This document shows positions 1 through 64,000 of a stretch of 64,000 nt of DNA, piece by piece; positions within the stretch are counted from its first letter, which is position 1; every line of letters begins with the position of its first letter. The translations under genes were made by a program, and so were the position numbers. The notes below the pieces were generated by a model. It saw only the letters and a list, made by a program, of their open reading frames with translations, was not told the origin of the DNA and searched no databases. The DNA comes from an uncultured Candidatus Saccharibacteria bacterium. Lineage in GTDB: Bacteria > Patescibacteriota > Saccharimonadia > Saccharimonadales > JAGQNJ01. The stretch is taken from assembly GCA_965231045.1 (NCBI GenBank), contig OZ246406.1, positions 116,295 through 180,294 on the forward strand. Direction: 5' to 3'.

Positions 1-498
1 CCTGAGATTTCAGAAGCAACAGTGAGTTTACCCCTGATCAATCGTCGACCAATTGTATACATTCAGATCACACAGCCAGTTTTCTTCCTTAACAAAGGTA
101 ATGAAATTTTTGCTATTGATCAACAGGGAAGAGTAATTATGAAAGGCGATGCTAACCTCCCGAAATCTAATCTGATACACATTGAAGACCAAACATCACA
201 AGCCGTAGAAGTTAGTAAGCCGTTTTTGCCTGCTCGACAAGTAAAATTCATGCAAGACATAGCTGCTCAGTTAAAAAACAAGGGAATTACGGACATATCC
301 TTTGTCTTACCACCCTTGCCAGACGTCGTTTACGTCAAAATAAAAGATAGGCCCTATTTGGTAAAAATGACGTTCCAGAACGACCCTAGATTACAGGCAG
401 GCACCTTCTTAGCCGTTAAAGACAAGCTTGAAGCCGATAAGATTACCCCAGCTGAATATATAGATGTTCGTGTTGACGAACGAGCTTACTATAAGTAG
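1..498 (+). CDS. ftsQ: FtsQ/DivIB-like cell division protein, C-terminal part (5' end lies outside the window)
   Basis: Frame 1 is open from base 1, with no stop before the GTG at 22. The C-terminal domain ends in ...AEYIDVRVDERAYYK, which resembles FtsQ/DivIB C-termini. The call rests on motif memory only. Confidence 0.55.
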   Translation, partial: PEISEATVSLPLINRRPIVYIQITQPVFFLNKGNEIFAIDQQGRVIMKGDANLPKSNLIHIEDQTSQAVEVSKPFLPARQVKFMQDIAAQLKNKGITDISFVLPPLPDVVYVKIKDRPYLVKMTFQNDPRLQAGTFLAVKDKLEADKITPAEYIDVRVDERAYYK

Positions 499-639
499 TA
501 GGGTAGGCTAGGCTAAGCTAAGGAACAACTAGACTTATACCTAAAAGTTTATTGACAGCAATACACCCTTGGGCGCTCTGAGTTCATGTGATGAATAAGT
601 ACTGATAGATTAACAGCACTTCTTTCACTCTCCCCTAGA

Positions 640-655
640 TGTTCGCAAAATGTTC
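640..655 (+). repeat. Copy 1 of a perfect 16-nt direct repeat, TGTTCGCAAAATGTTC
   Basis: The exact 16-mer recurs at 1195-1210. Both copies lie in the same 730-bp non-coding gap. Confidence 0.9.
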
Positions 656-1194
656 ATACATCGCTAATACTGTATTTGCAGAAAAACATATAAAAATACC
701 AAAACCGTGAAAAAGCAAATTTTTCGTGAAATATAGGAAGTGAAGGGGAAATACAAAAAACAATATAAAGCGACATAAAAGTCAAATATTGCAAACACAT
801 CGGCTGTGGAAAACATATTGTGGTAAATTTTGCAAATAGCGACATTGAAGTACGAGAGTAATAAATAGCACATATGCGATTGTGGCACATAAGCATAGTT
901 AGTGCAGTAGTAAATTGAAAAGTCATGCACAATTAACTAAAAACATCAAAAACTCCCCTGTTAGGAAGGTATACACACTTAACCTTAAGAACTAATATAC
1001 GAGTCGCAAAATATACATTGTGCGACGTAAGATCTATGAACCAATATGTCGTCTGCTCCACATGTTTTGAAGCGTATTTTTGTATTTGTATTTTTCAAAT
1101 TTTGTTTTTGATTTTTATTTTCCTACTACTCTACTGTGTTTTCTGCCCAACACGTTAATACCATTATCCTGCTACTACCACTATGTATATATCG

Positions 1195-1224
1195 TGTTCG
1201 CAAAATGTTCGATATTGGTTAAAT
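1195..1224 (+). other. Copy 2 of the 16-nt repeat, extended into a dif-like candidate Xer site (TGTTCGCAAAA-TGTTCGAT-ATTGGTTAAAT)
   Basis: The left arm matches the E. coli dif XerC arm GGTGCGCATAA at 8 of 11 positions. The outer right arm GTTAAAT is identical to the dif XerD-arm end. The central region would be 8 nt rather than 6. The site lies at a convergent strand switch. Confidence 0.35.
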
Positions 1225-1230
1225 TGAGTT

Positions 1231-1935
1231 TTAGACTTTGATAGTCACTTTTTGTGTCGGAACATTAGGAATGGAACTTGGTGCTATTGAATATGCCGCG
1301 TAGCTGGCAATGAGCGCGCGCGTTGAAGTATCTAGCTTTCCTTGCCTATCGCTAGCCGATGTGGCGTGAAAAGCTGGATAAGGGTGATTAGGAAATATAA
1401 CCCAGTCGCCTGGCTCCTGTTCAACGTTGCTCATGTGTCTCGCCCAGACCGAAGGACCGGAGTTATCTAAGTGTTTGTGTCGAATTTGCCAATCTGTAAG
1501 TGCACTTACATCTTGTTCGCCTACTAAAAGAGTAGGGGTTTCTAGGCGTATACCATAAAAATAACGCTTTATACCGGCGTTGTTGTCTACCCTAGCACTG
1601 TAGGTTACTCCTATTCGGCTACTAGCATCGAAGTGAGGGTTGCTTAGCTGCTCACGATTGAAAACAGACCATAACCCATCGCGCATCTTCCAGCCTAGGT
1701 TAACGCCGTTTTTTTGCCACCAGTTTTCCACTATCTCTTTGGCATCAATTATTTCTGGGACTAGTTGGGGTAGCTGGTCTCTGTTGCGAGAAGTATTACC
1801 GCCATCCCAGGCCTTCCCTACTATTTCACCAATATTTCTAACTACTACAAGATCTAGACTTTGATCAGTCAAAGCCCTATGAGTAGCTTCTACGAGCTCT
1901 CCACGCCCTTCAAACTCTGCAACCCGGTTCCTCAT
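1231..1935 (-). CDS. Hypothetical protein, possibly a 2OG-Fe(II) oxygenase/cupin-like fold
   Basis: 234-aa ORF. An HxD motif (NPHFDAS) is followed by a distal His (PAFHATS) after a GDWVIFP strand, a pattern seen in 2OG-dioxygenase-like proteins. The assignment is weak. Confidence 0.5.
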   Translation of the reverse strand: MRNRVAEFEGRGELVEATHRALTDQSLDLVVVRNIGEIVGKAWDGGNTSRNRDQLPQLVPEIIDAKEIVENWWQKNGVNLGWKMRDGLWSVFNREQLSNPHFDASSRIGVTYSARVDNNAGIKRYFYGIRLETPTLLVGEQDVSALTDWQIRHKHLDNSGPSVWARHMSNVEQEPGDWVIFPNHPYPAFHATSASDRQGKLDTSTRALIASYAAYSIAPSSIPNVPTQKVTIKV

Positions 1936-1945
1936 CTCTTAGTCT

Positions 1946-2986
1946 TTAGTCTTCGGCGAGAGTGTAAGTAGCTTTGGCAACTCGCTTGAATTGCTTCTTG
2001 CCCTGTAAGTTTAAGAGAATAGTTGTCTCTTTAACATAACGGTTTTTAAGAACGCGCTTAACGATTTCATCACGATGTAGTGGCTCGCCGGCTTTTCGCA
2101 AGACATCAGAGATAACGTCGGCCACAGTTCCCTTCTTATAGCCCCACTCTTTTAGGGCGTAAATACCACGACCAACCAGCACGAAACGAGAATCTTTAAT
2201 CAACTCGTTATGAATTGCTTGGGTTGTTACATCTTTACGCTTGAATTCAGATTTCTTGATAGAAGCTGCAATTTCAGAGAAGTGCATGTGTTTGCCGTTC
2301 TCGTAAAGAATAACGTAGATTTTGTCGCGAATGTTCTTAGGATTGACCATTGGCCACTTGATAAGCCCCCAGCGACCGTTTAAGTGAGCTAGCTGCTTTG
2401 ATGTGCTGGCAAGTGCCGCTACCTCTTTAGGATCAGTGTGCTTAACGGCTTCAGCAACTTTATCGATTGAAGTTGGCTCACCAATCTTCTTAACAGCATC
2501 AATTACCTGGCCTGCAGCATCTTTTAGCGACTTTTCGTTGTAAGCATCAGCAAGACCAACACTCAAGTAGAAAAAGTCGTTTTCATCAATGACAACCAAC
2601 TTTGGAACCAGTTGGCTGAGGAATGATACACGTGCCTGATCCAAACGTGAATTTTCAGAGGTTAAACGGGCTGCAAGTTCACTCACCCGCCCTGCTTTAC
2701 CCATATCTGTTACTTCTTCGACAAATTTTGTCTCGATATCAGTAATATGCGGCAAGTTACCCTCAGAAGCTTGAGCTTTGAGTCGTGAAACAACGGCTTT
2801 TTCTAGCTGGCGAACTCGCTCACGAGTAATGCCAAGCAACTCCCCTATCTGTTCTAGTGTTTCTTTGCGGTCGAATAAGCCAAAACGTCGAGACACGATT
2901 TCTCGTTCTCGTTCCTTGTCGATAGTCTCTAAAATATCGTTTACGTATTTTTCTACTGAGACGGTGGTTTTCTGGTCTTGAGCCAT
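1946..2986 (-). CDS. Sigma-70 region-4 HTH domain protein with a C-terminal winged-helix (HARE-HTH-like) region
   Basis: The N-terminus SRRFGLFDRKETLEQIGELLGITRERVRQLEKAVVSRLK is a classic sigma region 4.2 HTH. No region 2 is visible. The C-terminus DEIVKRVLKN...KRVAKATYTLAE resembles HARE-HTH. Confidence 0.6.
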   Translation of the reverse strand: MAQDQKTTVSVEKYVNDILETIDKEREREIVSRRFGLFDRKETLEQIGELLGITRERVRQLEKAVVSRLKAQASEGNLPHITDIETKFVEEVTDMGKAGRVSELAARLTSENSRLDQARVSFLSQLVPKLVVIDENDFFYLSVGLADAYNEKSLKDAAGQVIDAVKKIGEPTSIDKVAEAVKHTDPKEVAALASTSKQLAHLNGRWGLIKWPMVNPKNIRDKIYVILYENGKHMHFSEIAASIKKSEFKRKDVTTQAIHNELIKDSRFVLVGRGIYALKEWGYKKGTVADVISDVLRKAGEPLHRDEIVKRVLKNRYVKETTILLNLQGKKQFKRVAKATYTLAED

Positions 2987-3170
2987 TAATTCTTCTCTTT
3001 CTTGCGCAATTATATCAGGTTGATTAATATAATTATAAAACTTCCACTGCTAAAAGTCAAACATATATTGTTATGAACTTATTGTAGCACAAAATGGCCT
3101 ATTCTGCGGGTGTATTGCCTGCCAATATTACAACAAAATATCTATCGACAGATGACAACCTGTGGGTAAC

Positions 3171-3581
3171 CTAGCTTTGGTGGTTGGCCGTGTAGTAGTT
3201 AAGATAGGCCAATGTATTTCTGCTTCCATAGTCGCCTCGACTTTTGACAGTTACCGCATCAGACCCAAAAACTTCAGTTATCGAGTCAAGTGAGGTCCTT
3301 GATATGATGCAGGCAGTAATTAATTCAGCTTGTACTTCTTCTGCCAAACCAAGGGCTGATCTAAGAAGTAATTTCCCAAGTCCCTTTCTTGGCACTGCAG
3401 AATAATACATCTCAATATCAAAAATGTCAGTTACATTGTCAAAGCTTGCCTCAAGAAATCCAAGCTGATGATCCAATTCGACAAAATAACCAATAATATC
3501 ATTGACGTCTCGTTTAACATGCACGCCTACTTGCGCCAATGATTCCATAGGGACTAAAGCCATAAGGTAATATAATACCAC
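3171..3581 (-). CDS. GNAT-like acetyltransferase (putative)
   Basis: 136-aa ORF. The segment PRKGLGKLLLRSAL resembles the acetyl-CoA binding motif A (R/Q-x-x-G-x-G/A). The true start may be an internal Met. Confidence 0.4.
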   Translation of the reverse strand: MVLYYLMALVPMESLAQVGVHVKRDVNDIIGYFVELDHQLGFLEASFDNVTDIFDIEMYYSAVPRKGLGKLLLRSALGLAEEVQAELITACIISRTSLDSITEVFGSDAVTVKSRGDYGSRNTLAYLNYYTANHQS

Positions 3582-3604
3582 ATTTAAAGCGTTTTGGCAA
3601 TATA

Positions 3605-5890
3605 TTATTGTTTTTTGCGGGGGAAACGGCGGCCCTTGCCTTTGGCAGGTGCCTCATCAAGAAGTTTTTGAGCGTCTTTTTCGGTTAACTTCTTAGGATC
3701 CTGTTCCTTTGGAATCTTAGCATTCTTTTTGCCATCTGTTACGTACGGGCCGTACATGCCGTTTAACACCTTAATTTTACCGAAATCAGCAATGTTCTTC
3801 TTGGCTTCTTTGTCTAATTTCTCTTTATAAAGTTTACGTGCCTCGGACTCTTTAACAGTGAATGGGTCGAGATCTTTAATGGAAACAAAAATCTTCTCAA
3901 CCTGAATATATGGACCAAAGCGACCAATATTCGCAGTTATCTCTTTGCCATCTTCAGTTTTGCCAACTACTCGAGGTAGTTTAAACATTTCAAGCGCTTC
4001 TTTTAGGGTTACGGTCTCAAGCTTGGCCCCGTCAGGTAACGGAGCAAATTTAGGCTTTTCTTCGTCCTCGGCTTCACCGATTTGGAGCATTGGGCCATAG
4101 CGCCCGTATCTAGCTATAACTGGTTTGCCCGTCTTAGGATCTTTGCCAAGTTCTCGAGCCTGTGAGGCCTCTTCTCGGCTGGCACCTTCGGCTTTGCCAA
4201 TCATCGGGTGAAATAGCTTGTAGAAGCCCTTTATGTAGTCCTGCCAGGCTTGCTTGCCTTCTTCGACATCGTCAAATTTCTTCTCGGCGTCCGCCGTGAA
4301 GTCATAATCGAGAATATCACTGAAGTATTTTAATAAGAAATCGGTGGTAACTAAAGCAACAGAGGTCGGTAGAAGTTTATTTTGATCCTTCCCCACTACT
4401 TGGGTTACTTCATCAGTTGTCACATCCTTGCCCTTTAGCTTCAATACGGTGATCTTACGTTCTTCACCTTCGACATCGCCCTTTTCGACGTAGCCTCGAT
4501 CTTGAATTGTACTAATTGTTGGCGCATAGGTACTTGGCCGGCCAATGCCTAACTCCTCGAGCTTCTTAACCAGAGCGGCTTCAGAGTAGCGGGCTGCTGG
4601 TTTGGTAAATATTTGAGTGGCTAAGATTTCATTGGCAGTTAGTTTTTGCCCCTCTGATAATGGTGGCAAAATAGTGTCCTTGAGGCTATTGTCATAAACC
4701 TTCAAAAAACCATCAAATTTGAGGACTTCACCCTTAGCAACAAAATGCTCTTTGCGGGTACTAACTACGATTTTAGCTTCAGTTTTTTCTGTTTGGGCTG
4801 GTGCCATTTGACTAGCAACTGCACGTTGCCAAATGAGTTTATATAGTCGTTGTTCTTGCGGTGTACTGCCAGCGTTAAGCTTTGTAACATCAGTTGGTCG
4901 AATAGCCTCGTGTGCTTCTTGAGCGCTGGCTGACTTGGTTTTATACTGACGAACTTGATGATATTTGTCACCATAGTTTTTCTTTATATATTCACCAAAG
5001 GTACTGATGGCCAAACTTGATAAATTGGTGCTATCCGTACGCATGTAAGTAATATGACCGTTCTCGTATAATCCTTGGGCAAGACGCATGGTCTGGCGAA
5101 CAGAATTACCAATTTTACGCGATGCTTCTTGTTGGAGCGTACTAGTTGTAAACGGCGCGCTTGGATTTCGACTACCTGGTTTTTGATCAACGCTTTTGAC
5201 AGTAAAAGTAGCCGCCATGCAGTCGTCTAAGAATTTTTGGGCGGTTGATTCGTCCTTGAGTTTATCGGCAAGTTCGGCTGGCACTGTATCTTTGCCACTG
5301 TTAAATTCAGCTGTTACCTTATAACTACTTTCAGCATCGTGAGCTGCAATTTCGCGCTCTCGCTCAACAATTAACCGAACCGCAACTGATTGAACGCGCC
5401 CAGCGCTTAGTCCAGTTTGGACTTTCTTCCAAAGGATTGGCGAAAGTTCATATCCAACCAATCTGTCTAGAACTCGTCGGGCTTGCTGAGCATCGACTAA
5501 GTTTAGATCAACTGTCCGTGGGGTTTTAATAGCGTTTTCAATCGCCGATTTGGTGATTTCATGGAACACAATACGCTTGGTTTTCTTGGGGTCTAATTTG
5601 AGTGCAGAACAGAGATGCCAAGCAATGGCCTCTCCTTCACGATCTTCATCACTTGCTAACCAGACTTCTTTGTCTTTAGCAGCTTTTTTAAGTTCACTAA
5701 TTACTTTGGTTTTATCGGGGCTAATAGCATATGTAGGCTCAAAATTATTATCAATATCAATGTTTAGACCTTTTTTGGGAAGGTCTCGGACATGCCCAAA
5801 GCTACTTTTAACCAAGAAATCTTTTCCTAAATACTTCTCAATTGTCTTTGCTTTTGCTGGGCTCTCAACGATTACTAAATTTTTTGCCAT
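3605..5890 (-). CDS. topA: DNA topoisomerase I
   Basis: 761 aa. It has an N-terminal TOPRIM domain (LVIVESPAKAKTIEKYLG ... ASDEDREGEAIAWH), the active-site region YITYMRTDS, and C-terminal Topo-C repeats (GRYGPMLQ, GRFGPYIQ, NGMYGPYVTDG) in place of zinc ribbons. Confidence 0.97.
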   Translation of the reverse strand: MAKNLVIVESPAKAKTIEKYLGKDFLVKSSFGHVRDLPKKGLNIDIDNNFEPTYAISPDKTKVISELKKAAKDKEVWLASDEDREGEAIAWHLCSALKLDPKKTKRIVFHEITKSAIENAIKTPRTVDLNLVDAQQARRVLDRLVGYELSPILWKKVQTGLSAGRVQSVAVRLIVEREREIAAHDAESSYKVTAEFNSGKDTVPAELADKLKDESTAQKFLDDCMAATFTVKSVDQKPGSRNPSAPFTTSTLQQEASRKIGNSVRQTMRLAQGLYENGHITYMRTDSTNLSSLAISTFGEYIKKNYGDKYHQVRQYKTKSASAQEAHEAIRPTDVTKLNAGSTPQEQRLYKLIWQRAVASQMAPAQTEKTEAKIVVSTRKEHFVAKGEVLKFDGFLKVYDNSLKDTILPPLSEGQKLTANEILATQIFTKPAARYSEAALVKKLEELGIGRPSTYAPTISTIQDRGYVEKGDVEGEERKITVLKLKGKDVTTDEVTQVVGKDQNKLLPTSVALVTTDFLLKYFSDILDYDFTADAEKKFDDVEEGKQAWQDYIKGFYKLFHPMIGKAEGASREEASQARELGKDPKTGKPVIARYGRYGPMLQIGEAEDEEKPKFAPLPDGAKLETVTLKEALEMFKLPRVVGKTEDGKEITANIGRFGPYIQVEKIFVSIKDLDPFTVKESEARKLYKEKLDKEAKKNIADFGKIKVLNGMYGPYVTDGKKNAKIPKEQDPKKLTEKDAQKLLDEAPAKGKGRRFPRKKQ

Positions 5891-5955
5891 TTCGCTATAG
5901 TTTATCAGATTAGTTGCAAAGCTCGATACTACGGGATTTTTTTATCAAATGCAAA

Positions 5956-6810
5956 TTAGTTTTTTGCCCACTTATTATTGCCAAGGGCTTTTATTCTTCC
6001 GGTTATCTCAAGCATAGTAAGAGTTTGATTAAAAAGTGTGGGACTTAATTTACTCCTAGTAAGCAGATCTGATCCATCGCTGATGTTTTGGTTTAGAAGT
6101 TGTAAAATTATCTGTTCTTCTTGATTGTTGGCGATCAGTTCATCTGTGATTTCTGTAGACTTAATATTGAGGCAGTCAAAGATGTCCTGCGTGTCCGTAA
6201 CGGGCGTCGCCCCCGTTTTTATTAGGTTATTCGTTCCCTGGCTCATCTGACTAGTAATGTTGCCCGGTACCGCCAAAACTGTCTTTCCCTGTTCCAGAGC
6301 AAAATTCACAGTGTGCAGTGTCCCGCTCTTTATAGCCGACTCTGTTACAAGCAATGCATCCCCAAGTCCAGCAACTAATCTGTTACGAGCAATAAAGTTG
6401 GTTTTATAGGGTTCACTGCCATCTGGGTATTCACTAACAAGCGCCCCGCCCTTCTCGATTATTTCTCGTGCAAGTTGTGTATGTGCGCGAGGATAAACCT
6501 GATCCAAGCCTGATGGCAGCACAGCGATAGTAAGACCTCCAACAGATAAGGCTGCCCTATGAGCAATACTATCAACACCAAAAGCCAGCCCGCTAATTAT
6601 GACCACCCCAGCTTGGGCTGCTTCACGGACTAATTGCTCGGTTACGGCTTTGCCGTAAGGAGTGACCTTGCGACTGCCCACCACCGTTAAACAAGGTCTT
6701 TTAAGTAAGCTGTCTAGTTCACCTATAACAAACAATTCCCTCGGAGGTGAAGGAATTGTCTGTAATTTGGCCGGTAAACCTAAGCTTTTGAGCTTATGCT
6801 TTTTTACCAT
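5956..6810 (-). CDS. dprA: DNA processing protein DprA/Smf
   Basis: 284 aa. Rossmann-like DprA core with VVGSRKVTPYG, ISGLAFGVDSIAHRAAL and LVTESAIKSGTLHT. Confidence 0.93.
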   Translation of the reverse strand: MVKKHKLKSLGLPAKLQTIPSPPRELFVIGELDSLLKRPCLTVVGSRKVTPYGKAVTEQLVREAAQAGVVIISGLAFGVDSIAHRAALSVGGLTIAVLPSGLDQVYPRAHTQLAREIIEKGGALVSEYPDGSEPYKTNFIARNRLVAGLGDALLVTESAIKSGTLHTVNFALEQGKTVLAVPGNITSQMSQGTNNLIKTGATPVTDTQDIFDCLNIKSTEITDELIANNQEEQIILQLLNQNISDGSDLLTRSKLSPTLFNQTLTMLEITGRIKALGNNKWAKN

Positions 6811-6844
6811 TAGTTTTAATATACCACAATTTTATTTTTTAGTA

Positions 6845-6873
6845 TTGACATAACGTAACATTCTTGCTAAAAT
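6845..6873 (+). promoter_or_regulatory. Sigma70-type promoter: TTGACA, 17-nt spacer, TGcTAAAAT (extended -10)
   Basis: TTGACA at 6845-6850 and TAAAAT at 6868-6873, with a TG at -15/-14. No ORF follows; the structured RNA candidate does. Confidence 0.55.
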
Positions 6874-6879
6874 TGCAAC

Positions 6880-7205
6880 TCGTAAGTCCGCTTAAGCGGT
6901 TTCTTACGCACCTTTATCCCCCATTCTAACCTCTCAAGAAGTAATTCTTGGGAATCGTTAGGTTGTTTTAGAGCGCGCTAGTAAGTTGTTACCCTCCACT
7001 TACTCTTAGCATCTCCTTTATTGGAAACGCTCTAAAACAGACTAACCCCTTTAACTACCCGGTTTTTCAATAGCGAGTACGCCAGTATGGACACTTGTCC
7101 GGCACAGGTCTTTACGTGGAGTTTGACCCAGATGCTTCGCTCGTGGTGGGTTGAAGGGTGTAATAGGCCTCAAGTGGTGCCCACCCCCTCTTGAGGTCTT
7201 TTATA
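6880..7205 (+). ncRNA. Unclassified structured RNA candidate (~325 nt)
   Basis: No ORF on either strand. The region is bracketed by a promoter and a terminator. Visible helices are a hairpin at 6881-6908, a 9-bp stem with a GUAA tetraloop at 6932-6953, a 19-bp helix (6957-6975 pairing with 7028-7046, one mismatch and one G-U) enclosing a nested hairpin at 6977-7010, and a GGAC-ACUU-GUCC hairpin near 7100. Confidence 0.5.
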
Positions 7206-7208
7206 TTT
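7166..7208 (+). terminator. Intrinsic terminator of the RNA candidate
   Basis: GGCCTCAAG (7166-7174) pairs with CTTGAGGTC (7190-7198) and is followed by TTTTATATTT. A T-run follows the hairpin only on the + strand. Confidence 0.5.
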
Positions 7209-7292
7209 GTCCTCATTTTATACACACCTCTGTTGACAGCTGGATGTATTAAACATACCATTTAGTCATAAACATAAGCAGGATAAGTAAAC

Positions 7293-8066
7293 ATGAAAAA
7301 ATTAGACCAAAGAGGCTCCCATGCGCTGGTAGTCGTTTTAATTGTTGTAGTGGTTGCCGTTGTTGGTGCCGTCGGGTGGTATGTGTTTAATAAGCAAAAG
7401 AAAAGCACTAACGGGTCTGTAACAGATTTAGTTAAACAGTCGGCGACTAAGTGTGACTCCGAAGATAAGGATATTTGTAAGTTTTTTGCTAGCTGGAAAG
7501 ATAATAAATACTACTCGGTTGATACAACGACCACAGCTGCTGGTCAGACCTCAACAATGAAAATGCAGTACGTAGCAACAGATAAATATCACTTTGTTAC
7601 TACTGGCGAAGGTGCCATGGAAATAATTACCATCGGCAACGATACCTATACAAAGTCTGGTGATACTTGGTATAAGCAGACCCAGAAAAAGGACGATACT
7701 ACAACAAAGCTTAAGGACGAAACTACAACTGACTTTAAGGAACCAACAACAGATCAGGCGTCAACACAGGCACCTACCTATAAGCTTATTGGTAAAGAAG
7801 CTTGCGGCAAGCTTACTTGTTTCAAATACCAAGTGGTAGACCCTAATGCCAAAGATACTACTGAATATATATGGTTTGATACAAAAGATTACCAATTACG
7901 CAAAGAAAGCACTCAGACTGGCGACACTAAGAGTGAATCAACTTTCAGCTATGACAAAGTCGAAATCAACGTCCCTTCACCTGTAAAAGAGCTTGGTCCA
8001 AACCAAGTTGTTGTACCAGGACAAGGTGTTGTTGATCTGCCAAGCGCAGCTGATGTTACGCAGTAA
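7293..8066 (+). CDS. Membrane-anchored or secreted hypothetical protein, Thr-rich
   Basis: 257 aa with an N-terminal TM/signal anchor (ALVVVLIVVVVAVVGAVGWYVF). It has its own TTGACA-17-TACCAT promoter-like pair at 7233-7261. Confidence 0.6.
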   Translation: MKKLDQRGSHALVVVLIVVVVAVVGAVGWYVFNKQKKSTNGSVTDLVKQSATKCDSEDKDICKFFASWKDNKYYSVDTTTTAAGQTSTMKMQYVATDKYHFVTTGEGAMEIITIGNDTYTKSGDTWYKQTQKKDDTTTKLKDETTTDFKEPTTDQASTQAPTYKLIGKEACGKLTCFKYQVVDPNAKDTTEYIWFDTKDYQLRKESTQTGDTKSESTFSYDKVEINVPSPVKELGPNQVVVPGQGVVDLPSAADVTQ

Positions 8067-8090
8067 AGTCTATACGCAGTAAAGTCTATA
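8059..8090 (+). repeat. Perfect tandem duplication, 2 x 16 nt (CGCAGTAAAGTCTATA)
   Basis: Unit at 8059-8074 repeated at 8075-8090. The first copy contains the stop codon of the 7293-8066 gene. Confidence 0.9.
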
Positions 8091-8097
8091 AGTCTAA

Positions 8098-8736
8098 TCA
8101 AACAATGAATGAGCGGGTTTCAACAACCAGCTCATTCTTGTATATGTAATCAGTCAATATATTAATTGTTTCTCTTTGGAGCTTAGAAAACTGATCTCGT
8201 TCCTCTTTTGAAAACTTGGCCAACACAAAGTCGGCACTGTCAATTTTATCGCTTAATTCGTTTCGAATCCCCACACGTACTCGATTAAAATTTTCACCAA
8301 TATGTTGGATTACTGATTTAATACCGTTATTACCTGCTGCTCCGCCGCCAATACGGGTTCGAATCTGTCCAAATGGAACATCTAGCTCATCATGAACCAC
8401 AAGTGTCTGTTCGGGGATAATCTTGTAAAAGCCTTGTACGGCCTGTACGGCCTTGCCGCTGTTGTTCATGAGTGTCGTGGGCTTTATGGCGATTACGCGT
8501 GTATCTCCTAATCTGAGGCTTGTAATGTGGCTGGAGAGGTCTTTTTTTTCGTGCCAGGCCGGAAACTCCTGTTGCTTGGTAAAGGCGTCTATAAGCTCAA
8601 AGCCAATGTTATGCCTTGTGCCTTCAAACTCTTTACCAATATTTCCTAAGCCAACTAGTAAAATGGTTTTCTCGGAACCTAAGGTAAATAAGGGCGAATG
8701 AGTCCCTGTTTCATTTTTCTTAACGAATAAACCCAT
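8098..8736 (-). CDS. pth: Peptidyl-tRNA hydrolase
   Basis: LLVGLGNIGKEFEGTRHNIGF is the canonical Pth N-terminal motif. About 24 extra N-terminal residues mean the start is uncertain. Confidence 0.92.
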   Translation of the reverse strand: MGLFVKKNETGTHSPLFTLGSEKTILLVGLGNIGKEFEGTRHNIGFELIDAFTKQQEFPAWHEKKDLSSHITSLRLGDTRVIAIKPTTLMNNSGKAVQAVQGFYKIIPEQTLVVHDELDVPFGQIRTRIGGGAAGNNGIKSVIQHIGENFNRVRVGIRNELSDKIDSADFVLAKFSKEERDQFSKLQRETINILTDYIYKNELVVETRSFIV

Positions 8737-8749
8737 GAATATTAGTGTA

Positions 8750-10063
8750 TCAACTTTTTTCGATGAACCAGAACTTTATCGGTGTTCCGATAAGGTCATA
8801 TTTTTCGCGTAGACTGCGCTCCATAAAGCGCTTATAACTCCAGTGCATTAGCTTAGTATGTGAGCCAAACACTTTGAAGCTTGGTGTTGGGTTGTCATCT
8901 TCCTGAACTATATAGCGTAGCTTAGGCATGGTGTTTTTAAGCCCAGCTGGTGGGTGGGCATCGATAACTGTTTTAAGCCAACGGTTTAATTCTGGGGTAG
9001 CAATTTTTTGCTTACGTCGCTTAGATATTTCGAGCACAAGGTCGAATAGTTTGGCTACGTTTTGGCCGGTAACTGAGCTAGTAAAAATCAGTGGTGCCCA
9101 TGGTACAAAGATAAAATTATGTTGTATTTGAGGTGCCAGTTGATCACGAGTGAAGGCATCCTTATCTAGAGAATCCCATTTACTAACGACCAGTACCAGT
9201 CCCTTCCCTGACTCTTTAATCATGCCGGCAATTTTTTGATCTAGCTGAACATTGAGTTCATTGGCATCCATAAGTAAAAAACAGATGTCGGCCTGCTCGA
9301 TAGCGCTAAGGCTGCGTATGACGCTGAACTTCTCTACCCCCTGCTCTATCTTGCCACTGCGACGGATACCAGCCGTGTCCATAAGCTCAATCTCTTGCCC
9401 ATTGTATTTAACGACAGTTCGGTTAATATCACGTGTTGTTCCGGCCTTATCGGCCACGATAGCCTGCTGCTTTTTAGCTAAAGTGTTAAACAGATGTGAT
9501 TTACCTACGTTTGGTCGACCGAGCAACGCTACGCGAATACGGTTATCATCTTCTTTTAGCTGTTGTTTTGGAATATCATCAACGACTTTATCTAGTAGCT
9601 CGTCAATACCCCGATTTTGTGAAGCGGTGGTTAGAAAGATATCTTTTATGCCAAGTCGGCGAAAATCATCGACGGTAGCTTTGGGCGCTTTATCGGCTTT
9701 GTTCACGACTAAGATAACTGGCTTCTTGCTTTTAAGGGCAAGCTTGGCGACTCGACGATCTTCTTCGGTGATTGCTACATTTGCCTCTATGACAACCCAG
9801 ATAATATCCGCACTATCAGCAGCTTGAGTTATTTGTTCTTGAATAGTGAATTCAAAGTCGTCCTCTGGGTCTTTCATCCCGGCTGTGTCAACAAGCCAAA
9901 AATCATGATGACTCCAGGTGGCTTTGGCTACAATGCTGTCTCTGGTTGTACCAGGCTCATTAGCCACAATTGCCTCCCGCCTACGCAGGACAGAATTAAA
10001 AAGGCTCGATTTACCAACATTGGCTCGGCCCACAATTGCAACGATCGGAAGTTTGTTATTCAT
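8750..10063 (-). CDS. der: Ribosome-associated GTPase Der/EngA
   Basis: Two tandem GTPase domains (GRANVGKSSLFN...DTAG and GRPNVGKSHLFN...DTAG, each with NKxD/SKWD) plus a C-terminal KH-like domain. Confidence 0.96.
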   Translation of the reverse strand: MNNKLPIVAIVGRANVGKSSLFNSVLRRREAIVANEPGTTRDSIVAKATWSHHDFWLVDTAGMKDPEDDFEFTIQEQITQAADSADIIWVVIEANVAITEEDRRVAKLALKSKKPVILVVNKADKAPKATVDDFRRLGIKDIFLTTASQNRGIDELLDKVVDDIPKQQLKEDDNRIRVALLGRPNVGKSHLFNTLAKKQQAIVADKAGTTRDINRTVVKYNGQEIELMDTAGIRRSGKIEQGVEKFSVIRSLSAIEQADICFLLMDANELNVQLDQKIAGMIKESGKGLVLVVSKWDSLDKDAFTRDQLAPQIQHNFIFVPWAPLIFTSSVTGQNVAKLFDLVLEISKRRKQKIATPELNRWLKTVIDAHPPAGLKNTMPKLRYIVQEDDNPTPSFKVFGSHTKLMHWSYKRFMERSLREKYDLIGTPIKFWFIEKS

Positions 10064-10110
10064 TTGAGATTATTATAACAGAGGTAGAGGCGCTTGACAA
10101 CGCATAATTT

Positions 10111-10758
10111 TTATTTTACTGTTTTGAACTTTCCTGATTTTAAGTCGCCCAGGCTGTATTCGCCAAAGTTTGTGCGGTGGAGTTTGTTTACTTTGTAGCC
10201 AAGAGCTGCAAAAGTTCGGCGGATTTGGCGATTCCGCCCCTCACTCATGGTCACTTGCCAATGCTCCCCCGCTCCATCAAGTTTTAATTTGCTCGGCCCA
10301 TCTTCTAGCTCGATCCCATTTTCAATAACTTGTTTGTCAGTGGTTGTTAATTTCTTGTCGAGCATGATTTCATAAATTTTGTTTTTACGGTATTTAGGAT
10401 GTGTAAGTTCATTGGCGTATCGGCCGTCATTGGTTAGCAGCAGTAGACCTGAGGAGTCTTTATCTAGCCGCCCGACAGGTTTTAAATTGTGAAGTTCATT
10501 TGGCAAAAGTTCATAAATTGTCTTGCTGCCCTGACCTTCTCTGGAACAAACGTAGCCCACAGGTTTATTGAGCAGTATTGTTACGATTCCCATCTGGGTT
10601 ATAGGTTTGTTGTCAATCAGAACTAAATCATTCTCCTGAACAATATCACCTAATTTTGCTGGTGCTTTATTTATACTAACTCGCCCGGCTTCAATTACCT
10701 TATCTGCTGCTCGGCGTGAAATGCCTGTTGCTAAAGCAATATATTGGTTAATACGCAT
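10111..10758 (-). CDS. Pseudouridine synthase, RsuA/RluB family
   Basis: N-terminal S4 domain (MRINQYIALATGISRRAADKVI) and the catalytic motif GRLDKDSSGLLLLTNDG. Confidence 0.88.
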   Translation of the reverse strand: MRINQYIALATGISRRAADKVIEAGRVSINKAPAKLGDIVQENDLVLIDNKPITQMGIVTILLNKPVGYVCSREGQGSKTIYELLPNELHNLKPVGRLDKDSSGLLLLTNDGRYANELTHPKYRKNKIYEIMLDKKLTTTDKQVIENGIELEDGPSKLKLDGAGEHWQVTMSEGRNRQIRRTFAALGYKVNKLHRTNFGEYSLGDLKSGKFKTVK

Positions 10759-10790
10759 GGTATTAGCCTAAAAACTTTAATGACGAATGT

Positions 10791-12248
10791 CTAGAGTGCA
10801 ATGTTACCTGGGCTGGCTGGAGGCGTTTCGTTCTCGGCGGGTGGCGCTGGCGTGACTGATCCCTGACCGGTCAAGTTACTGGCGTCTGGTGATGCTGCAG
10901 GGGATGTTGTATCCGAAGGCATATTTGTACTAACAGTTCCCCCAGGAGCTATTACTGTGTTGGCACTTGGTGGCGTTAGAGCGTCATTGGCTTCTTCTTT
11001 GGCAAGTAAGGCTTGCAAATCGGGACCCGAATCATTGGGATCTGTTAGTGGAGTAATAACTCGTTCTCCACCACGCTTTTTAGCGAGTTGTGGTTCGTCT
11101 GAAGTTTCTTCTTCCTTGGTGTCGGATTTTTCTTCTTTTTCGTCGCTACTATCTGAAGGGGCTGATTTATCCCCAACTAAGTTATCAATAGCATTAGCTA
11201 AAGATTGATCAGCATCAGATCCAGATGAGTTCACGGGCGCTTCACTCGTTTTCTCGGCCTTAGGTGTTTCGTCCGACTTATCATCTGCGACAGTTACAGG
11301 TATTGAGGTTGCTGTAGTTGGTTTGATCATTACTGGGCTAGGTGCACCAATAACTTCCTCAGTAAAATCACTACTAACGGCTGGCGCTGAAGTTGCTAGC
11401 CCATCTTGTTTATCTATAGTTGCTGAATCATTACCGACTGCTTGAGCTATTTGCTCGTTGACCACCGACTCTTCTTCTGACGTCGGCGAGCTAAGCTCCT
11501 CACTAGAGTGTGATAGATTACCATCTGGAGTTATATTTATCGTTGGTTTTTCATCGCTATCCTTTTCTAGGGGCGGATTGCTTGAGGTTGTCGAGTCGAC
11601 TACTTCATTAGTCGAGCTTCTTTTTAGGTCGTCAGGTTCTGAGACGGTTTTGGCTGATGAGTCAGTTCCTGAAGCATTATTATTGTCGACTGGTGATGTT
11701 GTCGGTGCTGGCGTAACTGGCACTTCTTCTGCGGGTGGTTCGGTTACAGCGACAGGAGCCGGAGCTACAGGCGCGGTATCGTTAACAGGATTGTCGTCTG
11801 AGGGTTGATTCGTTGGTGTATTATCGCTTGGCGGCAGTGCTGGAGTTGGTGTACTAGCTGGAGGTGTTGCTCCTCCACTATTCCCAGAAAGTATTTCACC
11901 AGCAACTTTAACCACATCCTCAAGAGTAACCTGTGATTTAACAAGATAGCGATCAGCACCAAGCTTTTCAGCCCGAGTTTTATCCTCGGCTTGGCTTAGG
12001 GCGGTCATCATAATTATTCTAGTATCTTTGGTTTCGGGAGTGCTTCTTAATATGTCCAACATATCAAAACCACTAACTTTAGGCATCATAATGTCAGCAA
12101 TAATTAGGTCAGGACGCTCTTTTACAGCTAGAGCCAAAGCTTCTTCGCCGTCTTGGGCAGAAACAATTTCGTAACCTTCTGCGGCCAGTCGTGCTTCATA
12201 TATTTCACGGAGGTTGTTATCATCCTCAACCAACATGATTTTTGCCAT
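10791..12248 (-). CDS. Response regulator: receiver domain followed by a ~365-aa low-complexity P/T/S/D/E-rich tail, with no recognisable output domain
   Basis: The receiver is MAKIMLVEDDNNLREIY...DLIIADIMMPKVSGFD...TALSQ...KLGADRYLVK. The remainder is compositionally biased. Confidence 0.85.
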   Translation of the reverse strand: MAKIMLVEDDNNLREIYEARLAAEGYEIVSAQDGEEALALAVKERPDLIIADIMMPKVSGFDMLDILRSTPETKDTRIIMMTALSQAEDKTRAEKLGADRYLVKSQVTLEDVVKVAGEILSGNSGGATPPASTPTPALPPSDNTPTNQPSDDNPVNDTAPVAPAPVAVTEPPAEEVPVTPAPTTSPVDNNNASGTDSSAKTVSEPDDLKRSSTNEVVDSTTSSNPPLEKDSDEKPTINITPDGNLSHSSEELSSPTSEEESVVNEQIAQAVGNDSATIDKQDGLATSAPAVSSDFTEEVIGAPSPVMIKPTTATSIPVTVADDKSDETPKAEKTSEAPVNSSGSDADQSLANAIDNLVGDKSAPSDSSDEKEEKSDTKEEETSDEPQLAKKRGGERVITPLTDPNDSGPDLQALLAKEEANDALTPPSANTVIAPGGTVSTNMPSDTTSPAASPDASNLTGQGSVTPAPPAENETPPASPGNIAL

Positions 12249-12298
12249 ACATATTCCTTTGCTTCTTTTCTAAATGCTTATGTCTTTATCAAATTGTA

Positions 12299-13618
12299 TC
12301 ATGAACTTGTTAAAGATGTTACTTCGGGCAATTTTGTTGAGCTACTCTCTGTTGTCTGGAGCTCAGTTGCCTTTTGGTTTGTCAGGCGAGGTATGTTTAT
12401 GAAAAATGTACTGCCCTTGCCTAGATCACTTTCGACCCAAATGCGACCTCCATATAACTCAACAATTTTTCGACAGATGAATAGCCCCAGCCCTGTACCG
12501 CCGATGGTACGAGTAGCTGAGTTATCAACTCGGTAGAATTTTTCAAATAGGTGCGGTATGTCCTCACCAGGGATCCCTGGCCCAGTATCCTTGATATAAA
12601 ATTGCACGACTTCATTGTTGCCGGTGAGCCCGATTGATATTTTGCCAGTATCAGTGTATTTCACGGCATTATCAAAAAGATTAGTGATTACCTCTTGAAG
12701 TCGGTCTGGGTCGGCATGTACATAGTACAGAGGCTTGATAACTTTATTACCACCGCTTGCATCAATGGTTTGATTAGCAGTGCCGATAGTAAACTCCATG
12801 GCTAGGCTTTTCTTTTGAGCGGCAAATTTAAGGTCTTCAACCAGTTTTTCAAGAAATTGTCCCATTTCAACCACCACGGGGTGGCTGGATAGACGGCCAT
12901 CTTCGGCTTTAGCTGAGGTGAGCAAATCTTGGAAGAGCTTACCAAGGTGCTGGGTTGATGTGTGGGCTTTCTCAAGATAATCACGGGCTTTGGTATCAAT
13001 CTTGGCAACTTTATCATTCATGGCTAGCGCTAAGTAACCTTCAATTGCGGCGACTGGTGTGCGCATTTCATGACTAGCCGTGCTAATAAACTCAGCTCGC
13101 TGACGTTCCTCACTACGCTCCTTACTAACATCACGGAACACCCCAACTGCGCCAGTTACATTACCCTCTTTATCAAATAGTGGCGAAACACTTAAGTTAA
13201 CGGCTATTTTTTTATTGGAGCGTGAAACAAAAGTTGCATGATGATCACGAATCGTTGCCTTTTCGGAAAATACTCGTACCATCGGGTTATTAGCATTTAC
13301 GTACTCAGCACCTTTTTCATCAATTAGTTTGAGAACAAGGTGAAAGTCCAGACCTTCAGCCTCGTTACTTGGCCAGCCAAGTATCTTTGATGCTCCGGGG
13401 TTAAATATTCGAATAACATTGGAGGTGTCAATAAGGACAACCCCGTCATCTATTGCACTCAGAACAATATCAGACTTAAGTTTCTCGTTGTGTAGACTGG
13501 CCGCCAGGGGGTCCTTTTTAGTCTTTTGTTTCTTTGAACGACCCATTAGACTCATTAACAGCAGCAAGAACCCTAAAACAGCTAAAACAGAGCCACCGAT
13601 GATAATTAACATTTTCAT
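12299..13618 (-). CDS. Sensor histidine kinase (TM, PAS, HisKA, HATPase_c)
   Basis: H-box FISTASHEMRTPV, N-box LFDNAVKYT, and G-boxes DTGPGI and GGTGLGL. It has an N-terminal TM segment. Confidence 0.9.
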   Translation of the reverse strand: MKMLIIIGGSVLAVLGFLLLLMSLMGRSKKQKTKKDPLAASLHNEKLKSDIVLSAIDDGVVLIDTSNVIRIFNPGASKILGWPSNEAEGLDFHLVLKLIDEKGAEYVNANNPMVRVFSEKATIRDHHATFVSRSNKKIAVNLSVSPLFDKEGNVTGAVGVFRDVSKERSEERQRAEFISTASHEMRTPVAAIEGYLALAMNDKVAKIDTKARDYLEKAHTSTQHLGKLFQDLLTSAKAEDGRLSSHPVVVEMGQFLEKLVEDLKFAAQKKSLAMEFTIGTANQTIDASGGNKVIKPLYYVHADPDRLQEVITNLFDNAVKYTDTGKISIGLTGNNEVVQFYIKDTGPGIPGEDIPHLFEKFYRVDNSATRTIGGTGLGLFICRKIVELYGGRIWVESDLGKGSTFFINIPRLTNQKATELQTTESSSTKLPEVTSLTSS

Positions 13619-13721
13619 AATTGCTTACGGTTATTATCGCCGTTTTTTGTATCTGTTGCAACCTCTGGCAAAACCTTAACAGATATGATAAGATTCGGAA
13701 GTTCAAAATTATGTCTGACGA

Positions 13722-13796
13722 GGCCTCTTCGTCTAACGGTTAGGACACCAGGTTCTCATCCTGGCAATAGGGGTTCGATTCCCCTAGAGGTCACCA
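13722..13796 (+). tRNA. tRNA-Glu (anticodon CUC), CCA encoded
   Basis: Manual cloverleaf: acceptor GGCCTCT/AGAGGTC, anticodon stem CCAGG/CCTGG with loop TTCTCAT, T-arm GGGGTTCGATTCCCC, discriminator A, then CCA. Confidence 0.93.
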
Positions 13797-13804
13797 ATTT
13801 TGTT

Positions 13805-14473
13805 ATGCTAGATCATCATATACAACGAGCGATAGTTTACCGCCTGGCACTTAGCCACGAACTACATTTTACTGAGTTAAAACCTGATCAAATCGAGAAT
13901 AAGCTATTCACCTATCATCTTCACAAAGTTGAAAAAGCTGGGTATGTAAAAAAGGATAGTAACGGTCTTTATACACTAACACCGGAAGGTCGCCGGCTTG
14001 GGATTCGCGTACTCCAAAGTCAGCAAGCTCTAATTGACCAGCCAGAGTCAGTGCTATTTTTAGTAATTCGTCGCAAGTCGGATAATGCCTGGCTTTTGTA
14101 TAAAAGAAAAACCCACCCCCTTATTGATCGAGTCGGCTTTATGCACACAACGCCAAACGCCACTGAGGAGTCTATTGAGACGGCCAAAACGGCATGTAAG
14201 GCAGCTACCGGCCTAGACTGTACGTTCAAAGTCTTAGGCGGTGGATATTTTAGAGTCTATGACAAAGATGAGCTAGAGAGTTTTACGCACTTTACGCTTC
14301 TTGTCTGTGAAGATGCCACAGGTGATCTTGTCCAGAATGACGAATATGCTGATTATTATTGGGAGCAAGAGCCAGATTTTCTTGGTGAATCTATGCTCCC
14401 AAACATGCCGACCCTTGCCGAACTGTATAGGGCTGGAAAACTCTTCTTTATCGAAAAGACTTTGCATATTTAA
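13805..14473 (+). CDS. Winged-helix domain followed by a Nudix-fold-like protein (degenerate Nudix box)
   Basis: The tracked ORF starts at 13685 but overlaps the tRNA, so I take the ATG at 13805 as the start. The N-terminus QRAIVYRLAL...HLHKVEKAGYVKK is wHTH-like. The C-terminus GFMHTTPNATEESIETAKTACKAATGL occupies the Nudix-box position but lacks the REx2EE signature. Confidence 0.5.
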   Translation: MLDHHIQRAIVYRLALSHELHFTELKPDQIENKLFTYHLHKVEKAGYVKKDSNGLYTLTPEGRRLGIRVLQSQQALIDQPESVLFLVIRRKSDNAWLLYKRKTHPLIDRVGFMHTTPNATEESIETAKTACKAATGLDCTFKVLGGGYFRVYDKDELESFTHFTLLVCEDATGDLVQNDEYADYYWEQEPDFLGESMLPNMPTLAELYRAGKLFFIEKTLHI

Positions 14474-14477
14474 CGCC

Positions 14478-15233
14478 TTACGCTGCTAAATGTAACTCAG
14501 CTGCTTGGTGGTAGGCACGCGCTGCTTCATTTGGTGCTTCCCTTCGCCAATAGACCGACAGGTGGCTATCTGGGTCCGCAAGCTGTGCTACTGAAGGTGG
14601 TAAACCGATCTCGGCAGTCATAGTTCTAGAGTCGTCAAGTGCACGCAAACATCTTTGGCGAACTAGGTTTTGCGTATCAACACCTGTAAGTGGATACTGA
14701 CGAAGTGCATCACCAAGGTTCACGCAAGCTAGAGTCAAAGATGCTTTGCCAACTCGTCGCCCAAAGGTTTTTCTCAAGCGTTCTTCCTTACGTTCACTAG
14801 AGCCTATAGTTGTTATTAGTTCTTGGCCAGTTTGTCGAGCTTCGCTGAAATAAAACGCTGAATCACTAAGTAAATCATCAGAGCTTGGTCTAAATTCTGG
14901 CTCATGTGCAACCAAGAAGGGTAACTTTAATCTCCGTCGCATTACTTCATATTCAGCACCACGGGCGAAGCTGTACCACGCTGTATTTAACCCGGCCGCT
15001 GACAATACTCTTGAAGCAAAGTTAATATCATCAGGTCTGTGGACTATCTTCAATATAGTCGAAGCTACTGCTACTCCACGTTCTTGGTGCTCGGCTAGCA
15101 GCACTCCCCTATACAATCCACGTCGACGCTCAATCTCTTCCTCGTCGCGGGCTTTGGCTGGCACAAAATGTTTTGCTTCATCCAAGTGCTTAGTTGGTAA
15201 ATCAAAATCCTTGTATACTACTTCTTTTTCCAT
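14478..15233 (-). CDS. Hypothetical protein
   Basis: 251-aa ORF with ordinary composition. It is the last gene of a co-directional run after umuD, umuC and the HEAR-repeat gene. No motif recognised. Confidence 0.55.
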   Translation of the reverse strand: MEKEVVYKDFDLPTKHLDEAKHFVPAKARDEEEIERRRGLYRGVLLAEHQERGVAVASTILKIVHRPDDINFASRVLSAAGLNTAWYSFARGAEYEVMRRRLKLPFLVAHEPEFRPSSDDLLSDSAFYFSEARQTGQELITTIGSSERKEERLRKTFGRRVGKASLTLACVNLGDALRQYPLTGVDTQNLVRQRCLRALDDSRTMTAEIGLPPSVAQLADPDSHLSVYWRREAPNEAARAYHQAAELHLAA

Positions 15234-15303
15234 GCCCTAATCATGGGCTGGTGTATTCAAAATAGCAGTGAATACTTTTTCAGGGAAAAATTTTTCACCT
15301 AAC

Positions 15304-16455
15304 TTAAGCAGCTATTTTTAGGTAGTCTAGATATTCTTCCATGGGCCACATATCATCCATCACACCAAGTTGTTCAGCTTTAACTTCAACCTTGGCTGGC
15401 GACAGAGTCCCTTCTGAGTCGGCGACTAATCTTCTCACGATGACTTCTGTGTCTTTAGAGGACAACTCAATAAGTGATGATGCTGTCATGCCTGACTGCA
15501 TTGCAGAAACAAGCTTGTATTTAGCTACTCTGCGAATAAATTCTGTCGGTTGTTCTGTATCGTCTAAAGATTCCACAAGTTTTATTGGGAGTTGACCTTT
15601 ATTAATTTCTGAAAGGTATTCTGCGCAAGTTCTGCGTTGAGTCAATTTTTCTACTTCACTACGAATTGTATGCTCTGTAGTAATTTGCTCTTTGTATTTT
15701 GATAACGTGCCAAAATGGTTAACTATTGATCTAGTTGATGGCCCGCGTTTTCGTTTTGATAATTCATCAAAAACATCCCTAGTTAATTTTAGCTCCGGGT
15801 TCGCTTTGATTACTCGAACGCCATACTCGATATAATCCTCTTCCGCCCAGTCATTGATGTTCGGGAACCCTAACAATTCCTGTAAGGTGTCAACTCCGCC
15901 AACACGTCGCCTAATGTATGCGGCGCTAGGTCCTTTACCATTTTTGAACCAACGTTGGAAATCTGCTGTGGTAGGTTTTTTGCCATGTAATGCTCTGGCC
16001 ACTCTTCGCCCGTACTCTACAAAATCCCTGGTGCCCCACTCGCTATAGCGGCCACGAGCATAGCTATTATTTTCTCCTATGGCATCTTGAAATTGCCATA
16101 ATTTACCACCAAATTTGCCAGCTAGACTTTTTTGATATGGCCCCAACCCAAGTCTATAAGCACTTTCAATAACTGCTTCAGTTACATGTCTATCTTTGTC
16201 ATCGCTTTTTATCAAACCAGAAAGCCACTTGCCGTAAGCGACACAATCCTCTGCGGACCACTTGTTACGCCCCATCCCTTTGATGGCCGTACTTTCTGGA
16301 ATGATATCAAGATTATCTATAGCATCTAAAACGGGCACAATATCCCTTTGGTCATGACCAGAGTCTATGGCATCAGCAAGTGCTAATTCACCAATATACA
16401 GATCACCACTTAATACGTGGATGTATGTTTCTGGAGTACGTGCCTCAACACTCAT
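15304..16455 (-). CDS. Protein with three HEAR-like (homing-endonuclease-associated) repeats; no nuclease motif seen
   Basis: There are three modules of roughly 60 aa: KWSAEDCVAYGKWL...GPYQKSLAGKFGG, EWGTRDFVEYGRRV...GPSAAYIRRRVGG and DWAEEDYIEYGVRV...GPSTRSIVNHFGT. Confidence 0.6.
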   Translation of the reverse strand: MSVEARTPETYIHVLSGDLYIGELALADAIDSGHDQRDIVPVLDAIDNLDIIPESTAIKGMGRNKWSAEDCVAYGKWLSGLIKSDDKDRHVTEAVIESAYRLGLGPYQKSLAGKFGGKLWQFQDAIGENNSYARGRYSEWGTRDFVEYGRRVARALHGKKPTTADFQRWFKNGKGPSAAYIRRRVGGVDTLQELLGFPNINDWAEEDYIEYGVRVIKANPELKLTRDVFDELSKRKRGPSTRSIVNHFGTLSKYKEQITTEHTIRSEVEKLTQRRTCAEYLSEINKGQLPIKLVESLDDTEQPTEFIRRVAKYKLVSAMQSGMTASSLIELSSKDTEVIVRRLVADSEGTLSPAKVEVKAEQLGVMDDMWPMEEYLDYLKIAA

Positions 16456-16490
16456 ATCGTTGACATTATAACAAAATGATGTGATTAAAT

Positions 16491-17939
16491 CTATATTTTT
16501 ATCTTTGGTAATTCATCCCACCTAGTTGTAAACCTTGGCATTTGCATTCCCCTCTTTGGCTGCCAGCTATTGCCCATATCTTCAGCTGCGTAATAGACAG
16601 TCCCCTTGCCGTAGCGTTTGTTGAGTGTGTCCAAGGCATCCATACGGTTAGTAGAAAGATCATGTACATCTGGCCTAGCGTTACCAAGCAGGTCAATTTG
16701 AAAAGCCTTTTCGGGCACTAAGTCATATAGCCACACGCCGGCTCGATGATAAAAATTACGTTGATTAAATAATTCGTGTAGTTTTTTGGTAACAGCCTGT
16801 GTTATCTGCCCCGTATCGGCGGTTGGTGCTACAAACCGAATTTCAGCTGTTTTTATCTGATAACCTGGTTTGTGTCTATTGGTAGCAATAAATATCCCAG
16901 CCCTATTGGCTAGTTGCTTGCTTTCACGTAGCTTTCTTGATGTTTTGGCAGCAAAGGCAGCTATAGCCGCCTCAAGTACATGTAATTGATTGGTATCTTC
17001 ACCAAAAGTTCGTGTATTGGCGATACTCTTAGCTGGCTTCCCTACTTTTTGCAGCGGTAAACAGCTCATGCCTTTGAGCTCAGCTATCATCTGACGACCA
17101 TGAATCCCCATAAGGCTTTGAGCTAACTGTGGACGAAGTTGAATAAGGTCAGCAGCGTTGTGGATCCCCTCGGCTTTAAGTTTGGGCGCTAACCGCCAGC
17201 CGACTCCCCAGATATCTTTAATTGGAGTACGTTCCAGATACGGCAATCTATCGACTGGTGTTGGTGAATACAAATCAAGGACTCCTTGTAATCCAGGCTC
17301 TTTCTTGGCTCGATCAGCTGACAGCTTGGCCAGGGTTTTGCTACCAGCTATGCCAATAGCTACGGGCATACCCATCCACTGCAAAATTCGCTTACGAACC
17401 TCCAGTGCCCAAACTGTGTAATCCTCAATGTTGAGTTCAGACAGATCCAAGAATGACTCATCAACAGAATACATTTCTATGTGAGGTGTGATTGATTTCA
17501 ATAGAGTTGTAATTCGCCGGGATATATCGGCGTAGAGCTCAAAGTTTCCAGAAAATTGAATTACGTTATTCCTAGCAAAAACGTTGCGCCACTTAAATAC
17601 AGGTGCTCCCATAGGAATGCCAAGTGCTTTCGCTTCATTGCTTCTGGCTACCACGCAGCCGTCATTGCTAGACAGGGCCACAACGGGCTTACCTTCCATA
17701 TCGGGCCTAAATACGCGTACGCAACTGACAAAAAAGTTATTACAATCAATTAACGCGAAGACAGGCATCCTTCTGGCCTGCTGTATGGCAGAGCCAGACA
17801 CACTGCCAGAAGTTGAAGCGCTATGCTGCGTTCCAGTCTGCGCTGTTCCTTTACCGTATTGTATATACGGCTCAGTCCACTGCTCGCCTGCGCCTTGCCT
17901 ATCATCTTCATGCCAGATTCGCTTGTTCAAATGTTTCAT
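16491..17939 (-). CDS. umuC: Y-family translesion DNA polymerase UmuC
   Basis: MPVFALIDCNNFFVSCVRVFRP...SNDGCVVARSNEAKALGIPMG matches the UmuC/ImpB N-terminus. The start is ambiguous. ATG 17939 forms an ATGA overlap with the umuD stop. ATG 17768 gives a canonical-length 426-aa protein. The tracked ORF starts at 17978. Confidence 0.9.
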   Translation of the reverse strand: MKHLNKRIWHEDDRQGAGEQWTEPYIQYGKGTAQTGTQHSASTSGSVSGSAIQQARRMPVFALIDCNNFFVSCVRVFRPDMEGKPVVALSSNDGCVVARSNEAKALGIPMGAPVFKWRNVFARNNVIQFSGNFELYADISRRITTLLKSITPHIEMYSVDESFLDLSELNIEDYTVWALEVRKRILQWMGMPVAIGIAGSKTLAKLSADRAKKEPGLQGVLDLYSPTPVDRLPYLERTPIKDIWGVGWRLAPKLKAEGIHNAADLIQLRPQLAQSLMGIHGRQMIAELKGMSCLPLQKVGKPAKSIANTRTFGEDTNQLHVLEAAIAAFAAKTSRKLRESKQLANRAGIFIATNRHKPGYQIKTAEIRFVAPTADTGQITQAVTKKLHELFNQRNFYHRAGVWLYDLVPEKAFQIDLLGNARPDVHDLSTNRMDALDTLNKRYGKGTVYYAAEDMGNSWQPKRGMQMPRFTTRWDELPKIKI

Positions 17940-18301
17940 GAGCGGTACCTGTGTACGATGGAAATCACCACGCCCCAAACACTAGTATCCAGTGGTAATT
18001 TATGAAATTTAGAGATTACAAAACTAGTTTCGTCCCACCATATAACCAGGTCAATTGGCTTTGGTGTAAGCGACCGGTCAATAATCGCCAAATCTTCTTT
18101 AAAGATTCCAAACTTTTCCCATAAGTTACTGTCAATCCGCATAAAGAATGTGCTGAGGGGATGCTTAATTAGCAGCTTATGAAGATCTAGCGGCACGATG
18201 GTGGTATCGCTAGCCGGGTTTGGGAACCCTCTATGCTCAGTAACTACACCTTCCTCTAAATTGCCATCAATTTTATCGTATGAATTATCTACTACAACCA
18301 T
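17936..18301 (-). CDS. umuD: UmuD-like S24 peptidase
   Basis: GFPNPASD...LDLHKLLIKHPLSTFFMRIDS...DLAIID...FVISKF aligns with E. coli UmuD GFPSPAAD...[24 protein letters not shown]...DLLIVD...FTVKKL. Ser and Lys are present at the catalytic dyad positions. Confidence 0.8.
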   Translation of the reverse strand: MVVVDNSYDKIDGNLEEGVVTEHRGFPNPASDTTIVPLDLHKLLIKHPLSTFFMRIDSNLWEKFGIFKEDLAIIDRSLTPKPIDLVIWWDETSFVISKFHKLPLDTSVWGVVISIVHRYRS

Positions 18302-18480
18302 TACAAAGACTCCTGTTTTAACAGTTTATAAGAGAGTTTTGTCGCTCGGCTTCAGCCTCAGCACGACGATAAGTCGGACAGATGTTAGTCTGTAATGGTT
18401 TTAAGCTTGTAGGTGGAAATTTACGCGAACGTAAAAGTACCTACACTGCTAATACTTATTATACGCTACGTATGCAAGTT

Positions 18481-18918
18481 TTATTTTTCTAGAGACTGCA
18501 GAATATCAACTAGCTCGTAAGGAGTTACGTTGGCCTTTACTATATAGCCATCAGCTTGTTTTTCGATAGCTTTACGAGCATCTTCAGTTTGTTCCAGGTT
18601 AGTGGTAATAATAATCTTGGCCTTAATTGGCTTCGGCTGGCTTGGATCACGCAATTTCTTAAGGATTTCGATGCCGGTAAGGTTTGGAACCATAATATCA
18701 AGCAAGATAATGTCATAATTATTAGTAAGAGCTTCTTTGAGGCCATCTTCGCCATCAATCACAACTTTAACTTGATAGCCTGCCTTGGTAAGGGCGCGAG
18801 TATAGAGCTCGCTAATGAAATGCTCATCTTCTATGCACAACACGTTTTTATAATGCGGGCTTGACGAGGATATCTGTTCCGACGGTAATTTGACTTGGTC
18901 TGATTGATCATGGTCCAT
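18481..18918 (-). CDS. Single-domain response regulator (receiver only)
   Basis: VLCIEDEHFISELY...DIILLDIMVPNLTGIE...IITTNLEQ...ADGYIVKA. 145 aa with no output domain. Confidence 0.88.
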   Translation of the reverse strand: MDHDQSDQVKLPSEQISSSSPHYKNVLCIEDEHFISELYTRALTKAGYQVKVVIDGEDGLKEALTNNYDIILLDIMVPNLTGIEILKKLRDPSQPKPIKAKIIITTNLEQTEDARKAIEKQADGYIVKANVTPYELVDILQSLEK

Positions 18919-18921
18919 TGG

Positions 18922-20466
18922 TTATCTCCTATAAAATGAATGGTTCTTAATCCAGCCATGAGCGATACGTGTGATATCCTCTTTATTATCAGATTTTTTA
19001 AGTTCGGCGGCAAGCTGGGTATATGGAACTAATGAAAAACCAAAGGTACTACCTTCGTTTTCTTTGGATTGTACCCAAATTTGACCACCGTGAGCCGTTA
19101 CAATCGATTTGGATAAATATAGACCGAGGCCAGTTCCACCAACTTGTGCTCGACTTCTATGGTTACGATAAAACTTCTCAAAAAGATTACCAATGATGTT
19201 GGCAGGAATACCAATTCCAAAATCCTGAACCGTAGTTTCAACCATGCCATTATTACCAACAAATGACCTAACAACAATGCGATTACTCTTATTGCTATAC
19301 TTTATGGCGTTATCGATAAGGTTTATGATTACCTCGGAGATAGTTATTCGATCAATTGCAACTGTCGGTAGATTGCTCTGTAATTGCAAAACTATTTGTT
19401 TGCCATGTACCTGAGCACGTAGATTTAGGGTTTCTAGGGTACTTCGTAGGACATTTTCCCATTTCTCTTCTTTAAGTTGTAGGAATAACTGATCTTCCTC
19501 GACACGGGCAACGTTCAGGATGTTGGTGACAAAATTAGCTAACTGTTGAGCGGCAGCCTGCATTTTTTTAACATATCCAGTGAGTTCTGGATCTAGTTTG
19601 CCGGCCAGCTCTTTATCCAGGACTTCTATATAACCCCTAATCATCGTTAGCGGGGTTCTAAGCTCGTGCACAGCAAGTGCCACAAAGCCCATGGCATCAT
19701 CATCCTGACTGTACTTAGTTGTTTGATCGAATAGTCCAACTATCGTCTCGACATTGTTAGGGTTGTTTTTGTTGTAGTAGGCAACCATATCGAACTGTTT
19801 TCGTTGCTTTTGAGGGGTTTCTACACGAACTCGTTCCCAGGTGCCAGTTGCAGTTAGTTTGTCCTTTCGACAGGCCGCCAACCAAGTATCAAAAGTTTGG
19901 TCACTAGCAAACGACAAATCCAATATAGAGTACATATTCTTGCCAATAATTTCGTTGATGGGCAGACCAATATATTCGCTTATTGCTTTGTTAGCAAAGA
20001 CAATAATCTGTTCCCTATCTAAAACGACCACAGGAATCGGTAGATTATTTACTACTGCTTCACTTTGGTCGCTAACTGTCTTAGTCTCTTGTTTTGTAGT
20101 TATATTCTTATTCTCTAGAGTACTGGCCAGTTGATAAACCTCAAGAGCTAATGTCGTTACAAGCTCTCGACCAACTTTTGTTTTCTCAAGATTAGGCGCG
20201 GGTGTTCCTTGGTGCTCCGGAGCAACATGAAGAATCGCCTGTCTTAATGTCTGAAGAGGTTCTGTAACGTAATTAGTTAAATATTTAGAATACGCAAATG
20301 AAATTATTACAACTAATACTGCCGCAATTACTCCAGTTATGTAAGTATTTACGTGCAAATAGTTGACTAGTACAAGCCCAAAACCAATCAGCAATAAATT
20401 TGTCCCCAACATCACCATTAAGACATGCTGTTGGATTTGTTTTTTAAGTTTTTGGAAGTGATCCAC
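18922..20466 (-). CDS. Sensor histidine kinase (2 TM, PAS-like, HisKA, HATPase_c)
   Basis: H-box ALAVHELRTPL, N-box LIDNAIKYS, and G-boxes DFGIGIP and GGTGLGL. Confidence 0.9.
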   Translation of the reverse strand: MDHFQKLKKQIQQHVLMVMLGTNLLLIGFGLVLVNYLHVNTYITGVIAAVLVVIISFAYSKYLTNYVTEPLQTLRQAILHVAPEHQGTPAPNLEKTKVGRELVTTLALEVYQLASTLENKNITTKQETKTVSDQSEAVVNNLPIPVVVLDREQIIVFANKAISEYIGLPINEIIGKNMYSILDLSFASDQTFDTWLAACRKDKLTATGTWERVRVETPQKQRKQFDMVAYYNKNNPNNVETIVGLFDQTTKYSQDDDAMGFVALAVHELRTPLTMIRGYIEVLDKELAGKLDPELTGYVKKMQAAAQQLANFVTNILNVARVEEDQLFLQLKEEKWENVLRSTLETLNLRAQVHGKQIVLQLQSNLPTVAIDRITISEVIINLIDNAIKYSNKSNRIVVRSFVGNNGMVETTVQDFGIGIPANIIGNLFEKFYRNHRSRAQVGGTGLGLYLSKSIVTAHGGQIWVQSKENEGSTFGFSLVPYTQLAAELKKSDNKEDITRIAHGWIKNHSFYRR

Positions 20467-20477
20467 CGCCTACCACC

Positions 20478-21710
20478 CTACGGCTTGGCGCTGATGTTAT
20501 TGGCATCGCCCACCGCCGTTATCCAGGTTGCCCCGGGGGTCAATTGTATTGGCTTACCTGCTGGGTCAGTAAAGGTAATCTGGCTACCGGCATCTTTTTT
20601 AGACCAATTACCTTGTAATTGTTCACCGTTTTGAAATATATAAACTGGACCAGTCCCGCCGGTTTGATACAGTGAGTGATAGCCATCGCCCATCAGTCCA
20701 ACTTTAGTTACCATGACAACTACAACTTTTGCACTTATCTGTTGACCGCTCTTGTCATCGACATGTGGCTTGCCGCCCTCACTTCTTAGGTAGCTATTTG
20801 ATGCGCTGTCGTAATCCCAGTGTGGGTTGTATAAAAATCCCGATAAGTTAACATCAATTGTTTTGTATGTTGGTGTAGCCACTGGCGCTTCTTTTTTGGC
20901 GCGAGTAAAACCAGTATAGTCACTGCTAGTCCAACCTTTGGAAGTTTCAAGGGCCCGAAGTTCGCCCATACTTGTATAGACGTTGTGTGGCGCGAAACGG
21001 GTTGAAATCCTATGATAGGGTGCTGGGTTATAAAATTGATCCATATCTTTGACACCAAGTTCCTTAATACGCGCTAAACCATCTCCACTTCCACCAACAT
21101 GAGCATAAGGAGCGTCAAAAGCTTTCTCCCACTCAACATAATATGGTCGGGCGCTTCTAACTGGTCCAATGTACCCAGGTTCAGTATCTTGAAATAATGC
21201 TAAGAACCGGGTAATACCACCTTCGGCTACGGCCTCAAAAACAACACCGGCTTCTTTTAGACCAGCCTGTGGCCTGGCATCTGGGCTGTTCTCTATCATC
21301 ACGGCAGTAACCGGACGTTTATTAACGTCAAAACCTACCTGAAGACCTGTTAGTTTTGAGGCTTCCGTAGTAGGTTTCGGTTCTGCTTTTTTGGCTACTG
21401 GCGCTGACGCCGTGCTAGCCGGAGCCTTTTTGTGCTTCCACACCCATGCGTAGCCTAGCAGCCCCGCTAAACACACGATTAACAAAATGATCAATATTAT
21501 CTTCTGTTTTTTACTCAACTTTTGATTCAATTTTTTAAAAATTCCCTTTTTTTCGTTCATCGTTTTTGGCGGTTCCTTTGGTTCTTGCAATTCTTCATTT
21601 TGAGCAGCCTCCTCTGGTGTCTTGAAATCAGACTCACTAATGTCGAGATTGTCTGCGGCGTTATCAGTATTACTTTTTTGGTCGTTTGGCACTAAAAAAT
21701 CATCATTCAT
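20478..21710 (-). CDS. DUF3048 (YerB-like) membrane-anchored protein
   Basis: One TM segment (IILIILLIVCLAGLLGYAWVW), then VMIENSPDARPQAGLKEAGVVFEAVAEGGITRFLALF, which is typical of the DUF3048 family. Confidence 0.78.
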   Translation of the reverse strand: MNDDFLVPNDQKSNTDNAADNLDISESDFKTPEEAAQNEELQEPKEPPKTMNEKKGIFKKLNQKLSKKQKIILIILLIVCLAGLLGYAWVWKHKKAPASTASAPVAKKAEPKPTTEASKLTGLQVGFDVNKRPVTAVMIENSPDARPQAGLKEAGVVFEAVAEGGITRFLALFQDTEPGYIGPVRSARPYYVEWEKAFDAPYAHVGGSGDGLARIKELGVKDMDQFYNPAPYHRISTRFAPHNVYTSMGELRALETSKGWTSSDYTGFTRAKKEAPVATPTYKTIDVNLSGFLYNPHWDYDSASNSYLRSEGGKPHVDDKSGQQISAKVVVVMVTKVGLMGDGYHSLYQTGGTGPVYIFQNGEQLQGNWSKKDAGSQITFTDPAGKPIQLTPGATWITAVGDANNISAKP

Positions 21711-21742
21711 ATAAGGGGTGCTTTTACGCTTATGTTTACTGT

Positions 21743-23167
21743 TTATAGTTTAGCACAAGTTTCATCTATACGAGATAGACTTTTCTCTTTGCCGAGTAGT
21801 TCTAAAGTTTCAGCAAGTCCTGGTGAGGCTGGGGCCTGGGTTGTGGCAATTCGGATGAGGCTAAATAAGACTCCGGGCTTTTGGTTCGTCTCTGTCAATA
21901 GGTCATTAAGGGTCTTAGTTAGCGACTCTTGAATAAAATCTGTCTGAGAGAGTGTTGTCTTGCTAGTTTCTAGCAACTTTTTGAGTTCGTCATGACTGAA
22001 TTTTTTCAGTTGTTTGTTGTTATCTATCAAGCTCAAGTCAACAGGCAGATCCTTAAAGAAAAACAAAGTTAACGCCGGCAGTTCTTTAAAATATTTTAGT
22101 CTTTCTTGTATTAGCCCTAGAACTTTCGTTTTATATGTGTCATCAAACTTACTGGCTTCTTCCGGCCAGAAACCAGGCGCCATCTTAAACAGTTCATTTA
22201 TTTTGGCTTGACGAATGAAGTGGCCATTAGTCCAAAGTAGGCGTTGTTCATCAAAACGTGCACCACTTTTTTGAACACGATTCAAACTAAACTTATTTAT
22301 TAATTCCTCATGGGTAAATACTTCCTGTTCGGTGCCGTCATTCCAGCCCAAAGTTGCTATAAAGCTCACCAGTGCCTCAGGCAGATAGCCGTCGCGAATG
22401 TAGTCAAGAACGTCCTTGGCACCGTCACGTTTTGATAGTTTCTTGGTGCCACTCTCACCTAAAATGTGCGGGACAGTGGCAATGATTGGCGGCTTAATCC
22501 CCAGAGCTTCATAAAGATTTAGGTAATTTGGAGTGCTCGCTAAAAATTCTTGACCTCGGATGATGTGGCTTACTTCCATTTCGGCATCATCAACAATGTG
22601 AGAAAAGTTATAGGTTGGAAATCCATCAGATTTAATTAATACGAAGTCGTCAATGACTTCTGCCCCAGTAGATAGTTCCCCCATGACTTCGTCATGCCAA
22701 GTGTAAGCCTTGGGATCTGATTTGAACCTGAGCGGTTGGCTCCCATCCCAGGCCGGAGGGTTCTCTGGCCGATGATTACGATATAAAAATGGTTTCTTTT
22801 CTTTCTGTGCTTGATCACGAAAAGTTTGCACCTCTTCCGGGCTGTATGGGTCGGCGTAGGCGCGGCCCGCATCAACTAGTTTTTGGGCCCACTGTTTGTA
22901 GCTCTCAAGCCGTTCACTTTGGCGGTATGGAGCAAATTTTCCCCCAACATCGGGCCCCTCACCATAATTAATGCCAAGTGCATGAAGGCTGTCATAAATA
23001 TGCTGATCAGCGCCCTCAACCTCGCGCTTTTTATCGGTGTCTTCAAGCCTGAGTATAAACTCTCCCTTGGCTTGTTTTGCAACGAGATATGCGAATAGAG
23101 CAGTGCGAATACCGCCAACATGCAAATAACCAGTAGGGCTTGGTGCGAAACGAGTCCGAACTTTCAT
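21743..23167 (-). CDS. gltX: Glutamate--tRNA ligase
   Basis: RTRFAPSPTGYLHVGGIRTALF carries the HIGH motif, and LSKRDGA is the KMSKS-like motif. Confidence 0.96.
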   Translation of the reverse strand: MKVRTRFAPSPTGYLHVGGIRTALFAYLVAKQAKGEFILRLEDTDKKREVEGADQHIYDSLHALGINYGEGPDVGGKFAPYRQSERLESYKQWAQKLVDAGRAYADPYSPEEVQTFRDQAQKEKKPFLYRNHRPENPPAWDGSQPLRFKSDPKAYTWHDEVMGELSTGAEVIDDFVLIKSDGFPTYNFSHIVDDAEMEVSHIIRGQEFLASTPNYLNLYEALGIKPPIIATVPHILGESGTKKLSKRDGAKDVLDYIRDGYLPEALVSFIATLGWNDGTEQEVFTHEELINKFSLNRVQKSGARFDEQRLLWTNGHFIRQAKINELFKMAPGFWPEEASKFDDTYKTKVLGLIQERLKYFKELPALTLFFFKDLPVDLSLIDNNKQLKKFSHDELKKLLETSKTTLSQTDFIQESLTKTLNDLLTETNQKPGVLFSLIRIATTQAPASPGLAETLELLGKEKSLSRIDETCAKL

Positions 23168-23188
23168 TAGTAGTATTGTATCAGATAG

Positions 23189-24283
23189 CTATATAGAGTC
23201 TGCTATATGAATAAGCTGGTCACTATTTAGAGACGAATTGCCTTCAACTTGGTACCAAACACCACCACTCACCCAGGTTGCACTACTGCCGTCATATATA
23301 TAGATCGTTCGACCATTGTCTTGGTAAGTTTGATATTGCTTGTTATTGGCCAGAAGAAAGTTTGATAACAAAGCTTCACTGCTCCAATTAGATACTTTTT
23401 GGGTAACGTGAAAATTACGCTGATCACTGTTTGACTTGAAATTAAGTGTAACTTGGCCTGGCCCATATTCTATAGGTCCCTTAAGCCCGAAACCTGATGG
23501 TTGATATCTTGGCATGGCAGCTGCGAACCCTGCCCTATTGGCGGCAATACGCATACTTATATTGGGGGCGTTTTGGTAAGCCACAAAACCAGCAAGTAAT
23601 AAGGCTGCAAGGGCGCCAGTACCAAAATGAATTACCCTAGGGCTGACACCAAGCCTTTTGGCAACCCGATGTTTACGAACTTTATGATGTTGCACCTCAG
23701 GTTCTTTGGCATCGCGCATAGCTTTAGACAACATATGCTCTTTAATTATTTGATTATGAGTTGGTACGTGAGCATTTTCAGAGTGTTTACTATCTGTACG
23801 GGCAGGAGCCGGTTTGACGTGTAACGGTTCAGTTTTCTTAATAACCCGATGTGGTGCTGCAAGAACTGATCCAAATTTTGAGATAAGTGGGCTTTTGGGG
23901 ATGGCTTTGGCCCGTTCTTCACGTGGTGAATGTGAAGTTTTTGGCTTAATATGCTGGTTTTCGGTCTGGGTGCTGGTAAATGACGGCTTTTTTAGCCCTT
24001 TGCGCATCAATGTTTTAGCGTGGTGCACTCGGTGTCTAGAGGCATTACTTGCGGCATGATGAACGGCTGTTTTGGATTTCGGTGTGGCAGGCTTAGGGCG
24101 AGGTAGGTGTGAAGTATGGGATTTAGGTCGTTTTACAAAACCATCAATAACTGCGCCATTTTGTGGTTTGATGACAACAGGTTTAGCTGTAGTAGGAGAA
24201 GTGTTAGAAGCACCTAGCTCTTTACCGCTAGTTGCATCATATAATTTACCGTTAAGTTCAATAACATTTTTGTGGGCGCTCAC
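23189..24283 (-). CDS. Hypothetical bitopic membrane protein with a basic, His/Lys/Pro-rich cytoplasmic half
   Basis: 364 aa with one TM segment (FGTGALAALLLAGFVAY) and an extracytoplasmic C-terminal domain of about 130 aa. Confidence 0.6.
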   Translation of the reverse strand: MSAHKNVIELNGKLYDATSGKELGASNTSPTTAKPVVIKPQNGAVIDGFVKRPKSHTSHLPRPKPATPKSKTAVHHAASNASRHRVHHAKTLMRKGLKKPSFTSTQTENQHIKPKTSHSPREERAKAIPKSPLISKFGSVLAAPHRVIKKTEPLHVKPAPARTDSKHSENAHVPTHNQIIKEHMLSKAMRDAKEPEVQHHKVRKHRVAKRLGVSPRVIHFGTGALAALLLAGFVAYQNAPNISMRIAANRAGFAAAMPRYQPSGFGLKGPIEYGPGQVTLNFKSNSDQRNFHVTQKVSNWSSEALLSNFLLANNKQYQTYQDNGRTIYIYDGSSATWVSGGVWYQVEGNSSLNSDQLIHIADSI

Positions 24284-24438
24284 GCCTTGTTACCCTCGAT
24301 ACTGTTTATGCTAACAATTTCTATACTAATCTTAACTCCGAATTGTCTGTCGAGCAAGTATACAAGTGATTCTTTGGTTTAGGTTATAGACTTTTAAGCG
24401 GTTATGAGTATAAACTGTGTCTAGAGAAACAAAATTAT

Positions 24439-25923
24439 ATGGATTTTCTAGACCCTCGTAAAAAACGTGCTCATCTTATTCGTCTCTACATCGGTTATGC
24501 GCTTATGGCAATTGCCGTTGGTAGTGCGACTATAATTTTATTGTATACATCTTTTGGCTATGGGGTTGATAGACATACCGGTAAAGTTATCCAGAATGGT
24601 CTCGTATTTCTATCATCAAATCCTAGCAATGCCAATATTTCAATTGTTGATAGTCGTGGCAAGAAACAACCTAATGCTCAAACTGATACTCGGCTAAATA
24701 TCCCAGCCGGAGATTATACAGTTACCCTTTCTAAGGATGGCTATAGGGATTGGAGGCGTAATTTTACCTTAGATGGAGGAAGTGTCGAACAGCTGGTTTA
24801 TCCTCTATTGTTCCCAAAAGATCTTAAGACCAAAGAAACCGAGTTATACTCAACTACCCCCGCTCTTATTACAAATAGCCCCGATCGACACTGGATTTTG
24901 GTTTTAAAGCCTGGGTCACAAACTGACTTTGATGTCTACGATGCTAATCAGACCGATCCAACACCTAAAACAGTATCGATTCCTGGAGATCTGATTACTG
25001 CTGGCCCTAATCAATCGCTTAAAGTTATTGAATGGTCGACCGATAACAAGCATGTTCTGCTCAAACATACATATGCCGATACATATGAATTTATTATGTT
25101 CAACGAGGACGCTCCAAATGAGAGTGTTAATATCAACAAACAGCTAAGCATGTCGCCAACTGAAGCAGTTCTATATAACAAAGATGCTAACCAGTTATAC
25201 GTTTATAACGCTCAGGGCGGTGTGCTGCAACGAGCAGTAATAAAAGATAAGAAAGTAACTCCTCTACTAAGCAATGTGTTGGCCTTCAAACCACATGGTT
25301 CAGATATGCTTGAATATATTTCGTCTGACACGCTGGCTAAGGACGGTAAAGTGGCGGTTCGTTTGTGGAATAACGATAATGAGTACACCCTACGAGAATT
25401 ACCAGCAAACACAACCTATTTACTTGATCTGGCTCGCTTTAATAACAACTGGTACGTGGTTGCTGGCGCAAAGAGTGATAATCAAGTGTATGTTTATAAG
25501 AACCCATTAGATGTATTAACAAAGAAAGATTCTAAGCTAACACTTCCAGCACGAACTCTCAGAATGGAAAGCCCTGAAAAAGTTGGCTTCTCGGCTAATA
25601 CCCGATTTATTTCAGTGCAAGGTGGCAAAAACTTTAGTATTTACGATGCCGAAGCCGATAGACAGTATCGTTTCAAAGTTGATAAGGATTTTGACCCTAG
25701 TACTCCAGCATCATGGATGGACGGGCATCGTATCACGGCTGTCAGTAACGGGCAGATTATTGTGTTTGATTTTGATGGCAGCAACTTACAAACATTAAAT
25801 AGTGCTGCTGGCGGTACTACACCATTATTTGACCGAGAATATTCAGCTATTTATTCCCTTGCTGACTCTAGCCAAGTCAAAGGGCGCGCTGCACTAACCA
25901 GAACTGCCCTTAGAGTACCCTAG
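24439..25923 (+). CDS. PEGA-domain membrane protein with a C-terminal beta-rich (propeller-like) region
   Basis: N-terminal TM segment. NANISIVDSRG...LNIPAGDYTVTLSKDGYRDWRRNFTL is a PEGA-like module. Confidence 0.7.
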   Translation: MDFLDPRKKRAHLIRLYIGYALMAIAVGSATIILLYTSFGYGVDRHTGKVIQNGLVFLSSNPSNANISIVDSRGKKQPNAQTDTRLNIPAGDYTVTLSKDGYRDWRRNFTLDGGSVEQLVYPLLFPKDLKTKETELYSTTPALITNSPDRHWILVLKPGSQTDFDVYDANQTDPTPKTVSIPGDLITAGPNQSLKVIEWSTDNKHVLLKHTYADTYEFIMFNEDAPNESVNINKQLSMSPTEAVLYNKDANQLYVYNAQGGVLQRAVIKDKKVTPLLSNVLAFKPHGSDMLEYISSDTLAKDGKVAVRLWNNDNEYTLRELPANTTYLLDLARFNNNWYVVAGAKSDNQVYVYKNPLDVLTKKDSKLTLPARTLRMESPEKVGFSANTRFISVQGGKNFSIYDAEADRQYRFKVDKDFDPSTPASWMDGHRITAVSNGQIIVFDFDGSNLQTLNSAAGGTTPLFDREYSAIYSLADSSQVKGRAALTRTALRVP

Positions 25924-27098
25924 TTACTAAACCAGTCAGTTAACCTAGACCACAAACTCTGAGAGTTACCTGGTACGATTGCTGGCTGTTTATCGTTACC
26001 TACGGCAGTGCTTGCAGTGTTACCGCTTGGATCTGGCGATATTTGCTCACCTACTACAACTAAACGATTCAAAGATGTCCCTGGTGGATCACAAGTAATT
26101 AAGGTCGCAGTGGCTATTTTATCCGTAGCGCCAAGGACAGAAACATCGTTAGGTTTAACGATTTTTTTCTCATAAATTTTATAAACGTATTGCTTACTAT
26201 CTTTGGTAAGCGAGAAAGTATCGCCCACTTCCATACGATTTAATAGTACGAAGGCAAACTTATACTTACCTTTGTTGAATATGTTGTTACTCGAATGCCC
26301 AACAATAGCAACGTTGCCTTTCTCGCCTGGAGACGGTGTTGTTGGATAGTGAACCACGCCATTTTCAAGTGCGGCATCGATTGCTTTCTCGTCAATTGAA
26401 TTTTGATCATAGACGACGGGTATCTCAACATTAATTTTAGGGATAATAACTTTGGGTTCTGGACCGACAGCGGTTGAATTAGGGTCGATAATAATTGGGG
26501 TTGAGCTAACATTTCGACTCGGTGAAATGAAGGGGGCTACAAAGCGCTCGTTAAAGAACCCAAATAGTAAAATAACCATAGTAATGGCCCCAACGCTAAG
26601 ACCAAATAATATTGATTGCAAGTGGTGTTTTTTGGATAGTTTGCCTCGAGCTCCAACAGTGGTTAGCAGTTGTTTCTTAACATCAGCAACACTTCGTGGG
26701 TCAGATTTGTGCTTAGAAGTTTTACGATGGTGAGCTGGCATAGGTTCAGGTGGTGCTGGTTTGGGTTGCTCTTGAGGCATATGAAGTGAGCGATCGTGTT
26801 CCTGATAGAATTCCTGCCAGACTTCATGTTTTTCTTTGTCCGGCAGGCCAACGTAATAATTGTGCCAGGCAGTTTGGATCTGAGCTAACGACATGCCTGA
26901 TGTACTAAGTTTGTACATATAATCTTGGTGTTTACTACGATGGCGACCAGCTTCTTCGGCTTCTATCTCTTCTTCTTTGGCGTCGGGTTCACTAGCATAA
27001 AGAGTATCCAGTTTAGAGCGAATAATATTGGCTGCTGACTCAGCATTTTTGCTCTCTTCGTCTTGTGGTGTTGATTGTTGATTATTATCAGGTTGCAT
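25920..27098 (-). CDS. Sortase-family transpeptidase with a long disordered N-terminal region
   Basis: One TM segment, His motif NVAIVGHSS, and the catalytic ATLITCDPPG (TLxTC) motif. Confidence 0.85.
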   Translation of the reverse strand: MQPDNNQQSTPQDEESKNAESAANIIRSKLDTLYASEPDAKEEEIEAEEAGRHRSKHQDYMYKLSTSGMSLAQIQTAWHNYYVGLPDKEKHEVWQEFYQEHDRSLHMPQEQPKPAPPEPMPAHHRKTSKHKSDPRSVADVKKQLLTTVGARGKLSKKHHLQSILFGLSVGAITMVILLFGFFNERFVAPFISPSRNVSSTPIIIDPNSTAVGPEPKVIIPKINVEIPVVYDQNSIDEKAIDAALENGVVHYPTTPSPGEKGNVAIVGHSSNNIFNKGKYKFAFVLLNRMEVGDTFSLTKDSKQYVYKIYEKKIVKPNDVSVLGATDKIATATLITCDPPGTSLNRLVVVGEQISPDPSGNTASTAVGNDKQPAIVPGNSQSLWSRLTDWFSN

Positions 27099-27164
27099 GT
27101 TTTTACGCTTAAGCTAGCCTTAACAGATTAAAGTATAGTACAATACGTTGCGTTCTCCTACCCC

Positions 27165-27249
27165 GGGCAAGTGGCGGAACTGGTATACGCGCACGACTCA
27201 AAATCGTGTTCCTCACGGATTGAGGGTTCGATTCCCTCCTTGCCCACCA
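27165..27249 (+). tRNA. tRNA-Leu (anticodon CAA), CCA encoded
   Basis: Acceptor GGGCAAG/CTTGCCC, anticodon stem CACGA/TCGTG with loop CTCAAAA, a long variable arm, T-arm GAGGGTTCGATTCCCTC, discriminator A, then CCA. Confidence 0.92.
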
Positions 27250-27259
27250 ATATATATTT

Positions 27260-27556
27260 ATGAAACATAGATCTTCAAAGATTCGATTTATTTTTACCGG
27301 ACAGAATGTTTCGGGTATGTCTATTGAGGGTATGCAAGACCAGAACCTTGAAACGGATAGATATCATGAATCAGCTAAGCCCCAACTTCCAATCGGTGCA
27401 GACATTCTTGACGGCCCGATACTTGGCTGGCCATCATTGCCTGGTATAGCGACACCTGAAGAAGTGTCAAGATTTAAGAATGCACTTGATATGATGGATG
27501 ATGCGAGTACCCCCACGGCAGAGGACGTGCCTCTTATCCCTCCTTTCCTGCAATAA
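27260..27556 (+). CDS. Hypothetical small protein (doubtful)
   Basis: 98-aa ORF directly after tRNA-Leu. No Shine-Dalgarno sequence is visible. Its 3' end overlaps the convergent gene by 23 nt. Confidence 0.3.
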   Translation: MKHRSSKIRFIFTGQNVSGMSIEGMQDQNLETDRYHESAKPQLPIGADILDGPILGWPSLPGIATPEEVSRFKNALDMMDDASTPTAEDVPLIPPFLQ

Positions 27557-28325
27557 TAGAAGTTGTTAAGGCTTCGAATGGTTTGCTTGGGTTTTGCATC
27601 CACCAGACACAGGCTTGAGCAGCAATTTTGGTACGCCAAATCGACTCAGTATTATGAGTTGTCGAAACCTTACCTTCCACGCTGACAATCAAATCATCAT
27701 TATGCTTGGTGATAATGTAGCCTGGAGCTTGGCTTGTGAACCCGTGAATTAATTCAACATTTTTGGCTAGGCCATGAGCATATTTGATCATGTGATTATT
27801 CATGACTAGTCTTGGCCACATTTTTTGAAGCTGCCCGAAAGCTGGGACAATTAAAGTTTTGTGGCGCGCAAAAAGTTTATCAGGCCAAGCCATAAATGGA
27901 TCTAGGGCATCCTCAGTTATTGCCAGCATCCCAGAATATTTATGTAGGAACTCCTCGATTACAATTGTTGTCTCGCTGTTATGGCCAATATCGCCAGCAA
28001 TTAATACACAATCTGCCCAAGAAGCTTGTTCGAGCCAGCTATCAAGAGCTGTTCGAGCAAAACTGCCGCTCTTATTAGTTGGCGCAAACTCACAGTTTTC
28101 TAAGACACTCCCAATAGTTTTCTTTAATGCATCAGGCAGAAGTACTCGAACAACTCCTGCGCCAGACTTAAGTGCTGACTGATAAGCTGTTGCCGGTGCG
28201 CTGAAGTTATGTTCGTTGCCGCCAATAATTAGGAGTTTTCCAGCGTGGAGTTTATTCTCTGGCCTACTCCATAGCAAGTCACCAAACAGCGGCTCACTAG
28301 CCTGTTTAATCCAATACTTATCCAT
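27534..28325 (-). CDS. YjeF C-terminal-type carbohydrate kinase family protein (NAD(P)H-hydrate dehydratase-like)
   Basis: HAGKLLIIGGNEHNFSAPATAYQSALKSGAGVVRVLLP and ADCVLIAGDIGHNSET match the family layout. I did not see the C-terminal GxGDxL motif, so the protein is divergent. Confidence 0.55.
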   Translation of the reverse strand: MDKYWIKQASEPLFGDLLWSRPENKLHAGKLLIIGGNEHNFSAPATAYQSALKSGAGVVRVLLPDALKKTIGSVLENCEFAPTNKSGSFARTALDSWLEQASWADCVLIAGDIGHNSETTIVIEEFLHKYSGMLAITEDALDPFMAWPDKLFARHKTLIVPAFGQLQKMWPRLVMNNHMIKYAHGLAKNVELIHGFTSQAPGYIITKHNDDLIVSVEGKVSTTHNTESIWRTKIAAQACVWWMQNPSKPFEALTTSIIAGKEG

Positions 28326-28341
28326 GGGAGCAGTATAGCCC

Positions 28342-29496
28342 TTATGCGGCGTTTGAAGCTACTTGTTCGCTTGCACCAAGTTTAATAGGATGTTGTTTTT
28401 CTCCGCTAAATTTAGAGACAAAATGGTCAAAAATCCATCCTCCTTGGCCAAATTGCTTAAAGAATTCATGGGTGTCTAGTTGGCGATGAATGGCTATACG
28501 TGTTGCCATCCAGGCAGCTTCAGATATACCCAAACGCTCTTTGGTTTGTTCCCAGCGCAGATTGTTCTTGCGGTCGCAAAAATCAATAGCGGCACTTACT
28601 CCGTCGCCTACTGGATGACTTAGTGATACGTTCGCAGTTTGTTTTTTCTTATTCCACACTAACTCAGCACCGAATTGCCAGCCAACATTCTCCATTATTT
28701 CGGTGACCTTTTCTATGTCACGTGGGCGAACGCCATGACTAGCTCGAGAAAGATAGCACAAAACTTGAATGAGTGGATGGAACACCGGGATGGTTTCAAT
28801 TTCCATAGTTTCTTTGTTAAGTAATTCCATCTGCCACGTCTCAAAATAGTCTTCTGGTAGCGCCACCATTTGGTCTCCAATAGCTACAAAACGACCACCT
28901 GCAGGATTTTCTAGGCGGTCACTTACCCAGTCTTTTTTAATGTGGTCAATAAAAGAGGTCGAAGTTTGGCGATCATAATAATTCTCTGAGGTGTGTAGAC
29001 CCGTCACGCCAACTTTTAATTTGTTGCCATAGGCAACTTCTAGGGCTGCACGGACACGATCAACATCAGTAACATCTGTTTCGTCCTTAGTATCAATGGC
29101 AAAGACTAACACATCGATGTCGGCTATTGTGCCGTTGTCTTTACGGAATTGGTCTTTATGGATGTCTGTAGGTGGAATAATTCGCCGAGCTTGAATATCA
29201 AATTGGGTACGCTCATCCATCAGTGCTGCTGAGGCACCTCCACCCATCATGACATAGCCAACATCTTCACCAACAGCTGCAAGCACAGTATTATGAAAAC
29301 CCTGAATAATATCAAAATAGTTTTCGCCAGGTTCAAAATGCTGTTCAGGTTTCAGCGCTCTATATAGTGCTATCCCCCCAGCGACAGCAGAAGCTGCAAT
29401 AATCGCATTCCGTGATGCTGGGTGTTCGCTGCTCAACTGCCTCAAAGATTCAATCATATTGTGAACCAATATAAGACTCTTGGTATTCGAACACAA
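28342..29496 (-). CDS. Hypothetical protein, possibly a nucleotidyltransferase fold
   Basis: 384 aa. It contains MGGGASAAL...(~40 aa)...IADIDVLVFAID, resembling G-[GS] then hDhD, but the spacing is atypically long. The start may instead be Met14 (29457). Confidence 0.5.
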   Translation of the reverse strand: MCSNTKSLILVHNMIESLRQLSSEHPASRNAIIAASAVAGGIALYRALKPEQHFEPGENYFDIIQGFHNTVLAAVGEDVGYVMMGGGASAALMDERTQFDIQARRIIPPTDIHKDQFRKDNGTIADIDVLVFAIDTKDETDVTDVDRVRAALEVAYGNKLKVGVTGLHTSENYYDRQTSTSFIDHIKKDWVSDRLENPAGGRFVAIGDQMVALPEDYFETWQMELLNKETMEIETIPVFHPLIQVLCYLSRASHGVRPRDIEKVTEIMENVGWQFGAELVWNKKKQTANVSLSHPVGDGVSAAIDFCDRKNNLRWEQTKERLGISEAAWMATRIAIHRQLDTHEFFKQFGQGGWIFDHFVSKFSGEKQHPIKLGASEQVASNAA

Positions 29497-29505
29497 GCAT
29501 TAGCA

Positions 29506-30225
29506 CTAATCTTCTAGTAAGTATGTACCTTTTTTATTTGTGAGTTTATATACTACGTTTTTGCGCTCAACTACAACATCCCAGCCTTTGGACTTGGCAA
29601 TCTGAAGAAGTTTTTGGCTTGGGTTAAAAGCGATTGGTTTTTCGACAATCTCTAGCATAGAAATATCCCCTTCACTATCACCAACGGCCATACTCCCCTT
29701 TAGGCCCAGGCTGTGTTTCTTCATTAAATCTTGGATAATCTCATGCTTACGCCCGAATGGGGTGACTCGGTTGCCTGTGAATTTGCCATTCTTGCTCTCA
29801 AATTCACTGCCTACGAATTCATCAAATCCGTAATAGTTAGCTACTTTTTCGACTATCACTTTAGGTGACCCAGATATTGCAAAAAGCATGTAGCCTTGCT
29901 TTTTCAGATCTTTTAAAAGCGCTCTGGTGTAGGTATAAACCTGGTCTTTATACTCACTAAATACTTTTTCCGCGGCAGTCTCAAAATCTTCAACCCGAAG
30001 ATCGGTCAAAAGCATATTAAACGTTTCCACCAGTCGATGCTCGTATTCAATGTAGGATTCTTGATGTTTGCGTTGTTTCCAACTCATACGAGCAGCCTTA
30101 ACTGGAGCAAAAGCATCCGTATCGAAACTTCCAAGATCAACCAAGGCGTCACTAAGAGCATGATACAACTGCCAGCGTATCAACGTGCCATCAATATCAA
30201 ACACCGCAAATTTTTTCATAAGCAC
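29506..30225 (-). CDS. HAD-IB family hydrolase (SerB-like)
   Basis: FAVFDIDGTLI is motif I, ISGSP is motif II, and GDSEGDISML is motif IV. Met3 (30219) would give an ATGA overlap with the upstream gene. Confidence 0.8.
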   Translation of the reverse strand: MLMKKFAVFDIDGTLIRWQLYHALSDALVDLGSFDTDAFAPVKAARMSWKQRKHQESYIEYEHRLVETFNMLLTDLRVEDFETAAEKVFSEYKDQVYTYTRALLKDLKKQGYMLFAISGSPKVIVEKVANYYGFDEFVGSEFESKNGKFTGNRVTPFGRKHEIIQDLMKKHSLGLKGSMAVGDSEGDISMLEIVEKPIAFNPSQKLLQIAKSKGWDVVVERKNVVYKLTNKKGTYLLED

Positions 30226-30776
30226 TCTTTAATTATATCCACATACTTATCAGGCTGTTCCCAAATATCGTCATGATCGCCACTGACTTGGTAGTAAGTC
30301 CAATTTTTCTCTTTGGCTAAGGCTTCTACCGCAGAGTTCCTGTTAAATATATCCTGTCGATTATTAATGATAACTATTTTCTTGGCCTGGAGATGATTTA
30401 AGTTATTAACATCTAGCCGCTTAAGCATTTCGAACCAAATAAGTGGATGCCTAAAGAAGTAATAGGAATTAAAGCTTGTCTTTTGAGCCCAGTCTCGGGT
30501 TCGCTGCTGTTTACGATAGGTGTCAAAATCTCGGTAAACTTTTTTACTGATTTTAGCGATCGTAGTTTTTCTTGAGAACATTGGCAGGCCGTTTATAACT
30601 AGTAAGTCGACACTTTTCCTGGCTTTCGGCAGATAAATTCCAGACGAATGAGTTATAAGAATATTTGCCTGTTCGATAGGCGTAACGGCGAACCCGTTAG
30701 TTTCCAGTGAGCTTAGTAATCTGGTTGTGTGCCACTTCCCTTCAGTGAACCCGGGTATTACAGCAATGTTCTTCAT
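30216..30776 (-). CDS. Alpha/beta-hydrolase-like protein (putative)
   Basis: 186 aa. ITHSSG is a nucleophile-elbow-like segment and GDHDD lies near the C-terminus. The assignment is weak. Confidence 0.45.
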   Translation of the reverse strand: MKNIAVIPGFTEGKWHTTRLLSSLETNGFAVTPIEQANILITHSSGIYLPKARKSVDLLVINGLPMFSRKTTIAKISKKVYRDFDTYRKQQRTRDWAQKTSFNSYYFFRHPLIWFEMLKRLDVNNLNHLQAKKIVIINNRQDIFNRNSAVEALAKEKNWTYYQVSGDHDDIWEQPDKYVDIIKECL

Positions 30777-30778
30777 AT

Positions 30779-31576
30779 CTAGATATCTAATTTTATGCTA
30801 ATTGGGCAATGGTCAGAACCCATTTGCTCTGGATAAATTTCGGCCGATTTTACCTGGCTTTTCAAACTTTTTGAGACCAAGAAATAGTCAATGCGCCAAC
30901 CAACATTTCTTGCTCTAGAATTTGCAAAATGACTCCACCATGTATAGAAACCGTTTCCCTGTTTGAACATTCGGAATGTATCAATAAAGCCGGCAGTCAA
31001 CCAATTATCAAAGCCACTTCGCTCTTGTGTCGTAAAACCCTTCTTGCCAACATTTGGTTTTGGATTAGCAAGGTCATCTTCTGTATGGGCGACATTCATA
31101 TCGCCGCAATATATAACTGGTTTTTTCTTTTGTAACTCTGCACAGTACGCAGTCATAGTTTTATCCCACTGCTCACGAAGCGGTATTCGACTAAGGTCAT
31201 CCTTGGCATTAGGGGTGTAGGCTGTTACAACAAAAAACGTATCAAATTCGGCGGTAATTACTCGCCCTTCGTCGTTGCTGTGACCATAAGAATCCTTTGA
31301 CAGACCATTTCCTTTTACTAACTCTTCTGGGATGTCATTTATAACTTTTATAGGTTTGATCTTTGTGAAGATTGCTGTACCACTATAACCCTTTTTTGCT
31401 TTGGACGAATTCCAATACTCTCCATATTCAGGTAAGTCTATCTCAGCTTGTCCCTGCTCGGCCTTGGTTTCCTGCAAACACAAAATATCGGGCTGATACT
31501 TGGCCATAAACTTTTGAAAGTCGCCTTTTCGCACAACAGCTCTGATGCCATTTACGTTCCAAGAGTATATCTTCAT
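30779..31576 (-). CDS. xth: Exodeoxyribonuclease III
   Basis: MKIYSWNVNGIRA...LCLQETK...GDMNVAH...RIDYFLVS...GSDHCPI. Confidence 0.95.
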   Translation of the reverse strand: MKIYSWNVNGIRAVVRKGDFQKFMAKYQPDILCLQETKAEQGQAEIDLPEYGEYWNSSKAKKGYSGTAIFTKIKPIKVINDIPEELVKGNGLSKDSYGHSNDEGRVITAEFDTFFVVTAYTPNAKDDLSRIPLREQWDKTMTAYCAELQKKKPVIYCGDMNVAHTEDDLANPKPNVGKKGFTTQERSGFDNWLTAGFIDTFRMFKQGNGFYTWWSHFANSRARNVGWRIDYFLVSKSLKSQVKSAEIYPEQMGSDHCPISIKLDI

Positions 31577-31629
31577 AAAAATAGTATAGCCTGATTAGTA
31601 TAAAACCTGCTAGACTAGTTATCGAATAT

Positions 31630-32343
31630 ATGGCAACAAAGTACAAGCGAATTCTACTTAAACTTTCTGGAGAACAATTAGCTGGTGAGCACGAGTTTGG
31701 GGTTGACCCAAAAGTCGCTCGTTTTTTGGCTCATGAAATAAAGAAAGTTGTTGATTCTGGCTGCCAAGTAGTTGTTGTAGCGGGCGGTGGTAATATGGTC
31801 CGCGGAGCTGAAATTGCTGGCAATGGAATCCGGCGAGTAACGGCTGATCAAATGGGCATGCTGAGTGGTCTTATGAACGCCATGGCGCTTACTGATATTT
31901 TTGAGAACGAAAAAGTGCCAACTCGCTGCGTTAGCAATGTTTATGCCGAGCAGCTGGCTGAATCATATTCATATCGTTTGGCTGAAAAACACTTAGAAAA
32001 AGGTCGCGTGCTGATTGTCGCTGGTGGCATTGGGCGACCTTACTTTACTCACGACACGGCTGCGATTTCACTTGGGCTTGAGCTTGATTGTGAAGTAGTT
32101 TTAAAAGCCACCAAGGTTGACGGTGTCTATGACAAAGATCCAACTAAACACAGGGATGCTATTAGACATGAGACTCTTGAGTTTCAGCATGCGGTTGAAA
32201 ATCCGCACATCAAAGTTATGGATAAAGCAGCTCTAGGCCTAGGTATGGAACATTCCAAGCCGGTTATTATCTTTGATGGTTTTAAGAAAGATAACCTACT
32301 TAAGATTGTCAAAGGCAAAAACGTCGGCACTCTTATTAGCTAG
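31630..32343 (+). CDS. pyrH: UMP kinase
   Basis: YKRILLKLSGEQLAG...VVVAGGGNMVRG...ATKVDGVYDKDP. Confidence 0.96.
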   Translation: MATKYKRILLKLSGEQLAGEHEFGVDPKVARFLAHEIKKVVDSGCQVVVVAGGGNMVRGAEIAGNGIRRVTADQMGMLSGLMNAMALTDIFENEKVPTRCVSNVYAEQLAESYSYRLAEKHLEKGRVLIVAGGIGRPYFTHDTAAISLGLELDCEVVLKATKVDGVYDKDPTKHRDAIRHETLEFQHAVENPHIKVMDKAALGLGMEHSKPVIIFDGFKKDNLLKIVKGKNVGTLIS

Positions 32344-33913
32344 ATATACTTACTGCGCTGCATGTAACTACATAATTGCCAAACACACGTTGAGGGTAAT
32401 CATCTACTGTAAAGTTAACTTGATGCATGGGTATTTCATTATTGCGACGTAATTCTGCTAATAAGCTCCAGCCAAGTTGTTGGCGAATTTGTATGTCTTT
32501 TTCAACGCCATCTGGCTTATGCCAGCCAACTTGATATATTAGTTTATCATTTTCAGTTTTTGGGAGAACAATGAAGTTGTAATCCGTGGGTTGTAAATGA
32601 TCTTGCCCTGGATAGTTAAGTATCGGGACAGTTCGAAAACTAGTATGTTTAGTAGGGCTGGCATCATCAATTCCAGGGGTCTGAAAGCATTCGGTTGTTA
32701 GTGAATTTGCCTTGGCAATTTCTTTTGGAAACGGTTGCCACCCTATATAGCCTAAATATCGTCTATAGGCTTCAAAATCAGGTTCAACGAGGCTAAATCT
32801 CCTAGAGATTACATCTTGTTTTGCATTCAAGATTGACTTATTTAATACCAGGAGGTTGGTAGCCTTGCCATTTAGGAGACTGGCCCCTGTATCTGCTACA
32901 TCTTCTCTATATGCTGTGCCAGCATAATAGGTTTGAGTAACCCCGTTCTTATTGGCTGTATCCCTGAGTTTGCTATCCTGTGAATAAATAAATCCTCCAG
33001 GGTTATTTTTTGTAAACTCTTGATCAGACTTGCCGTCAGTTTGCCTTTCGGATATATCATCTCCACACTGGTCTTGATGAATTACATGGGTCAGCTCATG
33101 CTTGAAAGCCCAATCAATATTATCTGGGAATGAGGTGTCTAGAATAATATTACGTCCTTTAATCGTTGGTCCAGCCAGGTACCCGCCATCCAAATCCTTG
33201 TCGCCAATTGAAGGAGAATGTGTTAAATATAGATTAAAGCCCTCGAGGTGTTTTAGTAATGACGCAGGTATTTGTGACATACCTATCAATAATTTATCAG
33301 TGCTTTGACGAGCCTCATCGACCGTCAGCAAGTCTACGTTATGGTGCTCACGAATGTCTGCAGTCTGGAGTATCCCGAACTGGGCTTGGGGCAAGTCGCC
33401 TAATTCTACATGTACATTAAACGGTTCCATGCCCTTTTGGAGGACCGCTTGGATGTCGTCTAAACTTTTGGCCTCATCTAACTCTTGCTTAAGAGAGACA
33501 TATCTTTCTTTTTCCATCCCGAAAGACATAGCTGCAACAGTTTCACGAGCCTTATCTAAATTATTTGTATCTTCTGCACTTGGTTCAGCTGCCACTGGGC
33601 AGTCATAACCTTTGGCTTCTGAAACAAATCTCGACCCAAAGCCAAACACCGTCGGGACAACAATGGTAAAAAATGCTGCAGTTTTTGCTAGGCCCCATGC
33701 CGTACGAGAATTCCTAACCCATCTAGGTGTCGGCGGGCTATCATGGTATGAATCAAGATCATTACCAGAAAATTCAGCCATACTTGCATACGTCATCTCG
33801 ACACTTTCAACGATCTGATCGGCTGTAATTACAGATGGTGGCCTATATGATTCAGGACTCTCCCAATTATAAGGCGTACCAGGGTTCTTATGTACGATAT
33901 GTTGAAAACTCAT
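32336..33913 (-). CDS. Membrane-anchored putative zinc metalloprotease (HExxH)
   Basis: 525 aa with one TM segment (AAFFTIVVPTVFGFG). FKHELTHVIHQ contains an HExxH motif. Nothing else is recognisable. Confidence 0.55.
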   Translation of the reverse strand: MSFQHIVHKNPGTPYNWESPESYRPPSVITADQIVESVEMTYASMAEFSGNDLDSYHDSPPTPRWVRNSRTAWGLAKTAAFFTIVVPTVFGFGSRFVSEAKGYDCPVAAEPSAEDTNNLDKARETVAAMSFGMEKERYVSLKQELDEAKSLDDIQAVLQKGMEPFNVHVELGDLPQAQFGILQTADIREHHNVDLLTVDEARQSTDKLLIGMSQIPASLLKHLEGFNLYLTHSPSIGDKDLDGGYLAGPTIKGRNIILDTSFPDNIDWAFKHELTHVIHQDQCGDDISERQTDGKSDQEFTKNNPGGFIYSQDSKLRDTANKNGVTQTYYAGTAYREDVADTGASLLNGKATNLLVLNKSILNAKQDVISRRFSLVEPDFEAYRRYLGYIGWQPFPKEIAKANSLTTECFQTPGIDDASPTKHTSFRTVPILNYPGQDHLQPTDYNFIVLPKTENDKLIYQVGWHKPDGVEKDIQIRQQLGWSLLAELRRNNEIPMHQVNFTVDDYPQRVFGNYVVTCSAVSISS

Positions 33914-33963
33914 CCGGACTATTAAAACACAGAATATCCACTTTAGCTATAAAATGTTATATC

Positions 33964-34076
33964 TGGCGGAGAGAGGGATGGAAGCTGCGCTTCCGCTACG
34001 CGAACGAACCTGGCTCGAACCCTGCTTTCTTCAAGAAGAAAAACAGCCAGACCGGTTGGCCTGACTGTTTCTCTCC
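33964..34076 (-). other. 113-nt tRNA-Ser-flanking element: decayed tandem tRNA copy or att-like scar
   Basis: It starts with GGAGAGA immediately after the tRNA-Ser CCA and ends with ATCCCTCTCTCCGCCA. That end copies the tRNA-Ser 3' end (ATCCCTCTCTCTCCGCCA) minus one TC. The interior does not fold as a cloverleaf. Confidence 0.4.
34031..34067 (-). terminator. Intrinsic terminator-like hairpin downstream of tRNA-Ser
   Basis: On the minus strand, CAGUCAGGCC-AACC-GGUCUGGCUG forms 10 bp (2 of them G-U) and is followed by UUUUUCUUCUU. Confidence 0.5.
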
Positions 34077-34168
34077 TGGCGGAGAGAGAGGGATTCGAAC
34101 CCTCGATGCAAGTTACCTCACATACACGCTTTCCAAGCGTGCTCCTTCAACCACTCGGACACCTCTCC
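34077..34168 (-). tRNA. tRNA-Ser (anticodon GGA), CCA encoded
   Basis: The reverse complement reads GGAGAGG-TG-TCCGAGTGGTTGAAGGA-G-CACGC-TTGGAAA-GCGTG, then a long variable arm, GAGGGTTCGAATCCCTC, TCTCTCC, G and CCA. Confidence 0.93.
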
Positions 34169-34265
34169 TCAATTTGCTTATGGAAAACAGATTAACTATA
34201 GCACGAAAATAATTACAAAAACACCTTGCACCTCTCTTGTAAAGTGAGTATCCTAAGAAGTACGA

Positions 34266-35162
34266 ATGGCATTAATAGAAGTTAACGACGTCAGCAAACT
34301 CTTCGGATTCGGTGACGCTACTACTGTAGCACTCGATGAAGTTAACTTTGTAGTGGAAAAAGGCGAATTTGTCGCAATTATGGGTCCAAGTGGCTCGGGA
34401 AAATCCACACTAATGAATATCATAGGTCTTCTTGATCATCCTAGTCACGGGACATACAAATTAAATGGTCGCTTATCAACAAAGTTTCGAAGTAACCAAC
34501 GTTCAAAATTGCGACGAGATACCATTGGTTTTGTCTTTCAATCATATAATCTACTGCCACGACTAACTGTGGTTGAAAATGTGGCTCTCCCCCTCGCTTA
34601 CAAAGGTATGACGCCAGTTAGACGTCTTAAACGAGCTAGTGAAATTCTACAGCGTGTTGGCCTAGAAGATCGTGAGTACTACTACCCTCGCCAACTTAGT
34701 GGTGGACAAGTTCAACGAGCGGCGATTGCCAGAGCACTTATAAACAATCCGAGTCTAATTATTGCCGACGAACCAACAGGAAATCTTGATAGTTTATCAA
34801 GCCGTGTGGTCATGGAGTTGCTTAGCGAAATACATAAAGCCGGTAACACAATTTTAATGGTGACCCATAATCCAGAGCTCACTCGTTATGCAAATCGTGT
34901 TGTATACATGCATGACGGTGCAATTATTCATGATCAAAAGAGTGCGATTGGTGAAGTGCCACGAGCTATTCGCAAAACCATGTACTTTACTCCAACTACA
35001 AACGAGGATGATCAGCTTGCCGGTATTTCTGCTCTAATGAAAGTAATTCCTGGCGGCGATACTAAAGAAGTCAAAAAAGGCAAAAAATCTAAAACCAGTA
35101 AAAAAACTACAACACGAAAATCACGAGCTAAGCGTGTATCTAAGCAAAAGGCGGCGAAGTAA
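34266..35162 (+). CDS. ABC transporter ATP-binding protein (MacB/LolD/FtsE-like) with a ~70-aa Lys-rich C-terminal tail
   Basis: Walker A GPSGSGKST, signature LSGGQ, Walker B LIIADEPTGNLD. The tail is ...KKGKKSKTSKKTTTRKSRAKRVSKQKAAK. Confidence 0.92.
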   Translation: MALIEVNDVSKLFGFGDATTVALDEVNFVVEKGEFVAIMGPSGSGKSTLMNIIGLLDHPSHGTYKLNGRLSTKFRSNQRSKLRRDTIGFVFQSYNLLPRLTVVENVALPLAYKGMTPVRRLKRASEILQRVGLEDREYYYPRQLSGGQVQRAAIARALINNPSLIIADEPTGNLDSLSSRVVMELLSEIHKAGNTILMVTHNPELTRYANRVVYMHDGAIIHDQKSAIGEVPRAIRKTMYFTPTTNEDDQLAGISALMKVIPGGDTKEVKKGKKSKTSKKTTTRKSRAKRVSKQKAAK

Positions 35163-36388
35163 TGATTATCAATAACATCAAGCTATCTACGCATGCTATC
35201 AAAACTTCACGATGGCGAAGCCTCTTGACTATGTTTGGGATTATTATTGGTGTGGCGTCAGTTATTACAACCGTAAGCCTTGGAGAAGGCGTCAAAACTC
35301 AGATAACCCAACAAATTAATTATCTTGGACGTGACGTAATAACCATACGCCCCGGCCAACCGGTAAAGCGAGATAACCAAGGCGGCATAACAGCCATCAA
35401 TTTTATATCGAATCTCGGCAGCAATACCTTGACTGATGAAGATTTAAAAACAATTCAAAATACCCCAGGTGTAGAAAAAGTCGTGCCACTAACGCTAATA
35501 AACGGAACGCCAACTTATGAAGGCACCGATTTTAACAAGGCGGTTACAATTTCTAGCACTAGTGATCTACCAGATATTTTGAAACACAAAATCGAATTTG
35601 GAGAATACTTCCATGCCGAGGATGAAGGCAAAAATGTCGCAGTAATTGGCTCAAAAGTAGCCCACGAACTTTTTAAAGAAAATGTACCAATTGGTAAGTC
35701 GTTTACTTTTCGCCATCAAGACTTTGTGGTTAGAGGTGTGTTTGATAATTTTGATAGTAACCCGCTTATACCGGGAGTTGATTTTAACTCAGCAATTTTC
35801 ATCCCTAACCTGACGGGCAAAACTCTCACCAATAACAGTGCTCAAATATTCCAGGTTTTTGTTAAACCCCAAGATACAAACAATGTTGATGGCGAGATTA
35901 ATAATTTGCGCTCACAATTAATGGCATCGCATGGCGGTGAAGAAGATTTCACCATTCTTACCCAAGCTGAAACACTCAGCCAAACCAATGATGTTCTGTC
36001 ACTGTTGACAAGTTTAGTTGCAAGTATTGCTGCTATTTCACTAATTGTCGGTGGAATTGGCGTTATGAATATTATGCTTGTTTCTGTAATAGAAAGAACT
36101 CACGAAATTGGTATTCGAAAAGCAATCGGTGCGACTAATCGCCAAATACTAAATGAGTTTTTGATTGAAGCCATGGTTATAAGTGTTATGGGTGGCATTG
36201 CTGGTAGCATCTTGGCTGTAATGATAAATATACTCTTGAGAATATTTACAAATCTGCAACCAGTAATTACTTGGCCAATGTTTGTAATTGCCAATGCTGT
36301 ATCGTTGGCCGTCGGGGTTATATTTGGTGTGGCACCAGCCATAAAAGCTGCCCGCAAAGACCCTATTCAAGCTCTACGTAATGAATAA
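35162..36388 (+). CDS. ABC permease, MacB/FtsX type
   Basis: TM1, then an extracytoplasmic domain of about 230 aa, then the FtsX 3-TM module with ERTHEIGIRKAIGA. It overlaps the ATPase gene by 1 nt (TAATG). Confidence 0.9.
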   Translation: MIINNIKLSTHAIKTSRWRSLLTMFGIIIGVASVITTVSLGEGVKTQITQQINYLGRDVITIRPGQPVKRDNQGGITAINFISNLGSNTLTDEDLKTIQNTPGVEKVVPLTLINGTPTYEGTDFNKAVTISSTSDLPDILKHKIEFGEYFHAEDEGKNVAVIGSKVAHELFKENVPIGKSFTFRHQDFVVRGVFDNFDSNPLIPGVDFNSAIFIPNLTGKTLTNNSAQIFQVFVKPQDTNNVDGEINNLRSQLMASHGGEEDFTILTQAETLSQTNDVLSLLTSLVASIAAISLIVGGIGVMNIMLVSVIERTHEIGIRKAIGATNRQILNEFLIEAMVISVMGGIAGSILAVMINILLRIFTNLQPVITWPMFVIANAVSLAVGVIFGVAPAIKAARKDPIQALRNE

Positions 36389-36396
36389 ATAGTTGA

Positions 36397-36636
36397 TTAC
36401 TTATACCAAACAAAACGCCAGACGCCAAAGATAATACCCAGTAGAGAAACGACACATATGGCTACGCCTATCCATAGCACTAAACTATTTATCACCTCTA
36501 TACCAATTACTGTTGAGTAAGTGCCGGTATTGATCGCATCAACAATTGCCCGGCCAGCAGCCACCAGCATCAATCCAGCCAATAGCCCAATTGCTGAGTA
36601 GACTAAGACTGAATTTCCACCGCCGGTGACTGCCAT
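36397..36636 (-). CDS. Small membrane protein (2 TM)
   Basis: 79-aa hydrophobic ORF immediately downstream of the DUF308 gene. Confidence 0.5.
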   Translation of the reverse strand: MAVTGGGNSVLVYSAIGLLAGLMLVAAGRAIVDAINTGTYSTVIGIEVINSLVLWIGVAICVVSLLGIIFGVWRFVWYK

Positions 36637-36659
36637 GTTAATTCCTTACTAAAGTTTAA

Positions 36660-37208
36660 CTAACCTTCAATAGAATGCTTTAGATCGAGTGCCAAAGCAA
36701 TCCAGATTGGGCCGGTAACAAGTGCATACAAGCCAAGTACCCATACGAATGCCACGCCACCTGCAACTGGTTGCAAGAGAACGATTACACCAACAAGTAC
36801 TGATAAACCGCCACTAATGAATAGTAGAGTTCGGTTGGTTGCAGAATACTCGTCAACAAGCGCCATGATGGCCTGGAAGACACCACGTGCAACCAGGATA
36901 AGACCTGCAATTAGCACGAAAGTTGCAAATGATGCACCTGGGTGTCGTACAAGGTACAGACCTACCCCAAGTTCAGCAATACCGAGCAACATTGTCCATA
37001 CCCAGCTGCCCTTTCGTGTTAGTTGTACGACTGATTCAACAATGCCTACAACACCACTGACGAGGATGTAGATACTGAAGATGTACACCAGTACAACTAA
37101 TGTTAATGATGGCCAAAACACGGCTGAAATTCCAAATAGAATACCAGCAATACCGCGTACAACCATTGATTCCCACATTGGTTTGAGCGCTTTTGCGTCC
37201 ATACGCAC
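36660..37208 (-). CDS. HdeD/DUF308 family membrane protein
   Basis: Repeated GxxxIxxGI-type TM pairs (VVRGIAGILFGISAVFWP...) as in the HdeD family. Confidence 0.72.
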   Translation of the reverse strand: MRMDAKALKPMWESMVVRGIAGILFGISAVFWPSLTLVVLVYIFSIYILVSGVVGIVESVVQLTRKGSWVWTMLLGIAELGVGLYLVRHPGASFATFVLIAGLILVARGVFQAIMALVDEYSATNRTLLFISGGLSVLVGVIVLLQPVAGGVAFVWVLGLYALVTGPIWIALALDLKHSIEG

Positions 37209-37305
37209 CTCCTTTTATTGATACATATATTTATAGGCTTCTTTTGCAATTTCGTCAAATGCCCCTTTTCATTTGAAAAGTACAAGATAAATAATACGGG
37301 GTGGT

Positions 37306-38055
37306 CTATACGTCAGATCTTATCTGCTCTTCAGCTCGAGGAAGCCACTCTGTTACAAGAAAATGTTTTTCTCGGGCCATACCTTTTTCTTGAAGTCTGG
37401 TTACTGTTCCGTGATTTCGCCATTCGCGACGCATCTTGCGAGTTACCCTAAATCGATCACGACCGATTCGAAGTCGTTGAATATCCTCTTGTGAGGCAAT
37501 GTCATATGGTGGCAAACCGTCCTTGCCAACTATTTTGTCCATCCAATGGAATGTGGCTCCAGCATAAGGTAATCGTTGACGCATTATTTCTTTATGAGCT
37601 TCTTCACCGTATTTTCCGGCTGTTGCAGGTAACGGTGCTGGATGAAGATTGGCGATGTCTATTTGTTCAAGTACAGAGCCGATGACTAACTTAAGGTATC
37701 CAAGCCCAACGTACATATGAAGTCCCCTGTCATCGGCAAGACTTACTAATTTATCACTTACCTCTCGGCTTATGGCTCCTCTTACAGGGACCATGATATT
37801 TCCATCCTCATAAGGGACTTTCGGCACAGTGCAGTGGCCAGTACGGGCTTCTTCGGTAACGTTTGAGACATGAATAATTGGTATATGTAGTCGGCGAGCT
37901 CGTTCCCAAACACCTGGATCATTTTTTTCGCTCCAGTTACAGACTACAAGACCAATTTCGGTATTTGGTAATTCCCCAGCATCGATTGCGTTCTGGACAT
38001 GCTCAAACGTGCTTCCTCCACCACTTGCCAGTACTCCTAGTCTAATATCTTGCAT
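37306..38055 (-). CDS. Formyltransferase-fold protein (PurN-like) with a C-terminal extension
   Basis: GVLASGGGSTFEHV... and IANLHPAPLP (the N-x-H-P catalytic stretch) and GATFHWMD...DGLPPYD parallel the PurN segments SGNGSNLQ, NIHPSLLP and GCTVHFV..D.GPII. Confidence 0.65.
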   Translation of the reverse strand: MQDIRLGVLASGGGSTFEHVQNAIDAGELPNTEIGLVVCNWSEKNDPGVWERARRLHIPIIHVSNVTEEARTGHCTVPKVPYEDGNIMVPVRGAISREVSDKLVSLADDRGLHMYVGLGYLKLVIGSVLEQIDIANLHPAPLPATAGKYGEEAHKEIMRQRLPYAGATFHWMDKIVGKDGLPPYDIASQEDIQRLRIGRDRFRVTRKMRREWRNHGTVTRLQEKGMAREKHFLVTEWLPRAEEQIRSDV

Positions 38056-38149
38056 AACTCTCCTTAACTATCACATTCTCTCAATTAGGGTAGCAAGACA
38101 CAAGCACTAGCAAAATCAATTAAATACTATAAAATTAGGGATAAATTCT

Positions 38150-38177
38150 TTGACTGATTTAGCCCTTATGCTAAACT
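38150..38177 (+). promoter_or_regulatory. Sigma70-type promoter for the giant-protein operon: TTGACT, 16-nt spacer, TGcTAAACT
   Basis: TTGACT at 38150-38155 and TAAACT at 38172-38177 with an upstream TG. A GAGGGAA Shine-Dalgarno-like sequence lies before the ATG at 38214. Confidence 0.45.
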
Positions 38178-38213
38178 GTTAATAACACGAAGTGAGGGAA
38201 CTAAACACAAAAT

Positions 38214-41200
38214 ATGAGTGTTGTACGTGTCATTGCCAAAAAAACTAGAACACACGTCAAAAAAATACGAAAAAAGACGCGACCTCTATTAGTCTCTCTT
38301 AATAAATCTCTCAAGAAAAATCTAAAAATACTGGCAAAACAGGTAAAAAAAATCACTATTGTTGGCGCCCTAACTTTGCACAGATTGGCCAAGTTTACAC
38401 ATCACCACGTAGCTACAAGGCCACATCAACACCTATCTAATAAATACAAATGGTACCGCGATTGGCATGAATGGCCGCACTCAAAGCGCGTACATGCTAT
38501 TGCACTAAGCATGTATATTCTTTTCATCGCGTCTTTGATCATATCGAGCTATAGGCTGACATTTGCTTCTGATTTGAACAGTACTTGGGATTTTTCAACA
38601 CCATCAAACTACACTTACGACAATGGTATTGAGCTTAACGGTAGCCTATCAAGGCTAAAAGCTCAAAACTACAGTAGTGATGCTAATACGTCGGCGCTAT
38701 ATCATCTTGATGAATCAAACGGCACGGCAGCTAGTGATTCATCTTCAAACAACAATACGGCAACTACTTCTGGATCACCAACTTTTGGTACGGGCAATCT
38801 AAACAATGCCTTAAGTTTTAACGGTACTACACAGAATGCGAGTGCGCCAGACTCCACTAGCCTATCGTTAAGCCAACAAAACTCGCTTGAAGCCTGGACC
38901 AAGTTTAACAGTAGTTTTAGTGCTGGGTCACATGACCAAAAGCAAGGAATTCTAGACAAAGGTGCCTACAAACTTTACTACGACCAAGAGACCGGAAAAG
39001 TTACCTATGAGCTAGCCAACAGTACGGCAACTGCATGGTCACAACAAGCTGGTAACGATATAAACGGGAGTTGGGATCTAAATGGTAAATTTGCGGTAAA
39101 TGCTCAACAGTATGTAAACGGTAAACTCTACGTTGGTTTAGGTAATGCTGTTGGTGATGCTGAAGTGTGGAGTTGGGACGGCACTAGCTGGTCACAAGTC
39201 GGCGGTGACGGGAAAAACAGTAGCTGGGCAGATCAAACTTATGAAAACGTCGATACATTAAATTTCAATGGGAACACTTTGTATGCTGGGCTTGGCTCAA
39301 GTACAGGTGATGCCGAAGTATGGAGTTGTGATACATCAACAAGCTGTGCAACCTGGACGAAAATCGGTGGAGACGGAATTAACTCGGGATGGGCTGTTAA
39401 CACCTATGAAGACGTGACAAGTATGACGGTAATGAGCGGCACTCTATATGTTGGACTGGGGACGACAGCCAATGATGCTGAAGTTTGGAGATGGAATGGA
39501 TCGGCCTGGACGAAAATCGGTGGGGATAGCATCAATAGCGGCTGGACGACTAATTATGAATCTGTGTATAGCCTGACAAATGATGGAACCAATGTTTACG
39601 CTGGGCTTGGCTTGACTGCCGGTGATGCTGAAGTTTGGAAATGGAACGGATCTGCCTGGTCTAAAATCGGTGGTGATGCTGTCAACTCTAGCTGGGCAGA
39701 TGTTACTTATGAAGAAGTGATAAGCATGCGTTACTTCGGAGGTAATCTATACGCTGGAATTGGATTGACTGCTGGCGACGCTGAAGTTTGGAGTTGGAAT
39801 GGGACGACATGGACTAAAATTGGGGGTGATACTCTTAACTCATCTTGGGATAGCGTTTCATATGAAGGCGTTTATAGCTTAGCCGATGATGGCACTAACC
39901 TCTATGCCGGGCTTGGCTCAACGGCTGGGGATAATGAAGTCTGGAAATGGAACGGATCGGCGTGGTCTAAAATCGGTGGTGATGCTGTAAATAGTGGATT
40001 CACGAACACACACACGATTGTTCAGTCGCTAGTGTATGCCAACAGTACTCTGTACGCTGGGCTTCAGGCTACAGCCAATAACTCTGAAGTCTGGTCATTT
40101 AACGGTACTTCCTGGACCCGTATAGGTGGTGGCGGAATTAATAAAAGCTGGGGCTATTTCAACCTGCAAAACGTTGAGAGTATGACCAGGTCCGGCGACT
40201 ACCTTTATGCGGGCACCGGTTATACCGTAGCCGGGAATGCTCTGATTTGGAGATTTGATGGTACTAGCTGGCAGCTAGTGGGCGGTCAAGGCGTTAATAG
40301 TAGCTGGTCGGCCACCACATACGAAGATGTTATGAGTATGACTAGTTTTGGCGGCAATCTGTACGTTGGCTTAGGTACAACCGCTAATGACGCTGAAGTT
40401 TGGAAATATAATGGGAGTACTTGGACGCAGATTGGGGGTGATAGTCTTAACAGTGGCTGGGGTGCAGGTTATGAAGAGGTCTACTCTATGGCTGTCTATG
40501 GTGGAAATCTTTATGCTGGATTGGGAAACTCGGCCAATGATGCTGAAGTCTGGAAATGGAACGGCACAACTTGGACAAAAATTGGGGGCGATAGCCTTAA
40601 CAGTGGCTGGACAACTAATTTTGAAAGAGTAAGTAGCTTGGCGGTATATGGAGGAGATTTGTATGCAGGTCTTGGTGCTTCAACTACCGACGCTGAAGTC
40701 TGGAAATGGAACGGTTCGGTTTGGAGCAAGATTGGCGGTGACGGTGTTAGCTCTAGCTGGAATGTCAATTATGAACAAGTTGAGACTTTGTCGGTATATA
40801 ATGGCAAGCTTTATGCGGGTCTTGGAAATAGCACTGCAGATGCAGAAGTTTGGGAGTATAACGGTACGGCATGGTCGCAAATTGGGGGTGACGGTCTTAA
40901 CAGTGGCTGGGCAGATGGTCAGTACGAGCAAGTAAAATCAATAGCCGTCTATAATGGCAAGCTTTATGTTGGTCTTGGAAACACGGCTGGAGATGGTGAG
41001 GTTTGGGTTTATGAAAATGGTGTTTGGGCCAAGAGTGCTGGTGGTGGCACCAATTCAAGTTGGGTAGCTAATACTATAGAAACTGTACAGACTTTGTGCG
41101 TATTCCGCGGGAAACTTTACGCCGGCCTTGGAAATACTGCCAACTCAGATGCCCAAGTTTGGTCTCTTGGCAATAATGGTTTTCTGCAATCTGCTTCTAC

Positions 41201-44200
41201 TTCACAGGACACTGGTTGGCATCATATTGCTGCGACGTACGACGGTACGACTATGAAAATATATATAGATGGGGCTCTCAATAGTTCGACAAATACTTCC
41301 CTCTCCATGCCAGATACAACCCAACCGTTATTACTTGGTTCGACTTATGGTGGTGGTAGTCCAGAATCAGGCTGGGCCCAGGGATACTTTACGGGAAGTC
41401 TTGATGAGATTCGAATAAGTAATACTGCAAGAAATAGCTTTACTTCAAAGCCGTATGTATCAACAGCACAAAGCATTACCTTAAATACTAACTCTTTAAC
41501 ACAAGGAGTTAAGTCACTTGATAGTTTCTCAGCAAGCGAAAGCCCAAATGGAGGGACCATAACGTATCGTTTGAGCGACGATGGCGGTAGTACTTGGAAA
41601 TATTGGAACGGATCCGCATGGGCGACGTCATCAAGTACTAATGAATCAAATGCCGCATCGGTTATTAACACCAACATACCAACCTTCCCAGTTACATTTT
41701 ATGGCTTACGTTGGCAGGCAATATTTACGGGTAGTGGTTCGCAGCAAGTTACTCTTAATTCGGTAACCGTACTGGCTACATCTGACAATATTGAGCCAAG
41801 TACGAATGCTAGCAGTATACTGGCATACAAAACTAACGGCGGCACAGCCCTTAACTCCAATGATTGGACGAATGGTGGCTCTCCGTACTTCACATGGACG
41901 GCAGGTAGCGATGCGGAATCCGGCATTTATGGCTATTGTCTTTATCTTGGCCAAGATAATACAGCTGACCCAATAACGACCAAGGGCCTACTCGGTACTA
42001 GCCCTACATATACCGGTAGTCATTGCCAATTCTTGGTTACTTCGGCTAGTGTTGACCTGGCGACATCAGGATACCTTGGCACGGCCATGACTACTTCAAA
42101 TACGCCGTACTATTTGCGAATAAAAGCCATCGATAAAGCTGGAAATGTCTATAGCACGAGTGCTGCACAGTTCCAGTTTAGATTTGATAATACGCCACCA
42201 ACAAATCCGGGATACATTACTGCCCCATCAGGATTTATTAACACTAAAAATGCCACGTTATCATGGCCGACAGTTGGCGGTCAGGCTCCTGCAGATGGTG
42301 CATCAGGGGTTGCCGGCCTTCAGTATCGCGTTAATAACTCACTTTGGTATGGCGATAGTCATACCGGCGCTGGTGACATCAATGATCTGCTTACAAATGA
42401 TGGTAGTTATAACACGACCGATCCGCCAGACTTCGGTAACTTAACAGAGGGTATCAATACAATATACTTTAGAACTTGGGATCAGGCAGGAAACGTTACT
42501 ACTAGCTACATTACTGCTGCCTTAAAGGTAAACACTTCTGGCGCACCTTCTGAGCCGCAAAATGTACTTGTAAATCCATCAACCAATACAGCCAACTCAT
42601 TTGCCTTTAGCTGGGATGCTCCGGTTACTTATGTTGGTGACGTCAGTAACATAACCTACTGCTACACAATTAATGTTCTGCCATCGGAAAGCAACTGTAC
42701 TTATACTAGCCCTGGCATACGTAGCTTAGGGGCGGGCCCCTATGCTACTCAACCCGGATCAAATACTTTCTACGTAGTTGCCAGGGATGAATCCAGCAAC
42801 ATCAACTATTCTAGTTATGCGACTACGACATTTACGGCAAATACGCCATCTCCTGGTATTCCGACAAACACAGATATTGTTGACGTGTCTATAAAAGCTA
42901 CCAGCAATTGGCGATTGGCGCTAACTTGGGAACCACCGGCAAATCCTGGGGCCGGAATTAGCAATTATAAAGTCTATCGATCAACGAACTTAAACGGTAG
43001 CTTTAGCTTTGTAGGAAGCAGTAGTAGCACAACTTATATCGATGCTGGTTTGAGTCCGCAGACCTATTATTACCGCGTACGCGCTTGTGATAGTACAAAC
43101 AATTGTAGTGCCGACGGTACGACTGTATCGATGCTGCCTACAGGTAAATTTACGTCACCTGCCAATCTGACTAGTGAGCCTCAAGTTTCTGGCGTTACTA
43201 CTAAGCGATCTAAGATCACATGGTCAACGGATCGCACTAGCGATTCAAAAGTCGCCATTGGTACATCAAGCGGCAAATATAGTGCTTCAGAAGTTGGAAA
43301 TTCCGATCAAGTTACGAGCCATAGTATCGATTTAGATAACCTAGCTGCGGGGACTACCTACTACTTTGTCGTCAAATGGACCGATGAAGACGGTAATACC
43401 GGAACCAGCCAAGAGTATAGCTTTACGACATCCCCTGCACCGGTCGTGAAAGAAATAAATGCGGTCAAGATCGGCTTAACAACGACGACTCTGCAGTTCA
43501 CTTCCAAGGGGGCCAATAAGATTAATGTTTACTATGGCCTAAGTGAATCTTATGGCGGCCTGGTTACTATCAACACCTCACAAGCCGAATCAACGTATAA
43601 TGTAGAATTAAGTGGCCTAAGCGACGGCTCAAAATACTTCTATAAGCTAAGTGCCTTTGATAGCGAAGGTACTGAATATCAGGGCAATGTATTGTCATTT
43701 ACTACCCCTGCCCGACCACACATATCCGACCTAAGGTTCCAGCCCGTCAGTGGTGAGCCAACTAGTACGCAAAAAGTCACCTGGTCCACTAACGTACCAG
43801 CTTCATCGACAATTACTTATGGAAAAGTTAACACTAACGGAATTGACGTTCAGGACTCTACCCTTGCAACCAGCCATGAAATAACGATAAGAGGCCTTGA
43901 GGATGACAGCGAATACTTCTTGCTTGCCCAAAGTCGTGACAAGGATGGTAACTTGGCTGTGTCCGACAAACAGGTCTTTAAGACAGCTCTTGATACTCGA
44001 CCACCGAAAGTTTCGGACATTAACGTTGAGCCATCGATTCGGGGGCTTGGAGCTGAAGCGCGTGGACAAGTTATTGTGTCGTGGAAGACCGACGAGCCAT
44101 CATCAAGCCAAGTTGCCTACGGCGAAGGTTCAAATGCCAAAGTCTTTAATAGCAAAACGACCGAAGATACTAGCTTGACCACTGAACATATAGTTGTTGT

Positions 44201-44363
44201 TTCGGACTTGCCTACTTCAAAGGTCTACAGCCTGGCTCCTGTGTCACGCGATAAGGCCGGAAACACAGGGAACGGAGAACCACAGTCGGCAATTATTGGT
44301 CGAGGTAGTGAAAGCGTGCTGACGATAATTCTTAATACATTACAGAAAGTGTTTGGGTTGTAG
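38214..44363 (+). CDS. Giant (2049 aa) N-terminally anchored surface protein: split LamG-like domain, 14 blade repeats, FN3-like modules
   Basis: Lys-rich N-terminus and a TM segment near aa 94-113 (HAIALSMYILFIASLIISSY). LamG-like halves lie at aa ~150-270 and ~989-1075 (WHHIAATYDGTTMKIYIDG...GSLDEIRISN). Fourteen repeats occupy aa 275-988. FN3-like modules follow, for example SNYKVYRS...YYYRVRACD. Four tandem modules of about 92 aa occupy aa ~1650-2025. Confidence 0.9.
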   Translation: MSVVRVIAKKTRTHVKKIRKKTRPLLVSLNKSLKKNLKILAKQVKKITIVGALTLHRLAKFTHHHVATRPHQHLSNKYKWYRDWHEWPHSKRVHAIALSMYILFIASLIISSYRLTFASDLNSTWDFSTPSNYTYDNGIELNGSLSRLKAQNYSSDANTSALYHLDESNGTAASDSSSNNNTATTSGSPTFGTGNLNNALSFNGTTQNASAPDSTSLSLSQQNSLEAWTKFNSSFSAGSHDQKQGILDKGAYKLYYDQETGKVTYELANSTATAWSQQAGNDINGSWDLNGKFAVNAQQYVNGKLYVGLGNAVGDAEVWSWDGTSWSQVGGDGKNSSWADQTYENVDTLNFNGNTLYAGLGSSTGDAEVWSCDTSTSCATWTKIGGDGINSGWAVNTYEDVTSMTVMSGTLYVGLGTTANDAEVWRWNGSAWTKIGGDSINSGWTTNYESVYSLTNDGTNVYAGLGLTAGDAEVWKWNGSAWSKIGGDAVNSSWADVTYEEVISMRYFGGNLYAGIGLTAGDAEVWSWNGTTWTKIGGDTLNSSWDSVSYEGVYSLADDGTNLYAGLGSTAGDNEVWKWNGSAWSKIGGDAVNSGFTNTHTIVQSLVYANSTLYAGLQATANNSEVWSFNGTSWTRIGGGGINKSWGYFNLQNVESMTRSGDYLYAGTGYTVAGNALIWRFDGTSWQLVGGQGVNSSWSATTYEDVMSMTSFGGNLYVGLGTTANDAEVWKYNGSTWTQIGGDSLNSGWGAGYEEVYSMAVYGGNLYAGLGNSANDAEVWKWNGTTWTKIGGDSLNSGWTTNFERVSSLAVYGGDLYAGLGASTTDAEVWKWNGSVWSKIGGDGVSSSWNVNYEQVETLSVYNGKLYAGLGNSTADAEVWEYNGTAWSQIGGDGLNSGWADGQYEQVKSIAVYNGKLYVGLGNTAGDGEVWVYENGVWAKSAGGGTNSSWVANTIETVQTLCVFRGKLYAGLGNTANSDAQVWSLGNNGFLQSASTSQDTGWHHIAATYDGTTMKIYIDGALNSSTNTSLSMPDTTQPLLLGSTYGGGSPESGWAQGYFTGSLDEIRISNTARNSFTSKPYVSTAQSITLNTNSLTQGVKSLDSFSASESPNGGTITYRLSDDGGSTWKYWNGSAWATSSSTNESNAASVINTNIPTFPVTFYGLRWQAIFTGSGSQQVTLNSVTVLATSDNIEPSTNASSILAYKTNGGTALNSNDWTNGGSPYFTWTAGSDAESGIYGYCLYLGQDNTADPITTKGLLGTSPTYTGSHCQFLVTSASVDLATSGYLGTAMTTSNTPYYLRIKAIDKAGNVYSTSAAQFQFRFDNTPPTNPGYITAPSGFINTKNATLSWPTVGGQAPADGASGVAGLQYRVNNSLWYGDSHTGAGDINDLLTNDGSYNTTDPPDFGNLTEGINTIYFRTWDQAGNVTTSYITAALKVNTSGAPSEPQNVLVNPSTNTANSFAFSWDAPVTYVGDVSNITYCYTINVLPSESNCTYTSPGIRSLGAGPYATQPGSNTFYVVARDESSNINYSSYATTTFTANTPSPGIPTNTDIVDVSIKATSNWRLALTWEPPANPGAGISNYKVYRSTNLNGSFSFVGSSSSTTYIDAGLSPQTYYYRVRACDSTNNCSADGTTVSMLPTGKFTSPANLTSEPQVSGVTTKRSKITWSTDRTSDSKVAIGTSSGKYSASEVGNSDQVTSHSIDLDNLAAGTTYYFVVKWTDEDGNTGTSQEYSFTTSPAPVVKEINAVKIGLTTTTLQFTSKGANKINVYYGLSESYGGLVTINTSQAESTYNVELSGLSDGSKYFYKLSAFDSEGTEYQGNVLSFTTPARPHISDLRFQPVSGEPTSTQKVTWSTNVPASSTITYGKVNTNGIDVQDSTLATSHEITIRGLEDDSEYFLLAQSRDKDGNLAVSDKQVFKTALDTRPPKVSDINVEPSIRGLGAEARGQVIVSWKTDEPSSSQVAYGEGSNAKVFNSKTTEDTSLTTEHIVVVSDLPTSKVYSLAPVSRDKAGNTGNGEPQSAIIGRGSESVLTIILNTLQKVFGL
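39036..41177 (+). repeat. 14 tandem coding repeats, period ~150-165 nt (50-55 aa)
   Basis: The recurring pattern is LYAGLGxxxGDAEVWxWNGxxWxxIGGDxxNSxWxxxxYExVxS. The GDAEVW-equivalent positions fall at aa 314, 365, 420, 470, 521, 572, 622, 674, 725, 775, 825, 875, 926 and 978. Confidence 0.92.
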
Positions 44364-44365
44364 CA

Positions 44366-45142
44366 ATGAATAGTAATCTGAACACAGTTATAAGTATCTC
44401 TAAGGTAAGCCAGTCGTTTAAAGTTGGTGATGAAAATATACAAGTGCTGAGCGATGTTAATTTCAAGATTTTAGAAAATACTTTCAATATTCTTTATGGA
44501 CCATCTGGGTCTGGTAAATCAACCTTACTTAATATTCTCACGGGTTTGCAGAAGCCAAGTCAAGGTAGTGTAACTTTTAATAATCGTGATATCTACAATC
44601 TAATACCTAATCAACTAGCGCATTTCCGAGCGAACGATATCGGCATTATGTATCAGCAGAACTATTGGGTAAAAAGTCTTAACGTCGTTGAAAATGTTTC
44701 AGTCCCTCTATACTTCTTAGGTTATTCCCGAGCCAAAGCGCAAAAAATTGCTCAGGATACACTAAACAGATTTAGCATGGGTGAATATTCTAAGAAAACA
44801 CCATTCTTGTTATCTGGTGGTGAGCAACAACGTATTGCCTTAGCCCGTGCCGTCGTTAATGATCCGCTAGTCATTGTTGCGGATGAGCCAACTGGAAATT
44901 TGGATAGTAAAAATGGTGATATGATTATGAACTTACTTCAACAATATCAAACAGAACTAAAACGTACGATTATCTTGGTCACCCACAACCTTGAGTATTT
45001 GCCGCTTGCTGATCAGTTGATTCATATTCAAGATGGTCGTGTTGAAGAAATGCTAGATGGTGATATTCAAGAAACCACCAACCAGTTGCTTGGCGATATG
45101 AAAGCCCGTATTGATCGATTGTCGAAAGCGAGGCAAAAATGA
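44366..45142 (+). CDS. ABC transporter ATP-binding protein (FtsE/LolD/MacB-like)
   Basis: Walker A GPSGSGKST, signature LSGGEQQR, Walker B VIVADEPTGNLD. Its ATG lies 2 nt after the giant gene's stop. Confidence 0.92.
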   Translation: MNSNLNTVISISKVSQSFKVGDENIQVLSDVNFKILENTFNILYGPSGSGKSTLLNILTGLQKPSQGSVTFNNRDIYNLIPNQLAHFRANDIGIMYQQNYWVKSLNVVENVSVPLYFLGYSRAKAQKIAQDTLNRFSMGEYSKKTPFLLSGGEQQRIALARAVVNDPLVIVADEPTGNLDSKNGDMIMNLLQQYQTELKRTIILVTHNLEYLPLADQLIHIQDGRVEEMLDGDIQETTNQLLGDMKARIDRLSKARQK

Positions 45143-46377
45143 GCCTACGACAAAATATTAATGACTATCTAAAGAACCGTAAGAATTACCGAGCAATCCA
45201 CTTGAAGGTTCTGCTTTACATGGCCTGGAAGAATCTAATCAGCAAGAAGCTTAGAACAGCTCTAACTATCTCAGGTGTTGTCATTGGTATTACAGCTATA
45301 TTCTTTTTGCTGTCCTTTGGGCTTGGTATTCAACAGCTTGTAACTAAGCAGGTTGTTGGTGATAGATCTCTAAAGTCGATTGACATAAACACACCTAACT
45401 CCAAGGTCCTCAAACTTAATGAAGAGTTTGTTAACAAGGTTAAATCATACCCGCATGTCGATAAGGTTGGCACGGAGTATTCTTTCCCCGGCGCAATTTC
45501 ATATAAAGGTGGTGAAATTGATAGTGTTGTCTACGGCATTAATGATGATTACCAAAAACTTCTTACTTTAAATCTGACGTCTGGTCGGTTATTAAAAAGT
45601 GATGACAACAAGGCAATCCTTATTAACAAATCTGCACTAGATGCAATCGGGCTAAAGGATAAGCCGGTTGACCAAAAGCTAACAATAACAATCCCTCTGA
45701 AGAACTCCAGTCAGAAAGCCCAGCAAATTAAAGAAGAATTTACGATCGTTGGTGTAGTTGACTCGGGTGCTGGAAGCGAAATATTTATGCCGGACCATGT
45801 TTTTAGCCTGGCAGGAGTTACAACCTATCAGCAAGTAAAAGTTGTAGCCGACAAGAACGACAACGTGGCGAGTCTAAGAAAACAAATTGAGAGTAATGGT
45901 TTTCAGACTACTTCACTTGGCGACACGCTTGTTGAGATGAATCGAATATTTAAGTTCTTCAATGTAATACTAGTTAGTTTTGGTAGCATTGGTATGGTTG
46001 TATCTATTCTGGGTATGTTTAACACTCTAACCATATCCTTGCTGGAAAGAACAAAAGAAATTGGACTGATGATAACTCTAGGCGGCCGGCCGTCAGACAT
46101 GCGCAAACTGTTTATACTGGAAGCCGTAGTTATCTCGATTGTAGGTGCAATCATAGGTATTATAGGTGCAGTAATGATCGGTAGGCTTGTAAACGTTGTT
46201 ATGAATGGCTTCGCGGCACATCGTGGCGTAACAGAACGTTTTAATTTGTTCTCAACGCCTATGTGGGCAATCGGGGTTATTGTCCTTATGACTACTGTCG
46301 TCGGTCTGGTTGTAGTTTACTTCCCTGCTCGACGAGCTGAAAAGATCAGCCCAATAGATGCCCTCAGACGAGAATAA
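45139..46377 (+). CDS. ABC permease, FtsX/MacB type
   Basis: TM1 (LTISGVVIGITAIFFLLSF), an extracytoplasmic domain of about 230 aa, and the FtsX module ERTKEIGLMITLGG plus 3 TM segments. ATGA overlap with the ATPase gene at 45139-45142. Confidence 0.9.
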   Translation: MSLRQNINDYLKNRKNYRAIHLKVLLYMAWKNLISKKLRTALTISGVVIGITAIFFLLSFGLGIQQLVTKQVVGDRSLKSIDINTPNSKVLKLNEEFVNKVKSYPHVDKVGTEYSFPGAISYKGGEIDSVVYGINDDYQKLLTLNLTSGRLLKSDDNKAILINKSALDAIGLKDKPVDQKLTITIPLKNSSQKAQQIKEEFTIVGVVDSGAGSEIFMPDHVFSLAGVTTYQQVKVVADKNDNVASLRKQIESNGFQTTSLGDTLVEMNRIFKFFNVILVSFGSIGMVVSILGMFNTLTISLLERTKEIGLMITLGGRPSDMRKLFILEAVVISIVGAIIGIIGAVMIGRLVNVVMNGFAAHRGVTERFNLFSTPMWAIGVIVLMTTVVGLVVVYFPARRAEKISPIDALRRE

Positions 46378-47355
46378 TCATAATATTTTCTTGGCAATCA
46401 AATATCTAAACATGAAAAAACCCGGGATTAATGGAAGCCAGAAAGCTAGAAGTCTATATACCAAGACAATACTAAGAGCGTTTGTCGAAGCAATACCAGT
46501 AGCGTATAAACCACTATAAAATCCAAGCTCGGCACCACCAATTCCACCTGGAGTTGGTGATACAGTCCCGCCGGTCAATCCAAAAGTAAAGGCTATGAAA
46601 GCTTGAGCCAAGGTTATTTGTTCGCCCAAACCCTTAGTACATAAATAGAATGCTACTAAGTAAAATGTTGTAGTACCTAAGGCACTAAGAAGCCCAAATA
46701 ATACAAGTTGGGGTCGTTTTTTATACGCTTGCAACAAATGCAATAACTTTGCTAGTGACTCCTCGGCCTTCTGTCGGATCTGCTTAACTAGACTGGCTAG
46801 CAAAATGAGCAGTACTACCCCTACTAACAAAAAAATGATCCAAGCCGAAGATAAATGTATGTTTACGAGCTTAATTGGCTCATGCGTAAAAACAATTAGC
46901 AAAAATGCTGCCAATATATATGACAAAAAACTTAGTAAATTATTTAGGGCAACAATGGCTGTGGCCTGAGTTTTACTGTGCATGACACCAGAAATGTACT
47001 TAATGTTTGTGGCTACCCCGCCCAGACCAGCTGGTAGTAATCGACTGGTAAATGCTCCAGCCAGTTCAACTTGAACCATCTGTAAGTATTCGATTTTACG
47101 ATCAGCTAACGACCAATAAACCCCGGCTGCTGTGAAGTAAGTTACAGCTATGGCAAACAGCGACAGACTAATTAGCGGCCAGTTACCTTCCGCTAGGGCT
47201 ATGGCTCCCTGCTTAAGGCTAGAATAGTTTAAGTACAGGACGACTATCGTAAGAACAAGCGACGCGGCAAATATAAGCTTTCGCCAGGACCGCTCTTTTA
47301 TGGCAAAACTAAATGTCGCGTGCAAGAGTTGTTTAATAGGATTTTTGTGCGACAT
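46378..47355 (-). CDS. UPF0104/LPG-synthase-TM (flippase-like) membrane protein
   Basis: 325 aa with about 8 TM segments. The motif RLLPAGLGGVATNIKY is typical of this family. Confidence 0.68.
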   Translation of the reverse strand: MSHKNPIKQLLHATFSFAIKERSWRKLIFAASLVLTIVVLYLNYSSLKQGAIALAEGNWPLISLSLFAIAVTYFTAAGVYWSLADRKIEYLQMVQVELAGAFTSRLLPAGLGGVATNIKYISGVMHSKTQATAIVALNNLLSFLSYILAAFLLIVFTHEPIKLVNIHLSSAWIIFLLVGVVLLILLASLVKQIRQKAEESLAKLLHLLQAYKKRPQLVLFGLLSALGTTTFYLVAFYLCTKGLGEQITLAQAFIAFTFGLTGGTVSPTPGGIGGAELGFYSGLYATGIASTNALSIVLVYRLLAFWLPLIPGFFMFRYLIAKKIL

Positions 47356-47440
47356 GAGATATTCCTTTACAACTTTATTATAGCAATACGATCGAGTAAT
47401 AACTTGTTATCATATACTAATAACGAAAGGATATTTTGAT

Positions 47441-48163
47441 ATGAAAGAATGGGATTTCAGTAACCTTAAGGCAGTGTTCATTAATTGCACGCTTTCTCCG
47501 TCCCCTAAAATTAGTCATACCGAAAAACTTGCTCAAATAAGTATAGATATAATGAATAAACATGGTGTAAAAACGGAAATGATTCGCCTGGTTGATCATG
47601 ATGTTGCCCCAGGTGTTTATCCTGATATGACCAAGCATGGTTTTAAAACTGATGAATGGCCAAAGATTCAAAAGAAAGTTATGGATGCCGATATATTGGT
47701 GCTGTGTGGGCCTATTTGGCTTGGTGACAACAGCAGTGAAATGAAGAAAGCCATTGAGCGACTTTATGCTAATTCGGGTGATCTTAATAAGGCTGGTCAG
47801 TATGCTTATTACGGTAAAGTCGGTGGTTGTCTTATCACTGGTAACGAAGACGGCATAAAACACTGCGCTATGAATATCCTTTATAGTTTGCAACATCTTG
47901 GGTATACAATTCCACCACAAGCGGATGCGGGTTGGATTGGTGAGGCTGGGCCTGGAGCAAGCTACGGTGACAAATTAGAAGATGGAACGATCGTTGGTGT
48001 AAGCAATGACTTTACGAACCGCAATACTACTTTTATGACGTGGAACTTGATGCACCAAGCAAAACTGCTCAAAGAAAATGGCGGCGTACCAGCTTATGGT
48101 AACCAGCGATCAGAGTGGGATGCGGGCGCTCGTTTTGATTTCGAAAATCCAGAATACCGTTAG
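47441..48163 (+). CDS. Flavodoxin-like NAD(P)H-dependent FMN reductase family protein
   Basis: KAVFINCTLSPSPKISHTEKL...ADILVLCGPIWLGDNSS... is the typical layout of this family. Confidence 0.78.
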   Translation: MKEWDFSNLKAVFINCTLSPSPKISHTEKLAQISIDIMNKHGVKTEMIRLVDHDVAPGVYPDMTKHGFKTDEWPKIQKKVMDADILVLCGPIWLGDNSSEMKKAIERLYANSGDLNKAGQYAYYGKVGGCLITGNEDGIKHCAMNILYSLQHLGYTIPPQADAGWIGEAGPGASYGDKLEDGTIVGVSNDFTNRNTTFMTWNLMHQAKLLKENGGVPAYGNQRSEWDAGARFDFENPEYR

Positions 48164-49182
48164 GTGTTTAGGGGCAATCTTAGAATAAACGTTGACCCGT
48201 GATTCACTTTACTTTTGACTTCAATGCTACCATCATGAAGCTCAATAATGTTTTTGGCGATCGAAAGTCCCAGGCCATGCCCCTCATTATGTTGCTTGCT
48301 GCGAGCTGAATCAGCTCTATAGAAACGCTCAAAAATATGACTTAATTCGGATGGTTTGATCCCGATCCCCTGGTCTATGACGTCAATCCTGACATCACTT
48401 TTAGTAAGCTGGAGCTTAACTTCGATTGATGAATTTTTAGGGCTGTACTTGATTGCATTATCAACAAGAATGGTAATTACCTCAATGATACTCGCTCTAT
48501 CAACGAGAACCATGGCATCGTTTGGTAGGGTTGTAATAATCTTTAAGTTTTTCGTTTTAGCTAAGGCTTTCGCTCGATCGGTTGATTCTAGAATCATTTT
48601 CTTCAAAGAAGCTGGTTTTTTCTCGATTGAGTCATTTTCTAGACTGGCCAGTTTTAGAAGGCCTTCTGATAGAGCAGTTAAGCGTGCCAATTCTTCTAGA
48701 TTACTCTTAAGCTGCTGTTTGGCTTGCTTTAGAGTAAGGTTAGGGTTCATGAGTGTAACCTCAATTTCAGTTTGCATAGCGGCAATTGGTGTCCGGAGTT
48801 CATGGCTAGCATCTGCAGTAAATCTTTCAAGCGCTTCATGAGACTCTTCGATCGGCCGTAAGGTTCGTCGCGCCAGGTAATAGCTCAAAAAGTAACCACC
48901 AACCAAGATAAATACATTAGTTAGTATTAACCTGCCTAAAATGTGTGCTCGAGCTTCGTTGAGTTCAAGTAAGCGATCATTAGTAAATTGATTAAGTGTA
49001 TCAAGTGGTATTGCCCCACCTGGCAATCTATCAATAAATACTCCTTGACGACGAAAACCACGATTTAGTTCTTGTACGGAAACACTATACAAATTAATAC
49101 TGAAGAATATGCTTATAGCCATCATTATTGATAAGTAAACGGCGGTAAGCTTGGTAGATGTTTTATGAAAAATTAGATTCAC
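48160..49182 (-). CDS. Sensor histidine kinase
   Basis: 2 TM segments, H-box FTADASHELRTPI, N-box LVDNAIKYS, and G-boxes DQGIGI and GHGLGLS. 4-nt overlap with the response regulator gene. Confidence 0.9.
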   Translation of the reverse strand: MNLIFHKTSTKLTAVYLSIMMAISIFFSINLYSVSVQELNRGFRRQGVFIDRLPGGAIPLDTLNQFTNDRLLELNEARAHILGRLILTNVFILVGGYFLSYYLARRTLRPIEESHEALERFTADASHELRTPIAAMQTEIEVTLMNPNLTLKQAKQQLKSNLEELARLTALSEGLLKLASLENDSIEKKPASLKKMILESTDRAKALAKTKNLKIITTLPNDAMVLVDRASIIEVITILVDNAIKYSPKNSSIEVKLQLTKSDVRIDVIDQGIGIKPSELSHIFERFYRADSARSKQHNEGHGLGLSIAKNIIELHDGSIEVKSKVNHGSTFILRLPLNT

Positions 49183-49856
49183 TTTTTGACCCCAAAGTAA
49201 TATCCAAAGCCCCGACGGGTGTGAATTAACTGAGTTTTAAATGGTTTATCAATTTTATTTCGCAAGTAGCCTATGTAGACTTCGATGGTGTTTGGTAATA
49301 TCTCTGAATCATAGTCCCAAACATGTTGCATTAGCGTATCTTTGGTTAGTATTTGTTCGGCATGTGTCATTAAGTATTCAAGGAGCGCAAACTCCTTGGC
49401 CGTTAGTTCGATTGACTTACCGGCTCTAGTAACGCTAAGACTCTTTGAGTCTAGGACTAGATTATCGTATTCAAGAATGTCGGTCTTACTTTGTTGTGGG
49501 CGACGCAGTAATGCCCTAACGCGAGCGACTAGTTCGACAAAAGCGAAAGGCTTAACTAAATAGTCATCGGCACCACTATTCAGCCCATGAGCGCGATCAA
49601 GCACTTTATCTTTAGCAGTTAAAAGCAGGATTGGCATATGTAATTTTTGGTCCCGAACGTTCTTAAGAATACCTATGCCATCAACTGATCCCGGTAGCAT
49701 GCGGTCAAGAATTATTAGATCATACGGCTCATTCAGGGCCATACTCAAACCATCATCGCCATCATATGCCACGTCAACGGCGTATGATTGCTGCTCCAAG
49801 CCTCGCTTGATTGCGTTGGCAATTTTATGTTCATCCTCAACTACGAGTATTCGCAT
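49179..49856 (-). CDS. OmpR/PhoB-family response regulator
   Basis: The receiver is MRILVVEDEHKIA...DLIILDRMLPG. The winged-helix output is LTAKEFALLEYL...VYIGYLRNKID...IHTRRGFGY. Confidence 0.93.
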   Translation of the reverse strand: MRILVVEDEHKIANAIKRGLEQQSYAVDVAYDGDDGLSMALNEPYDLIILDRMLPGSVDGIGILKNVRDQKLHMPILLLTAKDKVLDRAHGLNSGADDYLVKPFAFVELVARVRALLRRPQQSKTDILEYDNLVLDSKSLSVTRAGKSIELTAKEFALLEYLMTHAEQILTKDTLMQHVWDYDSEILPNTIEVYIGYLRNKIDKPFKTQLIHTRRGFGYYFGVKK

Positions 49857-49949
49857 ATATTTATTGTACCGGTATTCTACTGAGAATAAACTTAAAGAGG
49901 AGCTACGTGTCGTCCAAAACGGTAGCTCCTCGTTAAAGCCGGTTCTATA

Positions 49950-50405
49950 TTACTGCATCATATGATGTGGTCCTGGTCCTCCTTTCATGTGTCCTTCAAA
50001 TCTCTGAACGTATTGTTCAGGGATTTTATTGTCCTTAGCCCACTGTAGGAGTTCATCGTGCTTGGCTTTCATGGCATCGTGTCGCTCTTCGGGCGTTTTA
50101 TCCTTCAAGGAATCGAAGTACGTCTTCAGCTCTTGTAATTTAGCAATGATTTTATTTTCCTGGTCTTGGGTAAGTTTGCCATCTTTCACTGCTTGATCAA
50201 GATGATCCTTGATCTTCTGTTGACGTTCCTGCTCGTGCTGGGCACGATTCTCATCGAATACTTTTTGGACATCGTCCTTATTCAAGTTAAACTTCTGGGC
50301 AATTTTATCAGCTAGTGTTGATTGTCCATTAGTTTGACTTTGGGCTGATGCAAGTCCAACTCCAAGGAGACTTGTCACGCCTACGGTTGCGACGCTTGCT
50401 GCCAC
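49950..50405 (-). CDS. Secreted helical protein with one LTxxQ motif (CpxP/Spy-like?); start probably upstream at 50423 (ATT)
   Basis: Signal-peptide-like VAASVATVGVTSLLGVGLASAQS and a KLTQDQ motif. The AAGGAGG Shine-Dalgarno sequence lies 23 nt from the tracked GTG but 5 nt from the in-frame ATT at 50423. That start would give an xNKKLIVAAS... N-terminal region. Confidence 0.55.
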   Translation of the reverse strand: MAASVATVGVTSLLGVGLASAQSQTNGQSTLADKIAQKFNLNKDDVQKVFDENRAQHEQERQQKIKDHLDQAVKDGKLTQDQENKIIAKLQELKTYFDSLKDKTPEERHDAMKAKHDELLQWAKDNKIPEQYVQRFEGHMKGGPGPHHMMQ

Positions 50406-50618
50406 AATTAATTTCTTGTTAATAATGCCCTCCTTTTAAGTTTGCTTACTGCATATTGTCTTCGTGCATTGTTTCAGCGCCGCTGCGCATATTTTGATGC
50501 ATCACTCGAAGACGCTAATGTTGTCGATTGGGGTGACAACACAGCCATAATAACGTGCTAGATTGAGATTTTGCTGAATAGTAAAACAACTCCTTGAGAG
50601 ATGTCGTACTAACAGTAA

Positions 50619-51221
50619 TTATTGCAGTAAGTGACGAACTGCTTCTGTAATCGCTGCACCTAGTAGCAGAGCTAGCGTTATCCCGGCAGTTCCAATCACT
50701 ACCCCTACGATAAGCATTGCAAAGTCTTCCAAGATTAAACTAAGCGATATAACCACGACACCTAGAGCGGATAATGTATCTAGGCCTGAGAATGGTGGGG
50801 CCAAAAATGCGCCAAGTGTAAATACTAAGATAAGAATTGATACTATTCTCAAGGCGTAATGATGCCCCATCATTTTTTCAAGTCTTGGTTTCGAATAGCG
50901 CTCAAACCACCTAACGCGCCTCATCAGGAATGGCAGCATGCGTTTTAAAACAGGCTTAGGTACGCTTAATTTACGCCAGCGTTTTGGCAGCCAAACTGTT
51001 CGTCGTCCTGCCAGAAGCTCTAAACAGAGCAACATACATATTATTTCAAACAAATGTGTTACACCACCAGTTGGAATGGGCAGAGCCGGTAGTGACATAA
51101 GTAATAAAAAGACAATAGCAAAACTTTTTTCAGCGAATACTTCGGTCAACCCGACTATTGTTTTGGGTTGATCGCTTTTGAGCCAACCCTCAAGCTGATC
51201 ACTAAACCGTTTTGCTTTCAC
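50619..51221 (-). CDS. ExoD-family membrane protein
   Basis: SFAIVFLLLMSLPALPIPTGGVTHLFEIICMLLCLELLAGRRTVWLPKRW matches the ExoD family pattern. Confidence 0.78.
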   Translation of the reverse strand: MKAKRFSDQLEGWLKSDQPKTIVGLTEVFAEKSFAIVFLLLMSLPALPIPTGGVTHLFEIICMLLCLELLAGRRTVWLPKRWRKLSVPKPVLKRMLPFLMRRVRWFERYSKPRLEKMMGHHYALRIVSILILVFTLGAFLAPPFSGLDTLSALGVVVISLSLILEDFAMLIVGVVIGTAGITLALLLGAAITEAVRHLLQ

Positions 51222-51239
51222 TTATGTATAATACTTTGT

Positions 51240-51578
51240 ATGAGTAAAAAAATACAAAGTAAGTTCGAAGACCTTAAGTCAACAGTTGCTTATAGTAAGG
51301 TTGCTGGCTTTGCTGTAATGTTTATCGTATTTGGTGCTTGGTTTTATCACGTTGTTGAACACCTTAGGTGGCTAGATAGTTTTTATTTTACTGTTATTAC
51401 ACTAGCAACTGTTGGTTACGGTGATATTGTTCCGAAGACAGATTTAGGTAAAATCTTTACTATTTTCTACGTGTTTGTCGGAATTATAATATTCTTATCT
51501 TTGGCAAAGATTTTCCTGGGCGGTATTGCACTTAGGATGCAGAGCCGTAATCAACAAAAGGATAAGAATAAAAAATAG
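51240..51578 (+). CDS. Two-TM potassium channel
   Basis: Selectivity filter TLATVGYGD. I take the ATG at 51240 as the start, because the tracked start at 51168 overlaps exoD. A TATAAT at 51226-51231 lies only 8 nt upstream, so the transcript may be leaderless. Confidence 0.85.
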   Translation: MSKKIQSKFEDLKSTVAYSKVAGFAVMFIVFGAWFYHVVEHLRWLDSFYFTVITLATVGYGDIVPKTDLGKIFTIFYVFVGIIIFLSLAKIFLGGIALRMQSRNQQKDKNKK

Positions 51579-51619
51579 AGAGCCATTTTCGACTCTCTAT
51601 TAATAAAGCGTAGTAATAG

Positions 51620-52015
51620 CTATACTTTGGCTTCGTTGCCATGTACGAGCAATGCGTACAAGATCACACCATCAAGCACGGCTGCCACAATGCACCATAT
51701 TGGGTATGCTGGCAAAAATACTAAGTTTACAGCCAACATAACTGCTGTTGATATAATCCCAACTACCCGGCCCCACATTCCGCCGTGCAAGAGTGAAAAT
51801 CCTGCAGTCAAAAGGACAACCGCTAGGATTAAGTGTACCCAGCCCCAGGCTGTGAAGTTAAGTACTGTTAATGATTTTGAAGTAACTACATAGAAGTTAC
51901 TATTTGTTAGAGCGACAATTCCCATAAATCCTTGGAAAACTGCGCGTACGACCATTAGTATACCGGCAAAGTATACCCAGCCAACCCACCCGGTTGTGTT
52001 GTTCTGTGTAGGCAT
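51620..52015 (-). CDS. DUF7144-like membrane protein
   Basis: TGWVGWVYFAGILM...WGWVHLILAVVLLTAGFSLL...MWGRVVGII...PAYPIWCIV is the family pattern, from memory. Confidence 0.68.
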   Translation of the reverse strand: MPTQNNTTGWVGWVYFAGILMVVRAVFQGFMGIVALTNSNFYVVTSKSLTVLNFTAWGWVHLILAVVLLTAGFSLLHGGMWGRVVGIISTAVMLAVNLVFLPAYPIWCIVAAVLDGVILYALLVHGNEAKV

Positions 52016-52118
52016 AGAACCCTCCTTAGTTTATATACTTATGTTTACTCTAACTGGAAAATTTGTCAAATAATCGTGTTAATAATAACAGCACTTTCGT
52101 ATCTGTTAAGTTGATACT

Positions 52119-52907
52119 TCACGGGAGGTATGCTTTGGCAAATAAAATTAGTGATATCGCGAAGGCGATACCAATAATAATGCCACGTATGAATTTAGAT
52201 TCTAGTTTTGTGCTGTATTTAGCCCCAACTAAACCGCCCACCAGGTTACCAGTAATTAACATAGGTAGATATTTCCAATTTATGAGCCCAACTGAAATAA
52301 AATATATGGTAGCTATTCCGCTGATTATAATACCAGTCATATTTTTAAGTCCGTTCATCTGATGAATGTTGGTTAACTCTGTGAGCCCCAAAAAGGCCAA
52401 CATCATTATCCCGTATCCAGCACCAAAGTAACCCCCATAAATTGATAAGAAAAAGACGGCTATACCTACACCGAGCATAGTTGCTAACTGGTGTCGTCTA
52501 ACAAGCTTTTTATTCTCCTTTTGGAATAACCACTTATGAAGTCGTGGTTGCAACATAAGTAAAATCGCAGCAGCAAGTACAAACCATGGAGCTATGTATT
52601 CAAATGTCCTGTTAGGCGTATGACTAAGAAGTAAGGCCCCTAAAAGGCCGCCACCTATAGCTGGTACGAACAGCAAAAAGTACTTCCCTGGTGTTTTTCT
52701 TATGTAGCTTCTATAGCCAAATGCCGAGCTGGTCTGGCCCGGGAAGACTATAAGACTGCATGTGGCGTTGGCATTTATTGGAGGTACACCAAGACTTAGT
52801 AATATTGGGTACAATATAAATGAACCTCCACCGGCAATAGAGTTAATAGAGCCAGCTAAGAAACCGACCACAAGCAGTAGTAACAACTGCATATTTAACA
52901 TAATCAT
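52119..52907 (-). CDS. TauE/SafE family sulfite/anion exporter
   Basis: GFLAGSINSIAGGGSFILYPILL and a second internal repeat, with about 8 TM segments. Confidence 0.85.
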   Translation of the reverse strand: MIMLNMQLLLLLVVGFLAGSINSIAGGGSFILYPILLSLGVPPINANATCSLIVFPGQTSSAFGYRSYIRKTPGKYFLLFVPAIGGGLLGALLLSHTPNRTFEYIAPWFVLAAAILLMLQPRLHKWLFQKENKKLVRRHQLATMLGVGIAVFFLSIYGGYFGAGYGIMMLAFLGLTELTNIHQMNGLKNMTGIIISGIATIYFISVGLINWKYLPMLITGNLVGGLVGAKYSTKLESKFIRGIIIGIAFAISLILFAKAYLP

Positions 52908-52961
52908 ATTGTACAGTACGCTCAGGATGCTAGCTTACTTCAAGTTAGCTTAGTATATTGA

Positions 52962-54077
52962 CTAAATAGGGCTTTCTTCTTTTAGGACAGCATTACCGTG
53001 ATTTTCAATAGTGCTTGAGTATACCTGTATAGTCGAAATGATCAGGATCATAATAATCGGGCCAATTACTATGCCTAAGAATCCAAACATTGCCATACCT
53101 GAAAATACAGCAAGCATCATTAGGGCAGAATTTAAATGTGCACTCTTTGGGACGAGACGTGCACGGAGAAAGTTATCAACATTTGTTACAACTAGTAAAT
53201 GCACAAGTATAACAAAGGCTCCTTGCCAGTAGTTACCAAATAGCATCATTACGATGCCGATAGGTATAGTCAATATGCCGCTACCAAGTGGTATCACGGA
53301 TAACAAGCTTAGAATTAGTAGCATAAAAAAGAATAAGCTATGCATCCCAGCAATATATAGGGAGGTTGCTCCAATTAAGCCTTGTACAAAGGCAATAATG
53401 AACTGCCCTTTTATAACTGCCCGAGTCATGTCCCCCATTTTTTGCATATATAAGTCGGTAATTTTTGGCCCCAGAGGATTTAAGCGTTTTATTAAGGCCA
53501 CGACACTTTCCCCGTTAGTTAGTAAGCTAGTAAACACAAACAAAAAGAGTATAAACTCGGTTATTAGTCTTGGGATACTACCAATTGAGTTAAGGGTGAA
53601 GTTAAGAAATCCTTGGGCTGCCGACCTTGCAAATCCTTCAAGTGAGCTTGCAATGCTTGTTGCCGTTACAGGTTGCGTCCCTGGAATATTGCTAAGGATG
53701 TTATTAATAGAGTTAGTAAGGTCCTGTCCAAAAGCGCCGATACTATTCACATCAATCTTGGGGACTGATCTAAGCAGAGCTTCAACCTGCATGACAGTCA
53801 GGATTACAATTATTGTCAGCGGTATAATTAGCATTAAGAAGGAAGTGAGTAGCGTTAGTAAGGTAGCGCGGCCAGGTTTCTTAGTGGTCTTCAAAAAGCG
53901 CTGTCTCATTGGGTGGAACACATAAGCTAAAATGGCACCTATCGCAATCACCGAAAAATAGCGACTTAAAAAGTAGGCTCCAAAAACAATGCTAATTATG
54001 ACGGCAATTGTTAGTGCTCGTTGTTCTCGGTGTGAAAGCGTAATCTTCATGATGACTATTATAGGCTGTTTTTTCAA
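52962..54077 (-). CDS. AI-2E/PerM (UPF0118) family transporter
   Basis: 371 aa, multi-TM, with PLGSGILTIPIGIVMM...NFLRARLVPK, typical of this family. Confidence 0.86.
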   Translation of the reverse strand: MKKQPIIVIMKITLSHREQRALTIAVIISIVFGAYFLSRYFSVIAIGAILAYVFHPMRQRFLKTTKKPGRATLLTLLTSFLMLIIPLTIIVILTVMQVEALLRSVPKIDVNSIGAFGQDLTNSINNILSNIPGTQPVTATSIASSLEGFARSAAQGFLNFTLNSIGSIPRLITEFILFLFVFTSLLTNGESVVALIKRLNPLGPKITDLYMQKMGDMTRAVIKGQFIIAFVQGLIGATSLYIAGMHSLFFFMLLILSLLSVIPLGSGILTIPIGIVMMLFGNYWQGAFVILVHLLVVTNVDNFLRARLVPKSAHLNSALMMLAVFSGMAMFGFLGIVIGPIIMILIISTIQVYSSTIENHGNAVLKEESPI

Positions 54078-54086
54078 AAAAACAGG

Positions 54087-55223
54087 TTATTTGGTTGAGT
54101 GCTGTGATTTCAAAGCTTCGGACAATTCCCGCTTGGCAAATGCCGCACAGGCAGCCTTAGCGTCAGCATACATCATTTGTTTTGGCGGGGTTTTTTGTGT
54201 CCAGGCACTTGGGCCTCTAAGAGCGCCAACAATTCCCATTTCTTTGGCGACTTGTAGATAGCGAATAGCATCAATCACTACGCCAGCACTGTTTTCAGAA
54301 TCTTGCACTGATAACTTGACGTCAATTGTTACTGGAGCATCCCCAAAACCACGTAAACGTAGATTAAAATAAGCTACTTTGTTATCTTCAAGGTATGGCA
54401 GATACGTACTAGGCCCAGCAAATAAACTGTTCTTGGCGACTGGGATACCTCGAATTTCGTTTTGAGCACGAATCACATTCTCTTTTGATTTTTTCTTAGA
54501 TGCTAAACGACTCTGGACCATCATGTTGTTAAAGTCAGTATTCCCACCTATATTTAGTTGCTGATGAAAATCTACAATCATGCCGCGATCAAAAGCGAGC
54601 TCTTGAAGAACTTGGCTTAACACGCTGGCTCCAAGTTGACTACGCATATCATCGCCAACAATTGGTAGGCCCGCATCAACAAACTTCTTCTCCCATTTTG
54701 GATCGCTAGCAATAAATACAGGGATACAGTTTAAGAACGCTACTTCGGCATCAATTGCGGCCTGAGCATAAAACTCCGTTGCTTTTTGTGACCCAACGGG
54801 TAAATAATTAACCAATATATCGGCACCACTATCTTTTAAGGCTTTAGCAACGTCCACAGGTTTTTCCTTCGAAATTCTAAAAGCCTCATCTTCTGGTTGC
54901 TCAAGCATATAGTCGGATACGCCATCATGGACTTCGCCCATTAGAACTTTCGGCCCATCCGGTACTTTTGGCATAAATATCCGGGCACAGTTCGGCTTGG
55001 CAAATATAGCTCTACCAATTGGCTGCCCCACTTTACGTTTATCGACATCAAAAGCTGCCACAACTTCTATGTCGGTTGGAGAGTAGCCACCGATATCGGC
55101 AAACATAATACCGGGTATATCATTAGATTTGTTACCAGAGTAGTACGCAAAACCCTGATACAAAGCTGAAAAACAGTTACCAATACCAACGACCGCAATT
55201 TTAATGTTTTTTTGTTTAGTCAT
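54087..55223 (-). CDS. ino1: myo-Inositol-1-phosphate synthase
   Basis: IKIAVVGIGNCFSALYQGFAYY..., LPVGSQKATEFYAQAAIDAEVAFLNCIP and NIGGNTDF are hallmarks of bacterial/archaeal MIPS. Confidence 0.9.
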   Translation of the reverse strand: MTKQKNIKIAVVGIGNCFSALYQGFAYYSGNKSNDIPGIMFADIGGYSPTDIEVVAAFDVDKRKVGQPIGRAIFAKPNCARIFMPKVPDGPKVLMGEVHDGVSDYMLEQPEDEAFRISKEKPVDVAKALKDSGADILVNYLPVGSQKATEFYAQAAIDAEVAFLNCIPVFIASDPKWEKKFVDAGLPIVGDDMRSQLGASVLSQVLQELAFDRGMIVDFHQQLNIGGNTDFNNMMVQSRLASKKKSKENVIRAQNEIRGIPVAKNSLFAGPSTYLPYLEDNKVAYFNLRLRGFGDAPVTIDVKLSVQDSENSAGVVIDAIRYLQVAKEMGIVGALRGPSAWTQKTPPKQMMYADAKAACAAFAKRELSEALKSQHSTK

Positions 55224-55399
55224 CTTATAATTATTCCTTATTTAATGGAAAGCAATGAGCATAAGTGTAATGTTGTGTCTCAAATTATGCAAACTCACAG
55301 ATCAGACATAAGTCTTGTCATGGGGTCAAATTGTTGTTAGATAATACAACAAACCACTAGCCTTTTTCATGCTACAATTGTCTAAATCTAGGGGGTTTT

Positions 55400-56905
55400 A
55401 TGTCAGCCGAGATAAAAGAACACTTCTTCGATATTCGCCAAGATCAAGGTATGGCAGTCACTTATGATGATGTGACCATAATGACTGAGGCCTCAGATTA
55501 TGACCCTGATGAAGTCTCTACAGAATCTTACTTTACAGCTAACGTTCCGTTAAAGGTGCCTTTCGTTAGTGCGGCGATGGATAGCGTTACTGGCGCTGAA
55601 ATGGCTATAGCTATGGCAAAATTTGGCGGTATAGGTGTTATTAATTACGGTCTTTCTCCAAAAGAACAGAAACGCGAAGTCCGCCGTGTAAAGCTTGCTC
55701 TAAATGGTATGGTTGAAACTCCAGTGAGCTTTTCTCAAGATATGAGCTTGGAGAAAATACTTCGTAAATGCGACAAAAAAGGTTGGGATTTCAGGAGCTT
55801 CCCTATTGTTGATAATGCTGGAAAATTAGTCGGCATGTTAACAAGCAAAGATTTTATATTTTCTACAGACATGGCCGAGCCGGCATCAGCCGCAATGACT
55901 CCACGCGACGAACTAATGGTAGCCGACCCTGATACAAGTATTAAAGAAGCCTACAAACGAATGCAGAAGGAAAAAAAGAGTACCTTGCCACTTGTTGATA
56001 GTGAGGGTCGTGTTGTAGGGATGTATGTCTATTCAGATGTTGATCGAATCCAGCGCGGCAATCCGAACCGGTACAATCTGGATGATGATAATAGATTACG
56101 CGTTGCTGCTGCAGTACCAACGACCGAACAAGGTCTTCGTAGAATTGGTTTAATGCGCCGGTATGTAGATGTCGTAGTGATCGATACATCCACAGGAGAC
56201 AACAAGCACGCCAGAAATTATTTGAGAGAAATAAAAGTTTCATTCCCAGAACTTGATGTTATGGTAGGCAACATCAGTAACCCAAAGTCAGTTAAGTTGT
56301 TAGCTGACTTGGGTGCGGACGGTATTAAAGTTGGTCAAGGACCAGGGTCAATCTGTACAACCAGGCGTGAATTGGGCTATGGAGTTCCCCAGGTTACGGC
56401 GATCTATGGTTGTGCGCAAGCCGCCCGACAACTGAATCGACACGTTCCAATATGTGGTGATGGTGGTGTTGTATTTCGTGGTGATATATCCAAGGCAATT
56501 GCGGCTAGAGCAGATTCAGTAATGATGGGTAGTATGCTTGCTGGGACAGACGAAACCCCAATAAAGCCAATAGTTCTTGATAATGGAGAAACCGTAGTGC
56601 CTTATCGTGGTATGGGATCTGAAGGAGCGATGCGTGATAGTGCTGCGGCCAAGGCCAGGTATGACGCCAAATATGGCAACTCAGAATCTAGAAGACTACC
56701 TGTTCCACAAGGTGTTGAAGCGGTCGTTGCCTATAAAGGCTCGGTAATTGGCATACTTCGAGACGCTCTTGAGCAACTTCGTAAAAGTATGTCAGGGGCC
56801 AATGCAGGTACAATCAAGCAACACCAAGATAATACTGAGTTTTGGCAAACAACAACTGCGGGTATTCGTGAAGCACACCCCCATGATGTAATGATTACAA
56901 AGTAG
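55400..56905 (+). CDS. guaB: IMP dehydrogenase (with CBS pair)
   Basis: VTYDDVTIM...PFVSAAMDSVTGAEMAIAMAKFGGIGVI and the catalytic loop VGQGPGSICTTR. Confidence 0.94.
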   Translation: MSAEIKEHFFDIRQDQGMAVTYDDVTIMTEASDYDPDEVSTESYFTANVPLKVPFVSAAMDSVTGAEMAIAMAKFGGIGVINYGLSPKEQKREVRRVKLALNGMVETPVSFSQDMSLEKILRKCDKKGWDFRSFPIVDNAGKLVGMLTSKDFIFSTDMAEPASAAMTPRDELMVADPDTSIKEAYKRMQKEKKSTLPLVDSEGRVVGMYVYSDVDRIQRGNPNRYNLDDDNRLRVAAAVPTTEQGLRRIGLMRRYVDVVVIDTSTGDNKHARNYLREIKVSFPELDVMVGNISNPKSVKLLADLGADGIKVGQGPGSICTTRRELGYGVPQVTAIYGCAQAARQLNRHVPICGDGGVVFRGDISKAIAARADSVMMGSMLAGTDETPIKPIVLDNGETVVPYRGMGSEGAMRDSAAAKARYDAKYGNSESRRLPVPQGVEAVVAYKGSVIGILRDALEQLRKSMSGANAGTIKQHQDNTEFWQTTTAGIREAHPHDVMITK

Positions 56906-56991
56906 TCTTTTAGCCACTATTTGTTTATAAAAGGCGTATAATAGCCCCTGAAGATATTTGTGGGTGGCACCGATAACTTCAAGGCTAAAAT

Positions 56992-59184
56992 GTGAATAAA
57001 TCGCAGAAGCTGCTTATTATTTCAAATCGTTTGCCAGTAAGTGTGATTAAAAAAGATGGCAAACTTATTTTTACCCACAGTGATGGTGGATTAGCTACGG
57101 GATTAAGCTCGGCTGGGAAAGGCATGCAGAAGCTATGGATGGGGTGGCCTGGCATAGCATCGGATGATCTAACATCCAAAGAAAAACGACAGATTATATC
57201 CGAGCTTAAGAAAGTTAACTGCATACCAATCTTTCTGACCGATAAACAAGTTAATTCATTCTATTTTGGATATTCCAACACCACGATTTGGCCGTTGTTC
57301 CATTACTTTGCACTTTATACAAAGTACCCTGCTGAGTATTGGAAGGGATACCAGGAAGTTAATAAAATTTTTTGTCATGAAGCCGCTCGATACACAGACA
57401 CTAATACTTTGGTTTGGATTCATGACTATCAGCTGATGCTACTTCCTGAGCTTTTACGTAACGAACGGCCAAAAGCATCCATTGGATTTTTCTTACATAT
57501 TCCCTTTCCATCATTTGAGACATTTCGTTTGCTTCCTCAACGTGCTGCAATTTTACGAGGTCTATTAGGGGCTGATCTCATCGGCTTTCATACTTACAGT
57601 TACACCAGGCACTTTTTAAGTAGCGTACTGCGTGTTTTAGGCTGTGAAATTAACTTGGGCCGGGTTACTTACGGAGATCGAGTTATTAGAACTGATGCCT
57701 TCCCTATTAGTATTGACTATAAAAAGTTTGCAACTGCCGTTAAAAAAGCTAAGGCACAAAAAGAAATTGCCAGCCTGCGAAAAGCTAAGGATCAAAAGAT
57801 GATACTTTCACTTGATCGATTGGACTATTCCAAGGGTATCTTAGAACGTCTAAAAGCTTACGACTTGTTTTTAGAACAAAACCCAAAGTTCCATGGGAAA
57901 GTTACAATGCAAGTAATTGCCATCCCATCTAGGGTAAAAGTTAGTGCCTACAAAGGTCTAAGAGTTGATATTGAACAAACAGTGAGTAGAATTAACGGGA
58001 AATATTCAACCTCAAGCTGGGCTCCAATTAATTATCGCTATCGTTCAATTCCGTTCGAACAATTAGTCGCACTTTATTATCAGGCCGATGTTGCTTTAGT
58101 TACGCCACTACGTGATGGTATGAACTTGGTAGCTAAGGAGTACGTTGCTGCTAGTCAAAGTGGCCGAGGAGTTTTGATCTTAAGTGAAATGGCTGGGGCG
58201 GCTAGTGAGCTTACAGAAGCCCTGCAAGTTAACCCAAATAATAAAGAACAAGTGGCGACAGCAATTCAAAGAGCTTTGACTATGCCAGTCGACGAACAAA
58301 AAATTCGTATGCGTTCCTTGCAGCATCGAGTGTCTAACTACGACATTAAAAAATGGACCAATGACTTTTTGGAACAACTGAAAGTTGTTAAGAAAGATCA
58401 GCAACAACAGCTTGATAAAAAACTAACGACTCAGCACAAAAAACAATTGATAAATGCCTACAAAAAATCCAAAGCAAGTTTGATACTGCTTGACTACGAC
58501 GGCACCTTAATTGACTTTGCTCCTGAGCCACACCACCGACTTGCCTTTCCAACTAAACAAATGAAGGAAATACTGGGCAAACTTAAAAAGTCTAATGATG
58601 ATGAAATTGTAATTGTTAGTGGACGATCTAAAGAAACTTTGCAAGCTTGGTTTGGCAGGCTGCCTGTTTCTTTAGTTGCTGAGCATGGTGGCTGGGTAAA
58701 GCAAGGGCCTAATTGGCTACAGCAAAAAGAACTATTAAAAAATTGGAAGGATAATCTTCGGCCAATTTTGCAGCGATACGTTGATCGTACGGTGAATTCG
58801 TTATTAGAAGAAAAAGACTTTTCGCTCGTATGGCACTATCGTAATGTTTCACATTCACTTGCCGGTATTCGTAAAGCCGAGCTGCGAAATGATATATTGG
58901 CGGCTATTAAAAACACTGACATTGGTCTTTTTGAAGGTAGTAAGATTTTTGAAGTAAAACCCTTGCATATTCAAAAAGGTATTTTTACTCAAGCAAATGC
59001 TGAGAGAAAAAAATGGGACTTCATACTAGCAATTGGGGATGACTATACTGACGAGGACATGTTTAAGGCCCTACCAAAATCGGCCTATACAATAAAAGTT
59101 GGTCTAGGAGAAACAGCCGCAAAATACTTTCTAGCAAGCAGTGAAGACGTACTTGGTCTACTAAACCAAATGACGTCCAAGTAA
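56992..59184 (+). CDS. otsA: Bifunctional trehalose-6-phosphate synthase/phosphatase (GT20 plus HAD)
   Basis: LLIISNRLPV...GGLATGL...WMGWPG...IHDYQLMLLP is OtsA-like. The C-terminal LILLDYDGTLI...VSGR...IGDDYTDEDMF is OtsB-like. GTG start. Confidence 0.92.
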   Translation: MNKSQKLLIISNRLPVSVIKKDGKLIFTHSDGGLATGLSSAGKGMQKLWMGWPGIASDDLTSKEKRQIISELKKVNCIPIFLTDKQVNSFYFGYSNTTIWPLFHYFALYTKYPAEYWKGYQEVNKIFCHEAARYTDTNTLVWIHDYQLMLLPELLRNERPKASIGFFLHIPFPSFETFRLLPQRAAILRGLLGADLIGFHTYSYTRHFLSSVLRVLGCEINLGRVTYGDRVIRTDAFPISIDYKKFATAVKKAKAQKEIASLRKAKDQKMILSLDRLDYSKGILERLKAYDLFLEQNPKFHGKVTMQVIAIPSRVKVSAYKGLRVDIEQTVSRINGKYSTSSWAPINYRYRSIPFEQLVALYYQADVALVTPLRDGMNLVAKEYVAASQSGRGVLILSEMAGAASELTEALQVNPNNKEQVATAIQRALTMPVDEQKIRMRSLQHRVSNYDIKKWTNDFLEQLKVVKKDQQQQLDKKLTTQHKKQLINAYKKSKASLILLDYDGTLIDFAPEPHHRLAFPTKQMKEILGKLKKSNDDEIVIVSGRSKETLQAWFGRLPVSLVAEHGGWVKQGPNWLQQKELLKNWKDNLRPILQRYVDRTVNSLLEEKDFSLVWHYRNVSHSLAGIRKAELRNDILAAIKNTDIGLFEGSKIFEVKPLHIQKGIFTQANAERKKWDFILAIGDDYTDEDMFKALPKSAYTIKVGLGETAAKYFLASSEDVLGLLNQMTSK

Positions 59185-59197
59185 TAGTCCGTTAAGT

Positions 59198-59614
59198 CTA
59201 TAAATTTCGATGCGTTTTTATATAATCATCAATTAATTTAATGTCAGCGAGATCTTTAGGTCTTTTGCCACTTGCCTTCCATTTACGGACTTCTTCCAGC
59301 GATGCGAACGGAACGCCATCAATAATGTCGGCCGTTTCCAACAGCTTTTCAAGGGTTGGTTTATAGCTACTAAAGTTCCAGTTGTCATGGGCTTCAAAAT
59401 CATCGCTTGTTAGGGGCTCATCGTTCGGACCTTTTTTGACTGGCTTCCAACCGAGCCGAGCAAAATGTTCCTTTAGTTTTGGAGAAACAAGAAAATCAAT
59501 ATCGTTTGACTCTCGAATGCCGGCGGCAGCCATCGGACAGCTGCCAAAAACAATGTACTCACCCTCAGGTAAATTTAGTGATTTTACTTTTGTAATTATT
59601 TCGTGCAACTTCAT
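59198..59614 (-). CDS. Minimal nucleotidyltransferase-fold protein
   Basis: YIVFGSCPMAAAGIRESNDIDFLV shows the pattern G-S ... D-I-D. Confidence 0.6.
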   Translation of the reverse strand: MKLHEIITKVKSLNLPEGEYIVFGSCPMAAAGIRESNDIDFLVSPKLKEHFARLGWKPVKKGPNDEPLTSDDFEAHDNWNFSSYKPTLEKLLETADIIDGVPFASLEEVRKWKASGKRPKDLADIKLIDDYIKTHRNL

Positions 59615-59616
59615 AT

Positions 59617-60293
59617 TTATAAATGTGGTTTGTGTAGTACAAAGAGTATAGCATTTACGATTAGCAGACTGCCAAGTATTAGGCTGATATTACAAACTAA
59701 CTTTTTGCCATATTGGCTTAGCAGTTTATCAGAGGTAGTGAGTAAATGCCGCCTTTTTGATTTAGGTGCAATAATGAAAAGCACAATGATTGCCACCTGA
59801 ATAATAAGTGCTGCAATAGTATAAGCCAGGACCCCGCTTAATAGCCTTATGTTTGATAGGTGTAGTTGACCAGCATGTATCATGGCAATGATAAATACAC
59901 CGTCAAGCAATGACTGTATTGTAACGAGTAAAAAACCATAACTGAATAAAAAGAAATCGTTTACATTTATATACCTAAGTAAACGCTTTGGCCTGGTTGT
60001 TTTGTCTCGATTTTTAAGTGAGTACAGTCCGAACCCCAGCATGCGATTCCAATAAATAGTTGAAATGCCGGTACTATCCATTTGTGGCCATCCTCTGCTT
60101 TTACTATTACTTCACCAAACCCACGAGCAAAAAGTAGCCCCATTGCTGTTAGGGCTAAGGCACTGCCAAGCAAAAAAATAATCCCCCTTTTGATGGGACG
60201 CTTTTGTGTCAGGAGTACAATAATTAGCCCGATGCCGACTGGGTCAAACGCCGCCAAGCCTAGGAGTGCCATAGAGACTAATAGTGTAAGCAT
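59617..60293 (-). pseudogene. GAP/Sap-like multi-TM membrane protein split by a frameshift
   Basis: ORFs 59967-60293 and 59617-60081 overlap in different frames. Joining them at the G4 tract (C4 on the + strand, 60034-60037) restores a continuous TM segment, VPAFQLFIGIACWG|FGLYSLKNRDK. Confidence 0.55.
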
Positions 60294-60351
60294 TACTTTT
60301 ATGATATCAAAACTGCTGGACTCATGCTCACATCAAGCGTACATTATTTGT

Positions 60352-61941
60352 ATGAAGAGTAAGTGGACAGTCATCATTATATTGTGTCTAGCACAGTTTG
60401 TTATGGTACTTGATAGTACGGTTATGAATGTCTCACTCACTACTGTTGCCAGTGATTTGCATACGACCATTTCTGGTATGCAGGCAGCGATTACTTTTTA
60501 TACGCTTACCATGGCCGCCTTAATGTTGACCGGCGGTAAAATGGGCGATATTTGGGGCCGTCGCCGGGCCTTTAAAATTGGGGCGGTAGTCTATGGGGTT
60601 GGATCACTAATAACAGGGCTTAGCCCGAGCTTGCCAGTTTTACTACTCGGCTGGTCGTTCATTGAAGGTTTAGGAGCGGTATTGGTGATACCGGCTATTG
60701 CTGCCCTCGCAGCTGTAAATTATAAAGGTAAAGATCGTGTAATGGCTTTCGCGTTGATAGGTGGCGTATCAGGAGCAGCTGCTGCAGCAGGGCCACTTAT
60801 AGGTGGTTTTGTTACCACTTACCTTTCTTGGCGTTATGTGTTTATTGCCGAGACGGTAATCATGGCAGGTGTCTTGCTAGTAACCAACAGAATTGCTGAT
60901 GAGAAAAGTACAAACAAACAAAAAATTGATATTCCTAGCGTGATCCTTTCAGCAACAGGAATGGGTGTTTTGGTTTTTGGTGTTCTGCAGAGTAAGGTCT
61001 GGGGCTGGGTTAGACCACTTAGTGCTCCAGTGGTAAACGGACATGCGATAAAGCCTTTTGGCATTTCTATTGTCGCGTATTTAATCTTAGCCGGTATTAT
61101 TGTCTTGTGGCTATTCTACACTCGTCAGTCAGACCGTGAAAAACGTAACAAGCCGGTATTGCTAAAAGTATCCTTATTATCAATCAAAGAACTTAGAAGT
61201 GGCTTATCAGTTCTTATGTCCCAGTATCTTATTATCGCTTCAATATTCTTTGTAATCCCTGTGTATTTACAGATTGTGCTTGGATATGACGCGCTGAAGA
61301 CGGGTATGAAGATATTGCCACTGTCTGTCGGGCTGATTCTGGCATCCATGATAGGTACAAAACTGGTTACTCGTTACTCACAACGTCGCGTTGTGCGTAT
61401 AGGCCAAGTTGCATTGATAGCTGGTAACTTACTGCTGATGGCTGCAATTAACCCTCAGCTGCGCGGTTGGTTGTTTGGGGCAGGCATGCTTGTTGTTGGG
61501 CTTGGGCTTGGCTTACTTGCCTCTCAACTGGGCAATATAAACATGTCAGCAGTTGGCAAGGAAAATTCGGCTGAGGGCGGCGGATTGCAAGGAACATTTC
61601 AAAATCTTGGGTCATCATTTGGAACGGCTCTAGTCGGATCAATATTTATTGCGTTTCTTACTTCTGGTTTTGTCGCAAATATTAATCGATCGAACCTCCC
61701 TGCAAACATTAAGACTTACATTTCAAATAATACTAAAGCCGGTGTGCAGGTCGTGTCAGCATCAGATGTTCAGAGCTATGCTCTATCAAAAGGAGTTTCT
61801 GATTCTGACGCTCAGACGATTGCCGATAATTACTCCTCAGCTCAAATTGATGGGCTAAAAGAATCCTTTTTCTTTATTGTAGCCATATCGACACTTTCGA
61901 TACTTTTATCTAGAAATATATCGAACAAAAAAGCTGGATAG
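60352..61941 (+). CDS. MFS transporter, DHA2/EmrB-like (14 TM)
   Basis: MKSKWTVIIILCLAQFVMVLDSTVMNVSL...GGKMGDIWGRRRAF. I take the ATG at 60352 as the start, because the tracked 5' extension is antisense to the neighbouring gene. Confidence 0.9.
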   Translation: MKSKWTVIIILCLAQFVMVLDSTVMNVSLTTVASDLHTTISGMQAAITFYTLTMAALMLTGGKMGDIWGRRRAFKIGAVVYGVGSLITGLSPSLPVLLLGWSFIEGLGAVLVIPAIAALAAVNYKGKDRVMAFALIGGVSGAAAAAGPLIGGFVTTYLSWRYVFIAETVIMAGVLLVTNRIADEKSTNKQKIDIPSVILSATGMGVLVFGVLQSKVWGWVRPLSAPVVNGHAIKPFGISIVAYLILAGIIVLWLFYTRQSDREKRNKPVLLKVSLLSIKELRSGLSVLMSQYLIIASIFFVIPVYLQIVLGYDALKTGMKILPLSVGLILASMIGTKLVTRYSQRRVVRIGQVALIAGNLLLMAAINPQLRGWLFGAGMLVVGLGLGLLASQLGNINMSAVGKENSAEGGGLQGTFQNLGSSFGTALVGSIFIAFLTSGFVANINRSNLPANIKTYISNNTKAGVQVVSASDVQSYALSKGVSDSDAQTIADNYSSAQIDGLKESFFFIVAISTLSILLSRNISNKKAG

Positions 61942-62171
61942 TTTAGTACATTTATAGTTTCGTTTTAGCATTTGCTACAACAATTAAAACTTCTTATGAT
62001 AATTTTACAACGTTTGTGCACCTCTGTTAGGCTTGACTTCAAAAATATAGTGTGTAGGATTAAAACTTGTGTCTTTTTTACTCGTGAGGTGGAAAAGCAC
62101 AAATACAGAGATATACCGTAATTGGTGTCTTCTGATTTAATTAGAAATATATTCCCTAAAAGGAGGGTTAC

Positions 62172-62945
62172 ATGCGTATCACCGCAATTTTGGCGGGGGT
62201 GTTTTTAAGTGCTGCCGTATTTTTGGCAGCCAGTTCGCCGGTGCACGCCGAAGCACCACAACAATTAGCTCTCGGCAATTCAATAAATATTAGTAATGAA
62301 CAGATTGTTCTGACTGCGGTCAATACACAGCTGCAAGTCGCACAAAAAACGTCTGATCAAAAGTCGGATCCAGTTTTGCATACGGTCGTCGAAAATGAGA
62401 CGCTGACGAGTATTGCTAGCCAATATCAAACAACTTGGCAAAGATTGTTTGCCAAGAATACAAATCTTAGCGACCCAAACGTTATTAGTGTCGGGGATGT
62501 TCTTGTGATACCAAAAAATGATGAGCAGTTGACCGAACGAGTTGTGCAAGAGCCACAACCGATAGTTGAAGAGCCGTCAGTACCAAAGCCAGCGTCTGCA
62601 CCTAAGCAATCTAAGCCAGTCGTCACTGCTAGTGCCCCGCGCGGGGGTTCCGGGGGTAATACATACTCTCCTGGATACTGCACCTGGTACGTTAAGAATC
62701 GTCGACCAGACTTGCCTAATAATTTGGGTAATGCAAATACTTGGGTAGCTAGAGCTGCTGCACAAGGCATACCTACGGGTAGTTCACCAAGAGCAGGTGC
62801 TATTGGTCAACAAGGAATGCACGTTGTCTACGTTGAGTCTGTAAATGGTGACGGTACAGTTACGATTAGCGAGATGAATCACGCTGGTTGGAATGTAGTT
62901 GATACGCGTACGGTGCCAGCCAGCTATTTCAACTACATATACTAG
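62172..62945 (+). CDS. Secreted LysM plus CHAP peptidoglycan hydrolase
   Basis: Signal peptide, LysM domain (HTVVENETLTSIASQY...VGDVLVIP), and CHAP domain (GYCTWYV...GMHVVYVESV...). Confidence 0.88.
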   Translation: MRITAILAGVFLSAAVFLAASSPVHAEAPQQLALGNSINISNEQIVLTAVNTQLQVAQKTSDQKSDPVLHTVVENETLTSIASQYQTTWQRLFAKNTNLSDPNVISVGDVLVIPKNDEQLTERVVQEPQPIVEEPSVPKPASAPKQSKPVVTASAPRGGSGGNTYSPGYCTWYVKNRRPDLPNNLGNANTWVARAAAQGIPTGSSPRAGAIGQQGMHVVYVESVNGDGTVTISEMNHAGWNVVDTRTVPASYFNYIY

Positions 62946-63000
62946 ATTACTTGCTAGACTATTATTGCTTGCCATAAGTTAGTTGATGTAGGATGAATAC

Positions 63001-63258
63001 ATGATTAGAAATAAAGTTGCTGAAGGCGTGGTTCACAAGCTACCACCCGATCTAAAAAAGGCACTTTTAGGCTCAAAAGAGGCTTTAATGATGTGGGAAG
63101 ACATTACTCCCCTCGCACGTAACGAGTGGATTTGCTGGACTGTCACTGTAAAACAAGAAGCGACCCGGAAAGATCATGTAAGACGCGTTGTCGAAGAACT
63201 TATGCAAGGAATGAGACGTCCTTGCTGCTGGGCTGGTTGCCCGCACAGAAAGAAATAA
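63001..63258 (+). CDS. YdeI/OmpD-associated family protein
   Basis: LPPDLKKAL...WEDITPLARNEWICW...RRPCCWAGCPHR is the typical tail of this family. Confidence 0.72.
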   Translation: MIRNKVAEGVVHKLPPDLKKALLGSKEALMMWEDITPLARNEWICWTVTVKQEATRKDHVRRVVEELMQGMRRPCCWAGCPHRKK

Positions 63259-63270
63259 TTGAGAAGTTTT

Positions 63271-64000
63271 TTAGCTTGCCAGTGTAGCGGCGAATATTTG
63301 CCAAGCTAGCAAAGATTTGGCCACGAAACTTAGAATGATATAGGCCTTTTCACCGCGTATATAGTTGGCCCACTTGCCTTTTGCGCGGTATTGCTTGTAC
63401 TGAACGAGCGCAAAGCAATTAAAGAATACAAACAGTGAGATGACAATCCCGTAGACAAAGCCCGGAGCCGAAGTACCTACAGGACCTTTTGGAGTAAGTA
63501 GCTGTATGAGTATGATCACCCAAGGAATTATTCCTGCAATACAACCAAATATAAACGGTAACCATTGGCCGTCGCCTGGCTCGGCATACTTTTCCTGAAG
63601 CCAACCAAATAAAATCATCGAAACATTGACTCCAAATATGGCTAGTAAGGCAGCGTAGTCACTAATGCCATTCAACTGAGCTATTAGGAATATCATTACT
63701 GACGAGCTGATTGAGTATTCAACCCACCGAAAAATATTACGATTGTGTTTTAGCCCTTCTGAATATTTAGGGAAAAACTTTCTGGATGACACAATAAAGT
63801 GAAACAGCGCGGATAGTCCAAAGAACAGAGCGATTGTGTAACTTACGTTATTGCTAAACAGCAGTACGGGGTTTGTGAAGGTTGATCCTGGAGGTCCGGT
63901 CATGTAGGTTGCCGTGACAGGCAATGAGAAATTATTAGAAAGTGTTACTACGGCAATTAGCGAAGCTAGGTGTACTAGCCCAGCTGCAATGTTCCATGTT
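63271..64000 (-). CDS. Heliorhodopsin (N-terminus outside the window)
   Basis: The frame stays open to base 64000 (...TWNIAAGLVHLASLIAVVTLSNNFSLPVTATYMTGPPG). It carries His in GLVHLAS, His in ALFHFIVS, RWVEYSISSSVM, and S-x3-K in SFVAKSLLAWQIF, which are the positions of the key HeR residues. Confidence 0.8.
   Translation of the reverse strand, partial: TWNIAAGLVHLASLIAVVTLSNNFSLPVTATYMTGPPGSTFTNPVLLFSNNVSYTIALFFGLSALFHFIVSSRKFFPKYSEGLKHNRNIFRWVEYSISSSVMIFLIAQLNGISDYAALLAIFGVNVSMILFGWLQEKYAEPGDGQWLPFIFGCIAGIIPWVIILIQLLTPKGPVGTSAPGFVYGIVISLFVFFNCFALVQYKQYRAKGKWANYIRGEKAYIILSFVAKSLLAWQIFAATLAS

Follow-up and report, generated by a model that had tools for sequence, protein, structure and literature searches.

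A probable dif locus at the replication terminus of a Saccharibacteria chromosome, and its use by integrase-less filamentous phages in related bacteria

The closest described counterpart of the locus analysed here is XerCD/dif, the system of E. coli and most bacteria. Both sites have an 11-6-11 layout and occur in single copy, and both lie where gene orientation, GC skew and polar octamers of the GGGNAGGG type converge. Compared with the textbook E. coli dif sequence, GGTGCGCATAATGTATATTATGTTAAAT, 14 of the inner 16 nt agree, and the bottom-strand centre TGTATA is also found in the clade of the Saccharibacteria genome studied here. As in XerCD/dif, too, the recombinase encoded beside the site in other Patescibacteria finds its best matches in the XerC and XerD HMMs and in the XerD structure 1A0P. 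By contrast, the core agrees with E. coli dif at only 17 of its 28 positions, its right arm is without the canonical XerD arm TTATGTTAAAT, the hallmark of that site, and the recombinase found in relatives scores below the XerC/XerD equivalog cut-offs. Moreover, the arms, GTCGYAAAA and GTCGCACAA, repeat each other almost exactly in inverted orientation (and are perfectly palindromic in one variant, L202), which, unlike XerCD, suggests a single recombinase. To our knowledge, chromosomal dif sites do not have a conserved multi-motif flank such as surrounds the core here.

More symmetrical arms, and in some lineages (10 of the loci collected here) a recombinase gene directly beside its site, are shared with the single-recombinase systems XerH/difH of Helicobacter and Campylobacter, XerS/difSL of Streptococcus and Lactococcus, and XerA/dif of archaea. 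In Saccharibacteria, however, the neighbour is ftsQ and not xer; the 6-bp centre contrasts with the longer spacer of difSL, the XerS HMM score is low, and the site sequence is presumably unrelated to either difH or difSL. A third group to be considered are the IMEX, such as CTXphi, VGJphi and TLCphi of Vibrio, the Cf/Lf phages of Xanthomonas and the gonococcal genetic island, whose common plan is the exploitation of Xer. Relatives of our genome display the same plan, with integrase-less inoviruses that encode Zot and a rolling-circle Rep, an attP that mimics dif, and a prophage lodged between an intact dif and a hybrid site; the empty site, the occupied site and the circular form are all found. 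What distinguishes them from known IMEX is that their hosts are Patescibacteria, and that attP keeps the centre and the right arm while its left arm is degenerate. Finally, the plasmid sites cer and psi, which work with ArgR or ArcA plus PepA, likewise carry several hundred base pairs of conserved flank beside a Xer core, and it is only for these two that we know of accessory sequences controlling Xer recombination. The 11-bp direct-repeat phasing of a box described below presumably resembles the sites of OmpR-family regulators such as ArcA. Unlike cer and psi, the site considered here is chromosomal, has boxes on both sides, the right one varying in orientation among clades, and shows a KOPS polarity implying control by FtsK, which cer and psi do not use.

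The site lies in an AT-rich non-coding gap (positions 499-1230 of the window, by which we mean the whole 64-kb stretch of DNA analysed) between two convergent genes, with a GC content of 0.29-0.37 inside the gap against ~0.42 elsewhere. An earlier reading made from the letters of the window only (hereafter the sequence-only reading) had described this gap as lying at a convergent strand switch and as having no credible ORF, and so it proved: its ORFs reach at most 92 aa and are of low complexity, and none is a credible gene. As candidate genes, these small ORFs were rejected, their frames being disrupted by one-base indels in the close relative L009 and the ATG in the left box being TTG or TAG in relatives. 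Scans of the gap returned no tRNA, no Rfam match even at E<=10, no promoter, and a single weak terminator-like hairpin on the minus strand (968-953); the U-tract of this hairpin, as read from the alignment, is not kept in relatives. A structural variant, which might have been signalled by Logan contigs ending within the gap, was likewise discarded; all of them agree with the window at 100% identity as far as they extend, so that their ends reflect ordinary fragmentation. The conserved left neighbour, a full 300-aa ftsQ in locus L001, terminates the cluster mraZ-rsmH-ftsI-mraY-ftsW-murG-ftsQ, and an FtsQ homologue occupies this place in 55-58 of the 117 loci having a left ORF. The right-hand neighbours vary across lineages; here the slot is taken by an orphan gene with only 2 homologues among 5.8 billion proteins, whose nucleotide identity to L009 is 71% compared with 93-94% for neighbouring genes.

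Table 1. Positions in the window of the probable dif core, its conserved flanks and the adjoining genes.
Feature	Position	Strand	Description or basis
ftsQ 3' end	22..498	+	ORF; last dcw-cluster gene, conserved left neighbour of the site
C-rich box CACTCTCCCCT	626..636	+	directly upstream of the left GTTCG box; conserved block in 19-sequence left-flank alignment
Left GTTCG box	640..655	+	exact 16-mer; consensus WGTTCGY-WWWW-TGTTC
Ordered conserved blocks in A/G-rich tract	682..813	+	alignment, oriented k-mer enrichment, position histograms, AT/GC skew
Block AAAAACATATAAAAATAC	682-699	+	A/G-rich tract
Block GTGAAAAAGCAAAT	707-720	+	A/G-rich tract
KOPS-like block GTGAAGGG	740-747	+	A/G-rich tract
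Block AAAAGTCAAAT	777-787	+	A/G-rich tract
DnaA-box-like TGTGGAAAA	805-813	+	A/G-rich tract; one mismatch from DnaA box
Small conserved hairpin	953..972	+	CTCCCCT-loop-AGG(G)TAT; ~45 nt left of the probable dif
Probable dif core	1001..1028	+	left arm GAGTCGCAAAA 1001-1011, centre TATACA 1012-1017, right arm TTGTGCGACGT 1018-1028
Right-flank features	1056..1148	-	plus strand T/C-rich; composition/skew, position histograms
Inverted TGTGGA (TCCACA)	1056-1061	-	right flank
T-rich tract	~1070-1120		right flank
CTGCCC	1143-1148		right flank; reads GGGCAG on -
Right GTTCG box	1195..1210	+	exact 16-mer; 20 nt beyond stop codon of the minus-strand neighbour gene
Orphan 234-aa gene	1231..1935	-	variable slot, right of the probable dif

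The core of the site, GAGTCGCAAAA-TATACA-TTGTGCGACGT, is near-palindromic, and it contains, at 1004-1012 and within the imperfect palindrome GTCGCA...TGCGAC (1003-1026), the 9-nt stretch TCGCAAAAT, which the sequence-only reading had located in a hairpin and had listed as a third, partial copy of its 16-nt repeat. How well is this core conserved? Metagenome and virus matches were retrieved by a pattern that fixes 21 of 24 core positions, and conservation within that set is therefore partly so by construction; the unbiased sample consists of nine syntenic, TopA-anchored loci from other Saccharibacteria species, whose TopA proteins are only 61-81% identical. In eight of the nine, the 24-nt core recurs with 0-3 mismatches between unrelated flanks (24/24 in L012, L015, L018 and L021, 23/24 in L035 and L036, 21/24 in L016), the one exception being L014, a syntenic scaffold with a run of N, in which no site was found. 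Between the window and L009 the core region is identical. Across 138 non-redundant occurrences the information content falls to about zero beyond 28 bp, and variation within the core is confined to two positions of the centre and one of the left arm. The window holds one copy of the core, allowing up to 5 mismatches over its 64 kb, and one copy per contig was seen across the 147 collection hits, including contigs of 830, 914, 637, 609, 473, 354, 346, 336 and 335 kb. The core is also kept beside neighbours other than ftsQ, even where these are divergently oriented.

The DNA on either side of the core is strongly polar. When 153 loci were oriented by the site, ORFs to its left amounted to 234 kb on the plus and 43 kb on the minus strand and those to its right to 114 kb and 263 kb, respectively, which bears out the strand bias toward the site claimed in the sequence-only reading. 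GC skew, at +0.02 to +0.11 on the left, turns negative on the right with the switch exactly at the site, and in the non-coding flanks GC and AT skew both flip there. Of the occurrences of the KOPS-like octamer G[AG]GNAGGG, 237 are directed toward the site and 22 away from it; counted at more than 500 bp from the site, the individual octamers give 125 toward versus 9 away for GGGNAGGG, 112 versus 13 for GAGNAGGG and 60 versus 3 for GAGCAGGG, whereas one-base variants point toward the site in only 55-77% of cases. This polarity holds on both sides, with ratios of 62:5 and 3:51 in ftsQ-context loci and 43:4 and 10:81 in the others. In the genome studied here, KOPS-like motifs lie on the plus strand at -7570, -4415 and -864 and on the minus strand at 2697, 9346, 23535, 31459, 34027, 43713, 46330 and 47214, some of the latter inside plus-strand genes; RRGCAGGG occurs to the right of the site 8 times on the minus and never on the plus strand, and to its left 3 times on the plus strand. 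The local polarity, as assessed over ~74 kb of this genome and the aggregated loci, thus supports the view that the locus behaves as a replication terminus/dif region. To this extent the sequence-only reading, which had suggested a terminus with dif in this gap, was right about the place; the site itself, however, is the central palindrome at 1001-1028 and not the second copy of the 16-nt repeat that had been proposed.

Our reading, to which we give a probability of roughly 0.85, is that this gap serves a Saccharibacteria (Patescibacteria/CPR) chromosome as its terminus locus for the resolution of dimers, with the core at 1001-1028. By analogy with the E. coli, Bacillus, XerH and XerS paradigms, a tyrosine recombinase of the Xer family would bind both arms, and since the arms are almost identical, probably one and the same protein would do so. 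After replication, FtsK at the septum would pump DNA toward the site, steered by G[AG]GNAGGG from both replichores, and would then activate strand exchange over the 6-bp centre, whereby chromosome dimers would be converted to monomers.

Which recombinase might this be? In 10 loci, a Xer-family gene of 309-315 aa lies 270-980 bp from the site and in divergent orientation; its homologues are named Shapirobacteria or Patescibacteria. Its best NCBIfam models are XerC, XerD and XerA, the scores of 243-260 bits staying below the XerC/XerD equivalog cut-offs of 330-335; the XerA_Arch cut-off was passed by one of the two proteins tested (228.7 versus 220 bits), and the XerS HMM scored much lower (126-130 bits). 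Neither the scanned ORFs of the 64-kb window nor, in Saccharibacteria loci, the 10 kb around the site yielded a Xer gene, and we assume that one resides elsewhere in the source genome. Distant tyrosine-recombinase-like ORFs adjoin the site in two loci (L043 and L143).

Recombination within the site has left direct traces in relatives. The empty locus L093 and the occupied locus L051 have flanks that are 100% identical and differ by an insert of 5.49 kb, at whose junctions 19 nt, AATATACATTGTGCGACAT, are duplicated. Seven further loci carry, 2.2-5.9 kb to the right of the first, a second site in which the centre and the right arm are kept, bringing the loci with a hybrid site to 8. These inserts encode Zot and a G2P-type Rep but no integrase. 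Integration leaves dif on the ftsQ side and the hybrid site on the far side. The 5.45-kb contig L222, which we read as circular because of its 76-nt terminal repeat, carries Zot, Rep and an attP, and the attP of these phages shows the same centre and right arm next to a degenerate left arm. For the phage of L051, the predicted attP would read CAATATCGCAA-TATACA-TTGTGCGACAT, followed by ACTATAAG; an exact search for its predicted circular junction gave no match, and a circular relative of oral phages was found instead. Integrase-less filamentous phages exploit the site in related bacteria, inserting precisely there, while the window itself is an empty site without any IMEX. Separately, the site is present on the contig of a tailed phage. 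For oral TM7, prophages have been reported earlier, with insertion at a dif site not described there (PMC7739484), and a full-text literature search found no description of a Patescibacteria dif site or of Xer-exploiting elements in this group.

Could the palindrome then be a mere attB, targeted by mobile elements by means of some other recombinase, and not a chromosomal dimer-resolution site at all? Integrations are, indeed, the sole recombination events directly seen, and both the tailed phage contig and the tyrosine-recombinase-like ORFs in L043 and L143 would suit such a view. It nevertheless seems very improbable to us: the integrated inoviruses encode no recombinase, a housekeeping-type Xer gene adjoins the site in 10 loci, the architecture is 11-6-11, and the site is conserved in most genomes in the absence of any element, across differing neighbours, and marks the exact switch point of skew and KOPS-like polarity.

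The core is not the only conserved part of the gap. The 16-mer TGTTCGCAAAATGTTC, which the sequence-only reading had found as two exact direct repeats 555 bp apart, does occur as described, does not turn up again in the 64 kb of the window even if 3 mismatches are allowed, and recurs as a motif at both corresponding positions in relatives; the chance of two exact 16-mers within 730 bp was estimated at ~1e-4. In this GTTCG box (WGTTCGYWWWWTGTTC) two GTTC half-sites stand 11 bp, i.e. one helical turn, apart around an A/T spacer. The left box is present in all 55 ftsQ-context loci, at a median of 35 nt past the ftsQ stop and 367 nt from dif; a right box occurs in 42 of 47 such loci, 27 times on the plus and 15 times on the minus strand, and in the occupied site L051 it remains with the host flank, after the hybrid site. 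Given that one box lies just past the stop codon of each convergent gene, the two bracket a conserved non-coding module of ~600 bp, in which box, conserved blocks, dif and box follow one another in identical order in all ftsQ-context relatives. Between the boxes, TGTGGAWAA is kept at -350 to -150 on the plus strand and at +50 to +250 on the minus strand, being confined to the minus strand on the right side, and GAAAAGYCAAAT is present three times. The DnaA-box-like TGTGGAWAA, the repeated GAAAAGYCAAAT and the GTTCG boxes make unusual company for a dif. As a KOPS, TGTGGAWAA was rejected for want of any genome-wide skew (TGTGGA, 129 versus 112), and the GTTCG box was rejected as a general regulon motif, having only two further loose matches in 64 kb, both within genes.

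So much conserved sequence between convergent genes might instead point to a function in RNA: a non-coding RNA gene, or else a bidirectional terminator whose hairpin the palindrome would form. The palindrome can fold into a 6+3-bp hairpin, in which the C-to-T change of the left arm preserves a G-U pair on the plus strand, and the terminator-like hairpin on the minus strand and the many conserved blocks of the left flank could be enlisted as well. All the same, we regard this as slightly less probable still than an attB of another recombinase. Besides the lack of any Rfam match at E<=10, RNAalifold, on 12 diverse sequences, keeps only 12 pairs, in two tiny helices, at a covariation term of -0.1, the hairpin at 953..972 being the sole helix retained besides dif, with essentially no covariation of its own; the left-flank blocks gave no other conserved structure and no covariation. 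All 28 positions of the core are constrained, those of the supposed loop included, without any compensatory change; lineages whose neighbouring genes are quite different, and even divergent, have preserved the site; and an RNA would leave unexplained both the convergence of KOPS-like motifs and the phage integrations that duplicate the centre and the right arm.

The proposal of the sequence-only reading was a different one, namely that the 30-mer TGTTCGCAAAA-TGTTCGAT-ATTGGTTAAAT at the second 16-nt copy (1195-1224) is dif, with the first copy as its degenerate counterpart and the intervening 555 bp as what is left of a Xer-dependent insertion. Its letter-by-letter comparison with E. coli dif is correct (8 of 11 positions match in the left arm, and GTTAAAT is present), but carries no weight, because in L009, the closest relative, TATAATTCAAATG already stands in place of the supposed XerD arm ATTGGTTAAAT, which is absent from all other relatives too. 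The centre would, furthermore, have to be 8 nt long. The dif-like portion of the 16-mer is not what evolution has kept, either: TCGCAAAAT is not its conserved part, the middle of the 16-mer being AAAA, TTTT or ATTT in relatives, with TTTT or ATTT replacing the dif-like CGCAAAA, whereas GTTCG...TGTTC is fixed, and in some clades the right box stands on the opposite strand. Xer-exploiting elements do insert at this locus in relatives, as that reading had anticipated in part, yet the genuine insertions (2.2-5.9 kb) sit on the right-hand side of the central palindrome, between copies of it, and end in the hybrid site; aligning relatives for presence or absence of the 555-bp segment, which had been suggested as a check, showed it in all ftsQ-context relatives as part of the conserved ordered module. 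We give this proposal almost no credence. On the comparison of sequences, the GTTCG boxes are an element separate from dif, and neither dif nor insertion scars.

Equally hard to sustain is an oriC-like origin with DnaA boxes and iteron-like repeats, for although the gap is AT-rich, TGTGGAAAA is one mismatch from a DnaA box, TGTGGAWAA is conserved on both sides and GAAAAGYCAAAT occurs three times, the gap has just one DnaA box at up to 1 mismatch (22 in the window versus 17.9 expected, i.e. no enrichment), the remaining box-like sequences are not conserved in L009, genes converge and gene orientation and GC skew are of the terminus type (plus, then minus), KOPS-like motifs point toward the site and not away from it, neither dnaA nor dnaN lies within 64 kb, and the locus is an integration site of integrase-less inoviruses, as dif is.

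If the gap is, as we think, a dimer-resolution locus, what is the significance of its elaborate flanks? For the GTTCG boxes, the most likely role, which we put forward with low confidence, is that of putative sites for a DNA-binding protein, and this protein might be an accessory factor of Xer or an insulator of dif from incoming transcription. One candidate for it is the OmpR-type regulator encoded at 49179-49856 of the window. Tentatively, and with the odds rather against it, one may go further and suppose that the Saccharibacteria dif, instead of being a bare 28-bp site, lies in the middle of a conserved and dedicated terminus module (~600 bp). Its parts may then comprise the GTTCG boxes at the edges, the three copies of GAAAAGYCAAAT, the inward-facing TGTGGAWAA on both sides, the KOPS-like motifs and the hairpin, which may bind one or more candidate proteins. 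Possible roles of such a module include control of Xer recombination, trapping of replication forks, and shielding of dif from convergent transcription; filamentous phages may have copied it in part.

Patescibacteria (CPR) make up a very large and mostly uncultured share of bacterial diversity and have tiny genomes. For these organisms, the 28-bp dif together with the KOPS-like polarity provides a sequence marker of the terminus, which is of use in orienting and closing CPR genomes recovered from metagenomes, in checking assemblies and in estimating growth from origin-to-terminus coverage. Identification of the attachment site of CPR inoviruses allows small 'viral' contigs to be tied to their hosts and prophage to be separated from host DNA. 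The near-palindromic arms, and the neighbouring xer gene in some lineages, suggest a single-recombinase system that stands between XerCD and XerA, and the conserved flanking module with its 16-nt repeats, which a chromosomal dif does not usually have, hints that a new accessory factor may be involved.

The sequence-only reading had picked out an AT-rich non-coding gap between convergent genes (499-1230), bracketed by two 16-nt direct repeats, and as an observation this is confirmed: both 16-mers, here renamed GTTCG boxes, are exact, with no further copy of TGTTCGCAAAATGTTC in the 64-kb window at up to three mismatches, the gap yielded neither a tRNA nor an Rfam match (even at E<=10), and its ORFs, at most 92 aa long, are all low-complexity and have their frames broken by indels in L009, a contig of the nearest relative. 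The gap has a GC content of 0.29-0.37 (window ~0.42), its AT skew switches at ~1020, the plus strand being A-rich leftward and T-rich rightward, and an imperfect palindrome at 1003-1026 contains TCGCAAAAT again, at 1004-1012. What had been made of the repeats, namely that copy 2 may be a dif site with a XerD arm and the 555 bp between the copies the remnant of a Xer-dependent insertion, is contradicted by the relatives. L009, identified through the second homologue of the orphan protein encoded at the right edge of the gap, has housekeeping genes ~92-94% identical to those of the window and matches the gap core (~615-1212) at ~93%, ftsQ at 86% and positions 510-610 at ~70%; its right repeat carries two substitutions and the proposed XerD arm ATTGGTTAAAT reads TATAATTCAAATG, which removes the basis for naming copy 2 a dif. 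The 24-nt core of the palindrome, GTCGCAAAATATACATTGTGCGAC, is identical in L009, and it was found in eight of nine syntenic Saccharibacteria MAG loci spanning the sigma-like gene to ftsQ, sampled by a TopA scan of species-representative genomes (TopA 61-81% identical): 24/24 in L012, L015, L018 and L021, 23/24 in L035 and L036, and 21/24 in L016, with unrelated bases on either side. The ninth, L014 (15800-17000), a scaffold with an N run, has no recognisable dif at up to five mismatches, which could reflect an assembly gap or a divergent site; its sigma-like gene and ftsQ lie 4.6 kb apart, and a GTTCG box is present. Judging from these alignments, the conserved element of the gap is the central palindrome.

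Features of the gap and its surroundings, in window coordinates
Feature	Position	Strand	Remark
ftsQ 3' end	left edge of gap	+	closes the mraZ-rsmH-ftsI-mraY-ftsW-murG-ftsQ cluster, seen in L001 (contig extending this genome leftward)
Left GTTCG box (copy 1), TGTTCGCAAAATGTTC	640-655	+	exact 16-mer
Conserved block AAAAACTATATAAACATAC	between left box and dif
Three GAAAAG(T/C)CAAAT repeats	between left box and dif
KOPS-like GCAGGGGAA	between left box and dif
Conserved block CTGTGGAWAAGTCAAAT	between left box and dif
Small CTCCCCT-loop-AGGGG hairpin	between left box and dif
DnaA-box-like motif	805-813 and 1056-1061		flanks dif
28-bp site (probable dif)	1001-1028		11-6-11, centre TATACA
Right GTTCG box (copy 2), TGTTCGCAAAATGTTC	1195-1210	+	exact 16-mer
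234-aa orphan gene	1231-1935	-	right edge of gap
RRGCAGGG	-7570, -4415, -864	+	read from L001
RRGCAGGG	2697, 9346, 23535, 31459, 34027, 43713, 46330, 47214	-	right of site

To the right, the orphan gene is followed by a sigma70-r4/HARE-HTH gene, topA and dprA. A search of 5.8 billion proteins gave only two homologues of its product, which matched no Pfam family, and the gene differs in GC content (0.48-0.53 vs 0.42 for the genome) and in identity to L009 (71% at the nucleotide level vs 94% for its neighbours). The region right of dif is a variable slot, in which neighbouring genes differ widely among lineages. Low identity to L009, well below that of the neighbours, was also seen in two family-less genes, one of 136 aa (3171-3581, minus strand; 79%) and one of 155 aa (L001 19964-20431; 62%). 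The ~480-bp intergenic stretch at 6811-7292, between dprA (-) and an ORF at 7293-8066 (+), is 100% identical to L009 between genes of 90-93% identity, and may contain either a non-coding element under strong constraint or a region of divergent promoters. Near the far window end, a heliorhodopsin-family gene (PF18761; 63271-63924, minus strand; L038 9599-10366) adjoins LysM/CHAP, MFS, trehalose-phosphate synthase and IMP dehydrogenase genes.

A degenerate pattern of the core matched 27 IMG/VR contigs and at least 120 metagenome contigs, with one site per contig, including contigs of 0.33-0.91 Mb, among the matches listed. Across 138 non-redundant occurrences, information content is restricted to 28 bp (RW-GTCGYAAAA / KATAYA / TTGTGCGAC-RY), laid out as 11-6-11 with nearly identical inverted arms. 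Since 21 of the 24 core positions were preset in the search, core conservation in this set is in part built in, which applies neither to the steep drop outside the core nor to the R/Y preference at the two outermost positions of either end. In the variant L202 (oriented position 455) the arms are perfectly palindromic, ACGTCGCACAA / GATATA / TTGTGCGACGT, which is consistent with one recombinase binding both. The textbook E. coli dif is GGTGCGCATAA / TGTATA / TTATGTTAAAT; compared with this sequence, the bottom strand of the window site, ACGTCGCACAA / TGTATA / TTTTGCGACTC, matches at 17 of 28 positions and has an identical centre, but lacks the canonical XerD arm. A tblastn search with E. coli XerD revealed full-length homologues (309-315 aa, 32-35% identity) in ten loci, 270-980 bp left of the site and transcribed away from it. 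Their best NCBIfam matches are XerC, XerD and XerA_Arch (the XerA cut-off was passed by one of two proteins tested, those of XerC and XerD by neither), and the closest solved structure is XerD 1A0P. Close homologues are labelled, for instance, Candidatus Shapirobacteria or Patescibacteria group; it follows that the same site is in use beyond Saccharibacteria, in lineages whose enzyme gene adjoins it, as it does in XerS and XerH systems. Among the window ORFs scanned, and up to 10 kb from the site in Saccharibacteria loci, a recombinase gene was not found, and the Xer gene of this genome is assumed to lie elsewhere.

The proposal that the replication terminus lies here gains support from local ORF strands, GC skew and KOPS-like (polar, G-rich) octamers, all of which converge on the palindrome. 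When 153 non-redundant loci were oriented by the asymmetry of the site and ORFs (120 aa or longer, up to 6 kb away) were summed, coverage was 234 kb on the plus vs 43 kb on the minus strand to the left, and 114 kb vs 263 kb to the right. Across 126 non-viral loci GC skew switches sign at the site, with values of +0.02 to +0.11 to its left and below zero to its right, and in the non-coding flanks (350 nt per side) GC and AT skew both flip, dropping from a range of ~+0.1 to +0.15 to one of -0.1 to -0.2. An unbiased scan for strand-biased 8-mers, restricted to more than 500 bp from the site, returned GAGCAGGG (60 toward:3 away) and GCAGGGGA (55:5) at the top; the families GGGNAGGG (125:9) and GAGNAGGG (112:13) match the consensus sequences known as KOPS in E. 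coli and SRS in B. subtilis. One-base variants are site-directed in only 55-77% of cases, which represents the background from gene orientation. The polarity holds on each side in loci with ftsQ as left neighbour (plus:minus strand, 62:5 left, 3:51 right) as well as in other contexts (43:4 and 10:81), and persists even where right-side bulk GC skew is weakly positive. In this genome the strand switch of RRGCAGGG brackets the gap, with no plus-strand copy right of the site in the window; part of the copies sit within plus-strand genes.

Is the site, then, simply a phage target? Six IMG/VR contigs (L057, L059, L063, L065, L066, L068) share one structure: murG-ftsQ, a full site, an insert of 5.1-5.9 kb of small genes, and a second site with identical centre and right arm (GATATATTGTGCGAC) and an unrelated left arm, followed by minus-strand host genes. 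Among the insert genes are those for a Zot-like ATPase, a rolling-circle Rep of the G2P type, small membrane proteins and a large secreted protein; an integrase gene is absent. Within the window's own clade (centre TATACA), the empty locus L093 and the occupied L051 have 100% identical flanks; the 5.49-kb insert of L051, with the 19 nt AATATACATTGTGCGACAT duplicated at both junctions, carries Zot (PF05707) and Rep (PF23343), again with no integrase. L222, a 5,454-bp contig with Zot and Rep but without ftsQ, has a 76-nt terminal direct repeat, indicating a circular genome, and an attP reading ACAAAATACAA / GATATA / TTGTGCGACAC. Every insertion sits right of the intact site, and the window locus is an empty site. 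CTXphi-like phages are IMEX that borrow the host Xer recombinases, and the insertions in relatives show their pattern. A pure phage attB, which these insertions might suggest, is nonetheless unlikely, given that the phages bring no recombinase, that the site is retained where the phage is absent, and that KOPS-like motifs converge on it.

In the integrated oral inoviruses (L066, 2068-2159 vs 7176-7270; L065, 2493-2572 vs 8360-8442), the opening 100-400 bp share 84-95% identity with the host flank right of dif, a GTTCG box copy and a GGACTAACAG...CTGTTAGTCC hairpin included; the phage seems to have a duplicate of part of that flank. A tailed-phage contig (IMG/VR; L049 2764-2791, and L061) with small and large terminase subunits and a major head protein has the 28-bp site in full, as AAGTCGTAAAAAATATATTGTGCGACGT, placed between terS and terL, where it could be a Xer-dependent attP of a caudovirus. 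In L043 (a 40.6-kb IMG/VR contig) and L143, a tyrosine-recombinase-like ORF ~570-610 bp right of the site, distantly related to E. coli XerD (27-30% identity over 140-170 aa), could be a phage integrase targeting the same site.

Around the dif-like site, matches to a relaxed box pattern (GTTCG Y N4 Y G W W Y) cluster on the plus strand at -500 to -300 and +100 to +300 and are rare elsewhere, except that in the oral clade the right box lies at ~+375 on the minus strand. The left box is present in 55/55 ftsQ-context loci and 11/66 loci of other contexts, the right box in 42/47 ftsQ-context loci (27 on the plus, 15 on the minus strand). Median distances of the left box are 35 nt past the ftsQ stop codon and 367 nt from dif; the right box of the window lies 20 nt past the stop codon of the right-hand gene, and in the occupied L051 it is found past the hybrid site, still attached to host DNA. 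Invariant in the box is WGTTCG...TGTTC, with four or five middle bases reading AAAA, TTTT or ATTT; the likeness of the box to the dif left arm (TCGCAAAAT) is therefore peculiar to the window's lineage and not the feature under selection. Alignment places ordered conserved blocks between left box and dif. RNAalifold found neither conserved structure nor covariation in the flank, so that the blocks are sequence motifs, most likely protein-binding DNA sites; an RNA or terminator, for which a non-coding gap between convergent genes might be taken, fails on this result, on the lack of an Rfam match and on the constraint at all 28 positions. The DnaA-box-like TGTGGAWAA points inward to dif in 98 loci (38 on the plus strand left, 13 on the minus strand right, none in the opposite orientation; -350 to -150 and +50 to +250 in relatives) and has no genome-wide strand skew. 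An oriC fails, as DnaA boxes are too few and all polarity measures are contrary. In each GTTCG box two GTTC half-sites are set 11 bp apart with A/T bases between them, a layout reminiscent of the sequences bound by winged-helix (OmpR/PhoB-type) regulators. The boxes might be Xer accessory sequences, by analogy with cer and psi, a road-block screening dif from the convergent genes, or a fork-trap component.

Oral TM7 prophages have been reported previously, some via an inovirus detector (PMC7739484), in a paper where no account of their insertion at dif was found, and a full-text literature search found no paper that treats dif, Xer or dimer resolution together with Saccharibacteria or Patescibacteria. 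What would be new here is a predicted dif/Xer system of Patescibacteria with near-palindromic arms, used by inoviruses, the Saccharibacteria version of which is, as far as the aligned loci indicate, embedded in an unusual conserved flanking module.

Follow-up and report, generated by a model that had tools for sequence, protein, structure and literature searches.

A stand-alone structured non-coding RNA with conserved C-rich unpaired elements in Saccharibacteria

Very few lineage-specific large structured RNAs are known in bacteria. A close comparison for the RNA described here is provided by the raiA motif, OLE, ROOL and GOLLD: like them, it is several hundred nucleotides long, contains multi-helix junctions, has its own transcription unit and is probably restricted to one lineage, and as in these RNAs the invariant nucleotides lie in loops and junctions and the peripheral hairpins vary. 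The raiA motif adjoins competence genes, and the RNA studied here likewise adjoins dprA. It would join this small group as the first member found for Saccharibacteria in the literature searched, where no description of it was found. Of all members of the Candidate Phyla Radiation (CPR), Saccharibacteria have been studied best; the genomes of these ultrasmall parasites are smaller than 1 Mb, and intergenic space occupies a few percent of them. According to a transcriptome paper, TM7x has no validated small RNAs (bioRxiv 10.1101/2022.03.25.485537), and only two ncRNAs are annotated in the genome announcement for one cultivated Saccharibacterium (PMC8830319).

The analysis concerned a 64-kb stretch of DNA of an uncultured Saccharibacteria bacterium, further referred to as the window. 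The gap between dprA and the next gene (6811-7292, 482 bp) contains only mechanical ORFs of at most 49 aa. A complete transcription unit is located in this gap on the plus strand at 6845-7202; it comprises a promoter, an RNA of about 325 nt and a 12/13-bp hairpin followed by a T-run. The promoter (6845-6873) is formed by the −35 box TTGACA (6845-6850), a 17-nt spacer and the extended −10 box TGcTAAAAT (6865-6873, with TG at 6865-66 and TAAAAT at 6868-73). It matches the consensus at 11 of 12 positions in addition to the extended −10 TG and is the best site found by the promoter scan within 6000-8200. From the sequence alone, transcription is predicted to start near 6877-6882. The dprA promoter, TGgTATATT, is of the leaderless type, lies 7 nt upstream of the dprA ATG and is arranged back to back with the promoter of the RNA. 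A second promoter-like site, with 10 of 12 matches, is found at 7233-7261. A preliminary description made from the sequence alone had listed an ORF-less gap of about 480 bp, the TTGACA-17-TGcTAAAAT promoter, the separate promoter-like site and a terminator composed of a hairpin and a T-run (7166-7208). All of these stand; for the terminator, support comes from the folding prediction and from nine stem positions that covary in 125 relatives.

Full-length homologues were found with nhmmer upstream of dprA in about 30 Saccharimonadales genomes, whose DprA proteins are only 48–65% identical. At least 118 metagenome contigs contain further homologues, with E-values down to 1e-88. The combined set, 267–523 nt in length, falls into 125 clusters below 92% identity. 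The promoter is retained throughout this set: TGnTAnnnT is present in 125 of 125 non-redundant relatives, and the exact TTGACA at a distance of 17 nt in 104, with a shift of 1 nt in 11 more. No reading frame is conserved across the family, and the spacing between invariant blocks has no multiple-of-three bias, so there is no sign of coding. The dprA loci of other CPR bacteria and of more distant Saccharibacteria yielded no match with model R1, and the family is probably restricted to Saccharimonadia (Saccharibacteria/TM7), as far as can be judged from the available sequences.

There is one copy of the RNA per locus and one in the window. It usually resides between the divergent topA/(dprA) and the convergent pth-der. 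Among 83 loci with sufficient flanking sequence, pth follows the terminator directly in convergent orientation in 73, and dprA is missing in 18. The co-oriented downstream gene of the window, encoding 257 aa, recurs at a single other locus (L001). Since in most relatives the downstream pth is convergent, the RNA is not a leader, and the same inference drawn in the preliminary description is upheld. Loci with topA, a response regulator or a mobile element on the upstream side all retain the promoter of the RNA. One homologue resides on an IMG/VR contig beside RecT, FtsK-nuclease and methylase genes. Of the dprA loci without a match to model R1, one (L040) has a HicAB-like gene pair upstream of dprA, seen by eye without a scan, and another (L046) has contiguous genes at this place.

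The minimum free energy of the plus strand equals −115.6 kcal/mol (z = −6.0), and none of 100 shuffled sequences folded as well; for the minus strand z = −3.2. The first pair of helix H3 is GC in 84 sequences and GU in 16, and because such G-U pairs fit the plus strand only, the transcript is assigned to this strand. The fold consists of two domains. The 5' domain includes hairpin H1, a single-stranded segment and the junction of H3/H4 with H5; the 3' domain includes H7, a variable module and the terminator hairpin. Every major helix, that is H1, H3/H4, H5, H7, the four-way 3' subdomain and the terminator stem, is backed by covariation. In the 5' domain 92% of alignment cells are paired, and 237 cells are changed on both sides compared to 64 in shuffled alignments (0 of 500 shuffles reached the observed value). 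The hairpins H2 and H6 and the interior of H7 are peripheral and variable; hardly any change is seen in the junctions and in three C-rich unpaired elements. The initial proposal of a structured RNA would have failed in the absence of conservation or covariation in relatives. Neither failure occurred: 125 distinct relatives keep the promoter and the terminator, and compensatory changes were found in the helices.

Several hairpins that had been paired by hand in the preliminary description, at 6881-6908, 6932-6953 and 6977-7010 (the latter nested), are present in the sequence and in the minimum-free-energy fold. The first of them is H1 (6881-6908), whose outer stem (CGUAAG/CUUACG) has 6 bp and whose inner stem has 4 bp. 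Its sequence differs among relatives; in the model alignment of 100 sequences the outer stem is 85% paired and is changed on both sides at five of its six pairs. It is followed by the conserved single-stranded segment CACCUUUAUCCCCCAUUCUAACC (6909-6931), which contains ACCUU (97–99% conserved), a C-run and an upstream CUAAC (6926-6930). The second hairpin, H2 (6932-6953, a 9-bp stem with a GUAA loop), had been described as a GNRA-capped hairpin. This is correct for the window, and across the family it has to be corrected to an optional, variable insertion, as H2 is absent in 47 of 100 relatives and in the other 53 has a length of 12–164 nt, folding as a hairpin every time.

The helix that pairs 6957-6975 with 7028-7046 had been proposed as a single one of 19 bp. 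The pairing exists in the window; family-wide, it resolves into two, H3 (5 bp) and H4 (11 bp), with a 3x3 internal loop between them that partly pairs in the window by chance. H3 is formed by GUUAG (6957-6961) and CUAAC (7042-7046), and H4 by 6965-6975 and 7028-7038. H3 is 99.6% paired, with the CUAAC partner conserved in 98 of 100 relatives. H4 is 97% paired and changed on both sides at nine of 11 pairs, as exemplified by the replacement of GUUUUAGAGCG/CGCUCUAAAAC by GCAUGCAACG/CGUUGCUUGC. The values observed for H3/H4 were not reached by any of 500 shuffles. The alternative pairing of GUUAG with the upstream CUAAC, also suggested earlier, is indeed possible in 90 of 100 relatives, and one sequence (L154), whose GUUAG carries a G-to-A change, has compensating changes in both potential CUAAC partners. 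H3/H4 close a three-way junction with H5 and the weak hairpin H6 (about 7014-7025). H5 (6981-7003) has the stem 6981-6986/6998-7003, the inner four pairs of which are 91–99% paired and covary, and the nearly invariant 11-nt loop UGUUACCCUCC (6987-6997). The block UACCCUCC(A/G)C of H5 does not vary among the about 30 genome loci located via dprA alone. The metagenome set was partly collected with a pattern containing UACCCUCC and CCUUUAA, and the invariance of both blocks in that set is partly by construction.

The 3' domain contains the long-range helix H7 (7047-7158), in which CCCUUUAACU (7047-7056) pairs with GGUUGAAGGG (7149-7158) to close the 3' subdomain. Nine of its pairs are 100% paired in 125 relatives, with CG/GC/AU exchanges at two positions and UG/UA at a third. 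H7 lies partly inside the anchor patterns of its own alignment; the covarying positions are free of anchors. The 3' subdomain proper (7072-7141) is a clade-specific four-way junction, defined in the main-clade alignment, of P8 (AGCGA(G) 7072-7077/(U)UCGCU 7136-7141), P8a (7078-7087), P8b (7089-7092/7097-7100) and P8c (7102-7110/7125-7135). In this alignment of 21 sequences 94% of cells are paired and 23 pairs are changed on both sides, which was not equalled in any of 500 shuffles. Other subclades carry different modules at this site.

Directly 5' of the 3' strand of H7 there is a G-rich element (7143-7150, GUGGUGGG; family consensus GGGGUGGG), complementary to CCCACCC of the terminator loop. 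GGUGGG is present in about 110 of 125 relatives; in about 10% of sequences the G-rich side varies and the terminator loop does not compensate. A GGGUGGG:CCCACCC pseudoknot may therefore be drawn only as a possible, unproven pairing, since the loop is invariant and covariation cannot be tested. The intrinsic terminator (7166-7202) has the stem 7166-7177/7187-7198, the 9-nt loop UGCCCACCC (7178-7186) and a T-run at 7199-7202. In 125 relatives its 13-bp stem is 94–100% paired, except for a conserved pyrimidine-pyrimidine mismatch (U7175/U7189), and covaries at nine positions. At least five T are found within the 9 nt after the stem in 122 of 125 relatives, and GCCCACCC is present in 125 of 125; the latter served as an alignment anchor and was never used to find sequences. 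A simple terminator scan omitted this hairpin, as its loop limit of 8 nt is below the 9-nt loop; the hairpin is predicted by folding.

The three C-rich unpaired elements, namely CACCUUAUACCCCC in the 5' part, UGUUACCCUCC in the H5 loop and UGCCCACCC in the terminator loop, are almost unchanged in the family, and their flanks vary. CCUCC of the H5 loop is the exact complement of the Shine-Dalgarno (SD) core GGAGG. When an internal partner of this loop was sought, the result did not exceed that of shuffled controls (median p 0.54). Two internal contacts were rejected: kissing of the H5 loop (CUCCAC) with the P8c loop GUGGAG, which fits the window and a few relatives, is unconserved and does not exceed shuffles, and pairing of the 5' GCACC with GGUGU after H7, for which there is no covariation. 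The resemblance of the terminator loop to a tRNA-Leu 3' end (UGCCCACC) was treated as a coincidence, with eight matches in the window, below the about 14 expected. This expectation is a back-of-envelope figure, obtained without a shuffle control, for a 9-mer that may occur on either strand and contain one mismatch. No convincing target emerged when the window was searched over its 64 kb for sequences complementary to the C-rich elements. SD-like motifs precede 15 of 51 window ORFs, whereas 36 of 51 have no such motif and look leaderless; hence the pool of SD-type targets is small. GGAGGGU occurs in two SD regions, upstream of a DUF7144 gene and of a LysM-CHAP gene.

We searched the region 6750-7300 with cmscan against all 4,227 families of Rfam 15. 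Only noise was obtained at E ≤ 10 (ST7-AS1, Bp1_738, RCNMV). The whole window at the gathering score yielded three tRNAs only, and 20 homologues at E ≤ 5 gave four unrelated weak matches, none of them consistent. OLE, ROOL, GOLLD, HEARO and raiA had no Rfam 15 match in the region (E ≤ 10) and nothing consistent in the 20 homologues; RsaE (RF01820) had no match in either; riboswitch, T-box and ribozyme models in Rfam had none. A significant Rfam hit, which by the preliminary description would have made this a known RNA, was thus not obtained. The RNA family is new to Rfam 15 and to the literature searched, in the sense of a family without detectable relative; the word applies to the family, not to a mechanism. 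tRNA genes with a group I intron are common in Patescibacteria (PMC13011429). Such a gene was considered for this locus and rejected, as there are no tRNA halves, no RF00028 match and no ARAGORN call.

The size, strong promoter, single copy and deep conservation of the RNA would suit a very divergent universal housekeeping RNA (RNase P RNA, tmRNA, 6S RNA or SRP RNA), and some such RNA may escape annotation in Saccharibacteria, given the two annotated ncRNAs mentioned above (PMC8830319). The RNase P models RF00010 and RF00011, however, had no match at the gathering score, at E ≤ 10 on 6750-7300 or at E ≤ 5 on the 20 homologues. The strands of the RNase P P4 helix (GGAAAGUCC ... ACAGAA..GGCUUA) are absent from the window sequence and the family consensus, and there is no P1-type end pairing, as the 5' end folds into a separate hairpin and the terminator hairpin makes up the 3' end. 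For tmRNA (RF00023) nothing was found in the window and a single 12.8-bit noise match in one of 20 homologues; ARAGORN, permuted forms included, reported three tRNAs in the window and no tmRNA, and a T-arm/CCA end and a tag reading frame were not found in the window or consensus. 6S RNA (RF00013) and SRP RNA (RF00169/RF01854) had no Rfam match. 6S RNA is a rod-like helix with a large central bubble and paired ends, whereas the covariation-supported fold is branched and two-domain. Its termini are unpaired, unlike those of 6S RNA and SRP RNA, and the consensus has no conserved hairpin of the domain IV type (helix 8, a symmetric loop with a GNAR tetraloop). The motifs of RNase P and tmRNA had been called absent or out of order in the preliminary description, and the motif, Rfam and ARAGORN checks agree. 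Of the two alternatives left there, a lineage-specific RNA is strongly supported, and a very divergent housekeeping RNA is without support and seems to us barely tenable. Scarcely better stands a cis-acting element, either a leader or riboswitch of the downstream gene or a device that controls dprA, topA or pth via promoter overlap or antisense read-through. The back-to-back promoters of the RNA and dprA are compatible with it, as is an A-tract that together with the U-tract flanks the terminator hairpin, 0–50 nt from the pth stop in many loci, and may allow termination on both strands. On the other hand, the next gene is convergent nearly everywhere outside the window and L001, the promoter is kept when the upstream neighbour changes, and at least about 270 nt of covarying structure far exceed what a terminator or promoter needs. 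We consider this reading highly improbable.

The helix GUUUUAGAGC/GCUCUAAAAC, with its likeness to a Cas9 repeat:anti-repeat duplex, raised the possibility that a mobile or defence system uses the RNA as a guide or scaffold (tracrRNA/sgRNA-like RNA, omega RNA of the HEARO type or retron ncRNA); 10 nt of the H4 sequence in the window coincide with the beginning of the classical type II-A repeat. The homologue on the IMG/VR contig also fits such a role. Yet neither a CRISPR array nor a cas gene is present in the window, the sequence has no second copy there, and the neighbours are topA, dprA, pth and der. In other clades the H4 sequence is freely swapped for unrelated complementary sequences, the chromosomal position is fixed with one copy per locus, and neither HEARO nor any other Rfam model matches. 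The CRISPR/tracrRNA idea derived from GUUUUAGAGC is effectively refuted by the absent array and copies and by the clade-wise replacement of H4, and the whole group of guide RNAs may be practically disregarded. A more serious, although still rather unlikely, possibility is a large structured RNA with self-contained biochemistry, that is a ribozyme, a ligand sensor or an RNA-only multimer, whose C-rich loops would make intra- or intermolecular tertiary contacts such as CCCACCC/GGGUGGG. Invariant junctions, loops and helix sequences combined with peripheral hairpins that come and go are what RNase P, group I introns and the ornate RNAs show; in most sequences the invariant terminator loop has a perfect complement in GGGUGGG; and the retention of two mutually exclusive CUAAC partners of GUUAG (in 90 and 98 of 100 relatives) hints at a conformational switch. 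However, covariation supports no pseudoknot, no ribozyme or riboswitch model of Rfam matches, there is no co-oriented downstream gene to regulate, and biochemical data are lacking.

The segment 6877-7202 of the window is a stand-alone, single-copy, vertically inherited structured non-coding RNA with its own near-consensus σ70 promoter and terminator. In our opinion it is nearly certain that a genuine, conserved gene for a structured RNA is present here, and very likely that this RNA acts in trans and not as a leader. We propose that it would act as an abundant stable RNA, abundance and ends being predictions without transcript data, and that its rigid scaffold would present the C-rich elements as the functional interface. 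Their likeliest partner would be either a dedicated protein or a G-rich RNA, for instance SD-like leaders with GGAGG(G)U or the GGGUGGG of the same or another molecule; no partner has been identified. The inferred consequence is a riboregulator or a ribonucleoprotein (RNP) scaffold and not a cis element. The mechanism via a partner of the C-rich loops remains tentative and may well prove wrong. As a compromise between these three gradings, the overall explanation, a stand-alone Saccharimonadia RNA serving as a trans riboregulator or RNP scaffold that presents C-rich elements, is moderately favoured. A bolder version, in our view unlikely, would make the RNA the representative of a new class of stable RNAs, essential, confined to Saccharimonadia and of the rank of 6S, OLE or RNase P: a lineage-specific RNP subunit or a catalytic or self-assembling RNA with the three invariant C-rich (CCA-containing) loops as its active or binding surface. 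As purely speculative examples, these loops could imitate the 3' ends of tRNAs or the anti-Shine-Dalgarno sequence in cells whose translation is largely leaderless.

Over 120 divergent genomes keep the promoter, the terminator, the fold and about 50 near-invariant nucleotides of this RNA of 270–520 nt. Judging by this conservation alone, it is very unlikely that the RNA is dispensable. Saccharibacteria may now be transformed and mutagenised (PMC10633639), and should a cultivated strain carry the RNA, its role would be directly testable.

The comparison with known systems places the RNA as follows. With RNase P RNA, tmRNA, 6S RNA and SRP RNA it shares a strong constitutive-type promoter, a single copy in a conserved position, deep conservation and comparable size, whereas their tested defining motifs and architectures are all absent. 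It resembles T-box and riboswitch leaders in a complex fold running into an intrinsic terminator, in GGUGGG upstream of it and in GUUAG with two alternative partners. In contrast to these leaders, it has no co-oriented downstream gene in most genomes and no Rfam match, and there is no classical antiterminator, because the complementary segment sits in the terminator loop and not in the stem. RsaE/RoxS and the hairpin loops of Staphylococcus aureus RNAIII, which represent the C-rich-motif riboregulators of Gram-positive bacteria, offer a functional resemblance only, namely several unpaired C-rich motifs with one in the terminator loop; RsaE/RoxS are also encoded by a stand-alone gene with its own promoter and terminator. 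Unlike them, the Saccharibacteria RNA has no RsaE model match and no identified target, and most window genes lack SD motifs. It is three times larger than RsaE, and its conservation extends beyond seed motifs into junctions and helices. The conserved junctions and the conserved sequence of the H7 helix are more typical of an RNP, a ribozyme or a ligand-binding RNA than of a simple base-pairing sRNA. From raiA, OLE, ROOL and GOLLD it is separated by the lack of a match to their Rfam models, even at E ≤ 10, and by its architecture, in which three unpaired C-rich elements occur and the conserved core includes a terminator hairpin whose loop is invariant; so far the RNA is found in Saccharimonadia only.

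The RNA gene lies in the 482-bp gap between dprA (5956–6810, minus strand; Pfam DNA_processg_A) and a 257-aa ORF without a Pfam match (7293–8066, plus strand), in a neighborhood comprising topA, dprA, pth and der. Its promoter, with the −35 box TTGACA at 6845–6850 and, after a 17-nt spacer, the extended −10 box TGcTAAAAT at 6865–6873 (plus strand), is the top-scoring site in a sigma-70-like scan of positions 6000–8200 (11 of 12 matches plus the extended −10), and the promoter proposed in the preliminary description was thus borne out. The terminator hairpin (stem 7166–7177/7187–7198, loop 7178–7186, T-run 7199–7202, plus strand) escaped a simple terminator scan only because that scan accepts no loop longer than 8 nt. 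The predicted fold of the plus strand has an energy of −115.6 kcal/mol (z = −6.0; none of 100 shuffles was as stable), and the z-score of the minus strand is −3.2. All hairpins previously paired by hand are present in the sequence and in the minimum-free-energy fold. The gap had been described as lacking an ORF, and the RNA region is overlapped only by short mechanical ORFs of at most 49 aa.

Species-representative genomes were scanned with DprA, yielding 80 loci. The best DprA matches all came from Saccharibacteria/Saccharimonadales MAGs, with an identity of only 48–65%. A search by nhmmer with the intergenic DNA found a full-length element in about 30 of these loci, without exception just upstream of dprA and divergent from it. 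Metagenome contigs were then scanned with the pattern TACCCTCCRC-N30-60-CNNRYTANNNCCTTTAA, formed by two blocks of the nhmmer alignment. At least 120 stretches matched, and at least 118 metagenome stretches are full-length homologues including the promoter (nhmmer E-values down to 1e-88). The matches in L190 (a metagenome locus) and L201 (a viral contig) arose by chance and were rejected. Clustering at 92% identity produced at least 125 distinct sequences, which answers the question of conservation in relatives raised earlier. Among the homologues listed, the length from the predicted start to the T-run is 267–523 nt (median 378). With R1, a covariance model built from the 5' domain, each locus gives exactly one match, and so does the 64-kb window; no match is obtained in dprA loci of other phyla, of other CPR lineages, or of two more distant Saccharibacteria, in both of which other genes occupy that position. 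At L040 (768–1233, minus strand), the locus of a more distant Saccharibacterium, the place of the RNA upstream of dprA is taken by a pair of short ORFs of 76 and 88 aa; inspection by eye, without a family scan, suggests a HicB/HicA-like toxin-antitoxin pair.

Within the window, three tRNAs are all that Rfam 15 (4227 families) identifies at gathering score. At E≤10 the RNA region gives only unrelated noise, and at E≤5 twenty homologues give no consistent match, so that the proposed Rfam scan returned no significant family for the RNA. ARAGORN found no tmRNA. The RNA ends in its own terminator, and its termini are unpaired; the P4 motif, the T-arm, the tag frame and the domain IV motif of SRP are all missing. 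RNase P, tmRNA, 6S and SRP RNA were therefore rejected, in agreement with the earlier remark that the RNase P and tmRNA motifs are absent or out of order. No CRISPR array was found in the window, nor is the H4 sequence repeated there.

In relatives, the RNA is flanked by divergent topA-(dprA) upstream and by convergent pth-der downstream. The pth gene is convergent directly past the terminator in 73 of the 83 loci with enough flank, often 0–50 nt away; the upstream neighbor is dprA in 65 loci and topA or another gene in the 18 that lack dprA. The RNA keeps its promoter and terminator from locus to locus: among 125 representatives, all have the extended −10 box TGnTAnnnT, 104 show an exact TTGACA with a 17-nt spacing, and in 122 the 9 nt past the terminator stem contain five T or more. 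The RNA is a gene of its own, as the earlier wording "not simply a leader" had implied. The distances between invariant blocks do not favor multiples of three among relatives, hence coding does not account for the conservation. The first H3 pair is GC in 84 and GU in 16 sequences of the 100-sequence alignment; since the opposite strand would have A-C in place of G-U, the plus strand is the functional one.

The co-oriented 257-aa ORF 3' of the RNA, between it and pth, occurs only in the window and in a single relative, L001 (52% identity). Its product would have a hydrophobic segment at the N-terminus; the ORF also has the separate promoter-like site (7233–7261) noted before and a 24-nt tandem repeat at 7689–7741. 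A perfect 16-nt tandem repeat TACGCAGTAAAGTCTA (2.1 copies, 8057–8090) covers its end and the short spacer before convergent pth. L202 (1–8444; IMG/VR contig IMGVR_UViG_3300049064_000004, classed as viral) carries an RNA homologue at 7943–8370; directly upstream, in place of topA/dprA, stand RecT-like (weak match, below the Pfam cut-off), FtsK/PD-(D/E)XK nuclease and two DNA methyltransferase genes. Mobile elements integrate at tRNA and tmRNA genes, and by analogy one may have integrated here beside the RNA gene or into its flank.

The 5' domain (H1–H6) was evaluated on a 100-sequence model alignment with 500 shuffles and slid controls. Paired cells constitute 92% (29–46% in slid controls), 237 cells are changed on both sides versus 64 expected, and no shuffle reaches any observed measure. 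The 19-bp helix of the preliminary description retains its pairing, with the covariation sought there, but is not a single helix: it consists of H3 (GUUAG/CUAAC, 99.6% paired) and the 11-bp H4 (97% paired, double changes at nine pairs). The sequence of H4 is wholly rewritten in other clades, e.g. GCAUGCAACG/CGUUGCUUGC; hence the likeness of GUUUUAGAGC in H4 to a Cas9 repeat is accidental. H3 and H4 close a three-way junction with H5, whose 11-nt loop UGUUACCCUCC is essentially invariant, and the variable H6. The 5' hairpin H1 covaries, and the GNRA-capped hairpin H2 is optional, being present in 53 of 100 relatives with a length of 12–164 nt. Very large insertions occur in the homologues L110 (~789–1115), L009 (~2316–2974), L011 (183–525) and L007; H2 of L110 measures 164 nt, and in L009 and L011 about 170–190 extra nt interrupt the 5' domain.

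In the 3' domain, the long-range helix H7 is formed by CCCUUUAAC(U) with (G)GUUGAAGGG; nine pairs of this helix form in 100% of 125 sequences, and two positions exchange CG, GC and AU. The main clade, to which the window belongs, carries a four-way junction of P8, P8a, P8b and P8c within H7 (94% paired, 23 pairs with double changes, reached by 0 of 500 shuffles); in other clades this site holds modules that are smaller and of a different kind. The 13-bp terminator stem covaries at nine positions, with a pyrimidine-pyrimidine mismatch maintained at its third pair; the 9-nt loop UGCCCACCC is invariant.

The constant parts of the RNA are the junction nucleotides, H7, the G-rich element GGGGUGGG and three C-rich unpaired elements, namely CACCUUAUACCCCC in the 5' segment and the H5 and terminator loops. 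GUUAG can pair with the downstream CUAAC in 98 of 100 relatives and, as suggested earlier, with an upstream CUAAC in 90; in the single sequence with GUUAA both partners are altered and pairing is kept. These dual partners may reflect a folding intermediate or a switch. GGGUGGG perfectly complements the terminator loop, which never varies; on the G-rich side, about 10% of sequences carry uncompensated changes. When partners for the H5 loop were sought systematically within the RNA, the outcome was no better than with shuffled controls, and another candidate long-range pairing showed no covariation.

No Shine-Dalgarno-like motif is present at the start region of 36 of the 51 long ORFs in the window, and in many a TAnnnT −10-like hexamer precedes the start codon by 6–8 nt (e.g. 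starts at 6811–6835 (dprA), 8737–8761, 10064–10088 and that of 15304–16455). The dprA start reads TGgTATATT-7 nt-ATG, and der has TATAAT. Together these features suggest, from sequence, that most mRNAs here are leaderless, in which case the dprA promoter would stand back to back with that of the RNA. The extended motif AAGGAGGGUU precedes the start codon of two of the few SD-led genes, encoding a DUF7144 protein (51620–52015, minus strand) and a LysM-CHAP cell-wall hydrolase (62172–62945, plus strand). GGAGGGU is a 7-nt complement of ACCCUCC of the invariant H5 loop; coincidence is possible. A giant 2049-aa ORF (38214–44363, plus strand) with laminin-G, fibronectin-III and purple-acid-phosphatase N-terminal-type domains presumably encodes a surface protein of the epibiont. 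A mechanical 262-aa ORF (13685–14473, plus strand) begins upstream of tRNA-Glu (13722–13796) and reads through it; if it is a real gene, its start must lie further downstream.

The analysis demonstrates a strongly promoted, terminator-ended RNA that is present in single copy, is inherited vertically and conserves a branched fold, and we have hardly any doubt that it is a real, conserved structured RNA gene. The family has no detectable relative among catalogued ones, and a full-text literature search found no description of such an RNA. Almost no regulatory RNAs are known from Saccharibacteria. According to a transcriptome study of strain TM7x, this strain has no validated small RNAs (bioRxiv 10.1101/2022.03.25.485537), and genetic tools now exist for this group (PMC10633639). 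The family should interest specialists in bacterial structured RNAs or CPR biology.

The RNA very probably acts in trans rather than as a cis-regulatory element, and we infer that it would be an abundant stable RNA. Junctions and the C-rich unpaired elements do not change, whereas the stems are free to covary and the peripheral hairpins can be lost, which suggests a scaffold presenting the C-rich elements; such a purpose is inferred from the distribution of conservation only. That the C-rich loops specifically act through a partner is a tentative idea, and we would not rely on it. A simple sRNA model is disfavored by the size of the RNA, by conserved helix sequences such as H7, and by the lack of SD-like motifs in 36 of the 51 window ORFs; it therefore has serious competitors in an RNP scaffold, a ribozyme or sensor, and a self-assembling RNA. 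In function, the closest analogs are the C-rich-motif riboregulators of Gram-positive bacteria, RsaE/RoxS and the hairpins of RNAIII, which use C-rich loops, among them those of terminators, to pair with G-rich ribosome-binding sites; GGAGG is exactly complementary to CCUCC of the H5 loop.

Follow-up and report, generated by a model that had tools for sequence, protein, structure and literature searches.

MacAB-like operons of Gram-positive bacteria, for example YknXYZ, have the gene order adaptor-NBD-permease, and FtsX binds its partners through an X-lobe. Type VII ABC systems act by mechanotransmission on extracytoplasmic substrates; FtsEX operates as an actuator on a bound partner with PcsB, EnvC or RipC, and the ATPase of MacB is stimulated by the N-terminal cytoplasmic region and TM helix of its adaptor (review PMC5985334). 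In the 64,000 nt of contig OZ246406.1 analysed here (the window), from an uncultured Candidatus Saccharibacteria bacterium, the genes for an ABC ATPase and permease follow a gene for a giant protein, and the three form a unit (Table 1). Direct reading of the sequence gives a 2-nt gap between the giant and ATPase genes (TAG-CA-ATG), an ATGA overlap (read as AAAATGAGC) between the ATPase and permease genes, and 0 nt between the stops of the permease gene and the convergent gene. The open reading frames and junctions given in the initial annotation were exact. Its promoter-like site, with the upstream TG, is also present and is the sole plus-strand site in the 158-nt intergenic region. A promoter here is plausible, but enrichment statistics give it no support, as sigma-70-like sites in the region are as frequent as in shuffles (21 observed versus 21.0 expected).

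Table 1. Features of the giant-ATPase-permease unit, with positions in the window and residues of the giant protein.
Feature	Position	Strand	Residues	Description
Promoter-like site	38150-38177	+		TTGACT-16 nt-TAAACT, TG upstream; 36 nt ahead of start codon
Giant gene	38214-44363	+	2049 aa	ATG start; 6150 nt with stop
N-terminal region	38214-38384	+	1-57	Lys/Arg-rich, strongly amphipathic, poorly conserved; predicted cytoplasmic side
Juxtamembrane motif	38385-38495	+	58-94	His/Trp-rich, HxHxAxRPHxxLxxKxxWYxxWHxW..H
Hydrophobic segment	38487-38558	+	92-115	Single; signal-peptide h-region or TM anchor; Kyte-Doolittle mean 2.17
Putative cleavage motif	38559-38567	+	116-118 (T-F-A)	AxA-type signal peptidase I motif; predicted cleavage after A118
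LamG jelly roll, N-terminal part	38568-39068	+	119-285	Beta-rich, lectin-like (LamG/ConA-type) in AlphaFold model
Blades	39069-41183	+	286-990	14 four-stranded blades of ~50 aa each; predicted two tandem 7-blade beta-propellers
LamG jelly roll, C-terminal two-thirds	41184-41468	+	991-1085	Laminin_G_2 at aa 993-1070
Stalk	41469-44273	+	1086-2020	About nine FN3/Ig-like beta-sandwich domains; core of conserved C-terminal module
C-terminal tail	44274-44360	+	2021-2049	...AIIGR(G/A)S(E/D)SVLTIILNTLQKVFG-L; predicted amphipathic helix at protein end
ABC ATPase gene	44366-45142	+	258 aa	
ABC permease gene	45139-46377	+	412 aa	
Convergent ORF	46378-47355	-		Downstream neighbour of permease gene

The synteny survey that the initial annotation had proposed was carried out on 80 related genomes, with 73 loci carrying enough downstream DNA. 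The ATPase gene is directly 3' of the giant gene in 72 of the 73, with a median gap of 2 nt and gaps between -11 and +16 nt in 68 of the 72. The ATPase gene is non-adjacent in L054. The ATPase-permease junction is a 4-nt overlap (median). Outside the triplet no conserved neighbour was found among the 80 loci, the other flanking genes being different, and the triplet holds down to 45% giant identity. In the reverse direction, 3 of 3 independently chosen permease orthologues follow an ATPase and a giant of ~2030 aa. The giant and the ABC pair are a co-conserved unit with junctions of the translational-coupling type, and their functional coupling is well supported.

Among nine diverse members of the giant's superfamily, eight have a MacB-type system adjacent, and the linked members belong to Saccharimonadia, Dojkabacteria and CPR3. 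The system is downstream of the giant in L088 and L094 and upstream in L090 and L091. NBD and permease are fused in L086, a histidine kinase and response regulator set the system apart from the giant in L087, and in L092 and L093 a single ABC system goes with two or three giants. Across Patescibacteria, giants are thus associated with a distinct subfamily of type VII ABC systems, and the unit described here represents one subfamily of this association. No giant-permease fusion was found among 150 superfamily representatives. Genes for two-component systems, CHASE4 kinases and PspC/LiaF are repeatedly found in the vicinity of the modules.

An adjacency that is accidental or merely inherited, and has no functional meaning, would be consistent with the synteny that close relatives inherit from a common ancestor and with the close relatedness of some of the 80 loci, but all other neighbours differ while the triplet persists, and other CPR classes show the linkage again in a rearranged order. 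With the counts in both directions, these distant clusters effectively refute this explanation, which is left extremely improbable.

The ATPase is a MacB/LolD/FtsE-like NBD with a C-terminal extension of ~30 aa. It matches Pfam ABC_tran (104 bits), and its best NCBIfam models, LolD, FtsE and MacB NBD, are all under cut-off. Walker A/B, signature and H-loop motifs are intact, and because 71-74 of 74 orthologues retain the catalytic motifs the ABC unit is probably an active motor. The permease has four hydrophobic segments laid out as TM1, an extracytoplasmic domain (ECD) of ~210 aa and FtsX-type TM2-4, with Pfam matches to MacB_PCD (79.7 bits, aa 40-252) and FtsX (63 bits, aa 280-405). Its nearest solved chains are YtrF, MacB, Spr0695 and LolF/E/C, and it is a 4-TM MacB/Lol/YtrF-type, type VII ABC protein. 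Identity is highest in TM1/TM2 (0.72 in TM1, 0.78-0.86 over aa 281-320) and lowest in the ECD (0.43). Names of orthologues at JGI include 'antimicrobial peptide transport system permease'.

The assignments to an ABC ATPase and a four-segment permease made earlier are in keeping with these matches; orthology to the divisome FtsEX, which the initial annotation had named as fatal to its hypothesis, was rejected. NCBIfam FtsX models reach 26-28 bits against cut-offs of 225-255, the ECD matches MacB_PCD and not FtsX_ECD, and the nearest chains are YtrF, MacB and LolF. A cultured Saccharibacterium has a separate essential FtsE-FtsX-CHAP unit, in which FtsX is 330 aa and carries FtsX_ECD. Giant-linked permeases share 30-39% identity with the permease at 45139-46377 (70-198 bits, or 127-198 bits for all except the contig-truncated L087 copy), versus a lower 22-29% (62-84 bits) with the window's other MacB-type permease. 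They form a subfamily of their own, and the second MacB-type pair of this genome falls outside it.

This separation bears on the proposal of an ABC pair that serves in envelope defence or efflux, removing an antimicrobial peptide, lipid or toxin as do BceAB, YknYZ and YtrEF, beside a giant that is co-regulated with it, forms a protective or structural surface layer and never touches it. The JGI names, the two-component, CHASE4 and PspC/LiaF genes nearby, and a conservation of the giant unusually high for an adhesin are in its favour. Co-regulation alone, however, would rarely keep junctions of 0-5 nt over more than 70 species, or an adjacency that survives changes in gene order, NBD-permease fusion and duplication of the whole triplet, and it would not lead one to expect a distinct giant-linked permease subfamily. 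Such an indirect link is improbable; the recurrent two-component and LiaF/PspC genes may also fit a role in envelope stress.

Pfam matches in the giant are to LamG, fn3 and Pur_ac_phosph_N, and no catalytic family was matched in Pfam or NCBIfam, in agreement with the FN3-type modules and lack of catalytic motifs reported from the sequence before. The 14 blades also reported were recovered as repeats of ~50 aa. The blade motif GDAEVW.WNG..W..IGGD..NS.W occurs in 12 copies by regular expression, with spacing that leaves room for two divergent copies, and the AlphaFold model of the region (pLDDT 85, pTM 0.82) has 56 strands in 14 groups of four. Its best Foldseek matches are double 7-blade propellers (Elp2, PorZ, Aip1 and GH74) at ~10% identity. 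The lectin-like LamG assignment stands, but not as a separate module ahead of the blades. Residues 119-285 alone have no Pfam match, and in a construct from which the blades were removed in silico a Laminin_G_3 match (63.7 bits, E 2.8e-17) spans the splice, bridging aa 284-300 to aa 986 onward. The blades thus interrupt the LamG domain.

The giant had been described as N-terminally anchored. One strongly hydrophobic segment does follow a Lys-rich N-terminus, but an AxA motif comes directly after it, in which 64 of 69 orthologues have Ala at -1; position -3 is V/A/I/T/L. Within the giant, conservation is lowest in the N-terminal region (identity 0.12-0.29): mean pairwise column identity is 0.12 over aa 1-57, where the hydrophobic moments are the highest of the whole giant, 0.29 in the His/Trp motif and merely 0.20 over aa 95-113, and conservation climbs directly past the AxA motif. 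In most superfamily members the N-terminus is short and resembles a signal peptide, with small residues after it, and an AxA-like pattern recurs. Because of the near-constant Ala, the low N-terminal identity and these short N-termini, the region resembles a long, cleavable signal peptide more than it does an anchor, and a cleavable peptide would fit its sequence at least as well.

Were it left uncleaved, the giant could take the place of a MacA/YknX-type adaptor, its cytoplasmic tail and one TM helix lying beside the permease, its His/Trp motif contacting the ATPase or permease, and ATP hydrolysis being transmitted to a membrane-proximal head. The order giant-NBD-permease is that of YknXYZ-like operons, the stimulation of MacB by its adaptor offers a precedent, the juxtamembrane motif is conserved and, among the fetched loci, found only in giants and their DUF2341-head paralogue, and the hydrophobic segment is long (~20 aa) with a basic residue at -5 or -4 in about half of the orthologues. 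Of 143 superfamily representatives, however, only 9 carry the motif, even though the ABC linkage is retained, TM and motif identities are among the giant's lowest, Ala at -1 is nearly invariant, and several clusters have the ABC genes upstream. The head, which would adjoin the permease, varies between ABC-linked family members. An adaptor-like giant is accordingly improbable.

More than 120 clusters of full-length giant homologues were found (54-100% identity, 1940-2090 aa), and all named ones are Saccharibacteria/Saccharimonadales MAGs; the family is absent from the cultured oral epibiont Southlakia. The stalk has the giant's highest identity (0.54-0.63), resembles beads on a string in its AlphaFold model (pLDDT 80, pTM 0.36) and matches tandem FN3/Ig arrays in Foldseek. 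Its three conserved Cys pairs argue for an extracytoplasmic location. In the tail, I2027, L2043, F2047 and G2048 are conserved in 67, 68, 68 and 66 of 69 orthologues, most of which stop one residue past this Gly. It is a predicted helix of low confidence (pLDDT ~50; muH 0.41, H 0.46). The wider superfamily, at least 1443 clusters at E<=1e-30, combines a variable head with a conserved C-terminal FN3/Ig-like array of ~880 aa and an amphipathic tail, and a tail-like motif is retained in 107 of 150 representatives. Only the C-terminal ~880 aa and the tail, and neither N-terminus nor head, are common to all ABC-linked giants. In a paralogous module, which comes with an ATPase and a permease of its own, a DUF2341 head is combined with the N-terminal motif, stalk and tail of the giant; the tail is nearly identical to that of the orthologues, while the ABC proteins are only 44-47% identical.

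Our tentative best guess, by analogy, is that the ABC pair is a dedicated machine for handling surface proteins that would act, in a Lol-like manner, on the stalk-tail module, because this is the only part that all ABC-linked giants have in common and because stalk and tail, like TM1/TM2 of the permease, are the most conserved parts. The giant would be exported through Sec by its long signal peptide, probably cut after Ala118, giving an extracellular rod of ~1930 residues with a lectin-like head, the LamG jelly roll with its inserted double propeller, opposite the conserved tail. If the system resembles LolCDE, MacB and FtsEX, the permease dimer would capture the hydrophobic face of the tail on the outer-leaflet side of the TM1/TM2 stalk helices, and ATP binding and hydrolysis by the ATPase dimer would drive a mechanotransmission stroke that pushes tail and stalk clear of the plane of the membrane. 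The giant would thereby be either mounted on the envelope or released, head directed away from the cell, and one machine could serve several giants sharing the module. The activation, extension or release of the giant may depend on ATP hydrolysis. The near-identity of the paralogue tail beside divergent ABC proteins suggests that the tail perhaps binds something common, membrane or wall, rather than the cognate permease.

The same synteny (72/73 loci, 3/3 in reverse, 8/9 distant members) would be produced if the cleaved giant stayed bound by its C-terminal module to the permease ECD, as on a permanent FtsEX-like base, and ATP cycles changed its conformation, switching, extending or stiffening an adhesin-like rod with no release. 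The coupled junctions suggest co-production of all three proteins, FtsEX works in this manner, and C-terminal attachment would place the variable head at the far end, where typical adhesins carry theirs. A shared handling machine, though, accounts better than a 1:1 stator for clusters in which one ABC system accompanies two or three giants, and the ECD is the permease's least conserved part, unlike the highly conserved tail and stalk. Its match to MacB_PCD, not FtsX_ECD, gives no indication of an X-lobe. A permanent base is unlikely.

No published description of a giant/MacB-type ABC module was found in the literature, as the initial annotation had supposed. Its co-conserved unit, distinct from FtsEX, is upheld; its N-terminal anchor is not, and the shared element is instead the C-terminal stalk and tail. 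The recurrence of the pairing across several ultrasmall (CPR) lineages suggests that giant surface proteins are handled by an ATP-driven machine not described before. The unit may be an ATP-controlled host-contact apparatus, as first suggested, but a host-specificity adhesin is a poor fit because the extracellular part of the giant (0.52-0.63) is more conserved than its ABC partners (0.50 and 0.46), unlike fast-evolving adhesins of that kind. Nor does Southlakia, an epibiont in culture, have the family. The Lol system offers a loose analogy, since the handle presented by the giant would be an amphipathic tail, neither a lipid nor a true TM segment.

The gene for the giant surface protein (the giant, to which residue numbers refer unless stated) and the two genes that follow it, for an ATPase and a permease, form a compact three-gene unit (see table). 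Direct reading of the sequence bore out the initial annotation for the coordinates of the open reading frames, the 2-nt gap between the giant and ATPase genes (TAG-CA-ATG), the ATGA overlap of the ATPase and permease genes (AAAATGAGC) and the convergent gene that abuts the permease gene with 0 nt between. No terminator-like site was found in a sequence scan between the three genes or right after the unit. The promoter proposed upstream of the giant is present as a pattern, but sites of this type are not enriched in the region (21 observed versus 21.0 in shuffles) and this one is statistically indistinguishable from chance. On the 5′ side, the neighbour of the giant is a divergent gene predicted by Pfam to encode a formyltransferase-like protein. 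GC content is uniform across the region (0.40-0.46), with no anomaly pointing to recent transfer of the unit.

Features of the window and of the related loci (L0xx) fetched for comparison, with product lengths and arrangements
Sequence	Feature	Position (nt)	Strand	Length	Remarks
Window	Mechanical ORF	33835-34212	+	125 aa	overlaps tRNA-Ser(GGA)
Window	tRNA-Ser(GGA)	34077-34168	-		
Window	Second MacB-type pair	34266-36388	+	ATPase 298 aa, permease 408 aa	2 kb upstream of giant
Window	Promoter-like site	38150-38177			TTGACT-16-TAAACT, TG upstream
Window	Giant	38214-44363	+	2049 aa	
Window	His/Trp motif of giant	38385-38495			
Window	[RK]-A-[ST]-[DE] and tail helix of giant	44274-44360			
Window	ATPase	44366-45142	+	258 aa	
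Window	Permease	45139-46377	+	412 aa	
Window	LPG_synthase_TM flippase-like protein	46378-47355	-		convergent
Window	Histidine kinase and response regulator	48160-49856	-		1.8 kb downstream of unit
Window	ExoD	50619-51221			near unit
Window	Myo-inositol-1-phosphate synthase	54087-55223			
Window	Trehalose-6-phosphate synthase/phosphatase	56992-59184			fused
Window	LysM and CHAP peptidoglycan hydrolase	62172-62945			
L032	Paralogous triplet	3112-9483			directly upstream of orthologous triplet
L040	Paralogous triplet	22014-26264			directly upstream of orthologous triplet
L054	Divergent permease	15813-17954			insertion in extracytoplasmic domain
L059	Divergent permease	16656-18761			insertion in extracytoplasmic domain
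L086 (Dojkabacteria)	Giant			4042 aa	
L086 (Dojkabacteria)	Fused NBD-permease, MacB-like	18135-20360		741 aa	5 nt downstream of giant
L087	Giant			3194 aa	MacB-type system 2.6 kb downstream, after CHASE4-PAS kinase and response regulator
L088 (CPR3)	Giant			3040 aa	ATPase and permease 17 nt downstream
L089	Giant			1448 aa	contig ends; neighbours uninformative
L090	Giant			2538 aa	ABC pair immediately upstream
L090	Divergent permease	2917-4872			insertion in extracytoplasmic domain
L091	Giant			2557 aa	ABC pair immediately upstream
L092	Three giants	1-20697		3105, 2898 and 2745+ aa	flank one ABC system with duplicated-NBD ATPase (570 aa)
L092	Divergent permease	3980-5896		638 aa	insertion in extracytoplasmic domain
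L093	Two giants	1-10629		1757 and 1542 aa	one permease, then both giants
L094	Giant			2816 aa	ATPase and permease 27 nt downstream

Further genes in the window include those for inositol and trehalose synthesis, a notable biosynthetic capacity for a reduced CPR genome with an Actinobacteria-like flavour, and a LysM and CHAP peptidoglycan hydrolase. The 125-aa mechanical ORF is probably not a gene because it overlaps a tRNA on the opposite strand.

A scan of one genome per GTDB species, which needs exact short patterns, confirmed at least 272 relatives of the giant, and 80 of these were examined for synteny. An ATPase orthologue lies directly 3′ of the giant in 72 loci, with a median gap of 2 nt and 68 of the 72 gaps between -11 and +16, and the permease then follows, typically overlapping the ATPase gene by 4 nt. 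The contig ends 90-301 nt past the stop codon of the giant in four further loci, and the one real exception is L054, where the permease directly follows the giant and the ATPase gene lies ~1 kb upstream of it on the opposite strand. None of the other window neighbours is conserved beside the unit in related loci. Conversely, each of three permease orthologues chosen irrespective of the giant follows an ATPase and a giant of ~2030 aa. Synteny in both directions agrees with the co-conservation of giant and ABC pair that the initial annotation set as a condition for its proposal. Full-length homologues of the giant (1940-2090 aa, 54-100% identity) form more than 120 clusters, and all named ones are from Saccharibacteria/Saccharimonadales MAGs. 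Five module-bearing contigs (L025, L059, L061, L062 and L078) bear the labels Bacillota, Gammaproteobacteria, Bdellovibrionales or Pseudomonadales and look like mis-assigned CPR bins.

The Walker A (GPSGSGKST), signature (LSGGEQQR), Walker B with catalytic Glu (VIVADEPT) and H-loop (VTHN) motifs of the ATPase are intact, and the catalytic motifs are kept in 71-74 of 74 orthologues. The permease has hydrophobic segments at its aa 38-69, 270-302, 321-359 and 370-398, the first two separated by ~200 aa. It matches MacB_PCD (PF12704, positions 1-206 of the 207 in the profile; 79.7 bits, cut-off 27) and the FtsX C-terminal domain (Pfam, 63 bits). The pair has the features of a type VII ABC system, namely a 4-TM permease with a large extracytoplasmic domain between TM1 and TM2, a MacB-like core domain and a cognate intact NBD. 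Among PDB matches, the solved chains nearest to the permease are YtrF, MacB, Spr0695 and LolF/E/C, and none is FtsX.

The coupling proposed in the initial annotation presupposed that the pair is not an orthologue of the divisome FtsEX, and this is upheld. Scores against the NCBIfam models FtsX_actino, FtsX_Gpos and FtsX_Gneg are 28.1, 27.2 and 26.5 bits (cut-offs 250, 225 and 255), the permease matches MacB_PCD and not FtsX_ECD (PF18075), and the partner gene encodes the giant, which has no hydrolase domain. In the cultured Saccharibacterium Southlakia, FtsE, an FtsX of 330 aa with FtsX_ECD and a CHAP protein are encoded consecutively as a separate, essential unit (supplement of PMC10633639). 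Based on the MacB_PCD match, the nearest chains, FtsX scores far below cut-off and the separate Southlakia FtsEX, the pair is assigned to type VII systems of the MacB/Lol/YtrF kind, and mechanotransmission is predicted.

Other assignments within and near this class were rejected. Scores for LolCDE membership are too low (65 versus 362 bits for TIGR02212 lolCE and 196 versus 308 bits for TIGR02211 LolD, NCBIfam), and a BceAB-type system, with a 10-TM permease and an extracytoplasmic domain between TM7 and TM8, does not fit only 4 hydrophobic segments in 412 aa. Adaptor-dependent MacAB efflux is not indicated, as no MFP/HlyD domain is found in the giant or the window's flanking genes, and none adjoins the module in related loci; L093 carries an unrelated RND-type MFP 2.5 kb from its module. 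The second MacB-type pair in the window (MacB_PCD and FtsX domains in its permease) has no giant beside it, and its permease and the giant-linked one share only 24% identity. Orthologues of this second pair immediately follow the module in L012, whereas in L029 and L060 they lie ~15 kb upstream of it.

The N-terminus of the giant is composed of an amphipathic stretch rich in Lys and Arg (aa 1-57), a His/Trp-rich motif (aa 58-94) and the sole strongly hydrophobic segment of the protein (aa 92-115). The N-terminal anchor first proposed is retained as a single hydrophobic segment, but the pattern around it fits a long cleavable Sec signal peptide with a predicted cleavage site. In 64 of 69 orthologues Ala immediately precedes the conserved mature start, and position -3 is occupied by V, A, I, T or L. 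Mean pairwise identity among orthologues is 0.12 over aa 1-57, 0.29 in the His/Trp motif and 0.20 in the hydrophobic segment, and climbs to 0.42-0.63 from the AxA site onward. Other members of the superfamily, defined by the C-terminal ~880-aa stalk and tail of the giant, show a short basic N-terminus, a hydrophobic stretch and small residues, then the conserved mature start. The length of the hydrophobic segment and the frequency of basic residues at -5 and -4 in orthologues leave an uncleaved anchor a smaller but appreciable probability. No lipobox was found at the N-terminus and no Cys lies near the predicted cleavage site. An extended signal peptide of the KxYKxGKxW/YSIRK type was rejected, since the conserved residues misfit by eye and no NCBIfam model matched. 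With up to nine His in ~35 residues, the His/Trp motif, predicted to be cytoplasmic, is atypical of a signal-peptide n-region. Only the closest subfamilies have it, and it may bind metal, act in targeting or contact the ATPase.

The domains listed in the initial annotation (LamG, 14 blades and FN3-type modules, with no catalytic family) were recovered, except that the LamG domain is not intact. Laminin_G_2 matches the native protein at aa 993-1070 (Pfam, 24.2 bits against a cut-off of 22.9), and when aa 301-985 are deleted in silico Laminin_G_3 scores 63.7 bits (cut-off 27.6) with a match that crosses the splice; this rise indicates that the blades interrupt the LamG domain. With Laminin_G profiles above curated cut-offs, the head is classed as a LamG/concanavalin A-like lectin domain for which sugar binding is only predicted, and the N-terminal head segment by itself has no Pfam match. 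An AlphaFold model of aa 119-1090 (pLDDT 85, pTM 0.82) consists of beta structure throughout, its 56 strands forming 14 four-stranded groups, and its closest folds by Foldseek are the tandem 7+7-blade propellers of Elp2, PorZ, Aip1 and GH74 at ~10% identity. The model of aa 1085-2049 (pLDDT 80, pTM 0.36) predicts about nine FN3/Ig-like beta-sandwiches arranged as beads on a string and a short terminal helix, and resembles tandem FN3/Ig arrays, also at ~10% identity (Foldseek). The alignments behind both models were shallow (22-23 rows), and the propeller and stalk resemblances are generic fold matches that give no functional clue.

Three Cys pairs are conserved in the giant, consistent with an extracytoplasmic location, and 49 N-X-S/T sequons are present where ~37 are expected, with WNG[ST] recurrent within the blades. 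No catalytic family was matched in Pfam or NCBIfam, and a PDB sequence search gave no match. The protein ends in ...IIGRGSESVLTIILNTLQKVFGL, and the tail helix has a muH of 0.41 and an H of 0.46. Sortase (LPXTG) anchoring or another known C-terminal sorting signal was rejected, as the C-terminus lacks LPXTG, its apolar run is only ~10 residues long, no segment there exceeds the hydrophobicity threshold and none of the NCBIfam sorting-signal models matched. A type I secretion adhesin was rejected on the N-terminal hydrophobic signal or anchor, the type VII class of the ABC system and the lack of an RTX or MFP match.

The C-terminal 885 aa of the giant gave at least 1443 matches at E≤1e-30 among 1.84 billion cluster representatives. 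In nearly all of the best 150 of these, proteins of about 1050-4400 aa, the whole module is at the extreme C-terminus, and 107 of the 150 carry a tail-like motif. The tail occurs in two flavours, ...AIIGRxSDxVLxIIFNxLxxIFGF and ...TITPKATDNALxLVxxNLxxxFGFL.. In both, [RK]-A-[ST]-[DE] (for example GRASD or PKATD) precedes the helix and could be a processing site or a helix cap. No fusion of a giant to a permease or ATPase was found among the 150 representatives by HMM search. By source name, superfamily members belong to Saccharimonadia, Dojkabacteria and CPR3, and their heads are swapped, being LamG/propeller, DUF2341 or multiple LamG.

A second triplet is present in several genomes. It encodes a 1445-aa protein that has a DUF2341 head, the N-terminal motif and tail of the giant, and a C-terminal half 49% identical to aa 1165-2049. 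Next come an ATPase and a permease of its own, with 47% and 44% identity respectively. Paralogous triplets lie directly upstream of the orthologous one in L032, L040, L066, L067 and L076. Nine diverse superfamily members were examined in their contigs (L086 to L094 in the table). The giant-linked permeases are 30-39% identical to the window's permease (70-198 bits, or 127-198 bits without the contig-truncated L087 copy) and 22-29% identical to the other MacB-type permease of the window (62-84 bits), and every one is closer to the giant-linked permease. Permeases of divergent modules are about 640-710 aa long, with a ~300-aa insertion in the extracytoplasmic domain that has a weak PAS match in L054. 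These long forms mostly accompany the TITPK tail, although covariation of tail flavour with permease length is not clean enough to serve as evidence. Since adjacency outlasts gene-order change, fusion and duplication, the comparison bears a classical signature of functional coupling between the giant and the MacB-type ABC.

The form of this coupling is open to several readings. An adaptor-like, N-anchored topology of the giant would account for a gene order that mimics adaptor-NBD-permease, and adaptor N-termini stimulate the MacB ATPase (PMC5985334). However, this would put the head, which varies, next to the membrane, and most of the superfamily lacks the N-terminal motif: it was found in only 9 of 143 representatives, most others having a hydrophobic segment in the first ~60 residues. 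We regard this topology as quite improbable.

Surface-polysaccharide genes (Wzy_C, Bac_transf, GT4, GtrA and dTDP-rhamnose enzymes) often flank the module, as in L082-L085 and L093, and an ExoD gene is near the unit in the window. A histidine kinase and response regulator are encoded downstream of the unit, and about a dozen loci (including L023, L033, L040, L075, L087 and L088) have two-component, CHASE4-kinase or PspC/LiaF genes no more than ~6 kb from a module. These neighbours may reflect regulatory or envelope-stress coupling of the module. Their recurrence would also suit an indirect link, with the pump acting in defence of the envelope, but the gene junctions are too tight and the linkage too tolerant of rearrangement for this, and its probability is rated equally low.

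The C-terminal stalk-tail module is the only element common to all ABC-linked giants. By analogy with known systems, our preferred reading, held with somewhat less than even confidence, is that the ABC machine acts on this module. Once the giant is exported by Sec, its tail helix would lie with the hydrophobic face at the outer leaflet, where the permease would engage it, probably at the TM1/TM2 stalk, which is highly conserved among orthologues (identity 0.72-0.86, versus 0.43 for the extracytoplasmic domain). LolCDE engages the acyl chains of lipoproteins, and handling of the tail is envisaged in the same way. An ATP-driven stroke would then push the stalk-tail module outward, and the giant would be mounted or released with the lectin-like head distal; judging from typical domain size, nine extended FN3/Ig domains could span roughly 35 nm. 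The presence of several giants per ABC system in L092 and L093 fits such a shared handling machine. Alternatively, the ABC pair might be a permanent FtsEX-like base that actuates the giant as a rod, which is considered unlikely.

Extending action on the stalk-tail module to the whole superfamily is slightly more tentative still. It would constitute a Patescibacteria-wide system for surface-protein sorting or actuation, in which the ~880-aa FN3 stalk and amphipathic tail serve as a 'handle' and a dedicated MacB/Lol-type subfamily uses ATP to mount, move or release interchangeable lectin-like heads. If so, the handle system on ultrasmall host-dependent cells would amount to a Lol equivalent in a monoderm, or to an adhesin base powered by ATP.

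A part in host contact, as suggested in the initial annotation, has to be set beside the conservation of the giant. Its extracellular part is more conserved (0.52-0.63) than its own ATPase and permease (0.50 and 0.46), which is not usually the case for a fast-adapting host-specificity adhesin. The swapping of heads at the superfamily level implies that ligand diversity exists between paralogues. Southlakia, a cultured epibiont from the oral cavity, has no PF16656, PF13385 or PF10102 protein in its annotation table. As it lacks the family, its Tn-seq data do not bear on the giant, and the family is not universally required for episymbiosis.

CPR bacteria depend on cell contact, and little is known of their surface machinery beyond type IV pili; the module offers a concrete, testable candidate system. 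Type VII ABC systems power extramembrane events such as lipoprotein extraction, hydrolase activation and toxin expulsion, and we know of no giant surface protein described as a partner of one. The unit is classed as a type VII ABC machine whose protein partner is of a new kind, and the giant would be a new client class for mechanotransmitting ABC transporters. The partnership, in which different heads are combined with an unchanging stalk-tail module, is preserved across hundreds of genomes from several CPR classes, and the tail motif and permease subfamily provide a sequence signature for mining. ATP hydrolysis may govern the display of large proteins in a monoderm, these proteins having no sortase-type signals. 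Full-text literature searches found no description of a giant and MacB-type ABC pairing in Saccharibacteria or CPR; very large FhaB/DUF2341 proteins in Patescibacteria have been noted with the ABC link unmentioned (PMC11809585).

Several known systems share part of this arrangement. FtsEX with PcsB, EnvC, RipC or CwlO is also a type VII ABC in which cytoplasmic ATP hydrolysis acts on an extracytoplasmic partner, and Saccharibacteria encode that partner, a CHAP-domain protein, directly after ftsEX. True FtsEX is however separately present in Saccharibacteria, the permease is 412 aa with MacB_PCD (Porter and Sabre) rather than ~300 aa with FtsX_ECD, and the giant is a 2049-aa non-enzymatic multidomain partner without a coiled coil or hydrolase domain. 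In LapA/RTX adhesins of type I secretion systems, a giant repetitive surface protein is likewise encoded beside a dedicated ABC and has a conserved C-terminal element. The exporter there is HlyB-type (type IV fold) with an MFP and an outer membrane protein, and its substrates lack an N-terminal signal peptide, whereas the giant has an N-terminal Sec-type signal and no detected RTX repeats.

YknXYZ, Spr0693-0695 and E. coli MacAB-TolC combine a MacB-type permease and NBD with an upstream gene for a single-pass protein that has a large extracytoplasmic part. MacB and Spr0695 are among the chains closest to the permease, and the fused NBD-permease architecture of E. coli MacB is found in the Dojkabacteria version (L086). 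Unlike in these systems, the giant and its neighbours lack an HlyD/MFP-type adaptor domain, and a linear propeller and FN3 array replaces the hexameric channel-forming adaptor. The closest solved relative of the permease is YtrF of Bacillus subtilis (9o9x, E 3.4e-29), though only over the C-terminal TM region (permease aa 226-412). YtrEF (YtrBCDEF) is a monoderm type VII ABC that PMC8060467 and PMC12772383 associate with the thickness of the cell wall and with envelope stress instead of classical transport, but the ytr operon has no giant surface protein. The Aat system (AatPABCD) is a MacB-type ABC dedicated, as here, to one co-encoded surface-associated protein, dispersin (PMC5985334). Dispersin is 10 kDa and leaves a diderm via a TolC-like duct; passage of the giant through the ABC machine is implausible, as ~220 kDa far exceeds the size limit discussed for MacB.

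In LolCDE, too, the permease has four TM helices and a periplasmic domain of the MacB type, and the NBD is separate; LolF, LolE and LolC are among the nearest chains, and LolD is the best NCBIfam model for the ATPase. LolCDE pulls a hydrophobic element of a Sec-exported protein out of the outer leaflet, with nothing crossing the membrane (PMC5985334). The unit differs from LolCDE in a single permease gene, implying a homodimer, in a monoderm organism without an outer membrane, in a putative handle that is a C-terminal amphipathic helix instead of an N-terminal triacyl group, and in a partner, the giant, that is encoded in the ABC pair's own operon.
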